Assembly (NCBI GenBank): GCA_013152275.1
Contig: JAADGS010000027.1
Location: 124,001 to 188,000, forward strand
Origin: Actinomycetota bacterium
GTDB lineage: Bacteria; Actinomycetota; Acidimicrobiia; Spongiisociales; UBA4744
Reading direction: 5' to 3'
Length of the DNA: 64,000 nt
The notes under the pieces: generated by a model
The model's database searches: none
Seen by the model: the letters and a program-made list of their open reading frames with translations, nothing else
Told to the model about the DNA's origin: nothing
In this document: in pieces, positions 1 through 64,000 of the stretch
Numbering within the stretch: the stretch's first letter is position 1
Layout: every line of letters starts with the position of its first letter
Translations under genes and position numbers: made by a program

Positions 1-339
1 GGCAGACTGCCGGGGGTCCGATAGCGCGTCGAGTTCCCGGTCCTCTCCGATGAGACGTTCCTTGCGTCGGGATCCTCTGCGTCGCTCATCGATGAGACGG
101 TGGTGGGCGACCATGAAGACCCAGGAGCGAAACGCGGCCTCGTCACCTTTGAACGTGCCGATGTTCCGGGCCAGTTGAAGGAATACGTCGCCAAGGCGGT
201 CTTCAGGGTCGGAGGCGCCACGCGATCTGAGGTAGCCGAGGACCTGTCCGGCGAGGTCGTGGTAGAGCGCTTCCCACGCCCAGTCGGCCCCCGTTTGGGC
301 GGCGGCGAGTACAGAGTCGAAACTTGGCCCGATCACCAT
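1..339 (-). CDS. ECF-type RNA polymerase sigma-70 factor, 5' part (runs off the window)
   Basis: Not in the ORF track. Manual translation from ATG 339 gives MVIGPSFDSVLAAAQTGADWAWEALYHDLAGQVLGYLRSRGASDPEDRLGDVFLQLARNIGTFKGDEAAFRSWVFMVAHHRLIDERRR, a sigma-70 region 2 pattern. TACTCT lies 7 nt upstream of the ATG. Confidence 0.85.
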   Translation of the reverse strand, partial: MVIGPSFDSVLAAAQTGADWAWEALYHDLAGQVLGYLRSRGASDPEDRLGDVFLQLARNIGTFKGDEAAFRSWVFMVAHHRLIDERRRGSRRKERLIGEDRELDALSDPRQSA

Positions 340-508
340 GTGGAGAAGAGTATGCCTGCGTCTGCAATCGCCAAATCGGCCGGAACGATTGACGGGCGGG
401 ATTGTGCGTCTCCCTCGGATGTCGCGGCGGACCGCATCGGTGCAGGGCCTCCGTGCATGCACTGGTTACCGCCGGACGGTAACAAAAGGGTACGGCCGCC
501 CCCCACTT

Positions 509-567
509 TCATTGAACCCAGGGCTCAGGGGGGTCGCCACGACCCCTACGAGCCCAGGGTTCAATGA
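509..567. repeat. REP-like nested palindromic element, copy 1
   Basis: TCATTGAACCC...GGGTTCAATGA outer arms around an inner GGGGTCG-CCA-CGACCCC hairpin. Near-identical inverted copy at 31208-31261. Confidence 0.8.
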
Positions 568-585
568 GTGTCGGCCGCCAAGGGT

Positions 586-1374
586 CTACCAGCCGACCCA
601 GACTCCGATGGCGGTGAGCAGTGCAACCATCAGGCCGACGCCCATCTGCGTCCAACCGACGACTTTGGCCGGAACCGGCGGCCTGGTCAGCGAGACGACG
701 GCGATGATTCCGAGCAGGCCGATCGCGACGACACCGAGCCAGGGGACCACTCCGGCGGCTGCGCCTGCCGCAACGACTCCGACGGCGGCGACCTGCACGA
801 TGTAGATCCGCGTTCGATCGACGGACTTGTCCTTGAACCTGCGGACCATGCCCCGTGCAAGGACGATTGCGGCGATGTCTCTTGCCGCGAGGATGAGCCA
901 GAGGCCGAACGCGGGGATCCACTCCCATCCTGCCCCCATTGCGATCGCCGCCACGGTGGAGCCCATTGCGATCGATCCGGCCAGTTGTGGGGCCAGCGCG
1001 CGGTTGTGGCTGTGGGCGTCCGCCCGCAGGGCGAACGCCGCAAAGGGCACTGCGACGAGCAGCGGCCACCAGAACGGGCCGCGAGTGGTGGTGATCGCAC
1101 CGGCGGCACCCGCGATCGCCACCACCCCGTAGACGGCCGCGACGGCAAGCGCCGTGGTGGAGCGGGGCAGCCATCGACCGCGGATGACATCGGTGGAGAA
1201 GAGTTTGACGGGTCGTCGAGCCAGGAAAACGCCGAGTGCGGCCGCCGCGATCTCCCAGCCCGCCGCCGACGGTGCGACGAGAAGTCCCAGGAGGATCGGT
1301 TCCAGTGTGAAGCCCCACCCGCCGTGCTCGGTGGGCAGCGCCACGGACCGCACACGGGCAGAAGGAGAAGTCAT
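586..1374 (-). CDS. YwiC-like family integral membrane protein
   Basis: N-terminal LPTEHGGWG motif, many hydrophobic helices, 4-nt overlap with tag. Confidence 0.75.
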   Translation of the reverse strand: MTSPSARVRSVALPTEHGGWGFTLEPILLGLLVAPSAAGWEIAAAALGVFLARRPVKLFSTDVIRGRWLPRSTTALAVAAVYGVVAIAGAAGAITTTRGPFWWPLLVAVPFAAFALRADAHSHNRALAPQLAGSIAMGSTVAAIAMGAGWEWIPAFGLWLILAARDIAAIVLARGMVRRFKDKSVDRTRIYIVQVAAVGVVAAGAAAGVVPWLGVVAIGLLGIIAVVSLTRPPVPAKVVGWTQMGVGLMVALLTAIGVWVGW

Positions 1375-1967
1375 CGCGGCCTCGCCGCCTCGACGGCCGG
1401 TCTGATCGAGCAGCCATCGAGGTGATCATTCACCATGCCGATGGCCTGCATGAAGGCGTAGATCACGGTCGGTCCGACGAACTTCCATCCCCGGCTGCGC
1501 AGGTCCGTGCTCAGTGCCTTGGACTCTTCGGTGACGGCGGGGATGTCGTAGGTGGGGGCCGGGCCGGGATCTGGTGCGAAACGCCACAGGTACTCTGCCA
1601 GGGATCCGAACTCGTCGATCACGTCCAGAGCAAGCCGGGCATTCGCGATCGTCGCTTCGATCTTGCCTCTGTGGCGGACGATGCCCGGATTCGCCAGGAG
1701 TCGCTCGACTGCTCCACTGCCATAGGACGCCACCGTCTCGATGTCGAAACCGTCGAAAGCTCTTCGGAAGGCTTCCCGCTTGCGCAGGATCGTGATCCAG
1801 GCAAGCCCGGCCTGAAAGGCGTCGAGGCTGATCTTCTGGAACAGGGCCCGGTCGTCGGTGACCGGAAACCCCCACTCGTCGTCGTGGTAGGCCACGTACA
1901 GGGGGTCGTCCCCCGGCCACCAGCATCGCAGGGTCCCGTCGGATCCGATTCGCAGTCGGTCGTTCAC
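1371..1967 (-). CDS. tag: DNA-3-methyladenine glycosylase I
   Basis: RCWW, YHDDEWG, FQAGLAWITILRKRE, GWKFVGPT and MVNDHLDGC motifs. Confidence 0.95.
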   Translation of the reverse strand: MNDRLRIGSDGTLRCWWPGDDPLYVAYHDDEWGFPVTDDRALFQKISLDAFQAGLAWITILRKREAFRRAFDGFDIETVASYGSGAVERLLANPGIVRHRGKIEATIANARLALDVIDEFGSLAEYLWRFAPDPGPAPTYDIPAVTEESKALSTDLRSRGWKFVGPTVIYAFMQAIGMVNDHLDGCSIRPAVEAARPR

Positions 1968-2022
1968 CGGCGAGATGATACGGGGATCGGAATCCGACAG
2001 CTTGTCGGCTGGATGCCGGAGA

Positions 2023-3522
2023 TCACTCGGCGATGGCTTCGGCGATGAACGAGACGAGATCCTCGCGCAGCCGCTCCAGCGACGGCCGGTGGATGTACAT
2101 CATGTGCCCGGCCTCGTAGCGCCGTTCCGTGATGTTGGCTTCGAGCGCCTCCTCCAGTCCAAGGTGGCGCAGCGTGTAGTCGGTTGCGAAGTAGGGGGTT
2201 GCCATGTCGAAGTAGCCGGACGCGACGAACACCTTCATGTGTGGATTTCGGCTCATCGTCGACCGAAGCGTCTCAGACACGTCTACGTACGCGTTCTGGA
2301 AATCTTCGTAGTTCCAGGCCGGGTACACGTCCGGATTCAAGATCTCGTACGGAAGATCACTCTCGTAGCCCAGGTCGCGGCGCACGTAGTCGTTCAGCAT
2401 CGCTGCGAACGATCCCAGGATTGCATCGATGCTCGGGTCGTTCTCGAGCATCGATCCCACCAGGTAACGGTCGACTCCTTTGAAGCGACTGTCGATTCGA
2501 CCGACCGTGTGGCCCTCGTCTCGGAGCAGTTCCTTGAGGAAGTGGAACTTCTCGATCCGGAGGTTGGATCGTTGGACGAACTCGATACTCAGACCGCTGT
2601 AGCGGGCCACCGCCGCCGCGATCTCCGCTCTTTGTTCGGAAGGGAGACGGGCGCCTGCCCACAACGCCGCCATGTACTCGCCTCCAGCAAAGGCCTCGGC
2701 ATCGGCGAGCACTTCTCGAAGTGGCCGGTTCTGGAGATCTTCCTCCAGCTTGCCGTGGTACCACGCGGTTGCCGTGTAGGCGGGCAGATACAGGATGTAG
2801 GGCAGGTCGTTGCCCCGGTGGAACATGTGGGTCTTCTTGTCGACGGCAATCGTCTGGAAGTTCAGTACCGAAGAAATCAGCATGACTCCGTTCAGGTAGA
2901 GGCCGTAGCGTTCGAGGAGATGCCCGGCCAAGCCGGCGGATCGGGTCGTTCCGTAGCTCTCGCCGATCAGGAACTTCGGCGAGGCCCAGCGACCGAACCG
3001 TCCCAGGTACAGGCGGATGAAGCTGCCGACCGTCTCGATGTCGCGTGTGAAGTGATGAAACGAGGATGCTTCCTTCTCCGGAATCGCTCTGGTAAAACCG
3101 GTGCTCACGGGATCGATGAAGACGAGGTCGGCAGCGTCCAGAATCGACGCATCGTTGTCGATGAGTTGTCCTGGAGGCGGTGGCTGGTTCCCTTCATCGT
3201 CCAGGAGAACCCGCTTGGGCCCGAGGAGGCCCAGATGCAGCCACACCGAGGCCGAGCCGGGACCTCCATTGAACGCGAAGACGATTGGACGCTGCGCCGG
3301 ATCGGGTGCGTCGTCGCGCGTGTACGCAACGAAGAAGAACGACGCCTTCTTCTCGCCCTCTTCCTCCTTGAGGATGATCCGCCCTGCAGTTGCCGTGTAG
3401 GCGAACGTGTCACCGCCGATCGTCGCCGTGTGGGAACTCTCCGAGAAGTGGTCTTCGACGTGGGGTGGTGGTTCCCCCGGTGTGCCGGCCTTCTCTGCAG
3501 ACTCGCTGTTGTCACTGGTCAT
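2023..3522 (-). CDS. Peptidase S10 family serine carboxypeptidase
   Basis: FNGGPGSAS, FIDPVSTGF, GESYGTTR (nucleophile), GYFDMATP and YEAGHMMY motifs. Confidence 0.92.
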   Translation of the reverse strand: MTSDNSESAEKAGTPGEPPPHVEDHFSESSHTATIGGDTFAYTATAGRIILKEEEGEKKASFFFVAYTRDDAPDPAQRPIVFAFNGGPGSASVWLHLGLLGPKRVLLDDEGNQPPPPGQLIDNDASILDAADLVFIDPVSTGFTRAIPEKEASSFHHFTRDIETVGSFIRLYLGRFGRWASPKFLIGESYGTTRSAGLAGHLLERYGLYLNGVMLISSVLNFQTIAVDKKTHMFHRGNDLPYILYLPAYTATAWYHGKLEEDLQNRPLREVLADAEAFAGGEYMAALWAGARLPSEQRAEIAAAVARYSGLSIEFVQRSNLRIEKFHFLKELLRDEGHTVGRIDSRFKGVDRYLVGSMLENDPSIDAILGSFAAMLNDYVRRDLGYESDLPYEILNPDVYPAWNYEDFQNAYVDVSETLRSTMSRNPHMKVFVASGYFDMATPYFATDYTLRHLGLEEALEANITERRYEAGHMMYIHRPSLERLREDLVSFIAEAIAE

Positions 3523-3805
3523 GGGTCCAGGGTAACGCCCGTTGAAGGTTGGGCGTTTGCGAAACTCGAGACGGTTTCACCGATGCGCGCACGTTCACGG
3601 AACGATTCGAGCGCCGTGCGCACAGGCACCCGGCCGGCGTGTCGCGTCGGCCTTCGAGACCCCTGAACCGATCGGCCCCACCGGTACGGATCGGCGTCGA
3701 CCTCGGAGATGAGCCCCCGGGCATCTTCAGAGGACACGGCAAACAATCCGGCGTGTCAACGATGTCCTGAGGGTTGTCCGGTACCAGGCACCAGGTGCCG
3801 GAAGC

Positions 3806-5602
3806 TCAGAACTGCTCTGGCTCGAGGGCGGCAAGCAGATCGTTGCCCGCGGTGACCGCTCCGATGAGTGCCGCATCCTGGGGGAGGAGATGCTCGGCAT
3901 AGAAGCGTGCCGTCACGATCTTCGCTTCGAGGAACTTCTTGTTCTCGGCTCCCTCGTCCAGCAGCGCAGACGCAGTGAGTGCCTCTCGTGCCAAGTAGTA
4001 GGCCCCGAGCGTCGATCCAAGCATGCGCAGGTAGGGGGTTGCCCCCGCGAGCGCCTGGTTCGGATCCTGCATCCCGTTCGCCGCAAGCCACCCCGTTGCC
4101 TTTTCGACCGCTTCGACTGCCGAAGACAGATTGGTGCGAATGGTGGAAAAGCGTTCCCCGGCGGCTTCGAGTTCGCCGTCGATCGATTTCATCTCGCCGA
4201 TGAGTTCCATGATCGGCGCTCCGTTCGCCATGGGGAGTCTCCGTCCCACCAGATCTATGGCCTGAATGCCGTTGGTCCCCTCGTAGATCGGGCCGATACG
4301 CGCGTCCCGGTAGTACTGAGGGATGCCGCTGTCCTCGATGAAACCCATGCCCCCGTAGACCTGTGAGGCGAGACCGGTGATCTCGATACCCATGTCGGTC
4401 AGCCACGCCTTGGTGATCGGTGTGAGCAACTCGGCGAAGAGCTGGTACTTCTCCCGTTCCGACTCATCCGTGTGGCTCGTGGCCAGATCGAAGGCGAGTG
4501 CGTTGGTGAGCTCGATGGCTCGCATCGCGTCGAGCTTCGCCTTCATCGTCATGAGCATCCGTCGCACGTCGGGGTGCTCGATGATCGCGACGGAAACGGT
4601 CTTGGGTGCACCAATCGGTCGTCCCTGGATCCTCTCCTGTGCGTACTGCACGGCGTTCTGATAGGCGACTTCACCGATGCCGGTGCCGCTGATGCCCACC
4701 TCGACCCTGGCCGCATTCATCATCGTGAACATGTAGTGCATGCCCCTGTGCTCTTCACCGACGAGGTAGCCGACGGCACCCTCACCGTCGTCTCCGTACG
4801 CCATCACGCAGGTCGCCGACGCCCTGATCCCCAGCTTGTGCTCGATCGACACGGTCTTCACATCATTACGTTCGCCAAGCGATCCATCCGGGTTCACGAG
4901 ATACTTGGGCACCACGAACATGCTGATTCCCTTGGTGCCCGGGGGGGAGCCGGGCGTTCTGGCCAGCACCAGGTGGATGATGTTCTCGGTGATGTCCTGA
5001 TCGCCCCACGAGATGAACGACTTCGTGCCGGTCAAGCGGTAGGTGCCGTCTGGCTGAGGGATCGCCTTGGTGGTGAGCGCGCCAACGTCCGATCCGGCTT
5101 GGGGCTCGGTGAGGTTCATGGTCCCGGACCATTCGCCGGACACGAGTTTCGGGACGAAGGTCGCTATCAGATCGTCCGAAGCGTGTTCGATGAGCGCGTG
5201 CGCGGCGCCCTGTGTGAGACCGAGCATGATCGAGAGGCTGGCGTTCGTGGAATCGAGCATCTCGGTGATCGCGGCGACGATGACCTGGGGGAGCTGACCG
5301 CCGCCATGTGCCTCGTCGAAGGGGGCGCTGAGCCATCCGTTCCGGGCGGCCATCTCATAGGCTTCCTTGAACCCTTCGGGTGTGGTGACCACACCATTCG
5401 CGAAGGTTGAACCGACTTCGTCGCCCGGCTGGTTGAGGGGGAACCATTGTTCTGTCAGGAACTTGCCGGCTTCGCTGAGGATCGCGTCGACGAGGTCGGC
5501 GTCCAGCTCCGAATAGCGAGGAAGCGCGGTGAGGCGATCGAGGCCGATGAGGTGATTGAGGACGAAGCTGAATTCGTCGAGGGGTGGTGCATAGACGGTC
5601 AT
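3806..5602 (-). CDS. Acyl-CoA dehydrogenase (long ~600-aa type)
   Basis: GTMNLTEPQAGSDVG, GTKGISMF, EHKLGIRASAT and IYEGTNGIQAIDL motifs. Confidence 0.95.
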   Translation of the reverse strand: MTVYAPPLDEFSFVLNHLIGLDRLTALPRYSELDADLVDAILSEAGKFLTEQWFPLNQPGDEVGSTFANGVVTTPEGFKEAYEMAARNGWLSAPFDEAHGGGQLPQVIVAAITEMLDSTNASLSIMLGLTQGAAHALIEHASDDLIATFVPKLVSGEWSGTMNLTEPQAGSDVGALTTKAIPQPDGTYRLTGTKSFISWGDQDITENIIHLVLARTPGSPPGTKGISMFVVPKYLVNPDGSLGERNDVKTVSIEHKLGIRASATCVMAYGDDGEGAVGYLVGEEHRGMHYMFTMMNAARVEVGISGTGIGEVAYQNAVQYAQERIQGRPIGAPKTVSVAIIEHPDVRRMLMTMKAKLDAMRAIELTNALAFDLATSHTDESEREKYQLFAELLTPITKAWLTDMGIEITGLASQVYGGMGFIEDSGIPQYYRDARIGPIYEGTNGIQAIDLVGRRLPMANGAPIMELIGEMKSIDGELEAAGERFSTIRTNLSSAVEAVEKATGWLAANGMQDPNQALAGATPYLRMLGSTLGAYYLAREALTASALLDEGAENKKFLEAKIVTARFYAEHLLPQDAALIGAVTAGNDLLAALEPEQF

Positions 5603-5868
5603 CGCTTCCCTTTCTGTATCACCTGGAGGACCGTGGGGTCACTCCGTGTGGATCAACCCGGGAAACCCGGGATAGTTTGCCATTGTTTGCATTATCGCAT
5701 TTTCTGCTTGCATTTGCAAGCTGTTGGTGCTGCTCATGACCGTACGATCGCGGTAAGCGAACGGCCTGTACACCGGGTTCTGGACAGTCCTTTGGGCCGA
5801 CGCGCAGGCGAGCGATGGGAGAATATTCGGCCGTTCCCGAAGGTGCCGACCGGTAGCCTTCTCCTCTC

Positions 5869-7620
5869 ATGCTTCGTCGGTATCTGACTCTGCTCGTTGG
5901 CTATCTGCGCCCGCTGCGCGGTCGTGTCGTCGCGCTCACCCTGCTGTTGCTCGCAGGGATCACCTTTCAGCTGATCAATCCGCAGATCGTGCGGCGATTC
6001 ATCGACGGAGCAACGTCGGGCTCACCTCGGGCTGCTCTCGTCGCCCTGGCGGTGGTGTTCATGGCGCTGGCGGTGGCGCAGCAGGCATTCTCCGTGTTTG
6101 CCACGTTTCTGGCGGAAACGGTGGGGTGGTCGGCGACGAACGAGCTCCGTGGTGATCTCGCCGATCACCTCCTTCGCCTCGACATGGGCTTCCACAAGTC
6201 CCACACTTCCGGGGAGCTCATCGAGCGGATCGACGGAGACATCACGGCCCTGTCGAACTTCTTCTCCCAATTCGTCATCCACGTTGCCGGGAACCTGGTG
6301 CTTCTCCTCGGAATCCTCGTGCTCCTGTTCAGAGAGAACCTGTGGATCGGCCTTGGGATATCGGTGTTCGCCGTGATGGCGCTTGCAGGGATGGTGAGTA
6401 TTCAGGCTCTCGCGATGCCGTGGTGGAAACGCGTCCGTCAGAAGAGTGCCGAGTTCTACGGATTCCTTGGTGAGCAACTCGGCGGGACCGAGGATGCTCG
6501 GGCCAACGGTGGTGTAGCGTTCATCGTCGAGCGGTTCACCCGGCACCTGCGCGAATGGCTCCCCGCCTCCGTTCGTGGATTCATGGGATGGGCGCATCTG
6601 TGGTCGACCAACATCGTGCTGTTCTCGGCACTCACCGCGTTGGTGTATTGGCTGGGTTCCAGGTTCTTTGGAGCGGGGGCGCTGAGCATCGGCTCGGTGT
6701 ACCTGGTCTTCTCCTACAGCGAGCTGATGCGACAGCCCATGGATCGCATTCGCACCCAAATGCAGGATCTTCAGAAGGCTTCCGCAGCCCTCACGAGGGT
6801 CGAAGCCCTCTTTGCCCTCGAGTCCCGCCTGCCGCTGGACGGAACGAAGCTGCTTCCCGCCGGTGCGCTCTCGGTGACGTTCCAAGACGTCTCGTTTGCC
6901 TATCACGACGGAGATGACGGATCCGACGAGATCGTCCTGAGTGATCTGGCCATTGCCCTGGAAGCCGGAAGGATTCTCGGCGTACTCGGGCGCACCGGCA
7001 GCGGCAAGACGACACTGGCCAGACTTCTGACTCGCCTGTATGACCCGGTCGAGGGCACGGTGACGCTTGGGGACGTGATGCTGCGACACACGGACATGGC
7101 GGATTTACGCCGGCGGGTGGGAATGGTCACACAGGACGTCCAGCTCTTCCATGCGACAGTGCGGGACAACCTGACCTTCTTCGCCCCGGGGTTCGACGAT
7201 CGGCGGATCCACGCGGTCCTCGACGAGCTCGAGCTGTCCGATTGGGTGCAGGCCCTGCCCCAGGGTCTCGATACGACCCTCGGGCCCGGAGGTGGTGGAT
7301 TGTCCGCGGGCGAGGCGCAACTTCTCGCGTTCACGCGCATCTTCCTTCGAGATCCCGGCCTGATCATCTTGGACGAGGCATCGTCGAGGCTCGACCCGGC
7401 GACCGAGCAGCTCATCGAGCGCGCCGTCGACCGTCTCATGGCCGGCCGAACCGGGATCGTGATCGCCCATCGGCTCTCAACGGTGACGCGCGCCGACGAC
7501 ATCCTCATCCTCGAAGGCGGCGAGGTCGTGGAGTTCGGAAGCCGCAAGGCGCTCGCGCAGGACCCCGACTCTCGATTCTCGTTCTTCTTGCAGGCCGGCA
7601 TGGAGCAGGTGCTCGAATGA
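5869..7620 (+). CDS. ABC exporter, fused permease/ATPase (heterodimer subunit 1)
   Basis: N-terminal TM domain, Walker A GRTGSGKT, degenerate signature LSAGEAQ, Walker B IILDEASS. Confidence 0.92.
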   Translation: MLRRYLTLLVGYLRPLRGRVVALTLLLLAGITFQLINPQIVRRFIDGATSGSPRAALVALAVVFMALAVAQQAFSVFATFLAETVGWSATNELRGDLADHLLRLDMGFHKSHTSGELIERIDGDITALSNFFSQFVIHVAGNLVLLLGILVLLFRENLWIGLGISVFAVMALAGMVSIQALAMPWWKRVRQKSAEFYGFLGEQLGGTEDARANGGVAFIVERFTRHLREWLPASVRGFMGWAHLWSTNIVLFSALTALVYWLGSRFFGAGALSIGSVYLVFSYSELMRQPMDRIRTQMQDLQKASAALTRVEALFALESRLPLDGTKLLPAGALSVTFQDVSFAYHDGDDGSDEIVLSDLAIALEAGRILGVLGRTGSGKTTLARLLTRLYDPVEGTVTLGDVMLRHTDMADLRRRVGMVTQDVQLFHATVRDNLTFFAPGFDDRRIHAVLDELELSDWVQALPQGLDTTLGPGGGGLSAGEAQLLAFTRIFLRDPGLIILDEASSRLDPATEQLIERAVDRLMAGRTGIVIAHRLSTVTRADDILILEGGEVVEFGSRKALAQDPDSRFSFFLQAGMEQVLE

Positions 7621-9401
7621 AGCGCGACCGCTTGACCCTCCATCTGATGTGGAGACTGATTCGATCACAGCCTCTTCGTTACCTCGGGAACGTCGCTGCG
7701 TGGGCGACGGTATGGGTGATGCCGGTGGTACCCGGGCTGATCACGAAGGCTTTCTTCGACCGCATCACAGGAGACCAGACGGCAGGCTTCACCGTCGGGA
7801 CGCTGATCGCGTTCCTCGGCGCCTACGCCGTGGCGCGTGTCTGTGTCGTCCAGTTCGGGATGTTCAACGACGAGAACTTTCGTTTCCGAGTCGCCGCGCT
7901 GCTTCGCGGTAACCTGCTCGAACGGATCCTCGAGCTCCCCGGCGCTCGGGCAATCCCCGACTCGCCGGGGGAGGCGATCAGCCGCTTCCGCGACGACGTC
8001 GATCAGGTTGCGGAGACGATCTCATGGACGACCGACATGATCGGCACGGTGGCGTTCGCGGCGGTTGCGGTGGGGATCTTGTCGTCGATCAACGCGCAGA
8101 TCACCCTGGTCGTGTTCATCCCGTTGGTGCTGGTGATCGTTGCTGCGGAGCGAGCAGGCACCCGTATTCGTACGTACCGGAGAGCGGCTCGTGAAGCGAC
8201 CGGCCGGGTCACCGGTGCGATCGGGGAGATGTTCCGATCGGTGCAGGCGATCAAGGTGGCCGGGGCCGAAGAAGGCATGATCGGCCACTTCCGCAGGCTG
8301 AACGATGAGCGGAAGGTCGTCGCGGTCAGAGATCGAGTGTTCACCGCGATCCTCGAATCGATCTTCTGGAACACGGTCAACATCGGGACCGGCATCATCT
8401 TGATCCTCGCCGCGGGCACGATGAGCCCCGAGGGGACGTTCACGGTCGGCGACTTCGCGATCTTCGTGTATTTCCTGACGTTCGCGACCGACATGGTGCA
8501 CTTCGTGGGGCTGTTCATCGCGAGGCTCCGCCAGTCGTCCGTAGCGTTCGATCGGCTGTATGAACTGCTGCAAGGCGCACCCGCGGACCGGATGGTGGCG
8601 CCCCGAACGCTGCATCTCACAGGTGATGTCCCGCCCCTCCCCGACCCTCCGGAGCGAGAGCCTCTCGAGCGACTCGAGGTGCGCGGGCTCACGTATCGAT
8701 ACCCCGGGACCGGCAACGGGATCGAGAACATCGAGATGACGCTCGAGCGGGGAAGTTTCACCGTCGTCACCGGGAGGATCGGTGCCGGCAAGACGACACT
8801 GCTGAGGGCACTGTTGGGTCTGCTCGATGCCGGCGGCGGGGCGATCTTCTGGAACGGCCGTCGCGTCGACGACCCGGCCACATTCTTCGTGCCGCCCCGC
8901 AGCGCCTACACCCCGCAGATCCCGTTGCTGTTCTCGATGAGCCTGAGGGACAACCTCGCGATGGGCCTGCCCGTCGATGATGATGCGATGGCCGCGGCGA
9001 TGCATGCCGCCGTGCTCGAGCCGGACGTCGCCGCCATGCCGGAAGGCCTGGAGACGCAGATCGGCGCGCTCGGAGTTCGGCTGTCGGGCGGACAGGTGCA
9101 GCGCACTGCAGCCGCACGTATGTTCGTGCGGGAACCGGAGTTGTACGTGTTCGACGACCTGTCGAGTGCACTCGACGTGGACACGGAACGCATCCTTTGG
9201 AGACGGATGTTTGCCGAGCACGCCCAGGCAACCAGCCTCGTCGTGTCCCATCGTCGGGCTGCGCTGAGGCGTGCCGATCAGATCATCGTGCTGCAGGAGG
9301 GCCGTGTGTCCGCCGAGGGGACCCTCGACGAGTTGTTGGAGTGCAGCGAGGAGCTGCGCCGTCTGTGGTCCGACGAACCGGATCGGGACGGAGACGGATG
9401 A
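7617..9401 (+). CDS. ABC exporter, fused permease/ATPase (heterodimer subunit 2)
   Basis: ATGA overlap start at 7617 (MKRDRLTL). Walker A GRIGAGKT, signature LSGGQ, degenerate Walker B VFDDLSS. Confidence 0.92.
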   Translation: MKRDRLTLHLMWRLIRSQPLRYLGNVAAWATVWVMPVVPGLITKAFFDRITGDQTAGFTVGTLIAFLGAYAVARVCVVQFGMFNDENFRFRVAALLRGNLLERILELPGARAIPDSPGEAISRFRDDVDQVAETISWTTDMIGTVAFAAVAVGILSSINAQITLVVFIPLVLVIVAAERAGTRIRTYRRAAREATGRVTGAIGEMFRSVQAIKVAGAEEGMIGHFRRLNDERKVVAVRDRVFTAILESIFWNTVNIGTGIILILAAGTMSPEGTFTVGDFAIFVYFLTFATDMVHFVGLFIARLRQSSVAFDRLYELLQGAPADRMVAPRTLHLTGDVPPLPDPPEREPLERLEVRGLTYRYPGTGNGIENIEMTLERGSFTVVTGRIGAGKTTLLRALLGLLDAGGGAIFWNGRRVDDPATFFVPPRSAYTPQIPLLFSMSLRDNLAMGLPVDDDAMAAAMHAAVLEPDVAAMPEGLETQIGALGVRLSGGQVQRTAAARMFVREPELYVFDDLSSALDVDTERILWRRMFAEHAQATSLVVSHRRAALRRADQIIVLQEGRVSAEGTLDELLECSEELRRLWSDEPDRDGDG

Positions 9402-9611
9402 TCGATCATGACACCTCCGGATCGGGCGGCGTTGGCGGCGGGCTCGGGCGCCGCCCCGGGACAGCCGGCGTTCGTGGGGATACCCCCCGGCACGGCCGGC
9501 CGGGCCTTCCGCCGGCGAGAAGCAGAGACGTCTTGTCGCACGGATCCTGCGTCCTGTGGGAGCCGCTCCGACCCGCGTGATGCGGGTCCGTGTACGGGTA
9601 ACCTGCGGGTC

Positions 9612-10499
9612 GTGAACGTGCGCGCCGAACGAATCCACACCGTCCGCAAGACCTTGTGGATCGTTCTCGGCCTGAACCTGGCGGTCGCCGGCGCCAAGCT
9701 CGGCTACGGGGTGGTCACGGGATCGGTGGCGATGACCGCCGACGGGTTCCACTCACTCTTCGACGGGTTGTCCAACGTGATCGGGCTGCTCGGGATGGCC
9801 ATTGCCGGGCGACCTCCGGATGAGGGGCATCCGTACGGCCACGGCAAGTACGAGACGTACGCTGCAGCGGCGATCGGAGGGGTACTCGTCGTCGTGGCAT
9901 GGGAAGTCGGCCGCAGCGCCCTCGAAGGACTCACCAGCGGTGCTCAGCCACCCGTCGTCACCTCGATCTCGTTCATCGTGATGTTGGTGACGCTGGCGGT
10001 GAACATCGGGGTGACGATAGGCGAGCGTCGCGTCGGCAAGCGAGTGGGCAGCGACCTCTTGCTCGCCGACGCCAGCGACACCGCCTCGGACATCATCGTC
10101 AGCCTCGGCGTGATCGGGAGCCTCGTGGCCGTCCGGCTCGGCTATCCGACGGCAGATCCGATCATCGCACTTCTCGTGGCTTTGGCCATCGTTCGCACCG
10201 CGATCTCCGTTCTCGCACGTGCAGAAGCGACGTTCTCGGATCGGGCACGTCTCGACGCAGACGAAGTCTGTCGGGTCGTGAGCACCGTGGAGGGTGTGCA
10301 GGGGTGTCATTCTGTTCGGACGCGAGGCTCGATGTCGGAGGTGTTCGTCGATCTGCACGCGGAGGTCGACCCCGACATCACCGTCGAGGAGGGACACCGC
10401 ATGAGCAGGACCGTCATGGAAGAGGTTCGTGAGGCGTTCCCCGAGGTGGTCGACGTGCTCGTGCATCTGTGCCCGTCCGGGGTCCGGCACTCGAAATGA
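9612..10499 (+). CDS. Cation diffusion facilitator family transporter (FieF-like)
   Basis: ADGFHSLFD, HPYGHGKYE and C-terminal VDLHAEV...DVLVH. Start placed at GTG 9612, 7 nt after TAACCT. Confidence 0.9.
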   Translation: MNVRAERIHTVRKTLWIVLGLNLAVAGAKLGYGVVTGSVAMTADGFHSLFDGLSNVIGLLGMAIAGRPPDEGHPYGHGKYETYAAAAIGGVLVVVAWEVGRSALEGLTSGAQPPVVTSISFIVMLVTLAVNIGVTIGERRVGKRVGSDLLLADASDTASDIIVSLGVIGSLVAVRLGYPTADPIIALLVALAIVRTAISVLARAEATFSDRARLDADEVCRVVSTVEGVQGCHSVRTRGSMSEVFVDLHAEVDPDITVEEGHRMSRTVMEEVREAFPEVVDVLVHLCPSGVRHSK

Positions 10500-11257
10500 T
10501 CACGTCCGTTTACGGAGCTTCCAGGCTTCTTTGGCGGGCCGGCGCCGCGCCCATTCGACGGTGACGAAGTCGTACCACGTGCAAGCGTCCGGTGGCGGAC
10601 GCACTTCGATCAGATCCAGTATCTCGAGCCCCCGATCGCGAAAGATGCGGATCTGGTCGCCGTGGCTCAGGTGGAACTCGATTGCCGGGTTGCCCGGCCA
10701 CTCGAACCGGTGCATGCCGAAGAGGTTTCGCTTGAGCGTCGTGTCGGCGGGGATGCCGTCCTCGTCGGGGACGCACATCATGAGCAGAGTCGAGTTCCCG
10801 AAGATGATCAGCTCACCTCCCGGTTTCAGGACTCTGGCTGCTTCGGGAATCCACCGGTACGGATCGGACCAGATGGTCGCTCCGTATTCGGAGATCACCA
10901 GATCGAAGTGCTCGTCGCGAAACGGGAGTGCCTCTGCGATGCCATGGATCAACGGAAAGACGAGGCCGTGCTCGTGCTGCATGCGCCGCGCCGTTGCGAG
11001 TCGGGCCGGAGAGTTGTCGAGTCCGACGACCCGCGCGCCGCGACGAGAAAGCCAAGCGGAGACGTACGCAATTCCGTAACCATCGTCGGGCACGTCCTTG
11101 CTGTCGATGTCGGGGAGGAGTCCGAGTTCGGTCTCGGCCATGCCCCAGACCCCCACGACGGTTCGCTCGCCCAGTTGCGTTCCCCGGCTGCGACCTAGTC
11201 GCCGGCGGAGTCGTTCCACGCGGTCCGGTCGTACTGGATGTAGCCGGGCAGGTCCAT
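10500..11257 (-). pseudogene. Class I SAM-dependent methyltransferase, disrupted
   Basis: From ATG 11257: MDLPGYIQYDRTAWNDSAGD*(TAG 11195-11197)VAAGERNWASEPSWG. A frameshift in a G5 run (~11150-11154) then leads to VWGMAETELG...ISEYGATIWSDPYRWIPEAARVLKPGG. The SAM motif reads DDGYG. Confidence 0.75.
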
Positions 11258-11322
11258 CGGCGCTCACCCAATCCGACGTGTTCCACCACGCTATGATTTG
11301 GTGATCGACGAAAGGAAATTCC

Positions 11323-11517
11323 TTGGCAATCCCATGGGCGGCCCTGGCTCCGGTGATGGCGCTTGCCCTCGCCTTCGTCGTCTACTGCTGGATCGACATC
11401 GCCCGATCGCGCGTCCGGTACCTCCCCAAGTGGCTGTGGGCGGTCATCTGCATCATCTCCGTGCCGGCCGGAGGCATCATCTATCTGCTGATCGGCCGGG
11501 AAGAGGGAAGTCCGTGA
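11323..11517 (+). CDS. Small PLDc_N-like two-TM membrane protein
   Basis: CWIDIARS...LPKWLWAVICIISVPAGGIIYLLIGR pattern. AAAGGA upstream; overlaps the ABC start. Confidence 0.75.
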   Translation: MAIPWAALAPVMALALAFVVYCWIDIARSRVRYLPKWLWAVICIISVPAGGIIYLLIGREEGSP

Positions 11518-12395
11518 TCGTCCGGACCTCCGGCCTTGTCAAGGAGTACGGTTCCACGACCGCCTTGGCGGGGGTCGATCTCGAGGTGAGTGAGGGCTCG
11601 GTGTACGGGCTGGTCGGATCGAACGGCGCGGGCAAGACGACGCTGCTCGCGATCCTCTCCGGGCTACGGCGCCCGACCGGCGGCTCGGTGCACCTTGGTG
11701 TTTCCTCTGCCGAGATGGCCGTGCTCCCGGACACCCCCCATTTCGACAAGTGGCTGACCGGTCGAGAAGTCGTCGACCTCGCTCGGAACCTGTCGGAGCG
11801 TTCGATCACCGAGTCACGCGTGGGAGAGGTCCTGGAGCTGACCGGAATCATCGACGCGGCGGAGCAGAAAGTCGGCGGATACTCACGGGGCATGCTCCAA
11901 CGCCTCGGGCTTGCCGCAACCGTCGTGGCCGAACCGAAGCTGCTGCTTCTCGATGAGCCGTCGGCCGCACTCGATCCGGCCGGCCGTCGAGAGGTGCTGG
12001 ATCTCGTTACGAAGATTCGTGGAGAGGCGACCGTTGTGTTCTCGAGTCACATCCTCTCCGACGTGCAAGAGGTCTGTGACACGGTGGGAGTCCTGGACCA
12101 TGGCCGCCTTCGGTTCCAGGGGCCGATCGGTGAGCTGCTGAGCGGCCGGGCGGCACCCGCGTACCGGGTGCGTCTTCGGCCTCCGGCCGTGCCTGCGGTC
12201 GCCGCTCTCCAAGAGCAGCCCTGGGTGCAGGAGGTCGCCGTGCTCGGTGATGGCGATCTGCGTGTGTCGGTGACCTCGCTCGAGGATGCGGAGCGATACC
12301 TGCCTGGCGTGCTCGCCGGCGTGGAGGCGCGTGTCGTGTCGATCGCTCCCGAGGCCGCCACACTCGAAGAAGTGTTTCTGGAGCTGACTCGATGA
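11514..12395 (+). CDS. ABC transporter ATP-binding protein
   Basis: GSNGAGKTT, YSRGMLQR, LLLDEP; GTGA overlap start. Confidence 0.92.
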   Translation: MIVRTSGLVKEYGSTTALAGVDLEVSEGSVYGLVGSNGAGKTTLLAILSGLRRPTGGSVHLGVSSAEMAVLPDTPHFDKWLTGREVVDLARNLSERSITESRVGEVLELTGIIDAAEQKVGGYSRGMLQRLGLAATVVAEPKLLLLDEPSAALDPAGRREVLDLVTKIRGEATVVFSSHILSDVQEVCDTVGVLDHGRLRFQGPIGELLSGRAAPAYRVRLRPPAVPAVAALQEQPWVQEVAVLGDGDLRVSVTSLEDAERYLPGVLAGVEARVVSIAPEAATLEEVFLELTR

Positions 12396-13141
12396 ACCTC
12401 TGGCGGCTGGAATGGCTTCGACTGTGGCGCACCAAGCGGTGGATCGCCCTGGTGGGTGTGTACCTCTTCTTCGGGTTTCTCGGCCCCCTCAGCGCTCGCT
12501 ACCTCAACGAGATCCTGGCCCGGACCGCGCAGCTCCAGGGAGGTGCGGTCATCAAACTGCCGCCTCCGACTCCTGCCGATGGGATCGCCCAGTACGTCGG
12601 GAACATCGCGCAGTTGGGCATACTGGTCGTCGTGGTAGTTGCTGCCGGCGCGTTTGCGATGAAACCGGAGATGGCAACGTTCCTGCGCACGCGAGTCCAG
12701 AGCATGGTCCGGCTCCTCCTCCCACGCTATGTCGTCAGCGTGACCGCGGCCACCGGAGCGTTCCTGCTGGGGACCGGCGCAGCGTGGTATGAGACGAGCG
12801 TGCTCCTCGGCGGTCTCCCCGTGGGGAGGATGTTTGCCGGCATCGGGTACGGGGTCCTGGCGCTCCTGTTCGTCGTGTCTGTGGTCGCCGCCGCGTCCTC
12901 TCGGTCGAAGAACACGCTTGGGACGGTCCTGATCTCCATCGTCGCTCTGTTGCTACTCCCGCTGATCGGCCTGATTCACGGTGTGGCCAAGTGGGTTCCC
13001 ACTTCGCTGATCACTGCGATGAGTGATCTCGCCCGGGATGCCTCCATAGGCGACTTCGCGAAGACGGCGATCGTGACGGTGATCGTCACCGCGGGGCTCT
13101 TGTGGTTCGCGGTGTGGGGGCATGCACGCCGCGAGGTGTGA
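12392..13141 (+). CDS. ABC-2 type transporter permease
   Basis: About six hydrophobic helices, translationally coupled to the ATPase. Confidence 0.85.
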   Translation: MNLWRLEWLRLWRTKRWIALVGVYLFFGFLGPLSARYLNEILARTAQLQGGAVIKLPPPTPADGIAQYVGNIAQLGILVVVVVAAGAFAMKPEMATFLRTRVQSMVRLLLPRYVVSVTAATGAFLLGTGAAWYETSVLLGGLPVGRMFAGIGYGVLALLFVVSVVAAASSRSKNTLGTVLISIVALLLLPLIGLIHGVAKWVPTSLITAMSDLARDASIGDFAKTAIVTVIVTAGLLWFAVWGHARREV

Positions 13142-13213
13142 CGGCCGGGTCGCAAGTGTTGGCACTCCGTGGCAGCTCCTCCGCCACGAACCGGAGGAGG
13201 CGGCTGTCTTTCG

Positions 13214-14410
13214 TCAGCCCGTTCGCAGCGCCTCGGTCGGTGACATCCTCGCGGCACGCATGGCCGGGTACAGGCCGGCGATCGCTCCGATGACCAGAGC
13301 GGCGCCCAGCCCGCCGACCCACGAGATCGTCGGGATCAACGTCGTCCATCCTTTCAGCTGCGAGTAGGCGGCCGTGACCGCGGCTCCGAGGGCCACTCCG
13401 CCCAGTCCGCCGACCGTCGAGAGCAGGAACGACTCTCCGAGGAATTGGAGTGCCACGTGCCGTCGCGTTGCGCCGAGAGCTCTTCGAAGTCCGATCTCGG
13501 AGCGACGCTCGAGCACCGAGATCACCATGACGTTCGCGATGCCGACACCTCCGACGAGGAGCGCGATGGCGCCGAGCCCGAGAAAGAGAGCGGTGAGCGC
13601 GTCGTCTGCCGCTTCGCGTGCTTCGAGAGCATCGGTCGGTCGGGAGACTTCCACTTCCTCAGGGTTCTCCGGGTTGGTCGTCGCGGCGAGCACACCCATG
13701 ACCGCGTCGACCTGATCGGGAGTGGTCCTCACATACAGGGTGCTCGGGACACCGTCGGCGTCGAGGTAGGTTTTCGCGGCCTGGATCGGCACGATCGCGG
13801 CACGATCGAGATCGGGGCTCAGATCGAGCGGGTCGAGGATTCCCCGTACGGCGAACCATTGATCCCCCAGCCATATCTTCGGTGCGGCATCCAGGCTGGA
13901 GATCCCGAGCCGTTCTGCCGCGACCGCACCAAGTACGACGGTCGGATAGGAACCTTGCTCGTCGAGGAACGTGCCGTCGGCAACGGTGCCTTGGAGCGTG
14001 TCGAGAAGGTTCGGGTCCACCGCCCTGACGGTGATCCCGCCGCTCTGTGTCGAGGGCACGTAGTCGGTGCGATAGACCTTCGCGCCGACGTTGCTGACCG
14101 AGGAGACGGCCCGCACGGGTCCGATCCGCTCGATCATGGACACGGCCGTGTCCGGAAGCTCCCCTCTGCCGATGCCGATTCCCTGGCCGGCTTCCACGGT
14201 GAGGAGGTTCGTTCCGAGCCGATCGAGTTTGGCCAGCAGATCCGACTTGCTCGACTCGGAGAGTCCGAGCACGCCCACGATCGCTGCGATGCCGATCATG
14301 ATGCCGAGCATCGACAGGGCAGCACGCAGCTTGCGTGTGCGAAGACCCACCGTGGCCGTGCGGAACACGTCACCGATGTGCAGCTTGGACGGAGTCAGAC
14401 CGTCCGGCAT
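13214..14410 (-). CDS. MacB/FtsX-like ABC permease
   Basis: VGGVGIANVMVISVLERRSEIGLRRALGA and YPAMRAARMSPTEALR motifs. Confidence 0.93.
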   Translation of the reverse strand: MPDGLTPSKLHIGDVFRTATVGLRTRKLRAALSMLGIMIGIAAIVGVLGLSESSKSDLLAKLDRLGTNLLTVEAGQGIGIGRGELPDTAVSMIERIGPVRAVSSVSNVGAKVYRTDYVPSTQSGGITVRAVDPNLLDTLQGTVADGTFLDEQGSYPTVVLGAVAAERLGISSLDAAPKIWLGDQWFAVRGILDPLDLSPDLDRAAIVPIQAAKTYLDADGVPSTLYVRTTPDQVDAVMGVLAATTNPENPEEVEVSRPTDALEAREAADDALTALFLGLGAIALLVGGVGIANVMVISVLERRSEIGLRRALGATRRHVALQFLGESFLLSTVGGLGGVALGAAVTAAYSQLKGWTTLIPTISWVGGLGAALVIGAIAGLYPAMRAARMSPTEALRTG

Positions 14411-15114
14411 CAGGCCGCAACCCCGGTGTCATAGTCGATGATGCCGTCCCTGATACCTACGCGGCGGGGCATCTGGTCGGCGATCTCGCGGTTGTGGGTG
14501 ATCACGACGATCGTCACCCCGTCGGTATTGAGATCTTCGAGGAGTTCTACGATCGCGTCACTCGAACGCGTGTCGAGGTTTCCGGTCGGCTCGTCGGCGA
14601 GGACGATGGCCGGATTCCCCACGATGGCCCTGGCGACGGCGACCCGCTGCCGTTCGCCACCGGACAGCTTGTTCGATACCTGATCGAGGCGGTGTCCGAG
14701 CCCGACACGCTCCAGCGCCGCGGCGGCCATCTCGCGGCGCTTCCTGGCCGGGATTCCCGTGTAGAGAAGGCCGTCCGCAACGTTGTCGAGTGCCGTGTAG
14801 TCACTGAGCAGGAAGAACCGCTGGAAGACGAAGCCGATGTGACGCGAACGCAACGCAGACATCTGCTTGTCCGACAGAGAGGCGATGTCGTAGCCGGCGA
14901 CATGGATCCGGCCGGACGAAGGGCGGTCGAGGGTCCCCATGATGTGGAGCAGCGTCGATTTCCCCGATCCGGATGGTCCGACGACGGAGACGAGCTCGCC
15001 GGAGCGGATCTGCAGATCGATGCCGCGAAGTGCCCGCACCGGCGGCGTGCCGGCATAGGTCTTGATCACATTGGAGAGCGACAAGACGGTCGAGAGGTCG
15101 GTGGGCTCCGTCAC
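14410..15114 (-). CDS. ABC ATP-binding protein (LolD/MacB-like)
   Basis: GPSGSGKST, LSGGERQRVAVARA, LADEPTGNLD. Confidence 0.95.
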   Translation of the reverse strand: MTEPTDLSTVLSLSNVIKTYAGTPPVRALRGIDLQIRSGELVSVVGPSGSGKSTLLHIMGTLDRPSSGRIHVAGYDIASLSDKQMSALRSRHIGFVFQRFFLLSDYTALDNVADGLLYTGIPARKRREMAAAALERVGLGHRLDQVSNKLSGGERQRVAVARAIVGNPAIVLADEPTGNLDTRSSDAIVELLEDLNTDGVTIVVITHNREIADQMPRRVGIRDGIIDYDTGVAA

Positions 15115-16154
15115 GGAACCACGACCCGGTCGCCTGCGGCCACCTCGCCGGACGTGATCTCGACGAGCCCGTCGGCGTACATGCCCGGTTCGACGGCCAC
15201 GAGATGGGTCGAGTCGCCGTCGCCGATCTCTACGGCGTAGCCCCCTTCCGAGAGTGCCAGCAGTGCGGTGACGGGTACGGCCAGCACGTCGTATGCCGCG
15301 TCGGTGACGATGCCGACGTCTACCGTCGAGTTCCCGAAGCTCGCTGCGGCCTTCGGATCGTCGAGGGAGATCGTCACCGAGGTCGATGTCGCTCCTCCCT
15401 GGCCGACGCTCGTATCGAGCGATGTCACGGTTCCACCCATGTCGGTGTCGTCGGGAAGTGTCACCGTGACACGGTCATCCACTTCGAACAGTCCTTCATC
15501 GGAAGGGTCCAGGGTCACGGTGACCACCGAGTCGCTGGAAGACGTGGACAGCACAGGTGTTCCGTCGCGGACGCCCGAACCCAGTTGAACGAGTGTGTCG
15601 GCCACTCGCACCGGTCCCGTGAGGAACACGACTTCGCCGAGATCGACGATCCCATCGACGGGTGCGCCGATGTCCTCTTGCCAATCCTTGACCATCGTTC
15701 GGGTGTACGACGTGAACTCCTCGTCCACGGTCACCTTGCCGTCGGGGTCATAGCCGAGAGCCACGAGCGCTTTCTCCAGCTGCCTCACGTCGGCGCCCTC
15801 GGTGCCCTTGCGCAGCGGACGCCACGCCGGCAGGTCTCCGTAGAGGAGGGTGACCGGCTGGTCGTTGATGACGAAGAGCGTGTCTCCCTGCTCGAGCGTG
15901 GAATCATCGTCGACGGAGGAGACGAGGGTTCCGTTGAGACGATTCAGAATCGGGTCGGTGGAGGTGTAGCCGAGGGTTCCGCTCACCGTCTCGGTCTGTT
16001 CGAGGTCGGTGACCGTTGCTTCCGCAAATCGGAGGGCTCTGACGGTCGTGGCCGTCGCGTTCTCTGTTCCGCCCCTGAGCGAATACCAGACGCCGGCTCC
16101 TCCGGCGACCAGAATCACGATGATGGCGGCGATCCAGCGTCCCGCTCGCCCCAT
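15111..16154 (-). CDS. Membrane-fusion/adaptor-like protein with peptidoglycan-binding domain
   Basis: Start at 16154 (MGRAGRWIAAII), N-terminal TM, GADVRQLEKALVALGY PG-binding segment, VLAVPVTAL...GDRVVVP adaptor C-terminus. Confidence 0.85.
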   Translation of the reverse strand: MGRAGRWIAAIIVILVAGGAGVWYSLRGGTENATATTVRALRFAEATVTDLEQTETVSGTLGYTSTDPILNRLNGTLVSSVDDDSTLEQGDTLFVINDQPVTLLYGDLPAWRPLRKGTEGADVRQLEKALVALGYDPDGKVTVDEEFTSYTRTMVKDWQEDIGAPVDGIVDLGEVVFLTGPVRVADTLVQLGSGVRDGTPVLSTSSSDSVVTVTLDPSDEGLFEVDDRVTVTLPDDTDMGGTVTSLDTSVGQGGATSTSVTISLDDPKAAASFGNSTVDVGIVTDAAYDVLAVPVTALLALSEGGYAVEIGDGDSTHLVAVEPGMYADGLVEITSGEVAAGDRVVVP

Positions 16155-16762
16155 CAGCCGCCTCCTCCTCCCGGTCCGACGGCACCCCGGGTTCCTCCGA
16201 GGAAGCCGGGAAGGTTCGTGAAGATGCTCTGGCAGGCGTCGTTGGCTTTGATGAAGGCCGGATCGCTCGGGTCGATATCGGCGAAGGGTCCGCGAGGCGG
16301 GCCGTCCCCGGATCCGGGTGAACCGACGTTGGAGAAGTCGGGGTCTGGCATGTCGTAGCCGTTCTCGCGCATGCAGGCCGCATACGTGACGAACGTGTCT
16401 TCGAGCTGTGTCCGATCCTGCTGCCGGAACCCGATGGCGACCCGTTCGAGAATCGGACCGCACGCATCCCGTGCCTTCTGGAAGAGTTCCCGATCATTCG
16501 GGTCGAAGTTGGTGGGACGGGAGAGCCGCAGGTTGCCGTTTGCGTCTACGACCGGATCCTCGATCTCGATCCCCTGTTCACGAAGGCACGCCGTGAAGTC
16601 GAGCATCGCCTGCTCGAAGTCGACCTCGGTCGTCGTCGTGGTGCTGCTTTGGGGCGTGGTGTCTTCGAGCGATGCCACCGCATCACTGCTCGTGCTTCCT
16701 CCACCGCATGCTGCCGCGACCAGGCCGAAGGCAGCCACGAGTGTGATGAGTCTGATGCTCAT
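16154..16762 (-). CDS. Hypothetical lipoprotein with duplicated 'ACxRExG..xPDP' repeat
   Basis: Lipobox AAAC. FTACLREQGIEIEDP and YAACMRENGYDMPDP repeats. First gene of the ABC operon. Confidence 0.8.
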   Translation of the reverse strand: MSIRLITLVAAFGLVAAACGGGSTSSDAVASLEDTTPQSSTTTTTEVDFEQAMLDFTACLREQGIEIEDPVVDANGNLRLSRPTNFDPNDRELFQKARDACGPILERVAIGFRQQDRTQLEDTFVTYAACMRENGYDMPDPDFSNVGSPGSGDGPPRGPFADIDPSDPAFIKANDACQSIFTNLPGFLGGTRGAVGPGGGGG

Positions 16763-16807
16763 GGGCTTCCTCTCAGGAGTATCCAGAGTGACGATCGCGC
16801 ACCGGGC

Positions 16808-16846
16808 TTAACGGCACGTGAAGGGAGCATGAGAATGTGATGAGAA
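16808..16846 (-). promoter_or_regulatory. OmpR/MprA-type direct-repeat operator (11-bp period)
   Basis: Minus strand TTCTCA-N5-TTCTCA-N5-CCTTCA-N5-CGTTAA upstream of the lipoprotein/ABC operon. Confidence 0.6.
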
Positions 16847-17072
16847 AACCTGCGCCTGACACGGCGGCCTTTCTCACATTGCCTCCTGAGGAAGGCAGCG
16901 GAGTCGTGGCACCACATCATTGCCATGGCGCCTTCTGCCCCCCTGTCTTGCCTGTCCTCGAGCCTGGGTAGACGGCCATCGCACGGTCCGCCGTCCGGGA
17001 ACCGGATGAGTCGTAGCCCCTTCGACCGGCGAGGCGCCCCGAGTTCGACGGGCGGGCAGGTCCGGACGTGGA

Positions 17073-18776
17073 TCAGCGCATGTCCGCCTCGACCTCCTGC
17101 GGGAGGGGGAACCAGCGGATGGCTTCTGCGGAGGGTGACAGGCTGATCGGCTCACCATCGAACGGTGCGAGGGGCTGCCCGAGGATCCGACGCGCCGCAG
17201 ACAAGTAGGCCGGAAGGCGATCGAGGGGTTCGACCGGCCGACGTCGAGGGTAGGTCATCGCCGCTCCGTCGTAGGTGATGTCGGCGAGTGCCATCGGAGG
17301 CACGCGGGTCCCGGCTCGATGCCGCCACACTGCCGTCGCGGGGTCGACGCCGTACCGGCTCAGGATCCGCCATCCGTCGTTGGCGATGAGGTGCACTGCG
17401 TCGACGATGTAGGAGAACTCGTCCTCGCCGATGAAGTAGTTGAAGTTGACGCGAGCCCAACCGGGCTTGATGATCTCGCAGCCATCCTCGACCTCCTTCT
17501 CGAGACGTCGGCTCATCTCGTGGTCGATACCGAGGAGACGATGTCCGTACGGCCCGGCGCAGGAGCAACCGCCGCGTGCCTGAATGCCGAAGAGGTCGTT
17601 CAAGAGTGCAACGACGTAGTTGTGGTGGAGCCACCGGTCGATCCCGAAGCGTTCGGGAGCGCGCACCACGAACGACACGATCGAGAGCCGATCGGCGTCG
17701 GGGTTGCCGAGGATCCGGATGTTCGGATCGTCTCGCCAGGAACCGATCGCTCGACGGATGAACGCTGACTCGCGGCGCCGAATCTCGTCGGATCCGACCG
17801 CCTCCTTGAGTTGGAACACGAGTCCGGCTCTGATCGACTCGACGATCGCCGGCGTGCCGCCCTCCTCACGGTGCTCCTGATCGCGGAGGTAGTGGTGCTC
17901 GAACGAGCTCACGTAGCTGACCGTCCCTCCGCCCGGCACCGACGGAACCCGATTGTGGAGGAGATCGCGACGTACGGCGAGCACACCGGGAGTCTGCGGC
18001 CCACCGATGAACTTGTGCGGAGAGATGAACACGGCATCCTTGTAGTCGTCACCGTGCGTGTCCGGGGATCGGAGCTCGACCGCGACGTAGGGTGCCGCAG
18101 CCGCGAAATCCCAGAACGACAAGGCTCCGTGACGGTGCAGCATGGACGAGATCGCCGACGTGTCGGTGATGATGCCGGTGACGTTGGAGGCGGCGGAGAA
18201 ACTGCCGATTCGCAGAGGGCGGTTCTGGTACTCGACCAGCATCTCGTCGAGATGTCCGAGGTCGATGTGGCCGTCGTCGTCCTCGCGGATCTCGACAACG
18301 TCGGCGATCGATTCGAGCCAGGGGAGTTCGTTGGAATGATGCTCATACGGGCCGACGAAGACGACCGGCCTGTCCCTCGAGGGAATGTGGTCTTCGAGAT
18401 GGTGGCGCTCATCGAGCTCGGCCGGGATTCGGATGCCGAGGATGGTGATCAGCTTGTCGATCGCTCCGGTCGACCCCGACCCACAGAAGATGACTGCGTG
18501 CTCATCATCGTTTCCGCCGAGGCATCGTTTGATGATCGACCTGGCCTCTTCGCGGAACCGAGTTGTCTGGAGCCCCGTTCTGGACGTTTCGGTATGGGTG
18601 TTGGCATAGAGGGGCAAGACCACATCGTGGATGTAGTCCTCGATGAACGACAGCGGCTTCCCCGAGGCCGTGTAGTCGGCGTAGGTGATCCGCCGGGGGC
18701 CGAAGGGACCGTCGATCGCCGCATCGGCGCCGACCACGGAAGAGCGAATCAACTCGATGAGGTTTTCGGTTGCCAT
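17073..18776 (-). CDS. Aminotransferase class V, PLP-dependent (cysteine desulfurase-like)
   Basis: YADYTASG, YEHHSNEL, SAASNVTG, SPHKFIGG (PLP lysine), ARGGCSCAGPYG. Start 6 nt after TACCAT. Confidence 0.9.
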   Translation of the reverse strand: MATENLIELIRSSVVGADAAIDGPFGPRRITYADYTASGKPLSFIEDYIHDVVLPLYANTHTETSRTGLQTTRFREEARSIIKRCLGGNDDEHAVIFCGSGSTGAIDKLITILGIRIPAELDERHHLEDHIPSRDRPVVFVGPYEHHSNELPWLESIADVVEIREDDDGHIDLGHLDEMLVEYQNRPLRIGSFSAASNVTGIITDTSAISSMLHRHGALSFWDFAAAAPYVAVELRSPDTHGDDYKDAVFISPHKFIGGPQTPGVLAVRRDLLHNRVPSVPGGGTVSYVSSFEHHYLRDQEHREEGGTPAIVESIRAGLVFQLKEAVGSDEIRRRESAFIRRAIGSWRDDPNIRILGNPDADRLSIVSFVVRAPERFGIDRWLHHNYVVALLNDLFGIQARGGCSCAGPYGHRLLGIDHEMSRRLEKEVEDGCEIIKPGWARVNFNYFIGEDEFSYIVDAVHLIANDGWRILSRYGVDPATAVWRHRAGTRVPPMALADITYDGAAMTYPRRRPVEPLDRLPAYLSAARRILGQPLAPFDGEPISLSPSAEAIRWFPLPQEVEADMR

Positions 18777-18838
18777 GCCTCGATGGTAGAGGGATCTGTT
18801 GGATTGCATCGGGTCGCGGACCGGGTCATGTCGGTTCC

Positions 18839-18894
18839 TTCTCACCCGTTTCTCATCTTCCTCTCACCATCTTCCTAAGCCTCCCCGGTACAGT
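18839..18894 (+). promoter_or_regulatory. Putative autoregulatory MprA-type operator plus -10 box
   Basis: TTCTCA/TTCTCA/CTCTCA/TTCCTA at 18839, 18850, 18861, 18872. TACAGT at 18889-18894, ATG at 18903. Confidence 0.7.
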
Positions 18895-18902
18895 GGCTTT
18901 TC

Positions 18903-19586
18903 ATGAGTGGTTCCCGAATCCTGATCGCCGAAGACGATCGCGGCGTGCGCCAATCACTGGAGCGAGCTCTGCGCTTTGAGGGTTACGACGTGTCCGCCGT
19001 CAAGGATGGTGCCGAGGCACTGGAGGTGCTCATCGAGGATGTTCCCGACCTACTGTTGCTGGACGTGATGATGCCACACATCGACGGTCTCACCGTGTGC
19101 CGGCGGCTGCGGGCCACCGGTAACGCTGTCCCGGTGCTCATGCTGACGGCGCGTCATGAGGTCCGTGACCGTGTCGCCGGGCTCGACGCGGGTGCCGACG
19201 ATTATCTCGTCAAGCCGTTCGCGTTGGAGGAGCTGTTGGCGCGAATCCGTGCGCTCCTTCGGCGCAACGTCCCTGCCGAAGGAGCCGAAACGCTGACGGT
19301 CGGTGATCTGACTCTCGATCCCCGCACGCGCAAGGTCACGAGAGGGGATCGTGAGCTCAACCTCACGAAGACGGAGTTCGATCTCCTCGAGCTGCTCCTC
19401 ATGAACGCCGGTGTGGTCCTGACGAGAGAAGTGATCTACGAGCGGATTTGGGGGTACGACTTCGGAACGAGCTCGAACTCCCTGGATGTCTATATCGGCT
19501 ACCTACGACGAAAGATGGAGGAAGGCGGCGAGCCGAGGCTCATCAGCACCGTTCGCGGCGTCGGTTACGTGATACGGAAGCCATGA
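18903..19586 (+). CDS. mprA: OmpR-family response regulator, MprA-like
   Basis: [58 protein letters not shown]. Confidence 0.85.
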
Positions 19587-20923
19587 AGCTGCGAGCAAGA
19601 CTCACGATGCTGGTCACCGGCGCAGTGGCACTTGCCGTGATTCTCGTTTCCGCTTCGGCGTTCTTTCTCGCTCGCGCCCAGATGCGTTCGGTGATCGACG
19701 AGTCGCTCCTGGACCGTATCGCGTTCGCCACGCGCGTCGAGAATGCCAGCGGGATGATGCGCCGGGTAGGTCCGCTGCTGCTCGCCGGCGCTGCCGGCGA
19801 TCTCTTTCGTTTGGATCAATACGTGCAGGTGGTCTTCGCCGACGGGTCGATCGAGACTCCTCTTGGCCAGGAGCTGATACTGCCGGTCACCAATCATGAC
19901 GTGGCGATCGCCGCAGGCGCCGAGCATGGGATCATTCGTGATGTCTTCGTCGACGGTCTGCATCTTCGGATGGTGACCGGCCCGGCCGGCAAGGGCCAGG
20001 CGGTCCAGTACGCCCGCCCGTTGACCGAAGTCGATCAGACACTCGCAAAACTCGCTTTGGTGCTCGGCCTCGTCGGGCTCGGTGGTATCGCGATCGCCGC
20101 CGCTCTCGGGATGATCGTCTCGCGCAGCAGCCTCGCGCCGGTGATGGCGCTCACGGCGACTGCAGAGCATGTCGCAGAAACACAGGACCTCGAGGCACGG
20201 ATCGACGTCGATCGCGACGACGAGATCGGGCGACTTGCAGCGTCCTTCAACACGATGCTGGAGGCATTGCAGACCTCGCGTGAGCAGCAGCGCAGGCTGG
20301 TTGCCGACGCATCACACGAACTGCGAACACCTCTCACGAGCCTGCGGACCAACATCGAGTTCCTTGCCCGGGCCGAGGGGATGGGTGACGACGACCGGAT
20401 GGCACTCATGGACGATGTGTCTTTCGAGATGCGCGAGTTGAGCAGCCTGGTCGGTGAAATGGTCGAGCTTGCGACCGATCCGAAGGCAGGCGACGAGCCG
20501 CTACAGGGTGTCGACCTCACCGAGACGGTCGACGAGGTTGTCGGACGGGCTCAGCGGAGAACCGGAAGGACGATCGAAGTGTCGGGTGATGCAGGGCAGA
20601 TCGAAGGGCGTCCGAACTCGCTTCAGCGCGCCGTGTCGAACCTGATCGACAACGCTCACAAGTGGAGCCCTCCGGAGGCGCCGATCACGATCACCCTCTC
20701 ACCGGGCAGGGTGGAGGTCGCCGATCGCGGGCCAGGGATTCCCACGGAGGACCTTGCCTACGTCTTCGATCGTTTCTATCGGGCGACCGAAGCGAGGTCC
20801 CTCCCCGGATCCGGGCTTGGGCTGTCGATCGTCAGGGAGATCGTCGAGAACCATGGCGGCACCGTGTTCGCGTTCAACCGGGACGGTGCGGTCGTCGGGT
20901 TCGAGATCCCGATTCTCACCTGA
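19583..20923 (+). CDS. mprB: HAMP sensor histidine kinase, MprB-like
   Basis: Two TMs, HAMP domain, [39 protein letters not shown]. Confidence 0.85.
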
Positions 20924-20968
20924 TTCTCACGTTGCTCTCAGGCTCCTCTCATGGTGGGAGCGCATCCT
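20913..20968 (+). promoter_or_regulatory. Four-fold MprA-type repeat array plus -10-like box
   Basis: TTCTCA/TTCTCA/CTCTCA/CTCTCA at 20913, 20924, 20935, 20946. CATCCT at 20963 has the same spacing as the -10 of the mprA promoter. Confidence 0.65.
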
Positions 20969-20974
20969 TATGAA

Positions 20975-21040
20975 TGCAACTCGACAAAGAGTGCTCTTCC
21001 CTCCCCAAGGACCCGGCTTTCGAGCCGGGTCCTTGTCTGC
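20975..21040 (+). ncRNA. Candidate response-regulator-controlled small RNA
   Basis: Short 5' hairpin (GCAACTC...GAGTGC), C/U-rich linker TCTTCCCTCCC and a 13-bp terminator stem, directly after the operator array. Confidence 0.45.
21006..21035. terminator. Strong hairpin, probable intrinsic (possibly bidirectional) terminator
   Basis: CAAGGACCCGGCT-TTCG-AGCCGGGTCCTTG, perfect 13-bp stem between the convergent mprB and htrA-like genes. Confidence 0.75.
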
Positions 21041-21483
21041 AGTTTGTCTGCACACAATGAAAGAAGACCCGGAGATACTTCGGCATTGAGCCGCCGCATG
21101 AGGACCAGCATGCGGATCTCCAGGTCCCGGTGGTCCGGTTGGTAGTCGCCACCTCGAGGAAGCGACATCATGGCCGCTTCAGCGACCGGCCACCTCCAGA
21201 GTCCTGTTACAACTGTCTACCAAGACCACCTCCTCTCTCTGGTGGCCTCAGTTTGGCACAGAACGCTGCAAGATCGGAGAGGTTTTTTTCGACGATCGAA
21301 CCCTGGTTTCGTCTGAGGGAAAAGGAGATGGTCGGGAGACTTCCTCTTTTCGTTGCTTTCTCTGATGAAGGAACAGGGCGTCACGAGCAGGCGGAGTGTG
21401 AAGTGGGACGGTTCTCGCAACGCCTCCGTCGTCTCCGCCTGGCTTGGGACTTCCCTCTGCGGAGGGGGAGGAGGAACGGTGCC

Positions 21484-22539
21484 TCAGCGCTCGCCGACGG
21501 TGACGGCGATGGTGCCCTGCCGGCTGCCTCGGACGACGGTCAGCAGGAGCACGTCCCCTTTCTTGGCCGCGGCGATCGTGGCCTCCAAGGTCGGCTGATC
21601 GGTGACCTTTGCTCCGTTCACCGCGGTGATGATGTCACCGACCTGGAGACCTGCGCTGTCGGCCGGGCCGGTCGGGAGCACGGTCGTGACGATCACACCT
21701 TCGTTCGTCGCCAGTCCGAACCGTTGTTGATACTCGTCGCCGTTGGTGACGAATCCGATACCGATGAAGGCCCTGCCGAGACCTTCGAGGACGCGGTCGA
21801 CGTCGGGAAGTGCGGTTTCGATCGGTATCGCAAATCCGATGTTCTGTGCGTTGCCTGCGATTGCGGTGTTGATGCCGATCACCTCGCCATTCCGGTTCAG
21901 TAGCGGCCCGCCGGAGTTGCCCGGGTTGATGGCCGCGTCGGTTTGCAGGAGGCCGCTGAGCCGACCGGTTTGCGTCCGGATCGTTCGATCGACGGCGGAG
22001 AGGATACCGACGGTGACCGTCGGTGAAGAGCTGTCCAGGCCCAGTGCGTTGCCGATGGCGACCACCGGGTCACCGACGTCCATCGAGTCTGCCCTTCCCA
22101 GCGGGAGTGGCTCGAGACCCTGTGCGTCGTCGACTTTGAGGATCGCCACATCGTCCGCCGGGAAGCCTCCGATCACTTTGGCGGTTCGTGTCCGGGCGTC
22201 CTCCCCGACGATCGTCACCTGGTCGGCTCCCGCGATGACGTGGAAGTTGGTGAGGATGTGGCCATCGTTGTCGATGACGATGCCGGTGCCGGTGCCCGAC
22301 TCGCTCAGCTCTCGCCGCAGGAACATGTCGATGGTGATTCTGCTTTGCGTAACCGTGACGATGCCGGATCGAACGGTGTCGACGAGGTCCGAGACGTCGT
22401 AGAGGATCACCCCCGGCTGTGGAACGGCAGGCGAGATGGCAGGAGGCATGGCCGGTGCGCGCGATGGCGCGTTCACGGCGCCGAGACCTGCGCATGCCGA
22501 CAGCACGATCGAGAACGCTGCAACGGAGATCGGGCGCAT
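21484..22539 (-). CDS. HtrA/S1C serine protease with PDZ domain, lipoprotein
   Basis: Lipobox LSAC, ILTNFHV, DVAILK, QTDAAINPGNSGGPL, C-terminal PDZ. Start 7 nt after TACACT. Confidence 0.92.
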   Translation of the reverse strand: MRPISVAAFSIVLSACAGLGAVNAPSRAPAMPPAISPAVPQPGVILYDVSDLVDTVRSGIVTVTQSRITIDMFLRRELSESGTGTGIVIDNDGHILTNFHVIAGADQVTIVGEDARTRTAKVIGGFPADDVAILKVDDAQGLEPLPLGRADSMDVGDPVVAIGNALGLDSSSPTVTVGILSAVDRTIRTQTGRLSGLLQTDAAINPGNSGGPLLNRNGEVIGINTAIAGNAQNIGFAIPIETALPDVDRVLEGLGRAFIGIGFVTNGDEYQQRFGLATNEGVIVTTVLPTGPADSAGLQVGDIITAVNGAKVTDQPTLEATIAAAKKGDVLLLTVVRGSRQGTIAVTVGER

Positions 22540-22624
22540 GCGGGTGAGTGTACGTGTTTGTGGCGGGTGTCTCGGAGTAGGGACGTTCGGCCCTTTCATA
22601 GGGGACCTTCGGGTGGATTCCAGG

Positions 22625-22638
22625 TACCCCCGGGGGTA
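22625..22638. promoter_or_regulatory. CsoR/CstR-family operator
   Basis: Perfect palindrome TACCCCCGGGGGTA about 55 nt upstream of the octaheme cytochrome operon. Confidence 0.65.
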
Positions 22639-22692
22639 GTAGAGTGATATGTACCACTTCTTGATACGCGATCCGACACGGGGGTCGAACTT

Positions 22693-24186
22693 ATGGCACA
22701 GGATCCCGGACACGTTCCAGACGAGAAGGCGTCGAAGAGGCTCCTTCGACGCGATTTCCTGATCGGCCTGATCGCGATCCTGGTGGTGATCCTTGTTCCG
22801 ATCATCATCTTCGTGCCGTTGCGGAGCCCTGCTACGCCGAGTGACCCGTGGTCTCACGTCCCGGAGAAGCTGGGGCACACCGACCACACGGCCTTGATGC
22901 CCGGCCCGTACGAGACCGGACAGGAGGTCACCCGGGCCTGTTTGGAGTGTCATCCCGACGCCGGTGAAGACATGCTGCACTCGGAGCACTTCACATGGGT
23001 GAACGATCCCGTCCCCATCGCAGGTCGGCAAGAACCGGTTGCGTTCGGCAAGAAGAACTCGATCAACAACTTCTGTCTCGGTGTGCAGGGGAACTGGCCG
23101 AAGTGCACGACCTGCCATGCCGGCTACGGATGGTCGGACGAGAACTTCGACTTCACGAACGAGGACAACATCGACTGTCTCGTCTGCCACAACCAATCCG
23201 ACGCGTACGCCAAGGGGGAGTCAGGCAACCCCGCAGAGGGATCCGACCTCACCATCGCCGCGCAGAGCGTCGCGAATCCCTCACGTTGGAATTGCGGCCA
23301 ATGCCATTTCGAGGGCGGGGGCGGCAACGGGGTCAAACACGGGGACCTCGACGACACGCTCATCTATCCGGACGAGAACATCGACGTCCACATGGGCAGG
23401 TACGACCTCGTTTGCACCGACTGTCACAAGACGGAGGACCACGACATCAAGGGCACCGCCACGTCGGTTGCACTCGATGCACACAACCAGATCCTTTGTA
23501 CCGACTGCCACGATTCGAAACCGCACGAGGATGAGCGCCTGAACGGTCACACCGACGCGGTGGCGTGTCAGACCTGCCATGTCCCCGAGTACGCGCTGAA
23601 GGACCCGACGAAGATGTGGTGGGACTGGTCGACAGCCGGCAGCGACAGTATCCCGCAGGATCACTACACATACCTCAAGATCAAGGGCAGCTTCGTCTAC
23701 GACACGAAGGTGACGCCCGAGTACTTCTGGAACGACGGAACCGCCGATCGATACCTGCTCGGTGACCCGATCGATACCGATGGCCCTACCCCGCTGAACA
23801 AACCCAACGGTGACATCACAGATCCGGGATCGAAGATCTGGCCCTTCAAGGTCCATCGTGCCAAGCAGCCGTATGACACCGTCAACAACATCCTGATTCA
23901 GCCGAAGTTGGCCGGTGAGGGCGGCTACTGGGTCGACTTCGACTGGCCAACGGCCTTGAGACTGGGAGCGGAGATCACCGGCCTGGACTACAGCGGCGAG
24001 TACGGATTCACGCGCACCGACATGTGGTGGCCGATCACCCACATGGTGCAGCCTGCAGAGAAGGCTCTGCAGTGCAACGACTGCCACGGAGATGGAGGCA
24101 GGTTCGATTGGGAGGCGCTCGGCTATCCCGGTGACCCGATGTTCTCTGGTGGCAGGGTCGATCTCGGTCTCGTGGGAGGCGAGTGA
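22693..24186 (+). CDS. Octaheme tetrathionate reductase (OTR)-family c-type cytochrome, membrane-anchored
   Basis: Eight CxxCH motifs; GKKNSINNFC, CTTCHAGYGW, GGGNGVKHGDLD, WDWSTAG, KIWPFKVH. N-terminal TM. Confidence 0.92.
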   Translation: MAQDPGHVPDEKASKRLLRRDFLIGLIAILVVILVPIIIFVPLRSPATPSDPWSHVPEKLGHTDHTALMPGPYETGQEVTRACLECHPDAGEDMLHSEHFTWVNDPVPIAGRQEPVAFGKKNSINNFCLGVQGNWPKCTTCHAGYGWSDENFDFTNEDNIDCLVCHNQSDAYAKGESGNPAEGSDLTIAAQSVANPSRWNCGQCHFEGGGGNGVKHGDLDDTLIYPDENIDVHMGRYDLVCTDCHKTEDHDIKGTATSVALDAHNQILCTDCHDSKPHEDERLNGHTDAVACQTCHVPEYALKDPTKMWWDWSTAGSDSIPQDHYTYLKIKGSFVYDTKVTPEYFWNDGTADRYLLGDPIDTDGPTPLNKPNGDITDPGSKIWPFKVHRAKQPYDTVNNILIQPKLAGEGGYWVDFDWPTALRLGAEITGLDYSGEYGFTRTDMWWPITHMVQPAEKALQCNDCHGDGGRFDWEALGYPGDPMFSGGRVDLGLVGGE

Positions 24187-26891
24187 TGGGACGCAAGACC
24201 GTACGCCGGAGTCTGACAGTCGGCTTGGCTGCCACCGCGCTCCTGACCGCCACCTTGGCTGCGATGACGAGACCGGCGGCCGCCGACGTGAGCCCCGTGC
24301 ATCCCCGGTACGAACTGCTGGACCAGAACGGTCGGAATGTGCTCGATTCGGGCGGGCCGGTTTCCACGATGCAGACATGTGGACAGTGCCACGACACCGA
24401 GTTCATCGCCGATCACGACTTCCATTCCGACCAGGGGTTGACTTCGATGACCGAGCCGGGGTTGAGCCCCTCAGGCCGGCCCTGGGATACGAGTCCTGGT
24501 TGGTTTGGTGAGTGGAGCCCGATCACGTATCGGTATCTGTCGCCGGTAGGTGACGAGCGACTCGACCTCGGCACCGCAGACTGGATCGAAGCGCTCGGCT
24601 ACCGCCATCCTGGCGGCGGTCCGGCCACGACGTCGCGAAACGGATCGCCGCTCGGCGATCTGGCGGTGATCCCCGGGGATCCGGAGACACACGTCGTCGA
24701 TTCGGCCTCTGGCCAGATCGTGCCCTGGGATTGGAAGTCGTCGGGTGTCGAGGAACTCAACTGCTTCCTCTGCCACATACCGCAGCCCGACAACGCCTCC
24801 AGGATGCGTGAGCTTGCCGCAGGACGGTTCGAATGGGCCAACACGGCGACGCTCAACGGAACCGGGATCGTGACCTCGACCGTGGACCATGCCTGGAAGT
24901 GGAACCCCGGGGCGTTCGATGAAGATGGGAGACTGGCGAAGCAATACGTCAGGATCCAGGACCCCTCGAACGACAACTGCGGAATATGCCATGGGGTCGT
25001 TCACGACTCCGACCGACCGCTCGACGAAGTGGGTTCGACGACCGGCGGATGGGAGACCCTGACCACAGGCCAGGTCTTCTCGGCACAGCGGATCTCCGAA
25101 TCGGCGCTCAATCTCGCCGACAAACAAGACCTGAACCGGGCGTGGGACGTACACGCCGAGCGCCTGGTGAAGTGCACCGACTGCCACCACTCGCTCAACA
25201 ACCCCATCTATCTCGAGACGGCACGACCGAGTTACCTGGATTTCGATGCCCGTAGGGCCGACATCGGTGACTATCTGACCCGGCCTCTCCATGAGCTGGC
25301 AAGGGGCAGAAGCGCCCAGGGGACGCTCGCCCCGGAGTTCGACTACACGATGCGATCCTGTGAGTCGTGTCACGGTATCGAGAAGGCGCACGAGTGGCTT
25401 CCCTTTGCCGACCGACACATGGAGCAGCTTGCATGCGAGACATGCCATATCCCCAAGATGTACATGCCCGCCGCCGAACAGTACGACTGGACGGTCATCC
25501 ACACCGATGGCACTCCGGCGGTGGTGAACCGGGGCATCGATGGGGTGCCGGGTGACCCTTCGGCGCTGATCACCGGCTACGAGCCGGTCATCCTGAAGCG
25601 TGTCGGTGAGGAAGGCGAGACTCGCCTCGCCCCGTACAACCTGGTGTCGTCATGGTTCTGGATATACGGCGATCCTGCGCGTCCTGTGCGTCAGAGGGAC
25701 CTCGAAGCCGCGTTCCTGGTCGGGGGTGCATACCGACCTGAAATCGTGGCAGCGTTCGATACGAACGGCGACGGAGTCGTCGCCGAGAGAGAACTCGTGA
25801 TCGACACGACGGAAAAGGAGGCGGCTGTCAAGAGTCGGCTCGAGGCGATCGGGCTCTCCGATCCTCGCATCGATTCGGAGATTCAGCCCTTCACCGTGGC
25901 TCATGGTGTGACCGGTGGTGAATTCGCCACCAAGGATTGTCAGACGTGCCATACGAAAGACTCCCGGCTCACGGCGTCCATGCAGCTTGCGGCATATGTG
26001 CCCGGCGGAGTCATACCGCACTTCGTCTCCGACACGAATACGGAGACGACAGGCTCGGTGCAACTGGCCGAAGATGGAACGCTCTGGTATCAGCCGACGA
26101 CGTCGGAGGCCGACATCGGGGTGTTGGGAAGCGATTCGGGCGGTTGGATCGATTGGTTCGGCTGGGTGCTGCTCATCCTGACACTCCTCGGAATCAGTCT
26201 GCACGGCGCCCTCCGGGTTCTTCTCGGACTCAGGTTGAGCAAGGCCAAGCCCAAGACGGTGCTCGTGCACATCTATGAACCGTATGAGCGGTTCTGGCAT
26301 TGGTTGCAGGCAGTGGCGATCATCCTGCTGGTGGTCACGGGTGCGATCATCCACTGGCCAGGTGCCGTGAGTCCTCGAGGCTTTACGAGGCTCGTGATCA
26401 CCCACAATGTGATGGCGGCCATCTTGGTGGCCAACGCGTTGCTGTCGATCGTCTGGCACGTTGCCAGCGGCGCGATTCGCCAGTACATCCCGCGGCCGAG
26501 AGGGTTCTTCGACCAGGCAGTCCGCCAGGCGGTCTTCTACGTGCAGGGCATCTTCAGAGGTGAACCCCACCCGTTCGAGAAGGATGCCCGCCACAAGATG
26601 AATCCTTTGCAGCAGATGACATACGTCGTGATTCTGAATGTGTTGTTGCCGCTGCAAATGATCACCGGGATCATGATCTGGGGTGCCCAGCAGTGGCCGG
26701 GAGCGACGGCGGCCCTCGGTGGGCTGGCGTTCTTGCTTCCGGTGCACGCGCTCGGAGCGTGGCTGTTCGTCGCCTTCATCATTCTGCACGTCTACCTGAC
26801 TACCACGGGAGCGACTCCGCTCGCCGCCATTCGGGCCATGATTTCCGGATGGGAGACCATCGAGGTCCATGAAGAGGAGGTCACGGCATGA
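24186..26891 (+). CDS. Heptaheme OTR-like cytochrome c fused to a C-terminal cytochrome b (HyaC/FdnI-like) domain
   Basis: Signal peptide, seven CxxCH, EF-hand-like DTNGDGVVAERE, then TMs with ERFWHWLQA, ITHN, KMNPLQQMTY, VHAL and LHVYL. Confidence 0.85.
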   Translation: MGRKTVRRSLTVGLAATALLTATLAAMTRPAAADVSPVHPRYELLDQNGRNVLDSGGPVSTMQTCGQCHDTEFIADHDFHSDQGLTSMTEPGLSPSGRPWDTSPGWFGEWSPITYRYLSPVGDERLDLGTADWIEALGYRHPGGGPATTSRNGSPLGDLAVIPGDPETHVVDSASGQIVPWDWKSSGVEELNCFLCHIPQPDNASRMRELAAGRFEWANTATLNGTGIVTSTVDHAWKWNPGAFDEDGRLAKQYVRIQDPSNDNCGICHGVVHDSDRPLDEVGSTTGGWETLTTGQVFSAQRISESALNLADKQDLNRAWDVHAERLVKCTDCHHSLNNPIYLETARPSYLDFDARRADIGDYLTRPLHELARGRSAQGTLAPEFDYTMRSCESCHGIEKAHEWLPFADRHMEQLACETCHIPKMYMPAAEQYDWTVIHTDGTPAVVNRGIDGVPGDPSALITGYEPVILKRVGEEGETRLAPYNLVSSWFWIYGDPARPVRQRDLEAAFLVGGAYRPEIVAAFDTNGDGVVAERELVIDTTEKEAAVKSRLEAIGLSDPRIDSEIQPFTVAHGVTGGEFATKDCQTCHTKDSRLTASMQLAAYVPGGVIPHFVSDTNTETTGSVQLAEDGTLWYQPTTSEADIGVLGSDSGGWIDWFGWVLLILTLLGISLHGALRVLLGLRLSKAKPKTVLVHIYEPYERFWHWLQAVAIILLVVTGAIIHWPGAVSPRGFTRLVITHNVMAAILVANALLSIVWHVASGAIRQYIPRPRGFFDQAVRQAVFYVQGIFRGEPHPFEKDARHKMNPLQQMTYVVILNVLLPLQMITGIMIWGAQQWPGATAALGGLAFLLPVHALGAWLFVAFIILHVYLTTTGATPLAAIRAMISGWETIEVHEEEVTA

Positions 26892-27439
26892 CCATCGCCA
26901 CCGCGCGATCGTGGCTCACCAAGAAGCGCCCGGAGAAGCCGTGGATGAACCCGTATCTCGGTGGTGTGCTCCTCGGCCTGGTGCTCTTTGCTGCGTTCTT
27001 CATCACGGGGAATGGTCTCGGGGCCTCTGGTGGTTTCCAGCGGATCTGGGCATTCATCGAGGACTTGATCGTCCCGGGGCATGTCGACCGTACCGCCTAC
27101 CTCGCGAACTACGCGGGTGGGAACAAGAACCCCCTCGACCTGTGGATCGTTCCGCTTCTGGTCGGAGTGCCGATAGGGGGGTTCCTGTCCTCCTGGTTCA
27201 GCGGTCGATTCAAGATCAGGACCGGGAAAGGGCCGAACATCTCGGTGAAGACTCGTTGGCTCTTCGCCTTCATCGGCGGAACGATCATGGGGTTCGGGGC
27301 CCGGTTCGCTCGAGGGTGCACCTCGGGTCAGGCGCTGTCCGGAGGGGCCGTGCTCTCGGTAGGGAGCTGGGCATTCATGTTCGCGATGTTCGCCGGGGGC
27401 TACGCAGTCGCGTGGTTCGTCCGAAGGCTCTGGAACTGA
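26888..27439 (+). CDS. YeeE/YedE-family sulfur-compound transporter subunit
   Basis: WMNPYLGG, GLGASG, GARFARGCTSGQALSG (conserved Cys). Confidence 0.88.
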   Translation: MTIATARSWLTKKRPEKPWMNPYLGGVLLGLVLFAAFFITGNGLGASGGFQRIWAFIEDLIVPGHVDRTAYLANYAGGNKNPLDLWIVPLLVGVPIGGFLSSWFSGRFKIRTGKGPNISVKTRWLFAFIGGTIMGFGARFARGCTSGQALSGGAVLSVGSWAFMFAMFAGGYAVAWFVRRLWN

Positions 27440-27449
27440 GGGGGTCGAC

Positions 27450-28694
27450 ATGGTCATGACATTCGCAATCGCCCCGTTCCCGATCGAAGCGGAACTCGGG
27501 AAGTGGCTCGCCTACGGGCTGTATCTGATCATCGGCGTTCTCTTCGGTGCCGCGTTGGAACAGGCGGGGTTCGCCTACTCGCCAAACCTTGCGGCACAGT
27601 TCTACCTGAAGGACATGCGCGTCTTGAAAGTGATGTTCACGGCAATCATCACCGCCATGACCCTCATCTTCTTCTCATCCGGGATTGGCATCCTCGACTA
27701 CACGAAGGTGTTCGTGGATCCGACCTACCTGTGGCCCGGGATCGTGGGCGGCATCATCATGGGTGTCGGGTTCACGATCGGTGGCTTCTGCCCGGGCACG
27801 TCGGCGACTGCGGCGGCGACCGGCAGCGTTGACGGGATGTTCTATCTCGGCGGGATCATGACCGGAATCTTCGCGTTCGGCGAGACGGTCGATTCCTTCC
27901 AGAAGTTCTGGTTCGGTTGGGACATGGGGCGCTTCACGATCCCCGAGTGGCTTGGAATCTCCACTGGTGCCGCAGTCCTCCTGGTCATCGTCCTTGCTCT
28001 CGTGTTCTTCTGGGCGGCGGAGACCTTCGAGAAGCGTTTCGGCGGGATCGACCCGAAGAGCCGGCCGAAGGCCCGTTTCGTGGGCGCCGGCGTATTCGTA
28101 CTTGCTGCGTTGGTGGTCATCCTCATCGGCCAGCCCGGCTGGGAGCAGCGATGGGAGCGCATGGCGGAAGAACAGAACCAGGTGCTGGCGAACCGGGAAG
28201 TGCAGATCCATCCGGGGGAGCTTCTCGGACTGATGAACAACGACAAGGTGAAACTCGTGATGCTCGATGTGCGTCCAGAGTCGGAATACAACCTGTTTCA
28301 TCTTGCCTGGTCGCACCACGTCGATCCGGATCCCGCCGCGGTCGATGCCTTGGCACCCGAGTTGAATGCCAACCCGGCCAAGACCGCCGTGGTGCTGATG
28401 AGCGATGACGAGACCGCTGCAACCGAGGCGTGGAAGGTGCTCGTCGCCGAGGAGGTGCCGAATGTGTACATCCTCGAAGGCGGCATCAACGAGTGGCTGG
28501 AGACGTTCGGTGGACGAGAAGTGGAACAGGTAACGCATGTCGTGGGTGACGATCAGCTCCGTTTTGTCTTCGCGTCTGCGCTTGGTGACGCATACTCGGC
28601 GGCAAGTCCGGATCCCGAAGAGTACGAGCTGGAGTTCACGCCCAAGGTGGAGTTGGCAGCCAAGGCCGGCCCATCCGCCGGCGGCTGTGGCTGA
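27450..28694 (+). CDS. YeeE/YedE-family protein fused to a rhodanese-like domain, C-terminal GGCG
   Basis: LEQAGF, GGFCPGTS; LDVRPESEYNLFHL and YILEGGINEW rhodanese motifs; ends SAGGCG. Confidence 0.85.
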   Translation: MVMTFAIAPFPIEAELGKWLAYGLYLIIGVLFGAALEQAGFAYSPNLAAQFYLKDMRVLKVMFTAIITAMTLIFFSSGIGILDYTKVFVDPTYLWPGIVGGIIMGVGFTIGGFCPGTSATAAATGSVDGMFYLGGIMTGIFAFGETVDSFQKFWFGWDMGRFTIPEWLGISTGAAVLLVIVLALVFFWAAETFEKRFGGIDPKSRPKARFVGAGVFVLAALVVILIGQPGWEQRWERMAEEQNQVLANREVQIHPGELLGLMNNDKVKLVMLDVRPESEYNLFHLAWSHHVDPDPAAVDALAPELNANPAKTAVVLMSDDETAATEAWKVLVAEEVPNVYILEGGINEWLETFGGREVEQVTHVVGDDQLRFVFASALGDAYSAASPDPEEYELEFTPKVELAAKAGPSAGGCG

Positions 28695-28789
28695 CGTTCC
28701 CCCGTATCCTCAATCGTCGGTGCTGCCGTGAACGAAGGGAGAAGCCCCTGAAGGCGGACGGCCGATCGGTAGCGACTACATTGGCGGCC

Positions 28790-29455
28790 GTGGAGAGCGC
28801 ATTTCCTTTCCCCGAGGCGAATAGGCCGCTGGTGATCGGTATTGCGGGCGGCTCCGGATCGGGCAAGACGACGATCGCCTCCGCCGTGGTGGCGGACGTG
28901 GGGGTCGGGGAGGTCGCCGTCCTCGAGCACGACTCGTACTACCGGCACTTCGAAGGTCTCAGCTTCGAGGAGCGATCCAGAATCAACTACGACCACCCCG
29001 GTTCGCTCGAGACCGAACTGCTGGTCCGGCATCTCGAGATGTTGCTCGACGGTCATCCCATCGAGAAGCCCGTCTATGACTTCACGACACATTTGCGATC
29101 CCCCGAGACGGTCACCGTGAAACCGGCGCCGGTGATCGTCGTGGACGGCATCCTGGTTCTCGCCGATGCTCAGCTGCGCGCCCTGCTGGATCTCAAGGTG
29201 TTCGTCGACACCGACCCGGATCTGAGGGTGCTGCGACGCCTGCAGCGAGACATCGAAGAACGTGGCAGGACGATGCGCTCGGTGATCGAGCAGTACCTGG
29301 CCACGGTGCGACCGATGCATCTGCAGTTCGTCGAGCCGTCGAAGGTCCATGCGGACCTGATCATCCCGGAGGGATACAACCGTGGCGCCGTCGCCGCCGT
29401 CCTGGGGCTGGTTCGCCAACGCCTCGAAGGTGGCCCCGACGTCGGGTCCGTATAA
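28790..29455 (+). CDS. udk: Uridine kinase
   Basis: IGIAGGSGSGKTT, HDSYY, NYDHP, RRLQRDIEERGR, FVEPSK. GTG 7 nt after TACATT. Confidence 0.93.
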   Translation: MESAFPFPEANRPLVIGIAGGSGSGKTTIASAVVADVGVGEVAVLEHDSYYRHFEGLSFEERSRINYDHPGSLETELLVRHLEMLLDGHPIEKPVYDFTTHLRSPETVTVKPAPVIVVDGILVLADAQLRALLDLKVFVDTDPDLRVLRRLQRDIEERGRTMRSVIEQYLATVRPMHLQFVEPSKVHADLIIPEGYNRGAVAAVLGLVRQRLEGGPDVGSV

Positions 29456-29463
29456 TCGCTCGG

Positions 29464-30288
29464 ATGACACATCCAACAGTCGGAGTACTCGGTGTCGGCG
29501 CAATGGGCGAGGCACTCGTCGTCGGTCTTCTGAATGCCTCCTGGGAGCCGAGTGAACTGTCGCTCGGCGTGCGACGGGAAGAACAACGTGAGGAGCTGGC
29601 CGACCGGTACGGGTGTCCAACCAGCCTCGACCCGGTCACCGTGGTCGCCGGCCGCGACGTGGTCGTCGTCGCGGTGAAGCCCCGTTCGGTCCCACGGCTG
29701 CTCTCGGCAATTGCCGGTGTGGTCACGGCGGAACAGACCGTGGTGTCCCTCGCCGCCGGTGTCGCGACGAGTCTCTATGAGGATGCGCTTGGTGACGTAC
29801 CTGTCGTGCGGGCGATGCCGAACACTCCGGCGCTCGTCGACGAGGGCATCACCGGGATTGCTCCAGGCCGCTTTGCGGGCGAGCGTTCGATGCGCCATGC
29901 GGATATCGTGCTTCAGGCGGTTGGTGGCGTGATCCAGATGGAGGAGCACCACCTGGATGCCGTCACCGCGGTGTCCGGTACGGGTCCCGCCTACGCGTTC
30001 CTTCTTGCCGAGGCGCTCACGGAAGCGGCCGTCAGAGAGGGCCTCTCCCGAAGTGTGGCCCAGCGCCTCGTCAATCAGACCATCAAGGGTGCCGGCGCAC
30101 TCCTCGTCGAGACGGGCAAGGGACCGTTTGAGCTTCGTGCACAGGTCACATCACCCGGTGGCACGACCGCCGCTGCGATGCACGTCCTGGAAGGACGAGG
30201 TTTTCGGGCGTTGGTCGAGGACGCGGTCGCGGCTGCGGCGAATCGCTCACGAGAGCTGGGTGAGGCGGCTCGTCGAGAGGAGAGATGA
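29464..30288 (+). CDS. proC: Pyrroline-5-carboxylate reductase
   Basis: GVGAMG, AVKP, VRAMPNTP, AVSGTGPAY, VTSPGGTT. Confidence 0.95.
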   Translation: MTHPTVGVLGVGAMGEALVVGLLNASWEPSELSLGVRREEQREELADRYGCPTSLDPVTVVAGRDVVVVAVKPRSVPRLLSAIAGVVTAEQTVVSLAAGVATSLYEDALGDVPVVRAMPNTPALVDEGITGIAPGRFAGERSMRHADIVLQAVGGVIQMEEHHLDAVTAVSGTGPAYAFLLAEALTEAAVREGLSRSVAQRLVNQTIKGAGALLVETGKGPFELRAQVTSPGGTTAAAMHVLEGRGFRALVEDAVAAAANRSRELGEAARREER

Positions 30289-30291
30289 GGG

Positions 30292-31206
30292 GTGTCGACA
30301 CTCTTTCGCAAGGCCTTGCTGGCGGTGACCGAACGGAGTGCGGTTCGGGCGACGTTTACGAGGTTTCCGGCCGGGCGGGCCATGGCCAAGAGATTCGTCG
30401 CCGGTGAAAGCCTTGACGATGCGGTGGCTGTGGCCCGTCGGCTCAACGAGTCCGGTGCCATGGTGTCGCTCGACCATCTCGGTGAGGACGTGCACGACGC
30501 GGCATCGGCCAAGGCGGCGAAAGAGGACTACCTCGCCATACTCGACAGAATCGCGTCCGAGGGTCTCGACGCCAACATCTCCATCAAGTTGACGCAGCTC
30601 GGTATGGCCTTCGACGAGGAACAGGCGCGGGTGGCGCTCGAGGAGCTTGCCACCGAAGCGGCCGAGGTCGGTACGTCGGTGACGGTCGACATGGAGGAGT
30701 CCACCTGGACCGGGATCACGATCGATCTCTATGAGAAGGTCCAGCGTGCTCACGGGAACCTGGGCATCGCCGTGCAGGCCTATCTGCATCGCACTGCGGA
30801 TGACCTCGAGCGGCTGATCCCACTCGGAGGGCATATCAGATTGTGTAAAGGCGCCTATGCCGAACCCGCCGACATCGCCTACCAGTCCAAAGGGGAGGTC
30901 GACGAGTCGTACGAGCGGCTGCTGGAGACGCTGATGGCCGCCAAGGAAACCAAGCCCGCGGTGGCGACCCACGACGAACGTTTGATCGAACGCACGTATG
31001 TGCTGGCCGCGTCGAGGGAAGAGCCGTTCGAGTTCCAGATGCTCTACGGGATCAGAGAGAACCTGCAGCAGGAGATCGTGGCCAAGGGGTACCCGCTGCG
31101 GGTGTACGTGCCGTACGGTTCCCAGTGGTATCCCTACCTGACCCGGCGGCTCGCGGAGCGCCCGGCCAACCTCTGGTTCTTCGCGAGGGCCCTGATCGGG
31201 CGGTAA
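30292..31206 (+). CDS. Monofunctional proline dehydrogenase
   Basis: RFVAGE, SIKLTQLG, VDMEES, RLCKGAY, ATHD, EFQMLYG, RRLAERPAN. Confidence 0.95.
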   Translation: MSTLFRKALLAVTERSAVRATFTRFPAGRAMAKRFVAGESLDDAVAVARRLNESGAMVSLDHLGEDVHDAASAKAAKEDYLAILDRIASEGLDANISIKLTQLGMAFDEEQARVALEELATEAAEVGTSVTVDMEESTWTGITIDLYEKVQRAHGNLGIAVQAYLHRTADDLERLIPLGGHIRLCKGAYAEPADIAYQSKGEVDESYERLLETLMAAKETKPAVATHDERLIERTYVLAASREEPFEFQMLYGIRENLQQEIVAKGYPLRVYVPYGSQWYPYLTRRLAERPANLWFFARALIGR

Positions 31207-31207
31207 C

Positions 31208-31261
31208 TCACTGAACCCAGGGCTCGTAGGGGTCGTGGCGACCCCCCTGAGCCCTGGGTTC
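31208..31261. repeat. REP-like nested palindromic element, copy 2 (inverted)
   Basis: GAACCCAGGGCTC-GTAGGGGTCGTGGCGACCCCCCT-GAGCCCTGGGTTC between convergent genes; matches the reverse complement of 509-567. Confidence 0.8.
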
Positions 31262-31269
31262 GCAGGGGG

Positions 31270-32382
31270 TCAGTCGTCGAGTCTGCCGAGGAGGTCCTCG
31301 ACCAGGCCCGCCTCGTCGTGAAGTGGACCGACGGCTCCGGCACCATGACGGCACCAGGTGCACAGTGTCCGTCCGTCGGCGCCGACCTTGGCTGCCGTGG
31401 GCGTGTTGCAGCTTTCGCAGGCGGTCAGGGGTCCGGCCGCCAGTGTTCTGGCGTTGAGCAACCCCTCGATCCGGTCGCCGAAGCTCACTGCCGATTCCGG
31501 ACAGGCAACGGCACAGATCCCACAGTCGAGACATGCCGCCGGCCGAAACGAGATGGCGAACGTCGCATCTTTCGTCGACATCGTCAGCGCATCGGTGGGA
31601 CAGAACTGCACGCACGCCCGACACGCGGTGCACGCATCCGGATCGATGCGAACATCGGCAAAGGGAATTCGTGTCGTGCCCATCTCATCGATCGTGGGAA
31701 GGTGGGCGAGCAGCCGGACGCGCGATGTCGGAAGGCTGCCGCCGGGATCCCGATCGGTCAGTTCGGCAGCGCGATCCCGGACCAGGCCGAACAGCGCCCG
31801 CCGGGTGAAGTGCGGGTGGGCCCCGTCGATGACCTCGCGGACGGCGGCTGTTTCCGTCGCGTCCGAGGCGACGCGGATGGCCTGAGGGTTTCCGAGGAGG
31901 GCATTCACCGAATCGACCGCTGTGGCGATGACCGTGTGCGCCGAGCCGATGGGGCACTCTTCGCAGAGGGTGTCGTCCAGCACGATCGGTCGGTTCCCTT
32001 GGTCGGACAGTTCCAGGAGGTCGCCTATGTCGAGGCTTCCCAGGCATCGGGGGTGGGTGACGACGATGGCCGTCGGAAGTGGAGCTTTCCGCGGGTTGGT
32101 GCGGCGAACGCACACGACGCCGAGTTCGTCGGGTGCGTGCTGCGAGACCGACCGGAGGAGTGTCCGTTCGGTGTGGTCTCCCTCGCCGAACACGTCGGTT
32201 GGGCATACCGCGATGCAGACGCCACAGGCAACGCATGTTTCGGTGTCGAGGATCGGTGCAGGATGCTCCAAGCTGATCGCATCGACCGGACAAGCATTCG
32301 CGCACAGTCGGCAACCCGCGCGCCGATGGATGAGGTTGAGGCATCGGTCGAGGTCTGCCGATGGGACGTGTTGGCCGATCAC
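31270..32382 (-). CDS. Polyferredoxin (multi 4Fe-4S) accessory protein
   Basis: CRLCANACP, CVACGVCIAVCP, CTACRACVQFCP, CLDCGICAVACP plus extra Cys pairs. GTG 32382 follows GGAGG. Confidence 0.85.
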   Translation of the reverse strand: MIGQHVPSADLDRCLNLIHRRAGCRLCANACPVDAISLEHPAPILDTETCVACGVCIAVCPTDVFGEGDHTERTLLRSVSQHAPDELGVVCVRRTNPRKAPLPTAIVVTHPRCLGSLDIGDLLELSDQGNRPIVLDDTLCEECPIGSAHTVIATAVDSVNALLGNPQAIRVASDATETAAVREVIDGAHPHFTRRALFGLVRDRAAELTDRDPGGSLPTSRVRLLAHLPTIDEMGTTRIPFADVRIDPDACTACRACVQFCPTDALTMSTKDATFAISFRPAACLDCGICAVACPESAVSFGDRIEGLLNARTLAAGPLTACESCNTPTAAKVGADGRTLCTWCRHGAGAVGPLHDEAGLVEDLLGRLDD

Positions 32383-32391
32383 CCGTGGCCT

Positions 32392-32435
32392 CCAGACGCA
32401 ATCATGGGTCCGATCGGACCCATGATCGCGTCTGG
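32392..32435. repeat. 44-bp near-perfect palindrome
   Basis: CCAGACGCAATCATGGGTCCGA|TCGGACCCATGATCGCGTCTGG, one mismatch. Confidence 0.85.
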
Positions 32436-32500
32436 GAGGAATACTGCAACGTGGGGCAGGCGAATCACCGATCGTCGCGGTGGCGCCGCTCGCCGGACTC

Positions 32501-35500
32501 CTACACCTTCTCGACCCTGACTTTCGTGTCGTAGAAGCTGGCGCTCCCACCGATCGGGTCGGTGAGACAGACGTCGCCGACCACCGGGTCGATTCGCATC
32601 GCCGGGTTCGGTACCGTGCCGGACGCCCGGGCCGGTTCGCCCTTGATCGTTTGACCGTCGATGACGATGTCGTTCGAGCCATACGCCCAGTGGCCCCGCC
32701 ACGAGAGTGCCACGGTGCCCGGACGCATCCCCTCCATCACATCCACTTCGGCTTCGACCGCGTAGGTGCGGCCATCACCGAGATCGAAGGTCCCGGTCGG
32801 AAGGCTCGCCGACACGATGCGGGCACGCTCACCCGACTTGATGCCTCGCGCAACCGCGTCCCTCGTGTTCATCTGGATGTGGTTCCTGGGCGACAGTGCC
32901 TTCTGGAGCCAGGCGGATCCTCGGCTGCGGCTCTGACCCTCCCAGATCTCCTTGAAGGTGATGAGGCTCAAATCGAACGCTCCGTCGTCGATCTCGTTGC
33001 CGGCCGCATCCTTGACCGGTTGCCACTTCGGTAGACCATCGAACCGTTCACCGGTCATGCTGTCTTTCACCTTGGACACGTTCTCGATGAACAGGTTCCA
33101 CCGGCCCTTCCATTGGTGGGCGAGCCACTCGTTGTCCTTGTACAGCTTGTCGCTCGCCTCGAATCGCCCGCCCCGGTTGAGTAGGTGGACGACGCTGGGC
33201 CACAGTTTCGGCGGTACGGCTCGCATCCACACGTCCTCGTCGAAGACGGTCTTCGGGAGGTGGCGTCTCGCTTCCCGGAAGATGCGGAACTCCTCACTGT
33301 CCGACTCCGGCAGTGTTTCGGAGCCGTCCTCCTTGTCTCCGAACGCCAGGTTGGCGAAGAACGCCAGGAAGTACTGCTCGGGACGGTCCAACGGGTAGCC
33401 GGGTCCGAGTCCATCCTTTCCGAATCCAGCCAGACCGAGCTTCTTGCCCACGGCGATCAAGAACGCGTCGAATGAGATCGGCATCCGTTCGCCGTCGATC
33501 TCGACGATCTCGGTCAGGGGAGCCATGGTGGGCTGGCGTATCTTGCTCATCTTCGTCAGGATCGCCGGCGACGTGTGTGGCGTTCCCCAACGTTCCATGT
33601 AGGTGAGGTCCGGCACGATGTAGTCCGCGTACATGGAGGTCTCGCCGACCACGATGTCACACGCGATGAACAGCGGGATCTTGGTGGGATCTCGCAGGAG
33701 ATCGATCTGTGCCTGTCCCGCCGGTGAGGCGAGGGCCACGGTTCCCATGTTCGTGAGCACCACTTTCGCCGAGTACGGGTACCCTGCCGCGGCGCTGGGG
33801 ATGACGTGCTGGTAGACGTCGTTCGTGAACGGGTACCAGGGCCGCTTGGCCGGGAACCCTTCGAACAGCGTCGTCTTGTCGTAGGACGCCTGTTGGCGGT
33901 TGATGTGGATGCCCCACTTCTTCAGTCCGCCGGGGGCTGCGGCAACGACACTCTTCGGGAAGGGTGCCCCGGGTTTGGAGCCGTCCTCGTGCCAGTGGCC
34001 GCCACCCGCGGTGAGACCGCCGCGATGGTTCACGTTGCCGATCAGCACATTGAGGGTGATGATCGCCTGACCGTTGTGGTAGCCGTTGGTGTGCTGCACC
34101 GGACCCCGATACATGTCGGTGGCGGCGCGCTTTCCGTGACTCGTGAATTCGTCGGCCAAGCTCACGATGTCCTGCTCACGTATGCCGCAGATATCTGCGT
34201 ACTCGGCGAGCGTCCTCTCGTTCGCCCGATCCGCCAGCAGCTGAAACGCCGGCTTGACCACGATGCCGTTGACGGTGAACTCGCCCAGCAAGGCACCGGC
34301 CGCTGCCGCGTCGGCGAGCGTCGGACCGCCATCGGTCATCAGGACACGAGCTCCCGTGACCGGCTCGCCGTTCTCGTCGGTGGGAGGTTCGAGTCCGGCG
34401 TCTTCCGCCGTGAGGAACACCATCTCGTCGACCCGGACCAGATGGGTTGCGTCGGTGTAGGTGACTTCGCCGTTCGCCTTCGCAGCGTCCATGCTCGGTG
34501 CAGACAGGTAGGCGGCGTCGTAACGGTCGCTCGCGATGATCCAGCGGATCATGCCCAGCGCCAGGGCGCCGTCGGCGCCAGGATTCACCGGAACCCACTT
34601 CCAGGCTTTCGTGGCAGTCTTGCTGAGCCGCGGGTCGACGACGGCGAACTTGAACTTGTTCCTGATCAGTGAGTCGGTGACCTGTTCGGCCATCGGTGTC
34701 GGACCGAAGTTCGCCTCGAACGCGCCGGTGCCGAAGAAGATGACGAACTCGGCCGAGAGGAGATCCGGCTTCAAGTGGTCCTTGCCACCGGTCATCTGCT
34801 TGAACGCGATGTGGTGGCTCTGCTCACAGATGGTGGTATGCAGGTAGTAGTTCACCGAGCCCATACCGTCATACGTGAAGCGTTTGCTCAGCTCCTTGCG
34901 GCCGTGTTCGACGCGTCCGCCCAGGAACACGAACTGGTTGTTCACCGGTCCGAGATCCGGATGGTCGGGATCGATGAGGAGATCGAGATGGGCGGCGTGC
35001 TTCTGTTTGAACTCGTCGACCGTCATGTCACCGGCCACGACGGCGCTCGTGTCTTCGGCAAGCTGCTTGGCCAGCTCAGGATCCCGGAGCTTGTAGACGT
35101 CCTGGAGCCCGTCGACCGGACCCTCGCCGAAAAGGTCTCCACCGGTGACGACCTCGTCGATGAACTGGTTCCATTCGATCACCTGCCACTGGCCTTGGCC
35201 TCTCCGACCGACACGCTTGAGGACCTTTCGGATCCGGTACGGGTCGTAGGCGATCTGGACCGATGATTGTCCTTTCGGGCAGAGCTTCGCATCGTCCTTG
35301 GCCGCCTCCGGCAGCGGGGTGTTCTCCCACAATGCAGGCAGGAGATTCATCGGGCTGTACGGGTTGCCGTCGACCTTCACGAGCACACCGTCTTGAAGCT
35401 TCGCCTTGAGGGTGCAGGCCGTGTGACAGCCCAGGCAGACCGAGTAGATGAGGTTTTCGGGCTTGTTCAGTGCATAGACGTCGCCGGCGAGTGCCGTGGT

Positions 35501-35659
35501 GGGCTCCACGATGTTCCCGGTGATTCGTGCGAGCGCCGGAAGGGAACCGGCCATGGCGATCGATCCACCGACGAGGGCGCTCGTCTTGACGAAATCTCGT
35601 CGAGTTACCGAGAACGTGCTGTCGTTTTCCTGGGTGTCAACGTGGCGTTCATCGGCCAT
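32501..35659 (-). CDS. Molybdopterin oxidoreductase catalytic subunit, TtrA/SrdA-like (DMSO reductase family)
   Basis: Tat motif TRRDFVK, CLGCHTAC...CPKG Fe-S site, GNPYSP, GGDLFGEGPVDGL, LIDPDHPDLGP, HTTIC, ETSMYADYIVPD. Confidence 0.88.
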   Translation of the reverse strand: MADERHVDTQENDSTFSVTRRDFVKTSALVGGSIAMAGSLPALARITGNIVEPTTALAGDVYALNKPENLIYSVCLGCHTACTLKAKLQDGVLVKVDGNPYSPMNLLPALWENTPLPEAAKDDAKLCPKGQSSVQIAYDPYRIRKVLKRVGRRGQGQWQVIEWNQFIDEVVTGGDLFGEGPVDGLQDVYKLRDPELAKQLAEDTSAVVAGDMTVDEFKQKHAAHLDLLIDPDHPDLGPVNNQFVFLGGRVEHGRKELSKRFTYDGMGSVNYYLHTTICEQSHHIAFKQMTGGKDHLKPDLLSAEFVIFFGTGAFEANFGPTPMAEQVTDSLIRNKFKFAVVDPRLSKTATKAWKWVPVNPGADGALALGMIRWIIASDRYDAAYLSAPSMDAAKANGEVTYTDATHLVRVDEMVFLTAEDAGLEPPTDENGEPVTGARVLMTDGGPTLADAAAAGALLGEFTVNGIVVKPAFQLLADRANERTLAEYADICGIREQDIVSLADEFTSHGKRAATDMYRGPVQHTNGYHNGQAIITLNVLIGNVNHRGGLTAGGGHWHEDGSKPGAPFPKSVVAAAPGGLKKWGIHINRQQASYDKTTLFEGFPAKRPWYPFTNDVYQHVIPSAAAGYPYSAKVVLTNMGTVALASPAGQAQIDLLRDPTKIPLFIACDIVVGETSMYADYIVPDLTYMERWGTPHTSPAILTKMSKIRQPTMAPLTEIVEIDGERMPISFDAFLIAVGKKLGLAGFGKDGLGPGYPLDRPEQYFLAFFANLAFGDKEDGSETLPESDSEEFRIFREARRHLPKTVFDEDVWMRAVPPKLWPSVVHLLNRGGRFEASDKLYKDNEWLAHQWKGRWNLFIENVSKVKDSMTGERFDGLPKWQPVKDAAGNEIDDGAFDLSLITFKEIWEGQSRSRGSAWLQKALSPRNHIQMNTRDAVARGIKSGERARIVSASLPTGTFDLGDGRTYAVEAEVDVMEGMRPGTVALSWRGHWAYGSNDIVIDGQTIKGEPARASGTVPNPAMRIDPVVGDVCLTDPIGGSASFYDTKVRVEKV

Positions 35660-36893
35660 GTCGGACGACCTCCTTCTGACGAATGATCGGTAAGAGTTGG
35701 TATCCGGTGAGGAACAGGATTCCGGCCAGAGAGACCACCCAGACGAAGACGAGCCATTCACCGAGGCTTGGGTAGTAGTTGAACGTCAGGCCGGGACCGG
35801 TGAAGGCGTGCTTGAGCCCGGCGAGCTCTTCGACGTCGAGGCCGGGAAGGACGATGTTCAGCCGCACGGTGAGGAACGTGGATGCGATGAGCGCACCCGC
35901 CCATCCGATCGCCGCCTTCGACCGGCCACGGAAGGTCAGGAGCGCGGCCGGCACGATGACGCCGAGTATGACGTGAACGATCCAGAACGCCCACCAGTAC
36001 GGTCCGAACATGACGAGGCGGATGCTCTCCGTCATCGACGGTACCGCCGATATGAGACCGGTGGAATACTCGGCCCATTCGAGGAGAACGTCGAGCGCCA
36101 GAAGCCCAAGGACGATCTGACCGAGGAAGATGACGGTGTTGCGGTGTGCTCGAGAACCTCGGTCGGGACCCCAAAGGACGGTGAGAAAGGTGAGGAGGGC
36201 ACCTCCCGACACCAGGGCCCCGACCAGGAACACGATCGGTGTGAGGCCTCCGTGCCAGAAGGGTCGTGCACCGACCACACCGAAGAGCGCTCCGACACCT
36301 CCGTGGAAGGCGACGGCGAGGGGAACACCGATCGATCCGAGGATCTTGAGGATTCTGTGGTCCCTCTCGATGCTTTCGGTCGACTGGTCCCTACGTCCGA
36401 ACGTCAGGAAGCCACAGAGCTTGCCTCGAAGCCCTGGATCGTTCGCGCAGGCGGCCAGGTCGGCTCGTATGGCGAACCACAGTTCGACGAGGAGCAGGAC
36501 GAAATAGCTTGTGTACAGCCACGCCATCCAGCCCATCATCGACGTGAAGTGGGTGTGGGTGATCAGGCGGTATGCCCGCAGTGGATGTCCCAGGTCGAAC
36601 CACACCAGCAGCATCGCTCCGAAGAGTGTGATCAGGGCGGTGAAGAGTGCCAGTTTGCCGACTCCTTCGAGCCGCTTCACTCGAAACACGTAGACGAGTG
36701 TCGACAGCAGGAATGCACCGGCAGACAGACCGATCAGGTAGATGTAGGCGGCAACCCACAAACCCCACGGTATGTAGCTGCCGTAGTTGGCCATGTGATG
36801 GCCTTGGGTGATTCGTAGGACCACGCCGACGGTTCCTGCGAGGAACCCTGCGCCGGCGAGTGCCCAGGCGATGGTCTTCGATGTTTTGGTCAC
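35649..36893 (-). CDS. NrfD/PsrC-family membrane anchor (TtrC/SrdC-like)
   Basis: PWGLWVAAYIYLIGLSAG, DLGHPLR, FHGGVGALF. GTG start after GAGGAGG. Confidence 0.9.
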   Translation of the reverse strand: MTKTSKTIAWALAGAGFLAGTVGVVLRITQGHHMANYGSYIPWGLWVAAYIYLIGLSAGAFLLSTLVYVFRVKRLEGVGKLALFTALITLFGAMLLVWFDLGHPLRAYRLITHTHFTSMMGWMAWLYTSYFVLLLVELWFAIRADLAACANDPGLRGKLCGFLTFGRRDQSTESIERDHRILKILGSIGVPLAVAFHGGVGALFGVVGARPFWHGGLTPIVFLVGALVSGGALLTFLTVLWGPDRGSRAHRNTVIFLGQIVLGLLALDVLLEWAEYSTGLISAVPSMTESIRLVMFGPYWWAFWIVHVILGVIVPAALLTFRGRSKAAIGWAGALIASTFLTVRLNIVLPGLDVEELAGLKHAFTGPGLTFNYYPSLGEWLVFVWVVSLAGILFLTGYQLLPIIRQKEVVRHGR

Positions 36894-36907
36894 AGTCACA
36901 CCTCCTC

Positions 36908-37624
36908 TCACACCACGTAATAGACGGATGGTTTCGTGCCGAGCTCTTCCTTGAGCCGGATGACGTCAGGCCGGGCGGCCATCTCGGCGACGAGGGAGTC
37001 CGGATCGTTGATGTCACCGAAGTAGTTCGCGGCGCCGATGCACGTCGTTACACAGGCGGGCAGCAGGCCCTGCTCCAGCCGGTGGAGGCAGAACGTGCAC
37101 TTTCGCGCATTGCCTTCGGGTGACCCACCGTCACGCGGCCATTCCTTGCCGTACTCGTGGTTCGGTAGGAGCTCGTACTCCATCTGGCGTGGAGAGCCTT
37201 CGGTGTAGGTGTGTCCTGTATCGAAAGTTCTGGCGGAGTAGGGGCAGGCGGTGATGCAGTACCGGCATCCGATGCACTGGTCGTAGTCGATCTCGATGAT
37301 GCCGTCGTCGCGTTTCCATGTTGCGCCCACCGGGCACACCTCGACGCAAGGTGGCTCTCCGCACTGCATGCACGGTCGTGGCAAGAACCGTCGGGTTACG
37401 TTGGGGAACGTGCCGATTTCCGTGTCCAACACGGGACGGTAGACGACGCCGGGCGGAAGCTTGTTCTCGGCGACGCAGCTGATGGTGCACGCGTGACAAC
37501 CGACGCACTTGCGCAGATCGATCACCATCACCCAGTGGCGTTGGTCGACGGGTTTCTGAAGCGCCCGTTCGATGTCCATTCGCATTCGGATGAGCACGTT
37601 CTCTTGTTGGAGCAAGTCAGGCAT
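36908..37624 (-). CDS. 4Fe-4S electron-transfer subunit (TtrB/NrfC-like)
   Basis: [41 protein letters not shown]...CVTTC. Confidence 0.93.
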
Positions 37625-37737
37625 GCAACATTCTCCTCTCGCATGGCCCGGGGGCATTGCATCATCCAACGCCGGTCGTTGGTAGCGGGAGAATCCCTGA
37701 TTCGTGTCCGTGGGGTCCTGTTTGTCGCGGGGCCCGG

Positions 37738-37757
37738 TGTCGGGGAGATCCCCTACA
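37738..37757. promoter_or_regulatory. Candidate NarL/NreC-type operator upstream of the molybdoenzyme operon
   Basis: Imperfect palindrome TGTCGGGGAGATCCCCTACA; related site GCGGGAGAATCCCTGA near 37685-37700. Confidence 0.45.
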
Positions 37758-37919
37758 TGGCAGAGGAGGCGGCCTTCGAGGTCATGGGCGGGAACCACCA
37801 GCTGTGGTGGGATGCACCGCATGTACTCGAAGACCCCACGATACGGCGGGCACTCGAAGTCAGGGCCGCACGGGCCCTGTGACAGAGGGGTGCTCGACGG
37901 AGCAGCACTCAGGAACCGC

Positions 37920-38576
37920 CTATTGAAGGACCCCGAGTTCCAGGGCGAGTCGCACGAGGGAGGCTCGGCTGTGGAGGTCGAGTTTGCGCATCATGCGCGC
38001 TTTGTAGGTTTCGACGGTTTTGACACTGAGGTACAGCATGTCGGCGATCTCGGTGTTCGAGTGGCCGAGCGCCGTAAGCTCGAAGATCTCGGCCTCTCGC
38101 TCGCTGAGCGAGTTGTAGCGCTCATGCTTCTGGTCGGTCGGCTCCTGTGGCGTGTCGAGGGTGTCTTCGAGTAGCAGCTTGGTGTGGCGGGGGCTGACGT
38201 ACACACCACCTTCGTGGACGGCTCGGATGGCGGTGAGGAGTTCCTCTGCAGCAGACTGTTTGAGGAGGAAACCGGCGCCGCCAGACTCGAGAATCGTCCG
38301 CAGGTATCCGGGGTCGTCGTACATGGTGAGTACGAGCACCTTGCAGTCGGGAGCTCGTTCACGGATCATCGGGAGTGCTTCGAGGCCGCTGCACACGGGC
38401 ATGTTGATGTCCATCACGACGACATCCGGTTTGAGGTGGGCGACGAGATCGACACAGATCGCGCCATCACCGGCTTCTCCGACGACCTCAAGGTCGGCTT
38501 CAGCGTCGAGGAGTGATTTCAGTCCGGCGCGAAGTACTGCATGGTCGTCGGCGAGGACGATTCGAATCGGGCTCAT
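37920..38576 (-). CDS. NarL/NreC-family response regulator
   Basis: [27 protein letters not shown]...[12 protein letters not shown]. Confidence 0.93.
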
Positions 38577-39997
38577 GAGGGGACTTCGATGTACACGGAA
38601 GTTCCTCCGCTTCCACTTTCGAAGCGTACGCGTCCCCCGAGAAGGTCGGCGCGTTCGATGATGCTGTGGATGCCGACACTTGTGCCGGAGCGTCGCATGG
38701 CATCGACATCGAACCCGACGCCGTCGTCCTCGATGATCGCCTGGACCAAGCCGTTCCTTTGTGTGACGAGGACACTGATCGTTCTTCCCCGGCTGTGGCG
38801 GGCTGCGTTGGTCATGCTTTCTTGCACCATACGGTACAGCGCGATCTCCACGGTCGAGTGAAGACGGGTGGCGAGGTCGAAGTGGGTGTCCACGGCGAAC
38901 TCGGGATAGATGTTCTCGAAGTCGGCGGCGTAATTGCGAAGTGCCTCGGCGAGCCCCAGATCGTCGAGGACGCTCGGACGCAGGTCCCGTCCGAGTTGTC
39001 GCACGGTCTGGAGCGTCTCGTCGGTGATCGCTCGCAGTTTCGAGGCTCTGGCATTGAGGTCTTCCGCGCCGGTGGCCAGTGTCAGCGCCGAGATCCCCAG
39101 GGTCAGTGAGTTGAGGGCCTGGCCTACACCGTCATGGAGTTCTCGAGCGATCCTCTTTCGCTCCTCTTCCTGGGCGGTGATGAGCTGTTCGAGCAGGCGT
39201 GTCCTGGCCGCTTCCTTCTCGTTGATGGTTGCCTGGCTCTCTTGGAGGTCATCGACCATGTGGTTGAACGCGTCTGCCAGCACGCCGATCTCGTCTTTCG
39301 CCCAGCGTCGGGCCCGCGCAGCGAGATCTCCCGCACCGACTTTCTTGGTCGTGTGTACGAGGTCGAGGATCGGACGAGTGAGGATCCAGGTGAGGAAGAT
39401 GGCGGCAGCGATGCCGGCGAGGGCGACGACCAGCGTGGTGAGCAACATCTGGCCGGTTATCGCATTGATGACATTCTGCAGCCGCTTTTCGGAGAGCCCC
39501 ACGCGAGCCGTGCCGGCGCGACCGTCGAAGATGGGTGCCGAGTACTCGTGCACGGTGCCTTCACTGCTCCCGTAGATGATCTCGCCATCGTCACCGGGAT
39601 GAATACCGAGAAGTTGCGTTGGGAATCCGTCGGCTCCGAACGTGTGGGCCACGACGTTGCCGCTCGGATCGACCACGTAGGCGTAGAGGGCGTCCGGGTG
39701 ATTGGCGACCGTGTCGGTGAGGAGATCGTGCAGTGAGAGTGTGTCGTCCAGGAGGAGTGGATCGGCGCTGCGCCCCGCGATGTCGCTGGCCACGGACTGG
39801 CCCCGGCTGTCCAGTTCACCGATCAGAACCTGGTGGAGGACGGCTCTGACCTGCCACGTGATTCCGAGGCCGAGAACGGTGGTGAGGGCAAGGACGATGC
39901 CGAGAATCTTGGTTCTGACGCTGACGGCGCCCAGGAGCTGTTTCGTCTGACCTGCGTATCGTTCGAGGTTCGACGAGTCGCCGGGGTTGGTGATCAT
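38573..39997 (-). CDS. HAMP HisKA_3 sensor histidine kinase
   Basis: [47 protein letters not shown]. Confidence 0.93.
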
Positions 39998-40914
39998 GGC
40001 GTCTGCTCGACCGCGTCGATGACGGCGCGTACGCCGTCATAGGCGCCGTCGTCGACGGAGACAAAGCCGTCGATGCCCAGCGTGGCCAGGACCGGTGTGC
40101 CTGTCGGATCCGTCGAGATCGAGAGAAGAAGATCCCTGAGTTCGGCTGCCTGGCGTGGCGTGACGTCCGGAGATACGACCACGGGGGGGATGGTGAATGC
40201 AGGCGATCGGTTGATCACCTTGATCTGCAGGGCGAGGTTCGGATTCCTCTTCAGCGCATAGTCGAGGACGAGGCTGTCGACGGCGGCCGCATCGGCGACT
40301 CCGTCTGCCACGGCTTTGATGGCCCGATCGTGGCTGTAGGTGAAGAATGTTCGAGCGAAGAACGTCTCTGGTGTCTCTCCGAGTTGTTCGACGAGGTACG
40401 TTGGATAGATACGTCCCGTCGTGCTGATCGGATCGGTGAAGGCGAAGACGACTCCACGGAGATCGCTCATGGACTCCGCCGTGCTGTCGTAGGGAACGAT
40501 GAGTTCGGAGTAGTAGATCGTCTGGTCGTCGATCTGGGGGGCAACGAGAAGGCGAAGGCCGAACTGATCGTGACCGGCGACATAGGCGCTCGTGCACACG
40601 AATCCGACTTCGACATCGCCGGACTTGAGAAGATCATTGATCTCCTGGTAGGTCCGGCGTTGGACGATCTCGACCGGTCGACCCAACCTCTCTGCGAGGT
40701 AGCTTGCCAGGGCCCCGTAACTGTCGATGGTGCCTTCGGGCGACAGGATCGCGGCGACGGCGACACGCAGCGGTTTGATCGCGGTGGACGCGGCGACGGG
40801 GACCGGGGATCGGTGGGAAAAGTCGACGTACGGCAGGGCGGCAGTCCGGCTCGCGGTGCACGCACCGAGGAGCAAGGAGAGCACGACGACCCGGGTGACG
40901 CTGCAAGTTCTCAC
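39994..40914 (-). CDS. PhnD-like oxyanion-binding lipoprotein (sensor accessory)
   Basis: Lipobox [38 protein letters not shown]. Coupled to the kinase, with no ABC permease nearby. Confidence 0.85.
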
Positions 40915-41477
40915 GTCTCGCGTCCGTTGTTCCCGAGATGGCCGACGAGGAAGTCGGCGAGTCCGGAGGCGTCGTCGAGGCCGAATTGAGGCACCGGCAG
41001 GTCCCACGTGTGATCGGTGACCAGAGCCAGCAGCTCGTCCGGGTTGCAGAGGAGTTCGCCGCTGCGGGCCGAACGGTGTACCTCGATCTTGGGATAGGCG
41101 CCGCGTTTGTAGCCTTCGGTGAGGACCAGATCCATGTCGGAGAGATGCGCTGCGATGACCGCGTCCAGGTCGGTCGACCCTGCCTGTCTGCGAAAGACGG
41201 CCACTTGTACCGGGCTGGCGCCGACAACGACCTCCGCTCCTGCTTCTGCGAGTCGGTGCGTGTCCTTTCCGGGGACATCGAAGGAGGAGAGATGGCTGTG
41301 ATGCTTCAACACGCCGACCCTGACTCCTCTGGATTCGAGTTCCGGAAGGAGCTTCTCGAGGAGGGTGGTCTTGCCGGTGCCGGACTTCGCGACGACCGAG
41401 ACGACCGGTGTGACTCGCCCGAGTTCCTTCACTCGAGATCGTTCGAACCCGGCACCCGTGCTACGTCGGCGGGACAT
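40911..41477 (-). CDS. mobB: Molybdopterin-guanine dinucleotide biosynthesis protein B
   Basis: AKSGTGKTTLLEKL, VLKHHSH, GKDTHRL, LTEGYK. Confidence 0.9.
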   Translation of the reverse strand: MSRRRSTGAGFERSRVKELGRVTPVVSVVAKSGTGKTTLLEKLLPELESRGVRVGVLKHHSHLSSFDVPGKDTHRLAEAGAEVVVGASPVQVAVFRRQAGSTDLDAVIAAHLSDMDLVLTEGYKRGAYPKIEVHRSARSGELLCNPDELLALVTDHTWDLPVPQFGLDDASGLADFLVGHLGNNGRET

Positions 41478-41649
41478 GACGTTCCGTCTCCTCCCGTGGG
41501 TCGTGATGGCGGGATCATACCCCTGTGTGAGCGAGGTCCTGTCGGAGACACGTCCGGGACGGTGATGCCCATTTGCCGACGTGTCGGATCGGCCCCCTTC
41601 AGAGCCTCGTCTATCCAGGCGGGGGCGGCGATCACGGCGGGGGACCTCG

Positions 41650-41857
41650 CGGTCCTGATCGCACCTGGTGCAACGTGGCGTATCTCGGAGATGTCCGCTC
41701 CGGCATCCGGGACCTTTCGGTCCTCGGGACGCACCGTGCCTTCGACCGGTGCGCCGATGGCGATGTCCAACTTCGTAAGGCGGCCGGCTCTTGCATCCAA
41801 GCGGCCGACAGTGGGGCGCCGACGCAGCAGATCGGGCGTGAGACCCGGTCCGCTCAT
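41650..41857 (-). pseudogene. Possible decayed arsenate reductase (LMWP-type arsC) remnant
   Basis: Overlaps the acr3 stop. Fragments in mixed frames read EVG-IAI-HRSK and EDRKVPDAGADISEIR, resembling ArsC EVGIDIS.HRSK and EDW..PDP. No CxxNxxRS loop. Confidence 0.4.
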
Positions 41858-42945
41858 CGTTGCGCTTCGGTCGGGTAGAAACGCCGGCGAGCCCACAGAG
41901 CGACGTACACGAGACCGACGAGGACGGGGACTTCGATCAGAGGTCCGACGACGCCGGCGAGGGCCTCACCCGAGGAGATGCCGAAGATGCCGATGGTGAC
42001 GGCTATGGCCAGTTCGAAGTTGTTCCCGGCGGCCGTGAACGACAGCGTCACGTTCTTCGGGTAGGAGAGTCGTAGGCGCAGGCCGAGAGCGAAGGAGACG
42101 CTCCACATGATGGCGAAGTATGCGATGAGTGGCAGGGCGATGCGGGCGACATCGAAGGGTTGTGAGGTGATCGCGTCGCCTTGGAGGGCGAATAGCAGCA
42201 CGACCGTGAACAGCAGACCCCAAAGGGCGATCGGACCGATCCTCGGCAAGAACCTTCCCTCATACCACTCGACGCCCTTGGATCGCTCACCCCACAGTCG
42301 GGTCAGCCACCCTGCGACCAGGGGGACGCCGAGGAAGATGAGTACCGACTTGGCGATTGCCCATATCGAGATCGAGACCGTGTGCGTCTCCAGGCCGAGC
42401 CATCCCGGCAGCACGGTGAGATAGAAGTAGCCGAGAACTGCGTACGCGACGATCTGAAACAGTGAGTTGAGAGCAACGAGAACCGCAGCGGCCTCACGGT
42501 GTCCGGACGCAAGGTCGTTCCAGATGAGCACCATTGCGATACACCTGGCCAGACCGACGAGGATGAGCCCGGTGCGGTAGGCGGGAAGGTCGGGGAGCAG
42601 CAGCCACGCGAGGGCAAACATGAGTGCGGGTCCGACGATCCAGTTCAGGACCAGAGAGGTGACTATCAGCGTGCGGTCCGTGGCGATCTCGCCGATACGC
42701 GAGTACCGCACCTTGGCAAGCACCGGGTACATCATCGCCAACAAGCCGAGCGCTATCGGCAATGAGACGGTGTCGATCTTGACTGCGTCGAGCCAGTCGT
42801 TGAGCGTAGGGACGGCCCTCCCGAGGCCGAGGCCCAGGGCCATGGCGAGGCCGATCCAGATGGGCAGGAATCGGTCGAGTAGCGAGAGGCGTTCGACGAC
42901 CGACTCCTCTATCGCCTTGACCCGGGTATGCGGCGACGACATCAT
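41854..42945 (-). CDS. acr3: ACR3-family arsenite efflux transporter
   Basis: LDRFLPIWI, MMYPVLAKV, GLARCIAMVLIWN, AAGNNFELAIAV, GPLIEVPVL. Confidence 0.96.
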   Translation of the reverse strand: MMSSPHTRVKAIEESVVERLSLLDRFLPIWIGLAMALGLGLGRAVPTLNDWLDAVKIDTVSLPIALGLLAMMYPVLAKVRYSRIGEIATDRTLIVTSLVLNWIVGPALMFALAWLLLPDLPAYRTGLILVGLARCIAMVLIWNDLASGHREAAAVLVALNSLFQIVAYAVLGYFYLTVLPGWLGLETHTVSISIWAIAKSVLIFLGVPLVAGWLTRLWGERSKGVEWYEGRFLPRIGPIALWGLLFTVVLLFALQGDAITSQPFDVARIALPLIAYFAIMWSVSFALGLRLRLSYPKNVTLSFTAAGNNFELAIAVTIGIFGISSGEALAGVVGPLIEVPVLVGLVYVALWARRRFYPTEAQR

Positions 42946-43021
42946 GCTCCACCCCTTCGGAGGTGATCCACGAGAGACTCGATCTTGGGTGCCGTGCCGT
43001 TGAGTGTTTCGGCACCGGCGG

Positions 43022-43336
43022 TCATCGGGCGATCTCCGACATGCGGTATTCGCGGGGAAGTGCGCGATCGAGCCTCTCCCAGGCTTCGGGGGCGATCGAG
43101 TAGTCGATCCATCGGCCACGCTTCTTGCCGACGATGAGGCCGGCTTCCCTGAGGACCTTCAGGTGGTAGGAGAGCAGGTTCTGGGCGATCGCGACGATGT
43201 CGCCGATCTCACACACGCACTTCGGCGTCTCCGAGAGGAGATCGAGGATGGCCAGCCGGGTCGGGTCGGCGAGCGCTCCGAGCAACTCGGCACTCTGTTC
43301 AAAACGTCTTGTATCAAGAGTTGTTGAGACGTTCAT
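43022..43336 (-). CDS. arsR: ArsR/SmtB metalloregulator
   Basis: ALADPTRLAIL, CVCEI metal-binding box, SYHLKVLREAGL; lies upstream of acr3. Confidence 0.9.
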   Translation of the reverse strand: MNVSTTLDTRRFEQSAELLGALADPTRLAILDLLSETPKCVCEIGDIVAIAQNLLSYHLKVLREAGLIVGKKRGRWIDYSIAPEAWERLDRALPREYRMSEIAR

Positions 43337-43554
43337 GCTTGGACTGTACCAAATGGGACGAGGGAGGCAAGTCCAGGTGAAGAACCGTCGTGCCCTTCAT
43401 TGTCGGCATCATGGGCGATCGTCACCAGATGCGGACGCGACGATGCCGGTCGGCGTTCACCGATCGGCATCGTGTGGCTGAGAGTGCCCGGCGGTGGGGC
43501 GTGACCGGAGGTCGCCGGGCCAGATCACCCCGAACGCCGGGCGTGTTCGGGGGT

Positions 43555-43782
43555 CTACCGTCCTGTGAGCAGGTCGCTCCGTCTCTCTTCGAGTTCGAGC
43601 GCATCGATCTCCCCTCGGGCGAATCTTGCCTCGAGGATGTCGAGGGCGCGGTCGCGAGAGGTTGTCACCTGCTCCGGCCTCGAGCCGGCACTCCGAGCAA
43701 TCCAGACGATTCCCCAGAGGATCGCTCCCCAGAACAAGACCATCCAAAGAGCTCCGAACCATCCTCCAAATGACCACATCAT
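43555..43782 (-). CDS. Small SHOCT-domain membrane protein
   Basis: MMWSFGGW TM followed by ALDILEARFARGEID..E; AAGGAG Shine-Dalgarno. Confidence 0.85.
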   Translation of the reverse strand: MMWSFGGWFGALWMVLFWGAILWGIVWIARSAGSRPEQVTTSRDRALDILEARFARGEIDALELEERRSDLLTGR

Positions 43783-43878
43783 GGTGTTCTCCTTACCTGT
43801 TGATGCGGTCAGTACATCAGAGGAAGATGAACGGTCTACGCATGCCCGTGTAAAGCTTCTGCAACGGGTGACGCCTTC

Positions 43879-43895
43879 TTGCAACGAATTTGCAA
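43879..43895. promoter_or_regulatory. Nur-like (Fur family) box
   Basis: TTGCAA-CGAAT-TTGCAA about 40 nt upstream of the NiCoT-like gene. Confidence 0.55.
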
Positions 43896-43933
43896 TAAGC
43901 TGCTGTTCGAGAGACTTCGATAGGAGAAGGGCC

Positions 43934-44707
43934 GTGCCGGAACTCATTGCCACGATCCGCACGGTTTCCCCCGTCGGCGTGGCCCTTCTCATATCGGCTT
44001 TCTTCCTTGGATTGCGGCATGGCATCGACTGGGATCACATCGCCGCCATCTCGGATATCACGAGCACACAGGAGACGGTGCGGTCCTCGCTGTGGTTTTC
44101 GACGCTCTATGCGATCGGGCACGCGGCTGTCGTGCTGGCCATCGGTGCCGCTCTGATCGTGGCCGACTTCGAGATGCCGGCAGGTCTGGAATCGCTCATG
44201 GGCAGGGTCGTCGGGGCCACACTCGTCGTCCTGGGAGTGTGGGTCCTCGTGGCACTGGTCCGTCACGGTGACCGTTTCCGGATGCGGAGTCGTTGGATGC
44301 TTCTGTTCTCCGGGGTGCGTTCCGGGATCCGACGCCTTCGAGGCCATCGGCCCGGTCCCGAAGCATCGGACCAGGATCCATTTGCGACCTATGGAGCCAA
44401 GACGTCGCTGGGTGTTGGCATGCTCCATGGGGTGGGGGCCGAGACACCCACCCAGGTGGTGATCTTCCTCGGTGCAACGGGCGTGGGTGGAAAAGGTCTC
44501 GGGATGGGCGTGCTGGTGGTTTTCGTCGTGGGGCTGATTGTGGCCAACACGCTGATCGCCGTTGGCGCCTCGGTCGGCTTTCTCGGCGCGACCCGCTCTC
44601 GTTGGGCATACCGACTGACCGGCGGCGTCATTGCGCTCTTCAGCCTGGTCCTCGGAACGATATTCCTACTCGGCGGCGCTTCGATGTTGCCCACCCTTGC
44701 GGGCTGA
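43934..44707 (+). CDS. NiCoT (HoxN/NixA)-like nickel/cobalt transporter
   Basis: GLRHGIDWDHIAAI signature, YAIGH, LHGVGAET. GTG after AGGAG. Confidence 0.82.
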   Translation: MPELIATIRTVSPVGVALLISAFFLGLRHGIDWDHIAAISDITSTQETVRSSLWFSTLYAIGHAAVVLAIGAALIVADFEMPAGLESLMGRVVGATLVVLGVWVLVALVRHGDRFRMRSRWMLLFSGVRSGIRRLRGHRPGPEASDQDPFATYGAKTSLGVGMLHGVGAETPTQVVIFLGATGVGGKGLGMGVLVVFVVGLIVANTLIAVGASVGFLGATRSRWAYRLTGGVIALFSLVLGTIFLLGGASMLPTLAG

Positions 44708-44901
44708 AGGCGCGCCGAGCGCTCGACGGCGGATCGCCCCGACGCAAAGCCGTTGCAGCTCTTTCCCTCGACTTCGTCGTAGTCCGCCGACGGCCACTCC
44801 ATCCATTCGCGGTCTTGCATCGACTCGAGGTCTCGATGCGAAGTACCGGATACCACGTGGCGCGATCGGCACCCACGGCTGCTCAGAGGGCCGGAGGGGC
44901 C

Positions 44902-45708
44902 TCAGAGCAGCATCATCAAGACAAACGGCACGAGCACGAGTAGCGCCAGGGTCGGGTGACCGCGCCGTCGCGTGTTGTGACTGTCCCAGGTGAACAAGTA
45001 GACCGCCAACGCGAAGCCCAGGATCCCGCTGAGCGCCAGGGCGATGATCGACCCCCATGCGCTGAAGTCTGCAGCCTCTCCCATCGCCAAGGCATTGAAC
45101 GCGTTCATGGCGTGGGTGGCAGGAAGCAGCCGGGCGAACCTCCCGGCAGCCTCCGGCAATTCGGCGTAGGGGATCATCATTCCTCCCAGCAGTATCGAGG
45201 GGAGGAAGACGAGTTGGGACCACAGCATCTGTGCGCGTGAGTTGGGGGACACGACTCCGATCAGCACGCTGATGCCGGCGGAGGAGAGGGTGGCGGCAAG
45301 GAACGTGAGGGCGTATCCACCCCAGTTCACGGGCGAGGGAGCACCAAAGAGCAGGGGAGCGCCGACGGTGATGATCGTCGCAGCGATCACCAGGTGAAGG
45401 GTGGTCGTGAGCGCCGGGATGGCCAGGATGGACGAGGAAGGAACCCCGTTGATCTTGTAGCTGCGAAACACGCCTGCTTCGCGAGCATCGACCAGGGGTT
45501 GGGGCAATCCCATCAGCGTGGCGGTGAGTATCGCGAACACGACCATCGCGGGCATCATGGCCTGGAGGAAATAGGGGTTGAGGCCGGGCAGGATGAGCCC
45601 CATCATCAGGAAGAAGCTCAGTGGGAACAGATAGTTCATCATGAGCAGCGACTTGTTGCGGATGCCGGTGCGGAAATCGTACGAGAAGTGGATGGCGAAC
45701 GCGTTCAT
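44902..45708 (-). CDS. ABC-2 type permease
   Basis: Six TMs, REAGVFRSYKING, LLPATHA. Confidence 0.85.
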   Translation of the reverse strand: MNAFAIHFSYDFRTGIRNKSLLMMNYLFPLSFFLMMGLILPGLNPYFLQAMMPAMVVFAILTATLMGLPQPLVDAREAGVFRSYKINGVPSSSILAIPALTTTLHLVIAATIITVGAPLLFGAPSPVNWGGYALTFLAATLSSAGISVLIGVVSPNSRAQMLWSQLVFLPSILLGGMMIPYAELPEAAGRFARLLPATHAMNAFNALAMGEAADFSAWGSIIALALSGILGFALAVYLFTWDSHNTRRRGHPTLALLVLVPFVLMMLL

Positions 45709-46631
45709 CGCCCTCCTTGGGTGTTCGCGGCGTCGGCAATCTCCAGGAACCTATCCTCCAGTGAGGGGCGTTCGACTCGCAGATCGATCAGAGAATCGTT
45801 GGTGTCCTCCACATGAGCGATGATCGCCGCCACGGTGGGACCGATGTCGGTGCTGAAGAAGATCGAGTAGTCCCCTTCCTGCGCCGTCCGGCTCACCGCC
45901 GGGAAGGTGACAGAGGCCCCGGACAGACCGGTGCCCTGAGTGCGTACGCTGATCTTCGTCAGCCCCGCGCCCGTGGCGGTGATCTCTCTGGGCGTACCGA
46001 CCGTGGCGATGCGCCCTCCCATCAAGATGGCGACACGATCGGACATCTCTTCCGCCTCGGCCATGTCGTGGGTGGCCAGGATGATCGTCGTGCCGGCGGT
46101 GCGCAGCTCGTTCATCAGATTGTGCAGCTCGACTCGGGACGGCACATCGAGCCCGGCTGTCGGCTCGTCCAAGAACAGCACGTTCGGGTCGTGAGCGATG
46201 GCGAGTACGAGAACCAGACGTCGCTGCTGTCCTGCCGACAGGCTGTGGTATTGGGCGTCGCGCTTGTCGCTCAGGCCGAGCCGCTTCAGCAGATCGAGCC
46301 GAGGCGGCACGCCACGATAGGCACAGAAGAGCTTCATCGACTCGTCGACGGTGATGCTGTCGGGAAGTCCAGACGACTGCAGCTGCACTCCGATCAGACT
46401 TTGCAGCTTGCGGGGCTCGCGTGCCGGATCGATCCCCGCCACCCGCAAGGAGCCACCGTCGGGAGCACGCAATCCTTCGAGGCTCTCCAACGTGCTCGTC
46501 TTGCCCGCGCCATTCGGGCCGAGTAGACCGAAGATCTCACCCTGTTGTACATCGAAAGAAATGCCGTCGACGGCAACGAACCCGCCGTACGTCTTGCGGA
46601 AGTCGGTGACTTCGATCACCGGCATCGTCAC
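45705..46631 (-). CDS. ABC transporter ATP-binding protein
   Basis: GPNGAGKTS, LSAGQQRR, FLDEPTAGLD. Start uncertain (46625-46640). Confidence 0.92.
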   Translation of the reverse strand: MTMPVIEVTDFRKTYGGFVAVDGISFDVQQGEIFGLLGPNGAGKTSTLESLEGLRAPDGGSLRVAGIDPAREPRKLQSLIGVQLQSSGLPDSITVDESMKLFCAYRGVPPRLDLLKRLGLSDKRDAQYHSLSAGQQRRLVLVLAIAHDPNVLFLDEPTAGLDVPSRVELHNLMNELRTAGTTIILATHDMAEAEEMSDRVAILMGGRIATVGTPREITATGAGLTKISVRTQGTGLSGASVTFPAVSRTAQEGDYSIFFSTDIGPTVAAIIAHVEDTNDSLIDLRVERPSLEDRFLEIADAANTQGGR

Positions 46632-47277
46632 CGCACGCATCCTTCGACGGTTCCGTTGCGGGCAATGCCGGCAAGGTGAAACGTGCTCGAGGGAGACTCC
46701 TCCCGTACGAGGTGGGGGGCTTCTTGGGTGTCGACCGAAGCGCTCATCCGAACATCATACCGATACGATCCGAGGTCCCGCTTCGGCAGTTCAGGCCTGG
46801 AAACACGTTCAGTTCCTTCCTGGCCCGGTCGCTCCTCTTCGTCGAAGATGCAGTCTGGAGACGGCGTCGAATGTTGCCGTGGGCGGACCCACAGGCGCCC
46901 GGCGGGTGCGTCCGCGAAATGCTTCGAGGCGTGGATCTGTCGAGTGGTAGTGGCGCGACGATCGAAGGCTGTCCGCTCGAGTCGCGAGTCCCTTGTCACC
47001 ACCCGCTTGATACCGGAGGACGACGTGGCCCTTTCAGCCGTGTGGATTGCAGAGTCCACATCGCATCCGTCCCATTGTCGACGAGCCGTTCGCCTTCGTC
47101 GCCGAGGGCGATCGGGTACCCGTCGCCGCCGAGAGAGAAGGTTCCGGCGGCATCGATATCATTTCTGGTCATCGTCGGGTTGTTCCCGCCGATGACGTCG
47201 AAGGTCCGGGCGGTCGTGTCGCCGGCGCCCGGACGGACATGAGACCGTGCCGGCCCGTCCGCGTTTCGAGAGCGGTG

Positions 47278-47913
47278 TCAGCAGTGTCGGCGGCGGGAGC
47301 GATGCCCGCCGGACCTACGCCTGGAGGCGGTGTCGCGTGTGGTGATGAGGTCGGTGACGGCGTCGATCTTGCCGGTGATGCCGGCTTGGCCGGCCCGTTC
47401 CGCATCCTCGCCGGGCCGCGACGGTGCGGGTGTCTGGCGGGGTCTCGGCGGGATCGGCCGTCCGGCGGTGGACGCGTCGGCCGCCTCCAGGTTCCAGATC
47501 GCAGTATCCAGCCGAGTGGCCAAACGGCGCAGCTCGTTCGCGTCATCCGTCTTGTCGAGGTCCTTCAGGATGCCGGCATAGGCGACGGACGCATCACGGA
47601 AATAGGCGAGCGCCGCGTCGTCATTCGAGGTCTTGATCCGTTCTTCCAAGCGAAGGATGTCGTTGGCCACGTTGTCCAGTCGGCGGCGAAGTTCCCTTTT
47701 CGTCTCTTCCAGGCGGGTCGTTCGAGAGCGCCGATTCTGTTGCCCATTCCACCAGGAGATGGCTGCGGCAGCCAGGAGGGCGACGACCGTCAGTACGCCG
47801 AGAAGCAGCAATGTCGATGACAGATCGGTGCCGCGAGAGTCAAGCGCCCTGAACGCGAGGTAGAGCAGTACGACGATGACGATGGGGGAACGGAAGGAGA
47901 ACATCCTTCTCAT
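47278..47913 (-). CDS. Hypothetical membrane protein (two N-terminal TMs, helical C-domain)
   Basis: Coding-like composition and hydrophobic N-terminus; no family recognised. Confidence 0.6.
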   Translation of the reverse strand: MRRMFSFRSPIVIVVLLYLAFRALDSRGTDLSSTLLLLGVLTVVALLAAAAISWWNGQQNRRSRTTRLEETKRELRRRLDNVANDILRLEERIKTSNDDAALAYFRDASVAYAGILKDLDKTDDANELRRLATRLDTAIWNLEAADASTAGRPIPPRPRQTPAPSRPGEDAERAGQAGITGKIDAVTDLITTRDTASRRRSGGHRSRRRHC

Positions 47914-47962
47914 GATGGCATCTCGATTCGATGGTAGTTCGACGGGGAGTCGACTGGGCCGC

Positions 47963-48607
47963 TCATGGTTCTGTCCTGTCTTGTGGCACGGTGGCGACGA
48001 TCTCTCGCCAGACGCCTTCCCGTCGTACGTCTTCGAGTTCCAGGCCGGCAGCCACCACGTTGTCTTCGGTCGGCCGATTGATGTTGAATCCGAACACGTT
48101 TCGTGTGATGGGGTTCAACGCATCGAAGAGACGTGCGAGGAGTGCGTTGCGGGGTCGCACATGCTCGAGGAGCAGAACCCGGCCGCCGGGCTTCACGACT
48201 CGAGCCACCTCGCGTAGACCTGCCACAGGATCCGCGACGGAACAGAACACCGTGGTCGCCACTGCCGTGTCGAAGCTGTCATCGGCGAAGGGAGCTTGCT
48301 GAATGTCGGCGAGGTCGAGATCGACGGGCGCCGAGATTCGTTTGGCACGTCGCCTGGCTCGCTTCAACATGCCTTCGGACACATCGATGCCGACAAGCTG
48401 GACGTCTTGGGGATAGTGCTCCAGGTTCTTGCCGGTGCCGACACCCACCTCGAGGGTGGTTCCCCGCGCCTGAGACACGAGGCGCCGCCGCCTTCGTAGC
48501 GTTCCCAGCCGTTCCATCGGCGCGTCATACAGGTCGTAGAGAGGGGCTATCCGGTCGTAGCGCCGGGTGATCTCGGCTTGGCTCTCGACGGGGCCCTGTC
48601 CGGTCAT
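47963..48607 (-). CDS. Class I SAM-dependent methyltransferase
   Basis: YDRIAPLYD, LEVGVGTG, VFCSVADP, LLEHVR; ATGA overlap with DUF302. Confidence 0.9.
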   Translation of the reverse strand: MTGQGPVESQAEITRRYDRIAPLYDLYDAPMERLGTLRRRRRLVSQARGTTLEVGVGTGKNLEHYPQDVQLVGIDVSEGMLKRARRRAKRISAPVDLDLADIQQAPFADDSFDTAVATTVFCSVADPVAGLREVARVVKPGGRVLLLEHVRPRNALLARLFDALNPITRNVFGFNINRPTEDNVVAAGLELEDVRREGVWREIVATVPQDRTEP

Positions 48608-49008
48608 GCGTCTTCCAGGGCCGTGAGTACGGCGACGAGGCGCGACCGGGCTTCGTCGGCGATCGGCTGAATGTCGGAGCTCTCGCTGACGGAGAGCATG
48701 GCGGCGGGGTCGACGGCAGAGATCCGTGTAGACCCGTCCTCGGTGGCGCGCAACGTCACGTTGCACGGCAGCAAGAGGCCGATGGCCGGTTCGATGTTCA
48801 GTGCCTGATGCGCAAGATGCGGATTACAGGCTCCCAAGATCTTGTAAGGCGGTGTGGTGACTCCCAACTTTGCCTCGAGTGTCGCCGCCACGTCGATCTC
48901 GGTGAGAACGCCGAAGCCCTGTGCCGTCAGCGCGGCACGGGTTTCCTCCTCCGCGGATGCGATGTCGGTGTCCTTGGTGATGCTCATTTCGTAACCCTGC
49001 TTTTCCAT
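48604..49008 (-). CDS. DUF302 family protein
   Basis: GFGVLTEID, YKILGACNP, IGLLLPCNV, ISAVDP. Confidence 0.9.
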   Translation of the reverse strand: MEKQGYEMSITKDTDIASAEEETRAALTAQGFGVLTEIDVAATLEAKLGVTTPPYKILGACNPHLAHQALNIEPAIGLLLPCNVTLRATEDGSTRISAVDPAAMLSVSESSDIQPIADEARSRLVAVLTALEDA

Positions 49009-49058
49009 GGGAAAACCTCCTGCGGCAGGTAGCCGTCGTCGTGGGGTAGTGTGCTGTT

Positions 49059-49084
49059 TACCCTACCCCACCCCGGGTGGGGTG
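49059..49084. promoter_or_regulatory. CsoR-like G/C-tract operator between divergent DUF302 and lgt-like genes
   Basis: TACCCTACCCCACC-CCG-GGTGGGGTG with ACCCCACC/GGTGGGGT dyad. Confidence 0.45.
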
Positions 49085-49113
49085 CAAGTTTCCGGTCTCA
49101 GGAGAATGGCACC

Positions 49114-49977
49114 ATGTTCGGATTGATCAGCTACCGCCCGATTCCCATTTTCGAGTTGGGTCCGTTGAAGCTGTCGCTGCACGGGCTCGCCGCCGGGCTC
49201 GGGTTTCTCGCCGGCGCATGGCTGCTGTTGCGGATCGCCCGACGGCGCGGGTTCGACACGGAGCGACTGCAATCGGTGCTGACGTGGGCCTTGGTGGGAG
49301 CGTTGATCGGTGCGCCGCTGCTGACCGTGCCGGCGCGCCTGTTCAATCCTGGATTCGGATTCCACGATCTCTTCGCTTCGATGTCGATCCTCGGCGGTAT
49401 GACAGGCGGCATCCTCGCCGGTTGGATCAGGATGAGGATGCTCTCTTTGCCCTTCCTGCCGGTCATCGACATGGCGGCTCCCGGTCTTGCCCTGGGAACC
49501 GTGATCGGTCGGCTCGGGGATCTGGCGATCGTGGAACACCTTGGGAGGCGCACGTCGTTCTTTCTCGGCTATGCGGTGAAGCCCGGATATGATCTCGCAC
49601 CGCAGCACAACGCACTCGAGTGCACGACGTCGCAGGCCGTCGATGGCATCTGCGGTGTTTATCACCCCACCGCGCTCTACGATCTGCTCGGGGCGCTGGC
49701 GCTCCTCGGCGTGCTGCTGTGGCTCGGTAGGCGCTGGCAGACCCGGCACTATGGACAGCTCTTCGCCTTGTGGATGGCATGGTATGGATTGCAGCGATTC
49801 TTCGTCGATTTCACACGGGCGGGTGGACCCAACATCGACCAGATGATCGGTGGGGTCACGTGGAGTCAGGTGACCGGTCTCGGTGCCGGTCTGGCCGGCC
49901 TGATCTTGCTGTGGGTTCTGCGGCGGCGGATGCCTGTGGTCGGCGCCGAGCAGGACGAGGTGTATACGGCCGTCTGA
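49114..49977 (+). CDS. Prolipoprotein diacylglyceryl transferase (Lgt)-family protein
   Basis: IFELGPLKLSLHG, MSILGG, IGRLGD, HPTALYD, RFFVDFTR. Divergent from canonical Lgt. Confidence 0.8.
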   Translation: MFGLISYRPIPIFELGPLKLSLHGLAAGLGFLAGAWLLLRIARRRGFDTERLQSVLTWALVGALIGAPLLTVPARLFNPGFGFHDLFASMSILGGMTGGILAGWIRMRMLSLPFLPVIDMAAPGLALGTVIGRLGDLAIVEHLGRRTSFFLGYAVKPGYDLAPQHNALECTTSQAVDGICGVYHPTALYDLLGALALLGVLLWLGRRWQTRHYGQLFALWMAWYGLQRFFVDFTRAGGPNIDQMIGGVTWSQVTGLGAGLAGLILLWVLRRRMPVVGAEQDEVYTAV

Positions 49978-50218
49978 GCTATCGCGAGCCGAGGGGGCTC
50001 CATGCACGTCCGGTCGGCAGGTTCCTCCATGTGCGGCGGTTGGGACTCCCGGAGGCCGGGACCGGGGTCCAGCGAGCCGGCCCGAACGCAGACCGAGCAT
50101 TTCTCGATCGTGGACGCCGGTTCGGATTCCGGGGAGATCTGATCGAGTCGGCCGTGCACGGGTCTCCATCGAGGACCCTTCCATGTCGACTCGCGCCGGT
50201 GCGCGTCGACATCGCCAC

Positions 50219-50250
50219 TTGACATTCCATTCGACTGGAGGGTGTACGTT
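50219..50250 (+). promoter_or_regulatory. MerR-type promoter/operator P1 (20-bp spacer)
   Basis: TTGACA-TTCCATTCGACTGGAGGGTG-TACGTT. Confidence 0.75.
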
Positions 50251-50440
50251 TGGCGGTGCTCGGCACGGTGAGCCGTCGCACCGTTCGATCTTCCGGCCGT
50301 GATCGCCGTGATCGTGGTGCTCTCCATCCCGGGAGACCGTCGTCCCGTGAGCGGAGAACGACGTAACCCGATCAGGGCTCTGCCGGGATGTCGAGCAGTT
50401 CGCAGGCGTGGTCGGCAGATTGCCTCGAGGAGGGGAACAC

Positions 50441-51616
50441 ATGAACGCCCAGGATCCCGAGTACACGATCGTCGGTGCCGGACCCGCCGGACTCGTTGCC
50501 GCCCTGACCCTTGCCCGCGCCGGCAAGAGGGTACGTGTGTTGGAGAAGGCCGACAGGGTGGGTCATCGTTTCAAGGGCGACTTTCAGGGTTTGGAGAACT
50601 GGTCGCAGCGACTGGACGGGCTCGAACGCCTGGCACGGCTCGGGGTCGAATCGACGTTTCGTCTCCGTCCGTTCCATGCCGTCAGCGTCTATGACCACAA
50701 GCTCCGACCAACCATCGCTCGTACCGCCGAGCCGCTCTTCTATCTGCTGTCCAGGGGACCAGGGTCGGGTTCGCTCGACACCTCGCTCCTGGCCCAGGTG
50801 CAACGGGCCGGTGTGGAGGTTCGGTTCAATTCGCCCGTTCGGCATCCGATACGCGGAGCCATCGTCTCCGCAGGGCCGCAGTATGCGCACGCCGTCGCCA
50901 CGGGCTACTTGTTCCAGACCGATCTCCCGGATCAGGCGCATTGTGTCTTCGCCGAGGAGGTGGCGCCGGCGGCGTATGCCTACTTGCTGGTCTGGGACGG
51001 GCGCGCGACGCTGGCAACGTGTCTCTTCGCCGACGTCGACCGGGCTGCCGAGGTCCGAAGAACCGCCGTCGAGGTATTCCAACGGCTCGTTCCGGGGCTC
51101 GACCTCACCGGTGCACGGCCGTTCTCGGGGTACGGGACGGTGTTCTCTCGAGCGGTGTTCAGCGATACCGTGGGTCAACTCTATGCCGGCGAGGCAGCAG
51201 GGCTCCAGGATCCGGAGTGGGGGTTTGGCCTCTGGTACGCGATGGAATCGGGTTGGCTCGCGGCCCGTTCCCTCCTCGAAGGATTCGACTATGCCGTGGA
51301 AGCATCCAGGCGTTTCGAGCTCCAGCGGCGTTCGGGCTTCGCCAATCGTCTGTTCTTTGAACATATCCCCCAAGCCATCATCCCCGTCTTGGTGCGACAA
51401 GTCGCTTCATCGAGCATGCTGCGGGAACGGCTGAGACGTCATTGGAAGCCGAATTGGGTGAAGTCCACGATTGCGTATGCCGGACGGTCGAGGCTGCGCC
51501 GGTTCACGCCGGACCGGGAGGTGAACGGCAAGGCAAGACGAAGCATGCCGGAGACGGCCGACCGATCTACACCGGGTGCCATCTTGTCTGCGCCGAGCGA
51601 CGGAGACACGATCTGA
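50441..51616 (+). CDS. NAD(P)/FAD-dependent oxidoreductase (geranylgeranyl reductase-like fold)
   Basis: IVGAGPAGL dinucleotide motif, GDFQGLENW, AGEAAGLQD...GFGL..AMESG; GAGGAGG Shine-Dalgarno. Confidence 0.85.
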   Translation: MNAQDPEYTIVGAGPAGLVAALTLARAGKRVRVLEKADRVGHRFKGDFQGLENWSQRLDGLERLARLGVESTFRLRPFHAVSVYDHKLRPTIARTAEPLFYLLSRGPGSGSLDTSLLAQVQRAGVEVRFNSPVRHPIRGAIVSAGPQYAHAVATGYLFQTDLPDQAHCVFAEEVAPAAYAYLLVWDGRATLATCLFADVDRAAEVRRTAVEVFQRLVPGLDLTGARPFSGYGTVFSRAVFSDTVGQLYAGEAAGLQDPEWGFGLWYAMESGWLAARSLLEGFDYAVEASRRFELQRRSGFANRLFFEHIPQAIIPVLVRQVASSSMLRERLRRHWKPNWVKSTIAYAGRSRLRRFTPDREVNGKARRSMPETADRSTPGAILSAPSDGDTI

Positions 51617-51692
51617 AGAGGGTCTTGTATGCCGCTGATCCGGCGTCACGCAATGATCGTCCATTCGGGCAACAACCCGTTCGGACGGGATG

Positions 51693-53135
51693 TCAACCCG
51701 GGAGCAGGTGGACGAGCTGCCAGGCTCCGATGAGTGGTTGAGCTATCACGCCGACGAGGATGACGCCTGCGGCGGTGACCACGACCGTGGCGCCCGAACG
51801 CCAATCCAAGACAGGCTGTGCTGCGAGGTGCTTGTCGACGTAGGCGGGAGCGATGATGCGCAGGTAGTAGAAGAGCGAGATCACCGAGTTGATCACGGTG
51901 ACGACGGCGAGCCACGTGTAACCGGCGTCGATCACGGCTCCCATGAGTAGCAGTTTCGCCGCGAAACCGCCGAGAGGCGGTATTCCCACGAAGGAGAGGA
52001 ATCCGATCGCCAAAGCTGCGGCGAGCCAGGGGTGTGGGCCTGCAAGTCCCCGATACGATTCACGGTCGGTGAGGCCGCGAAGTTGGACGACCACACCGAA
52101 TACTGCGAGCGTCGCGAGGGCGTAGGCGACCAGGAACATGAGCAGGGAAGGGATCGCCAGATCACTGCGGCCGAGTGCGACGATGGCCAGGAGCCCGTAT
52201 CCCGCCTGTGAGACTGCCGACCAACCCAGCAGCCTTCGCACATCGGTTTGCCAGAGGGCCGCGAGGTTTCCCAGGGTCATCGTGGCCGCCGCCAGGATCG
52301 CCGTCAGCGGTCGCCACCCGAGCGCGGTATCGGGGATCACCATGACCAGGCGAGCCAGGAACACGAACGCGCCGACCTTGCCGACGATCATCAGGAACGG
52401 AGCCACGGGAGCCGGCGCGCCCTCTGCAACGTCCGGCACCCACGGGTGAACCGGGACGGCACCCAACTTGAAGGCCACGCCGATCATGACGAGACCGAAG
52501 CCGACGATGAGGGCGAGTGGATCTGCACCGACGAGGCCGGTGCGCAGTCCGGTCAGCGTGGTGGTTCCGCCGAGCCCGAACAGGAATCCGACACCATACA
52601 GCGCCGTGCCGTTGGCGAGCGCTCCAAGGAGGAAGTACTTCATCCCGGCCTCGGAGGAGTTTCTCGATCGCCGGTGAAACGCAGCCAGTGTGAACCCGGT
52701 CACCGACGAGAGCAGCATGGCCACGATGAACTCCATGAGACTGGACGCGCCCGCCAGGAGCACTGCACCAAGAGTCCCAAACAGCAGGATCGCGTAGTAC
52801 TCGCCGTGGCGGGCGTCCGACCTGAACCATTCGACCGAGAGGGCCACGGTGAAGATCGTCACGACGATCAGTACGAGGGTGGCCCACCGGCCAACCCCGT
52901 CGATGGCGAGCGTGTCGAAGAACGTGAGGCGAGAAGGCCCCGCCAGGTCCTGGCCGGCGAAGAAACCGGCCGCGGCGAGTATGGCGACGGCAAACGCGCC
53001 GATCCACGCCTGGAACCGGCGCGGAGTGAAAAGGGCGACGAAGATGATCGCTATCGCCCCCAGAGCGAGCGTCAGCTCGGGGAGGACGTCCCCGAGGAAG
53101 CGCACCATCTGGGCACTCATGTCGACTCCGGCCAT
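51693..53135 (-). CDS. NuoN-like antiporter subunit
   Basis: EAGMKYFLLG, FKLGAVPVHPWVPDVAEGAP, GKVG, GIPPLGGFAAK. Confidence 0.9.
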   Translation of the reverse strand: MAGVDMSAQMVRFLGDVLPELTLALGAIAIIFVALFTPRRFQAWIGAFAVAILAAAGFFAGQDLAGPSRLTFFDTLAIDGVGRWATLVLIVVTIFTVALSVEWFRSDARHGEYYAILLFGTLGAVLLAGASSLMEFIVAMLLSSVTGFTLAAFHRRSRNSSEAGMKYFLLGALANGTALYGVGFLFGLGGTTTLTGLRTGLVGADPLALIVGFGLVMIGVAFKLGAVPVHPWVPDVAEGAPAPVAPFLMIVGKVGAFVFLARLVMVIPDTALGWRPLTAILAAATMTLGNLAALWQTDVRRLLGWSAVSQAGYGLLAIVALGRSDLAIPSLLMFLVAYALATLAVFGVVVQLRGLTDRESYRGLAGPHPWLAAALAIGFLSFVGIPPLGGFAAKLLLMGAVIDAGYTWLAVVTVINSVISLFYYLRIIAPAYVDKHLAAQPVLDWRSGATVVVTAAGVILVGVIAQPLIGAWQLVHLLPG

Positions 53136-53136
53136 G

Positions 53137-54612
53137 TCAACCGCCCACGACGGCTCGGCTGAATGCGTTGACCACGTTGACCAGCCACGCAGGAGCGACT
53201 CCGATGACGACGACGAGCACGAGCGCCGGCGTGAGCGCGACCATCTCCGACCATCCGAGGTCCGTCCAGCCCGTCCAGCGTTCCGGCAGAGGACCGAGGA
53301 ACACCTGCTGCAACATTCTCAGGAACAGCGCAGCAGTCACGACGATCCCCAGCAGTCCGATAGCCGCCAGCCAGGGGAACACACCGAGGGTGCCGGCGAA
53401 GATCTGGAACTCGGCGACGAATCCGGCGAGGCCCGGCAGCCCGAGGCTCGCGAAAGCTGCGAGCATCATCGCTCCGGTCAATGCCGGCGCCCGGGACGCA
53501 AGCCCTCCGAACTCCCCCATCTCATACGTGTGGCCGCGGGCCAGTATCGAGCCGGACAGGAGGAACATGCTGCCGGTGATGAGACCGTGGGCGACCATCT
53601 CCACGGTGGCGCCGGTCAACGCAAGAGAGCGGGCGGCGTCCGAACCGACGAATGCCGCGCCGACCGACACGCCGAGGATCACGTAGCCCATGTGATTGAC
53701 AGACGTGTAGGCGATGAGGCGTTTCAGGTTGGTCTGCGCCATCGCAACCAACGCCCCATACACGATGCTGACGACCGCGATGATTCCGAGAGGGAGCGCA
53801 AACCTGTCGAAGGTGCCCGGCATCATCTGGAGGAGCACACGGATGAACCCGTACGTCCCCATCTTCAGCAGCACACCGGCGAGGATCGTGGAAGCCGGCG
53901 CCGGGGCGTCGACATGGGCGGGCGGAAGCCAGGTGTGGAACGGCACCAGTGGTGCCTTGATGGCGAAGCCGATGGCGATGGCCCAGAAGATGAGCGTCGA
54001 GGCGAGCCCCGCAGCCGGGAGCGGCTGGGTGCGGATGATCTCGATCATGTCGAACGTGCGGGGCGACGTGTTCAGGTAGATGCCAAGAATGCCGAGCAGC
54101 AATGCCAGGGATCCGACGAGTGTGTAGAGGAAGAACTTGAGCGCCGAACGCTGGGCGTCGCCGTGTCCCCAGATGGCGATGAGGAAGTACATGCCTACCA
54201 GCGAGAGGTCGAAGAAGACGAAGAACAGGATGAGGTCCAGGGCGAAGAAGAGGCCCAGTGAAGCCGTCTCGAGGAAGAGGAAGGCCGCGTAGTACTGGCG
54301 TGCCTTGCCGCGTAGGTCGGCGGGGAAGACCATCGAGAGGGTGAACAGCAGAGCCGTCATTGCCAGCAGCGGGAGGGACAGCCCGTCGACGCCGACCTGA
54401 TAGGTGACTCCGATCGAGGTGATCCATGGGGCCGATTCGACGAGTTCGAAGCCGGGGCCCCCCTTGAACATGGTCCATGCCGCGATGATGATGCCCAGTG
54501 GCACGAGGCTCACTGCCACAGCCGTCCAGCGGGCAAGCTGGGGTCGGTCCTTCGGAAAACCGAGCAGCGCTGCTGCTGCGATCACGGGAAGGAAGATGGC
54601 GATACTGAGCAT
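53137..54612 (-). CDS. NuoM-like antiporter subunit
   Basis: KFFLYT, IKAPLVPFHTWLPPAHVDAP, LLKMG, KRLIAYTSVNHMG, GFVAEF. Confidence 0.92.
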   Translation of the reverse strand: MLSIAIFLPVIAAAALLGFPKDRPQLARWTAVAVSLVPLGIIIAAWTMFKGGPGFELVESAPWITSIGVTYQVGVDGLSLPLLAMTALLFTLSMVFPADLRGKARQYYAAFLFLETASLGLFFALDLILFFVFFDLSLVGMYFLIAIWGHGDAQRSALKFFLYTLVGSLALLLGILGIYLNTSPRTFDMIEIIRTQPLPAAGLASTLIFWAIAIGFAIKAPLVPFHTWLPPAHVDAPAPASTILAGVLLKMGTYGFIRVLLQMMPGTFDRFALPLGIIAVVSIVYGALVAMAQTNLKRLIAYTSVNHMGYVILGVSVGAAFVGSDAARSLALTGATVEMVAHGLITGSMFLLSGSILARGHTYEMGEFGGLASRAPALTGAMMLAAFASLGLPGLAGFVAEFQIFAGTLGVFPWLAAIGLLGIVVTAALFLRMLQQVFLGPLPERWTGWTDLGWSEMVALTPALVLVVVIGVAPAWLVNVVNAFSRAVVGG

Positions 54613-54616
54613 TGGG

Positions 54617-56533
54617 CTACCTCCAGAGAACGGTCACGAAGATGATGAGGGCGGCGCCGATCACGAGGATCGTGTAGTAGTGGTAGGACATGCCGGTTTG
54701 GAGCTTTCGGCTCTGCTCGCCGGCGATGCCGATTCCGAGGGCGATTCCTTCGACGGTCCCGTCGACGGCCTCGTCATCCACGGATCGTGATGTGTCCGCC
54801 GTGCGCAGCACGCCGCCGGCTATCACGTGCACGCCTCCATCGATGACCCGTTCCGCGCTCCTGCGCAGAGAAGCCGACACACGAGTGGCTGTGCGAGCAG
54901 TGCCCAGCACGAGTGCGTCCACGACGGAGCGGTCCGTGATCCTGAGGCCTTCGGACAGGCGCAGCACAGGGTCGACGATCACGACGCGTCCTGCCGTCGG
55001 CAAGCCCCACCAGTCGGCCACTGCGGCACGGAGACGGTCGGGAATCCCGAGATCGACGAGGCGGTGGCGTTTCCAGAGCGCGGCGATGATCGCCAACCCG
55101 AGAGCGATGACTCCCAGAGATACCCACAGTTCCCACGGCTCCCCCCCTGCGATCCGGCCCGATGCGACCGTCTCGAGAAGCTTCTCTCCTCCAGGGAGCC
55201 AGAGTGCACCGAGGAGCAACGTGATCGTGGCGAGTGCGCCGATCGCGAGAAGCTCGCCGACCCCCGGACGTTCGCCACTGGTCTGTGTGGGGCCTGGCCC
55301 ATAGCCGAGCAGGTGAAGGCGGCTTGCGTACAGGACGGACAAGAGTCCGGCAACGACCGTTCCCGCCCCGACCCAGACGCCGGCGTCGAAGGCTGCGGCT
55401 AGGACGGCTTCCTTGGTGAAGGCGCCGCCCAGAGGAGGGATGGCAGCCAACGCAGCCGCACCGACACCGAACAGGAGCGCCACTTTCGGCAGGGCCGAGC
55501 CGAGACGGAGCGAGCCAAGATCCAGTGTGCCTCCCGTGTGGAGTGCCACGCCCGCACCGAGGAACAGGAGTGCTTTGAAGAAGGCGTGGGCGGTGAGCTG
55601 ACCCATGCCGGCTGCGGTGAAACCGGCACCGATCGCTATCAGCATCAATCCGTACTGGGCGGACGTGGAGCCTGCCAGCGCTCTCTTGAAGTCGGTCTGG
55701 ACGAGTGCCACCACACCGCCCGCCAGCGCGGTGACGAGGCCAAGTCCGATGACGGTCGGTGGGAACCACGGAACCTGCGAGAAGATCGGCTCGAGCCGGA
55801 TGAGTGCATAGGCGCCCGCGGCCACCATCGTCGCCGAATGGAGTAGCGCCGATACGGGGGAGGGGCCTGCCATCGCCGAGAACAACCAGGGAGAGAAGGG
55901 AACCTGGGCGGATTTCGCTGCGGCCGCCACGAGCACCCCGCCGGCGGCGATGGCCAGCCAGCGGGGGTCGGATGAAGCGGCGAGGTCGCTGTACCGGAAG
56001 CTGCCTGTCGCTGCAAAGGCGGCGCCGGCGGCGAGGTACAGCCCCAGGTCTCCGAAGCGCGTCGTGATGAACGCCTCCTTCGCCGAACGGGGCCGGTTCG
56101 GGTCGCGCCACTCGTGACCGATGAGTGACCAGGATGCCGCACCGACCAGTTCCCAGCCGATGAGCAACGTGAGGAAATCGGCGGCGACCACCAGCAGCTC
56201 CATGGCCCCGACAAAGGCGACCATGAGCCCAAGAAGGCGGGCGAGCGCCGGATCACGGCGGAGGCTTGCAGCGGTGAAACCCACGATCGGTAGCGCCACC
56301 AACGGTACGAGCACCACCATGGGACGGGCGGCACCCTCGACGGAGAGTTGGAGGGCGATACCTGCACCCCAGTCCCAGGATGCCGTCGAACCCGCGAACG
56401 CGGCGACGACGGCGACGGCGAGCGTCCCTGCGAGCGCGGCGACGGCGATGGGACCCAGAAGTCTGCGCCGACGCCGGAATAGGAGCACCATGGCGGTACC
56501 CGCTACCGGCACGAAAACTGGCAGCCAGGCCAT
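54617..56533 (-). CDS. NuoL/MrpA-like antiporter subunit
   Basis: GWELVG, KSAQVPFSPWL..AMAGPSPVSALLHSATMV, HAFFKALLFL. Start at the TGATG overlap. Confidence 0.92.
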   Translation of the reverse strand: MAWLPVFVPVAGTAMVLLFRRRRRLLGPIAVAALAGTLAVAVVAAFAGSTASWDWGAGIALQLSVEGAARPMVVLVPLVALPIVGFTAASLRRDPALARLLGLMVAFVGAMELLVVAADFLTLLIGWELVGAASWSLIGHEWRDPNRPRSAKEAFITTRFGDLGLYLAAGAAFAATGSFRYSDLAASSDPRWLAIAAGGVLVAAAAKSAQVPFSPWLFSAMAGPSPVSALLHSATMVAAGAYALIRLEPIFSQVPWFPPTVIGLGLVTALAGGVVALVQTDFKRALAGSTSAQYGLMLIAIGAGFTAAGMGQLTAHAFFKALLFLGAGVALHTGGTLDLGSLRLGSALPKVALLFGVGAAALAAIPPLGGAFTKEAVLAAAFDAGVWVGAGTVVAGLLSVLYASRLHLLGYGPGPTQTSGERPGVGELLAIGALATITLLLGALWLPGGEKLLETVASGRIAGGEPWELWVSLGVIALGLAIIAALWKRHRLVDLGIPDRLRAAVADWWGLPTAGRVVIVDPVLRLSEGLRITDRSVVDALVLGTARTATRVSASLRRSAERVIDGGVHVIAGGVLRTADTSRSVDDEAVDGTVEGIALGIGIAGEQSRKLQTGMSYHYYTILVIGAALIIFVTVLWR

Positions 56534-56838
56534 CAGTTTCGGAGCCTCTTCAGCTTCTCGGTGATGTCGGCCTTTCGTGCCCGGTACACGTTCGCCACCA
56601 GCGCGAAACCGATCGCCGCCTCGATGGCCATGGCCGTCATGACCACGATCACGAGGAGTTGGCCTTCCGGGTTGCCGCCGGTGGAACCCCACCAGAAAGC
56701 GGCGACGGCCAGGATGGTGGCGTTCAGCATCAACTCGAGTCCCATCATGATCATGACGAAGGACTGCTGGCTGAGAGCACCGTAGATACCGACGCCGAAG
56801 ATGGCGGCAGCCACGACAAGGAGTGCTTCAAGGCTCAC
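56533..56838 (-). CDS. NuoK-like subunit
   Basis: MGLELMLNA, AIEAAIGFAL; 101 aa, three TMs. Confidence 0.9.
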   Translation of the reverse strand: MSLEALLVVAAAIFGVGIYGALSQQSFVMIMMGLELMLNATILAVAAFWWGSTGGNPEGQLLVIVVMTAMAIEAAIGFALVANVYRARKADITEKLKRLRN

Positions 56839-57398
56839 TGGCTCGTCTCCACTTCGAGTGGAGGTTCTTCGGAGCCCTGTTCGGCGTCCCCGTACCGTCC
56901 ACGGTGAGAGACGAGCGCGATCGCTCCGATCATGACGGCGAGGAGTGCCACGCCGGCAGATTCGAACACGAGCATCGACGTCCCGAGGAGTTCCTGGCCA
57001 AGGGGGACGATGGCCGGCCCGACGATGGCTGCCGGACGATCCGGAAACTCGGCGAACAATCCGACGGTTGCCAGGGCCAGGAACGAACCGACGCCAGAGA
57101 GGATTGCCGTGCGATGTTGGTGCACCATGAGCATCGGGTTCAGACCGGCCGGGTTCATCATGAACATCACCATGAAGATCGCCATGATGGTCATTTCCCC
57201 GGCCATCATCAGGATGAGGATGAGGCCGAGAAACTGCGCGTTGAGCGTGACGAGAATGGCTCCGACCGCTACGAACGACGCCATCAACCAGTACGCCGCC
57301 CGCACCATCGAGTCGGTCACGAACACGAGGATCGCCGAGATCACGGCCATCGCCGAGAAGGCCCAGAAGAGCACGTCGGTCGGCCATCCGCCGCTCAC
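56835..57398 (-). CDS. NuoJ-like subunit, Met-rich
   Basis: LNAQFLG, LGQELL...FESAGVALLAVMIGAIAL. GTGA overlaps at both ends. Confidence 0.88.
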   Translation of the reverse strand: MSGGWPTDVLFWAFSAMAVISAILVFVTDSMVRAAYWLMASFVAVGAILVTLNAQFLGLILILMMAGEMTIMAIFMVMFMMNPAGLNPMLMVHQHRTAILSGVGSFLALATVGLFAEFPDRPAAIVGPAIVPLGQELLGTSMLVFESAGVALLAVMIGAIALVSHRGRYGDAEQGSEEPPLEVETSQ

Positions 57399-58315
57399 AG
57401 TGTCAACGCTCCCGAGACGAAGACGTCTACGAGGGCAAGAGGGAGGAGCACCAGCCAGCCGAACTTCACGACATTCTCCATTCTCGGACGAGCGGTCCGA
57501 TGACCGAACCAGATCATGACGGCCAGCAAGGCGACCGTCTTGAGGATCGACCATGCCCAGCCGGGGAGCCAAGGGCCGAGAGGGCCACCCAGGAATGCGG
57601 CCGATCCCATGGCGGCGGCCGAGACGAGGAGTGCGGCTCTCGCCGTCCGCCACGCGAGCAGTGCCGTTCCCGACGTCTCGGTCTGTGAGCCACCTGCGAG
57701 GTCGGCGGCATCGGGATGCTGAAAGGGTCCCCAAAACGCGAATCCGAGCGCCGTCAAGAGGTAGATGGGCAGGCCGAGCGGCTGGCGGAGCACGTTCCAC
57801 AATTCCGCCTGGGAGCTGATGATGACTCCTACGGACAGGGATTCGGCGGGTATGGCCGTTGTGATGAGCACCAGGGAGAACGGGATCCCCACGGAGAGGG
57901 CCAACGCTGCGAACCGGTATCCGCCGATCAGCGGAAAGATCGAGTTCGACGACCAACCGTGCAGGAAGACCGCCACCATCACCTGGACCAGGGCTGCACC
58001 GAAGAGAACGATGCCGACGGGCACGTCGGCGATGGCGAGCCCCGGGGTGAGTGGGATCGCGGTGAAGGCCACCGCCGCGAGGCCGGCGAGCAAAGCCGGT
58101 GCCAACGCCCAAGCCTCCCGGTCGGGCCGTTCGGTGACGGTCCTGCGTTGCGACATGAGGAGAGCAACGCTGCGGAAGGGGTCGAGAAGGAGCGCAGCGG
58201 TACCCTCGCGGTTCCCGGCCGCCGTGCCGGCCAAGAGTCGGTCGAGCACCGACACGATGTACACACCGGCGCCGAGGACCCCGCCCGTGAAGAGGATTGC
58301 AGTGGCCGGGTTCAC
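57395..58315 (-). CDS. NuoH-like subunit (divergent)
   Basis: GWSSNSIFPLIGGYR, SLSVGVIISSQ, PFQHPDAADLAGGSQTETSG, RPRME...GW..LLPLAL. Confidence 0.85.
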   Translation of the reverse strand: MNPATAILFTGGVLGAGVYIVSVLDRLLAGTAAGNREGTAALLLDPFRSVALLMSQRRTVTERPDREAWALAPALLAGLAAVAFTAIPLTPGLAIADVPVGIVLFGAALVQVMVAVFLHGWSSNSIFPLIGGYRFAALALSVGIPFSLVLITTAIPAESLSVGVIISSQAELWNVLRQPLGLPIYLLTALGFAFWGPFQHPDAADLAGGSQTETSGTALLAWRTARAALLVSAAAMGSAAFLGGPLGPWLPGWAWSILKTVALLAVMIWFGHRTARPRMENVVKFGWLVLLPLALVDVFVSGALTL

Positions 58316-59604
58316 GCAGCTTCCCCTTCGCCGGCACTCGGGGGAGCCGCGGCTGCCTCGGCAGGGTCCATGTCGATGCTCGCCAGGCAGGTCACCGCGT
58401 CCCCCCACTCGAGGCCGGTCAGGAGGGCAGGCAGGAGTTCGAGTAGCCGGCTCGAAGGGGTCGGTGCTCCTTGCTCCAGCCGTCCGTGGGGTCCTTCGAC
58501 GACGCCGTCGCCGAATGCGGTTCGATCTGGAGCTTGCATGGCGAGATCGAGAGACTGGGTGATCTCAGCGAGCCGCTGTCTCCAGCGAGCGCGAGGGTCG
58601 CCGTCGGCGAACGTGATGGGTGTGAACCCGAGGCTGCGATAGGTGGGATCCTCCAATCTGGCGTCATCAGGAAGGCCACTCGCTCTGGCAACGGGGCCGA
58701 GACCCTCTGTCAACGAGGGATCGAGGCGACCGGCCGAACCGAGGCTCCAGGCGAAGGCGCCGCTTTTTCGGATGGCGCGAGCCAACGCGTCGACGGCGTC
58801 GTTGTCCTGGGGTGTCAACCGTGCGGCGAGCCGGAGCGCCCGAAGTCCCAGGGCTCCGAGTCCCACCAGACGCAGCGCTTCGGCCAGCCAGATCAGATGG
58901 TGTCGGGCTCGGGCCAGTTCCAGGTCGGCGAGAGGGACCGGACGGCGCAGAGCTTCTTTGAAAGGGGAGGCGATGGCGGCGGTCACGGCCGCCGGCCCGA
59001 CAGAGGCTTCCTGGATGATGTCGCCCTGGAATGTCACTCGAAGTGTCAATCCGGCGGGGAGGGCAGGAAGCCAGGGCCCCAGCGTCACCGGAAGGCGATC
59101 GAGCTGGATGCCGTCCCGGTCGGGTCCGCGTTCGGCCATCGGACGTCCGTAGGGGACACCTCCGGTCATGCCCTTGCCCCCCTGACCGTATGGCCCGACA
59201 TTTCGCCATTCGGCCGGATCGATGTCCGGCAGCAGGGGTGCTTCCGAGGGAAGTGTGCCGTGGAGGAGAGCGCGGTGGAGATCCACGATGGCATCCACGA
59301 GTCCATCGACGTTCCCGGACACGACATGTTCCGCGGGAAGACCTTCGAGCGTGGTTGGCCCCCAGTGAACGGTCAGGCGAGGTGGCGACATCTGGTCGTG
59401 AACGCGACGGAGGGCGGCGATGCCGGCATCCGTGAACGATCCCGCCACCAACAGGATGTTTGCAGGCCTGGGTGTGTCCAGCATGCTGATTTCGGTGCGC
59501 AGACGCAGATTCGCCAGGTCGTCGCGTGCACCGGCTCCCCCCACGGCGAATACCGGGACGCGAGCTCGGCCGGCGATGCCTGCCAGGAGGCCTTTCAGGC
59601 CCAT
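58312..59604 (-). CDS. Degenerate NuoB-NuoD-like fusion protein lacking Fe-S ligands
   Basis: N-part TPRPANILLVAG...VHDQMSPPR resembles NuoB. C-part LGPWLPALP, ELARARHHL, GPVARASG, GDPRARW, VEGPHG, LASID resembles NuoD. Only one Cys. Confidence 0.8.
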   Translation of the reverse strand: MGLKGLLAGIAGRARVPVFAVGGAGARDDLANLRLRTEISMLDTPRPANILLVAGSFTDAGIAALRRVHDQMSPPRLTVHWGPTTLEGLPAEHVVSGNVDGLVDAIVDLHRALLHGTLPSEAPLLPDIDPAEWRNVGPYGQGGKGMTGGVPYGRPMAERGPDRDGIQLDRLPVTLGPWLPALPAGLTLRVTFQGDIIQEASVGPAAVTAAIASPFKEALRRPVPLADLELARARHHLIWLAEALRLVGLGALGLRALRLAARLTPQDNDAVDALARAIRKSGAFAWSLGSAGRLDPSLTEGLGPVARASGLPDDARLEDPTYRSLGFTPITFADGDPRARWRQRLAEITQSLDLAMQAPDRTAFGDGVVEGPHGRLEQGAPTPSSRLLELLPALLTGLEWGDAVTCLASIDMDPAEAAAAPPSAGEGEAA

Positions 59605-59948
59605 TCGAACCCTCGCTCACGCCAGGCGTACACGATTCCTACGACCAGGATGAGGATGAACATCAGCATCTCGACCAGTGAGAGGAGTCCCTCCCGCACG
59701 AACACGACTGCCCACGGGTACATGAAGACCATCTCCATGTCGAAAGCCAGGAAGAGCAACGCCATCGCGTAGTAGCGGGTGTGGAACCGGTTCCATGCGT
59801 GGAAATCCGGTTCCACACCTCCGGCGGACGGAACGCGCTCGGGCGCGGTTGTCAGTACGGGGTTGAGCCGATCACCCACCCATCGGGTGCCGACGACTGC
59901 AAGCCCGGCTGCCAGGAACACTACGAGCGCAGCTCCGAGAGATGCCAT
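59595..59948 (-). CDS. NuoA-like subunit
   Basis: RYYAMALLFLAFDMEMVFMYPWA, YAWRERGFEW. Confidence 0.9.
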   Translation of the reverse strand: MASLGAALVVFLAAGLAVVGTRWVGDRLNPVLTTAPERVPSAGGVEPDFHAWNRFHTRYYAMALLFLAFDMEMVFMYPWAVVFVREGLLSLVEMLMFILILVVGIVYAWRERGFEWA

Positions 59949-59949
59949 G

Positions 59950-60096
59950 TCAGGCGACGTAGTCCTTCGGGTTCTCGTCGAACTCTTCTTTGCAGTCGTT
60001 CGAACAGAAGTAGTAGGTCGTCCCTTCGTACGCGCTCGTGCCGACGGCATCGTCCATCTCAATGGTCATGCCGCAGACCGGGTCTTTCATTTTCAT
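59950..60096 (-). CDS. YHS-domain small metal-binding protein
   Basis: KDPVCGM...YEGTTYYFCSNDCKEEFDENP; GAGGAG Shine-Dalgarno. Confidence 0.92.
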   Translation of the reverse strand: MKMKDPVCGMTIEMDDAVGTSAYEGTTYYFCSNDCKEEFDENPKDYVA

Positions 60097-60276
60097 CTCG
60101 CACTCCTCTTGTATTGCGCGGCCGCCGACCCAGCGACGGCCATCCATTCGTTTCACTCTATCCGGTGAGGAGCCTCGTGGCTCTCCTTGATTCCTCGCTC
60201 GAACTCACCTCCTTGTGCCGACCCACCCATCTCCTTGTCGGAGTGGCCGCGTTGAGTCGGTGTTCAAGTCGTCATC

Positions 60277-60308
60277 TTTCTACACCTTCCATCCGCCTGG
60301 AATGTCAA
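60277..60308 (-). promoter_or_regulatory. MerR-type promoter/operator P2 (YHS-nuo-like operon)
   Basis: Minus strand TTGACA-TTCCAGGCGGATGGAAGGTG-TAGAAA. Confidence 0.75.
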
Positions 60309-60442
60309 GCGGACCGTGGGGAATCGTGATTTCGGACTCGGCCCGCATCGATGTGTGGAGCGTGCCTGTGCTCTTTGACCTTGGTTGGCTCCATGGGTTC
60401 CGCGTGCGGGGGTGAAGTTCGCACCTGACCTGTATTAGGCAC

Positions 60443-60474
60443 TTGACATTCCAGTTGCCTGGAAGGTGTAACTT
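60443..60474 (+). promoter_or_regulatory. MerR-type promoter/operator P3 (ABC operon)
   Basis: TTGACA-TTCCAGTTGCCTGGAAGGTG-TAACTT. Confidence 0.8.
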
Positions 60475-60497
60475 GCGAATATCGAGAGGAGGACCGA

Positions 60498-61190
60498 ATG
60501 AGTGACGACCCGAATGTGACGCTGGTGACGTCAGGCGGACCGGTCGATCGGCTGGTGGGCGCCCCGGTCGTACTCGAGGCGCGCTCGGTGATGAAGAGCT
60601 ATGTCAGGGGATGGCGGAGGAGGCCGCTCAGGGTCCTTCGGGGCGCCGATCTGGAACTCCATGCGGGAGAGATCGTGGGTCTCGTGGGAGAGAACGGCTC
60701 CGGCAAGTCCACCTTCATGAAGATTCTCGTAGGCGCGCTCGATCGTGATGGCGGTGAACTCGTCCGAACGGGAACCTTTGGGTACTGCCCGCAAGAGCCT
60801 GTCTTGTATGAGCGACTCACCTGTGACGAGCATTTCGAGTTGTTCGGACACGCCTACGATCTCGATCCCGGAGTCAGCGATCGAAATCGTGACGAGATCT
60901 ACGAACGGTTCGGATTCGAAGCGTACCGGGACGTTCTCGTGGAGGAGTTGTCCGGTGGCACCCGCGCCAAGCTGAATCTCGGCGTCGCGCTCCTGGCGGA
61001 TCCGCAGATACTGTTGCTTGACGAGCCCTATGCGGGGTTCGACTGGGATACGTACCTGCGTTTCTGGGAGTTGACGGCGGAGCGGCGTGATGCCGGCCGT
61101 TCCGTGCTCATTATCAGTCATTTCGTCGCCGACGAGGGGCGATTCGACCGTATCGTGGAGCTGCGGGACGGTCGTGCGGTCGAGCGATGA
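60498..61190 (+). CDS. ABC transporter ATP-binding protein
   Basis: GENGSGKST, LSGGTRAK, LLLDEPY. Confidence 0.92.
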   Translation: MSDDPNVTLVTSGGPVDRLVGAPVVLEARSVMKSYVRGWRRRPLRVLRGADLELHAGEIVGLVGENGSGKSTFMKILVGALDRDGGELVRTGTFGYCPQEPVLYERLTCDEHFELFGHAYDLDPGVSDRNRDEIYERFGFEAYRDVLVEELSGGTRAKLNLGVALLADPQILLLDEPYAGFDWDTYLRFWELTAERRDAGRSVLIISHFVADEGRFDRIVELRDGRAVER

Positions 61191-62686
61191 AGGCGACACT
61201 GCTTACCCGCCGGTATCTGCTCGAGTATGCGCGCAGACCGTTGAATCTCGTCCTGCTGCTTCTTGTTCCTCTCGTGTTCGTCGTGCTGGTCTCGGGTGCG
61301 CTCGGCGATTTCGCCAAGGTGATTGGTGGGGTTGGCGATCCTGGCCTGTTGGCAGCTCCGAGTGCCGGATGGGCGGCCGGGTTCCTTGCCGGCGTCGCCG
61401 GTTTCTTTCATGTGCTCGGCTCTCGAAATGCCGACCGGCGGCTGGCTTCGGCGGGGTTCGGTCCTCGCCGTATCGTGACCGCTCGTCTCATCTCTGGTGT
61501 GATTCTGGCGCTCCTGGCTGCCGCATCGGCGCTCGTGGCGCTAGCGGCGCGTACCGGTCTGGCGGATCCGGTGCGAGCGATCGCGGGTTCGGTCATGTTC
61601 GCCGTCATCTACCTTGCCATCGGTGTGGCGGTCGGCTCGGTGATTCGCAACGAGGTCAACGGGTCGTTGGTCGTGATCTTCGTTTGGATGCTCGACGTGT
61701 TCCTCGGTCCGGCCATGGCCGGCGGCGACGTGTGGGTCACCCGTCTGTTCCCCACGCATTTCGTGACGTTGCTCATGCTCGACGCCCCATCCGGGCATGC
61801 GGGGTCGATCGGCGATGTGGGCTGGGCGTTGCTGTGGACTGTCGGCGCTCTGTTGCTGGCGGCCGTGTTGCTTGCATCCGCGACGAAGACACATCCTTTA
61901 CACTGGTACCGTGGCGCACGTTGGGCGTCGGTCCGTCGGGCCTGGGAGGGTCTGCGCTACGGGATGCGCGAGTACCGACGCAACATCGCCATGTGGGTGC
62001 TGCTGGCGGTGCTGCCGGTCTTCTTCATCTCTCTCAGTTTCGTCATCACTCCCGATCAGCCTGCTCCTGTGGAGTTGTCCGAGGGAGGCGTGACCACGGC
62101 CCGGTTGATCTCCATGACGGACCTCCACGGCGCGATCATGGTCCCGATCACCATCGCATTCTTGGCAGGGTTGGCCGGGCTGTTCGTGATACAGGCGTCT
62201 TCGGAGGCTGATCGCCGGCTGGTGATCGCCGGGTTCCGAACCCGCGAGATCTTGGTGGCGCGGCTCGGAGTCATCGGTCTCGCCGGTCTGATCGCGACCG
62301 GGGTGTCCCTGGCGATCACGGCGATCGACTTCACACCAGGCTCCTGGATGGGGTTTACCGTCGGTAACGTGCTGGTAGCGGTGACGTACGGGCTGGTGGG
62401 GGTGTTGATCGGTTCACTGTTTGGGCGACTTGGAGGTCTCTATCTGATGTTCCTCCTGCCCTTCATCGATGTTGGCCTCGCACAGAACGTCATGTTCTCC
62501 GCCGTTCCTCCTGCCTGGGGTGCGTTCCTGCCGGCACGGGGCGCGATGCGCGTGCTCGTCAACGCGGCATTTACGCCGAGCTTCGACCAGATCGGCAATC
62601 TGCTGCTCGCTCTCGGCTGGGTGGTAGCCCTCGGATTGGTGGCTGCCCTGGTGTTGCGCCGCACGGCCGGGGTCCAGAGCACCTGA
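61187..62686 (+). CDS. ABC-2 permease with two tandem permease halves
   Basis: Internal duplication: LEYARRP/REYRRN and ADRRLASAGF/ADRRLVIAGF. Confidence 0.85.
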   Translation: MKATLLTRRYLLEYARRPLNLVLLLLVPLVFVVLVSGALGDFAKVIGGVGDPGLLAAPSAGWAAGFLAGVAGFFHVLGSRNADRRLASAGFGPRRIVTARLISGVILALLAAASALVALAARTGLADPVRAIAGSVMFAVIYLAIGVAVGSVIRNEVNGSLVVIFVWMLDVFLGPAMAGGDVWVTRLFPTHFVTLLMLDAPSGHAGSIGDVGWALLWTVGALLLAAVLLASATKTHPLHWYRGARWASVRRAWEGLRYGMREYRRNIAMWVLLAVLPVFFISLSFVITPDQPAPVELSEGGVTTARLISMTDLHGAIMVPITIAFLAGLAGLFVIQASSEADRRLVIAGFRTREILVARLGVIGLAGLIATGVSLAITAIDFTPGSWMGFTVGNVLVAVTYGLVGVLIGSLFGRLGGLYLMFLLPFIDVGLAQNVMFSAVPPAWGAFLPARGAMRVLVNAAFTPSFDQIGNLLLALGWVVALGLVAALVLRRTAGVQST

Positions 62687-62742
62687 CCGGCTCCAAAGGC
62701 TGGATGAGCGATCCGCGAGGAACGCAGGGCCATATCCGACGG

Positions 62743-62913
62743 TTACGCATTCCGGGCCGTCGGACAAGAGGGAAGCTTCGCGAGCACACTGCCACACGAC
62801 CGCACCGGGAAGAACGCCGAGGTGGATGGGTGAACGTGGAGGGACAAGTGTCGAGAGAAGGTGTGGTTGTCGCGCTTGCTACGGCCGATACCCTCAGACC
62901 CGCCGACTGTCAT
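62743..62913 (-). pseudogene. Possible truncated cytochrome b N-terminal remnant
   Basis: Directly after the Rieske gene, a 56-aa frame contains FSRHLSLHVHP, similar to the F.N.FLH.HP start of some Rieske-associated cytochromes b. Confidence 0.3.
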
Positions 62914-62944
62914 GAGTCCGCTCGCTTTCGGACTTCACGATTCC

Positions 62945-63448
62945 TCAAGCATTCTCCGTCCCCTCGCATTTCGGGCCTCGCAGTGGTTCATCGATCGTCT
63001 CTGGGCCATGAGGAGGCCCCGTGATCACGGACGCGGTGTCCACCACGACGGCCCCGTCGACGATCTCGACCGCGAAGCGATCCAGGCCTCGTGGGGCGGG
63101 GCCTTCTCGCCACTCTCCGACCCGGTTGAACTTCGAGCCATGACACGGGCATTCGAACTCACCCGAAGAATCACACCACGGCACCCTGCATCCAAGGTGC
63201 GGGCACTTCCACCAGAGTGCCACGGTCTCACCTTTGTCGGTGGTGAGGTATCCGCGCATGGCGTTCACTTCGGTGACGTTGTCCGTCGGCACGCCGTTGG
63301 CCGGCCCCGCATTCACTATCTCGCCGAACCCGCCGGTTTTCGACGGCTTGAAGATGTCCCAGGTCGTCCAGATGCCCGCAACACTCACCAGCCCGAATCC
63401 CCACTTCCAGGCCCTCGTCAGCAGCTCTCTCCGGTTGATCTTGCTCAT
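62945..63448 (-). CDS. Rieske 2Fe-2S protein (QcrA/PetC-like) with Tat signal
   Basis: NRRELL, CPHLGC, CPCHGS, GPAPRGLDRF. Confidence 0.93.
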   Translation of the reverse strand: MSKINRRELLTRAWKWGFGLVSVAGIWTTWDIFKPSKTGGFGEIVNAGPANGVPTDNVTEVNAMRGYLTTDKGETVALWWKCPHLGCRVPWCDSSGEFECPCHGSKFNRVGEWREGPAPRGLDRFAVEIVDGAVVVDTASVITGPPHGPETIDEPLRGPKCEGTENA

Positions 63449-63707
63449 GATATTTCGTCCTGGTCTCTCCGCCGAGGAGAACCGGCGGTTCCGGGCCGGT
63501 GGTCGACAAATCGTAATGGCGTTCTTTTGCCTGCGCGGCTTCCTCCGCCATGACTGGAGACCGTGCGGTTGCCGGTTGGTCGTTCGATCTGCCCAATGGG
63601 GAGCCGGTCTCGGCGACCGGCTCGTGCACCATCTCCTCGCCTGTTCTTCCGGTTTCTTATCCGTCGGACTTGCTCGTCACCATATCGGTGAGCGGTCCTT
63701 ACCGTCT

Positions 63708-63739
63708 TTTGTACACCCTCTACCCGAGGGGAATGTCAA
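63708..63739 (-). promoter_or_regulatory. MerR-type promoter/operator P4 (Rieske unit)
   Basis: Minus strand TTGACA-TTCCCCTCGGGTAGAGGGTG-TACAAA. Confidence 0.6.
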
Positions 63740-64000
63740 GGGGTAGAGGGTTCTGATCGGTCGCCTACGTCGAGCGATCGGCGTAGGCGACAGGCGGGGA
63801 GGCGGTCTCGTCAAGCGACCGGAGCTTGTTTCCGGTCGTGTCCAAACACCGTCGCCGGGCCTCGATCGACGTCCGCCGACCTGGGCCATGCCGGTCGTTC
63901 GAGTGACCCTCGACGTTGGTTACTTCCCGTGGGAGTGAGGGGTCGGCCGCTTGTGGACATGCCGGGCGGCCGCAGCACCTCTGACCGACTCGTGATGAAT

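Follow-up and report, generated by a model that had tools for sequence, protein, structure and literature searches.

The operon described here looks like respiratory complex I without its electron-carrying parts and is probably an exporter rather than a respiratory enzyme. With moderate confidence, we interpret it as a secondary Cu(I)/Ag(I):H+ exporter, driven by the proton motive force (pmf) and rebuilt from complex I. This reading rests on the absence of redox sites, an intact proton axis in the L and M subunits, a set of methionine, glutamate, and histidine residues confined to the A, J, and K subunits, and copper-type regulation or neighbors in many loci. The family to which the operon belongs is old, widespread, often plasmid borne, and under purifying selection, and this kind of exporter has probably not been characterized so far.

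The window, meaning the whole 64,000-nucleotide stretch that was analyzed, carries the nine genes on the minus strand at 51693-60096 in the order YHS-A-X-H-J-K-L-M-N, with neighbors overlapping or lying at most 4 nt apart:

59950..60096, minus strand: YHS/TRASH protein, 48 amino acids (aa), DPVCGM...YYFCSxxC (Pfam YHS)
59595..59948, minus strand: NuoA-like protein, 117 aa
58312..59604, minus strand: X, a cofactor-free NuoB-NuoD fusion head, 430 aa
57395..58315, minus strand: NuoH-like protein, 306 aa
56835..57398, minus strand: NuoJ-like protein, 187 aa
56533..56838, minus strand: NuoK-like protein, 101 aa
54617..56533, minus strand: NuoL-like protein, 638 aa
53137..54612, minus strand: NuoM-like protein, 491 aa
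51693..53135, minus strand: NuoN-like protein, 480 aa

The Pfam domains found across the operon were YHS, Oxidored_q4, Complex1_49kDa, NADHdh, Oxidored_q3, Oxidored_q2, and three copies of Proton_antipo_M, and together with the gene calls they bear out the composition YHS-nuoA-[B/D]-H-J-K-L-M-N proposed in the earlier note. NuoA residues are numbered on the 117-aa start (9 lower on the 108-aa start), and NuoN was aligned from a 475-aa start. An Rfam search of positions 43000-64000 gave no matches. The operon had also been placed among metal homeostasis genes, and this holds for a MerR-family regulator (3.6 kb away), BlaI/CopY, DUF302, SHOCT, and NicO-like genes, and arsR-acr3, but neither copA nor a multicopper oxidase gene is present in the window.

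The eight Nuo-like proteins contain a single cysteine altogether (C406 of X) and therefore have no CxxC or ferredoxin motif, as the earlier note had claimed. X aligns with NuoB/PSST and also with NuoD/49-kDa chains in the PDB and is a NuoB-NuoD fusion, with a conserved, flexible GGxGMTGG linker, that lacks Fe-S cysteines and quinone-site histidines. Its B-like part has no cysteine, so the four that mark cluster N2 in NuoB are missing, and the quinone-site loop of NuoD, GPQHPSTHG, has become GPWLPALP. Among 267 X proteins, the NuoB motif CCxxE and the NuoD motif HPxxHG never occurred (0/267 each), and any CxxC occurred once; the NiFe CxxC pairs and the intact small-subunit Fe-S site of group 4 hydrogenases are thus both missing. 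Some X proteins bear HMBD domains and His/Met tracts, and one lineage, the Methylobacterium form, has no X at all. In NuoH, several quinone cavity residues are gone; equivalents of E228, K274, and R291 are retained. The lack of nuoC, E, F, G, and I given in the earlier note extended to the family, and homologous operons with intact NuoB/I, which would have refuted the note, did not turn up: intact NuoB, C, E, F, G, and I were found in none of 110 related loci (tblastn for NuoI and NuoC). The source genome does carry two ordinary nuo operons elsewhere.

A charged central axis runs through membrane subunits A, H, J, K, L, M, and N, with exceptions at N E133, J Y59, and the H cavity. NuoL has E128, K207, H232, K320, and K374 all intact; NuoM has K219, K250, H307, and E401, with D135 in place of E144; NuoA retains D70 and E72 (E. 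coli D79 and E81); and NuoK retains E35 and E73. The earlier claim that most membrane-arm charges remain was right for every motif that it listed, but it needs qualifying for NuoM E144, which is mostly Asp across the family, for the lost NuoH cavity residues, and for NuoN, which retains its three axis lysines but has Leu for the TM5 glutamate (Leu, Val, Met, or Ile at the E133 position in 49/49). The loss of this glutamate, which lies at the N/K junction, weighs against export.

NuoA, NuoJ, and NuoK share about 20 near-invariant methionines, a new glutamate, and two histidines, centered on NuoJ TM3, a set that canonical NuoA, NuoJ, and NuoK lack. The NuoJ TM3 stripe comprises M64, M65, E68, M69, M72, M76, M80, and M81, followed by M89, M91, and H93 in a loop, with further methionines at M31 and M142. 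NuoA has gained near-invariant H56, M71, M73, M76, and M94, and M29, M31, M32, and M70 are near invariant in NuoK. The TM3 methionine sites were invariant in 67/67 family proteins, and 13 of 14 sites were retained in 119 to 120 members of a separate set of 120 database matches. Among columns conserved at ≥90%, methionine accounted for 11 of 30 in family NuoJ versus 1 of 16 in canonical NuoJ, for 4/25 versus 1/23 in NuoK, and for 4/31 versus 0/16 in NuoA; its share in family H, L, M, and N was at background. Clustering of the NuoJ stripe on one face was modest (P = 0.016 for seven positions, 0.11 with M81 added). In the Methylobacterium form without X, J Y59 is retained and the stripe is partial; both this form and the modest clustering count against an exporter. 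A Foldseek search with the NuoJ model returned weak matches only, nearly all of them NuoJ/ND6.

The stripe occupies the positions of E. coli NuoJ Y59, A62, and I63, which are described in the available parts of two sources as a pi-bulge gate between D79 of NuoA and E36 of NuoK (PMC10212512; 10.64898/2026.01.27.702182). The Y59 position corresponds to the cation ligand E706 of MrpA, according to the portion of PMC7419157 consulted, and transmembrane methionine motifs are given as a mark of Cu(I) carriers in the corresponding portion of PMC3817396. Conserved transmembrane methionines span the bilayer as in Met relay transporters and may line a pore. On the strength of this track, the "metal-linked ion transporter" of the earlier note can be sharpened to a protein complex whose own cargo is probably Cu(I)/Ag(I).

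Regulatory features lie upstream of the operon:

60277..60308, minus strand: MerR-type promoter, TTGACA, 20-nt spacer, TAGAAA, with the dyad TTCCA-N6-TGGAA
60443..60475, plus strand: this promoter a second time, in divergent orientation, ahead of an ABC-2 exporter pair
63920..64000, minus strand: 3' end of a gene for a MerR-family metal sensor that continues beyond the window edge (genome C64:187920-188387)

The MerR-type promoter with a 20-bp spacer had been reported from the letters of the window, and it withstood scrutiny: the spacer falls within the 19 to 20 bp of such promoters and bears a dyad, and the site recurs ahead of metal genes. We counted four sites in the window versus none in 100 shuffles, and 11 genome-wide versus 0 to 1 per shuffle (35 shuffles). 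Because two copper-type P1B ATPases (contigs C31 and C93) sit behind the same site, it links the operon to copper in the source genome; the site also precedes genes for type II GAPDH, glutamate dehydrogenase, and flavin oxidoreductases and an rnfC/D-like cluster. A sigma-70 scan found no promoter, since it accepts spacers of 16 to 18 nt alone.

The sensor at the window edge is likely the regulator of the operon promoter. It scored below the cutoff of every named subfamily, its top score being to CadR/PbrR, and it bears an extra cysteine. Extra cysteines in MerR proteins are typical of divalent-metal sensors, and these properties of the local regulator speak against a copper exporter. A "CueR regulon" label was dropped, given a score of 91 bits against the CueR equivalog cutoff of 147 and the extra cysteine. 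Upstream of family loci, MerR-type boxes were found in 8/83 (0.46 expected) and CsoR-like boxes in 14/83 (2.36 expected); the latter were also present at 5/19 held-out loci (0.37 expected) versus 1/19 canonical nuo loci. A de novo palindrome search upstream of the loci yielded no further operator class.

Copper genes lay within 6 kb of 33/53 family loci and 0/25 canonical nuo loci, the former count coming from profiles built on those same neighborhoods, with many of the loci kin; random 12-kb windows of the source genome contained copper genes in 3.4% of cases. The proposed association with copper genes, along with the enrichment of operators, is therefore supported but weaker in held-out Actinomycetes, in which a core copper gene lay within 6 kb of only 4/19 loci, a count against the exporter, and about half of the loci had neither copper gene nor operator. 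Of 11 P1B ATPases in the neighbor cluster, 9 had CPC in TM6, and 7 of these also had the MxxSS end. Other neighbors included MCO, SCO, CopD, PCuAC, and cytochrome c biogenesis genes. CopA-type pumps are already present in the genomes checked, and the need for a nine-gene exporter beside them is unexplained, which tells against that role.

In trees that included two Mrp operons and left out Mbh/Mbs sequences, the L, M, and N subunits grouped with NuoL/M/N as a branch of their own, outside canonical Nuo and forming one clade over several phyla, an outcome in favor of the earlier note, which had suggested such trees. YHS clusters were found in 67/106 loci, with C8, M10, C31, and C35 invariant (49/49); in other lineages, X or the J loop contains HMBD and His/Met tracts instead. 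A search of viral contigs with the NuoJ alignment gave no matches, and two matches from a single-protein scan of genome contigs were spurious. The loss of catalytic residues might suggest a decaying duplicate of the host nuo operon, but we regard this as refuted and give it virtually no credence: the clade stands apart from host Nuo, H to N are full length in 45/110 loci (most of the others are broken by contig ends), dN/dS is about 0.18 to 0.33, and new invariant residues have been gained.

In the mechanism that we propose, excess copper would induce the operon, through a MerR-type activator in the source genome and a CsoR repressor in other genomes. Cytoplasmic Cu(I) would be gathered by the YHS protein, a candidate metal chaperone, or elsewhere by HMBD or His/Met tracts in X or the J loop. 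The chaperone would dock on the X/H head at the cytoplasmic mouth (J M89/M91/H93 and A H56), and Cu(I) would travel along the J TM3 stripe and the adjoining methionines of A and K. Protons moving inward via L-M-N would shift the charge state of K E35/E73, A D70, and J E68. This shift may power Cu(I) release outside, as in Mrp for Na+.

Other roles can be weighed against the same evidence. Copper need not be moved at all if Cu(I) at the methionine site is a signal that gates Mrp-like H+/Na+/K+ exchange guarding pH or pmf during copper stress. The other genes behind the same promoter, from GAPDH to rnfC/D, do resemble a stress backup regulon, but a sensor requires one site, whereas methionines run along the entire TM3; MrpE/F/G are absent, and methionine stands at the MrpA Na+ ligand position. 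We consider such an exchanger unlikely. The same path could instead bring copper in or hand it out in metered amounts to cuproenzymes (multicopper oxidases, the assembly of cytochrome oxidase), as the MCO, SCO, CopD, PCuAC, and cytochrome c biogenesis neighbors might indicate; parts of PMC3817396 describe methionine-rich helices in the importers CcoA and Ctr1 but also MerR-type activators and CsoR switching genes on at high copper. Cation import is downhill and would make three proton channel subunits needless, and we find uptake distinctly unlikely.

A redox pump that borrows host NuoC/I/E/F/G, or passes electrons between quinol and bound Cu(II)/Cu(I) via the H/X cavity, would account for the retention of NuoH and a well-folded B/D head. 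All 54 sampled hosts have canonical complex I genes elsewhere, but this is uninformative because the base rate is too high (canonical NuoD in 362/401 genomes of the surveyed class). The missing CCxxE and HPxxHG motifs, the lost H cavity residues, the lineage without X, and a published Kocuria table, available in part, listing nuo as 1 in S43 and 0 in a relative, make this very improbable. In print, the cluster has been read as a pump of protons or sodium that serves adaptation to the sea or to osmotic conditions. This view draws on occurrence in Salinispora, Kocuria, and Streptomyces of marine origin and absence from some soil relatives, as given in the accessible parts of PMC3314556, PMC6002675, PMC6676996, and PMC8622039. 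Without a redox arm such a pump has no energy input, carriers include soil, clinical, and copper mine isolates, and the methionine track, the HMBD/YHS modules, and the copper operators are left unexplained; we rate it extremely improbable.

We return to the exporter, the pmf-coupled metal (possibly Cu/Ag) transporter toward which the earlier note had pointed, an idea favored by the separate branch, the dN/dS values, the copper gene and operator enrichment, and the methionine track. On balance, we lean narrowly toward a new class of Cu/Ag pump: a complex I arm run in reverse, in which up to three proton channel subunits would expel Cu(I) through a methionine-lined E-channel fed by YHS or HMBD modules, its coupling gate turned into a metal site and the whole spread by plasmids over several phyla. 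If so, it would join CopA, Cus, and Pco as a bacterial copper transporter class, and a widespread operon annotated as NADH dehydrogenase or as marine adaptation genes would be reassigned. It would also offer a natural experiment on the disputed coupling of the complex I E-channel to L/M/N: in a complex that has lost its redox input and has a metal site in the gate helix, NuoJ TM3, a simple ion gradient could be used to test coupling.

The cluster is already in print as a "partial nuo" marine adaptation operon, which the papers searched do not connect with copper. "NDH-1 partial 2," or nuoA-hypothetical-nuoHJKLMN, has the identical gene order in actinomycetes (Salinispora and Kocuria were matched by description), and family NuoJ matches include Streptomyces albidoflavus, from the species group of the published cluster, with the complete methionine motif. 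In the available parts of those reports, the gene list is read as an H+/Na+ pump, the hypothetical gene is given no B/D identity, and neither a methionine track nor a copper link is mentioned; the word "copper" does not occur in PMC3314556. Our literature search, mostly of open texts apart from supplements, found no copper role described for the cluster.

The operon fits neither the complex I/Fpo/group 4 class nor Mrp, as proposed at the outset. It shares with complex I, including the 11-subunit and Fpo forms, the order of the seven membrane subunits, B/D-like folds, the charged L/M axis, and the L/M/N tree grouping, but lacks C/E/F/G/I, has a fused B/D without Fe-S or quinone ligands, and adds a methionine-relined gate helix, a putative metal-responsive promoter, and a YHS or HMBD module. 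Group 4 hydrogenases, Ehr, Mbh, and Mbs likewise combine a membrane arm with B/D-like soluble subunits and retain both the Fe-S cluster of the small subunit and a NuoI-like ferredoxin, whereas the operon has neither these nor the NiFe CxxC. CusA, CcoA/Ctr1, and the CopA entry site use transmembrane methionines (with Glu/Asp) as Cu(I) ligands, as predicted for the operon, but are unrelated in fold and ancestry; CusA is described in the sections available of PMC3817396 as proton driven, with transmembrane Met, Glu, and Asp binding Cu(I). Mrp (MrpA-G) is most likely, by analogy, the closest working counterpart: it too has no redox arm and, in the part of PMC7419157 consulted, couples antiporter subunits to a cation site at a NuoJ/NuoK-like module. 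The operon differs in having A, H, X, and three antiporter subunits but no MrpB/E/F/G (gene maps and Pfam), in lying outside the rows of the two Mrp operons in the tree, and in placing soft-metal ligands at a position that a carboxylate occupies in Mrp.

The operon is real and not an artefact. It runs from 60096 to 51693 on the minus strand and comprises nine genes, YHS, nuoA, X, nuoH, J, K, L, M and N, which overlap or lie no more than 4 nt apart, confirming the order and tight coupling described in the earlier note. Using a profile built from 46 X homologues, we matched the N-terminal part of X to NuoB/PSST chains and its C-terminal part to NuoD/49-kDa chains, and structure comparison of its AlphaFold model (pLDDT 88.7) showed a resemblance to NuoD folds. 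The linker (residues 130 to 155) is disordered in the model and contains GGxGMTGG, a motif retained as GM[TMS]GG in 234/267 X proteins. GPWLPALP in X aligns with the NuoD loop GPxHPSxHG, and neither CCxxE nor HPxxHG was found in any of the 267. Together with the total of one cysteine across the eight Nuo-like proteins, this bears out the proposed absence of hydrogenase CxxC and ferredoxin motifs. The missing nuoC, E, F, G and I were likewise corroborated: across 110 loci we found no homologue of NuoB, C, E, F, G or I except a formate dehydrogenase, and a NuoD fragment on one contig edge. The separate complete nuo operon that the note wished to look for exists, since contig C10 of the source genome carries both a 14-subunit and an 11-subunit nuo operon.

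In a FastTree analysis of 133 antiporter-like subunits, the family L, M and N proteins each formed one branch (support 98, 100 and 100) next to the genuine NuoL, M and N, apart from the small number of Mrp and Hyf sequences included. When 15 family operons and 12 canonical ones were concatenated for one tree (quick search, midpoint root), the two groups split at SH-aLRT 100, rather than the family nesting within canonical Nuo. Between the window operon and its relative L054, dN/dS was ~0.18 for M, 0.23 for J, 0.24 for L and 0.33 for X. The separate branches and these ratios exclude decay of a nuo duplicate, a reading to which we give almost no credence; the operon is a complex I offshoot that is old and has been maintained.

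Searches with X gave 982 matches among 8000 scored candidates, and in a 50%-identity library X matched 403 clusters with E no higher than 1e-30; the database names of X matches added Chloroflexi and Gemmatimonadales. Of 4424 candidates for Streptomyces-type J, 2323 matched with E no higher than 1e-25, counted by E-value alone. The operon was present in 29/401 sampled genomes of the phylum, a tally that takes in G318, and in 30/401 in one class. NuoM matched 393 plasmids, the top 36 rows being set apart at 39 to 59% identity. Eight of the 10 plasmid loci opened carried A-X-H-J-K-L-M-N (Halomonas, Roseivivax, Rubrobacter, Sulfitobacter, Nitratireductor, Mycobacterium avium, Pseudonocardia and Arthrobacter); the Xanthobacter locus was truncated and that of Methylobacterium lacked X. 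Gene order was constant across family loci. The metal module differed by subtype: a separate YHS gene (67/106 loci), HMBD domains and His/Met tracts within X, His-rich linkers in X or, where X is absent, a His/Met loop in J. Within the family part of the tree, the X-less Methylobacterium operon (L194:7602-14930) branches deepest; its J retains Y59, and the loop between TM3 and TM4 is extended by a long His/Met insert. On the Roseivivax plasmid, X (L020:14989-15897) is only 302 aa after deletions in the NuoD part, and J has a long His-rich tail.

The operon promoter, TTGACA-N20-TAGAAA around the dyad TTCCA-N6-TGGAA, begins 212 nt upstream of YHS and is of the MerR type with the 20-bp spacer that had been proposed. 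The window has 4 copies of the site and the genome 11, against 0 or 1 in each of 35 genome shuffles. Among the genes that it precedes, two encode ATPases scoring over the TIGR01511 copper cut-off; others are for a cupredoxin, an ABC-2 pair, a Rieske protein, BlaI/M48, type II GAPDH, Glu dehydrogenase and two flavin oxidoreductases, and there is an rnfC/D-like cluster labelled by reading the sequences. A MerR protein encoded 3.6 kb from the operon falls outside every named subfamily and carries a third Cys, which means that the regulator by itself does not point to one inducing metal. Loci behind this promoter, and others seen in the window and genome, are as follows.

Window 50219-51616, plus strand: geranylgeranyl-reductase-like flavoprotein behind the promoter, convergent with nuoN, with a paralogue in the C93 cluster.
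Window 60443-62686, plus strand: ABC-2 exporter pair, its permease duplicated, behind the promoter motif.
Window 62945-63739, minus strand: lone Rieske protein behind the promoter motif.
Contig C93, 6000-13600 (L015): four promoter copies within 7.5 kb, preceding Glu dehydrogenase with a flavin oxidoreductase, archaeal-type (type II) GAPDH with a P1B ATPase whose TM6 bears an unusual CPD motif, and an SPW-repeat protein with a His/Met tail.
Contig C12, 16160-20095: rnfC/rnfD/apbE-like cluster behind the promoter, a putative second energy-conserving module of the regulon.
Contig C64, 188813-198335 (L012), after blaI-M48: run of short ORFs that, as a sequence impression, resemble polymorphic toxin C-termini and immunity genes.
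Window 22693-28694 and 32501-41477: two YeeE-type sulfur transporters, multiheme cytochrome c and cytochrome b, adjoining a molybdopterin oxidoreductase operon that includes mobB and a two-component system; together likely a thiosulfate or tetrathionate respiration locus.
Window 41854-44707: arsR-acr3, SHOCT protein and NicO-like permease; and window 47963-49977: lgt, DUF302 and methyltransferase; together typical metal-island passengers.

The claim that most membrane-arm charged residues are kept stood for L, M, A, K and the NuoN lysines; NuoN E133 and several NuoH residues are exceptions. In E. coli numbering, NuoL E144, K229, H254, K342 and K399 were invariant (54/54), and NuoM K234, K265 and H322 were retained in at least 50/51; E144 was D or E, and position E407 held E or D in 50/51. 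NuoA D79/E81 and NuoK E36/E72 were still acidic. E133 was gone in 49/49 NuoN proteins, and NuoH had lost R46, K66 and E218 and mostly D63 and E71, with E241 replaced by R or Q.

New in this family is a track of near-invariant residues, nearly all methionines, that runs through J (M31, M64, M65, E68, M69, M72, M76, M80, M81, M89, M91, H93 and M142; 66-67/67), K (M29, M31, M32 and M70; 56-59/59) and A (H56, M71, M73, M76 and M94; 75-77/77). A further 120 J proteins were tested at 14 sites, of which 13 were retained in 119-120; M156 was the exception. Conserved Met columns numbered 11/30 in family J versus 1/16 in canonical controls, drawn largely from the same genomes, 4/25 versus 1/23 in K and 4/31 versus 0/16 in A; family H, L, M and N were at background. 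The stripe spans all of TM3 (residues 55-80) in the J structure model; we presume the sidedness of the helices. Earlier work places at NuoJ TM3 a gate that stands between D79(A) and E36(K) and that I63 blocks (PMC10212512, 10.64898/2026.01.27.702182), equates the Y59 position with cation ligand E706 of MrpA (PMC7419157), and has transmembrane Met motifs marking Cu(I) carriers (PMC3817396).

Copper-type genes (CsoR, CopA, CopZ, MCO, CopB/D, CusA, cupredoxin and metal MerR) lay within 6 kb of 33/53 family loci versus 0/25 canonical nuo loci, where the 53 are those flanked by 6 kb or more, many of them kin, the canonical flanks are shorter and the profiles derive from these same neighbourhoods; such genes occur in 3.4% of random 12-kb windows of the source genome. 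The proposed association weakened in a held-out set of 20 Actinomycetes loci, where 4/19 had a core copper gene and one further locus had PCuAC adjoining nuoA (40/114 neighbours were covered in part of the survey). The Met motif was retained in 20/20 held-out loci. Named by operator consensus sequences that we assumed, upstream boxes were of the MerR type in 8/83 regions (0.46 expected) and CsoR-like in 14/83 (2.36 expected), and CsoR-like in 5/19 held-out regions (0.37 expected), four of the five being one family. L251, L252, L255 and L258 have tandem CsoR-like operator pairs upstream of nuoA and no csoR gene nearby.

Redox input has been lost and the proton machinery of L and M retained, the coupling gate is relined with soft-metal ligands, and expression appears wired to two unrelated metal sensors acting at high metal. 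The simplest reading, which we consider reasonably probable, is that the operon encodes an antiporter resembling Mrp that would move Cu(I)/Ag(I), each transport step of which we infer. Copper-gated H+/Na+/K+ exchange is unlikely, and copper import or delivery more doubtful. Borrowed or copper-quinone redox chemistry seems very unlikely, and osmoadaptation highly improbable; the latter is close to the marine-adaptation pump that published accounts see in this cluster, under the names 'NDH-1 partial 2' or nuoA-hypothetical-nuoHJKLMN (PMC3314556, PMC6002675, PMC6676996, PMC8622039). A recent survey speaks only of 'partial sets' on plasmids and does not use the word metal (10.1101/2025.03.13.643058), and our literature search, mostly at the level of listings, found no paper linking the cluster to copper.

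Compared with known systems, the operon lies outside complex I, Mrp and the hydrogenase-type complexes, membership having failed for all three, which upholds the view that it fits neither class. The gene cluster itself has been noticed before.
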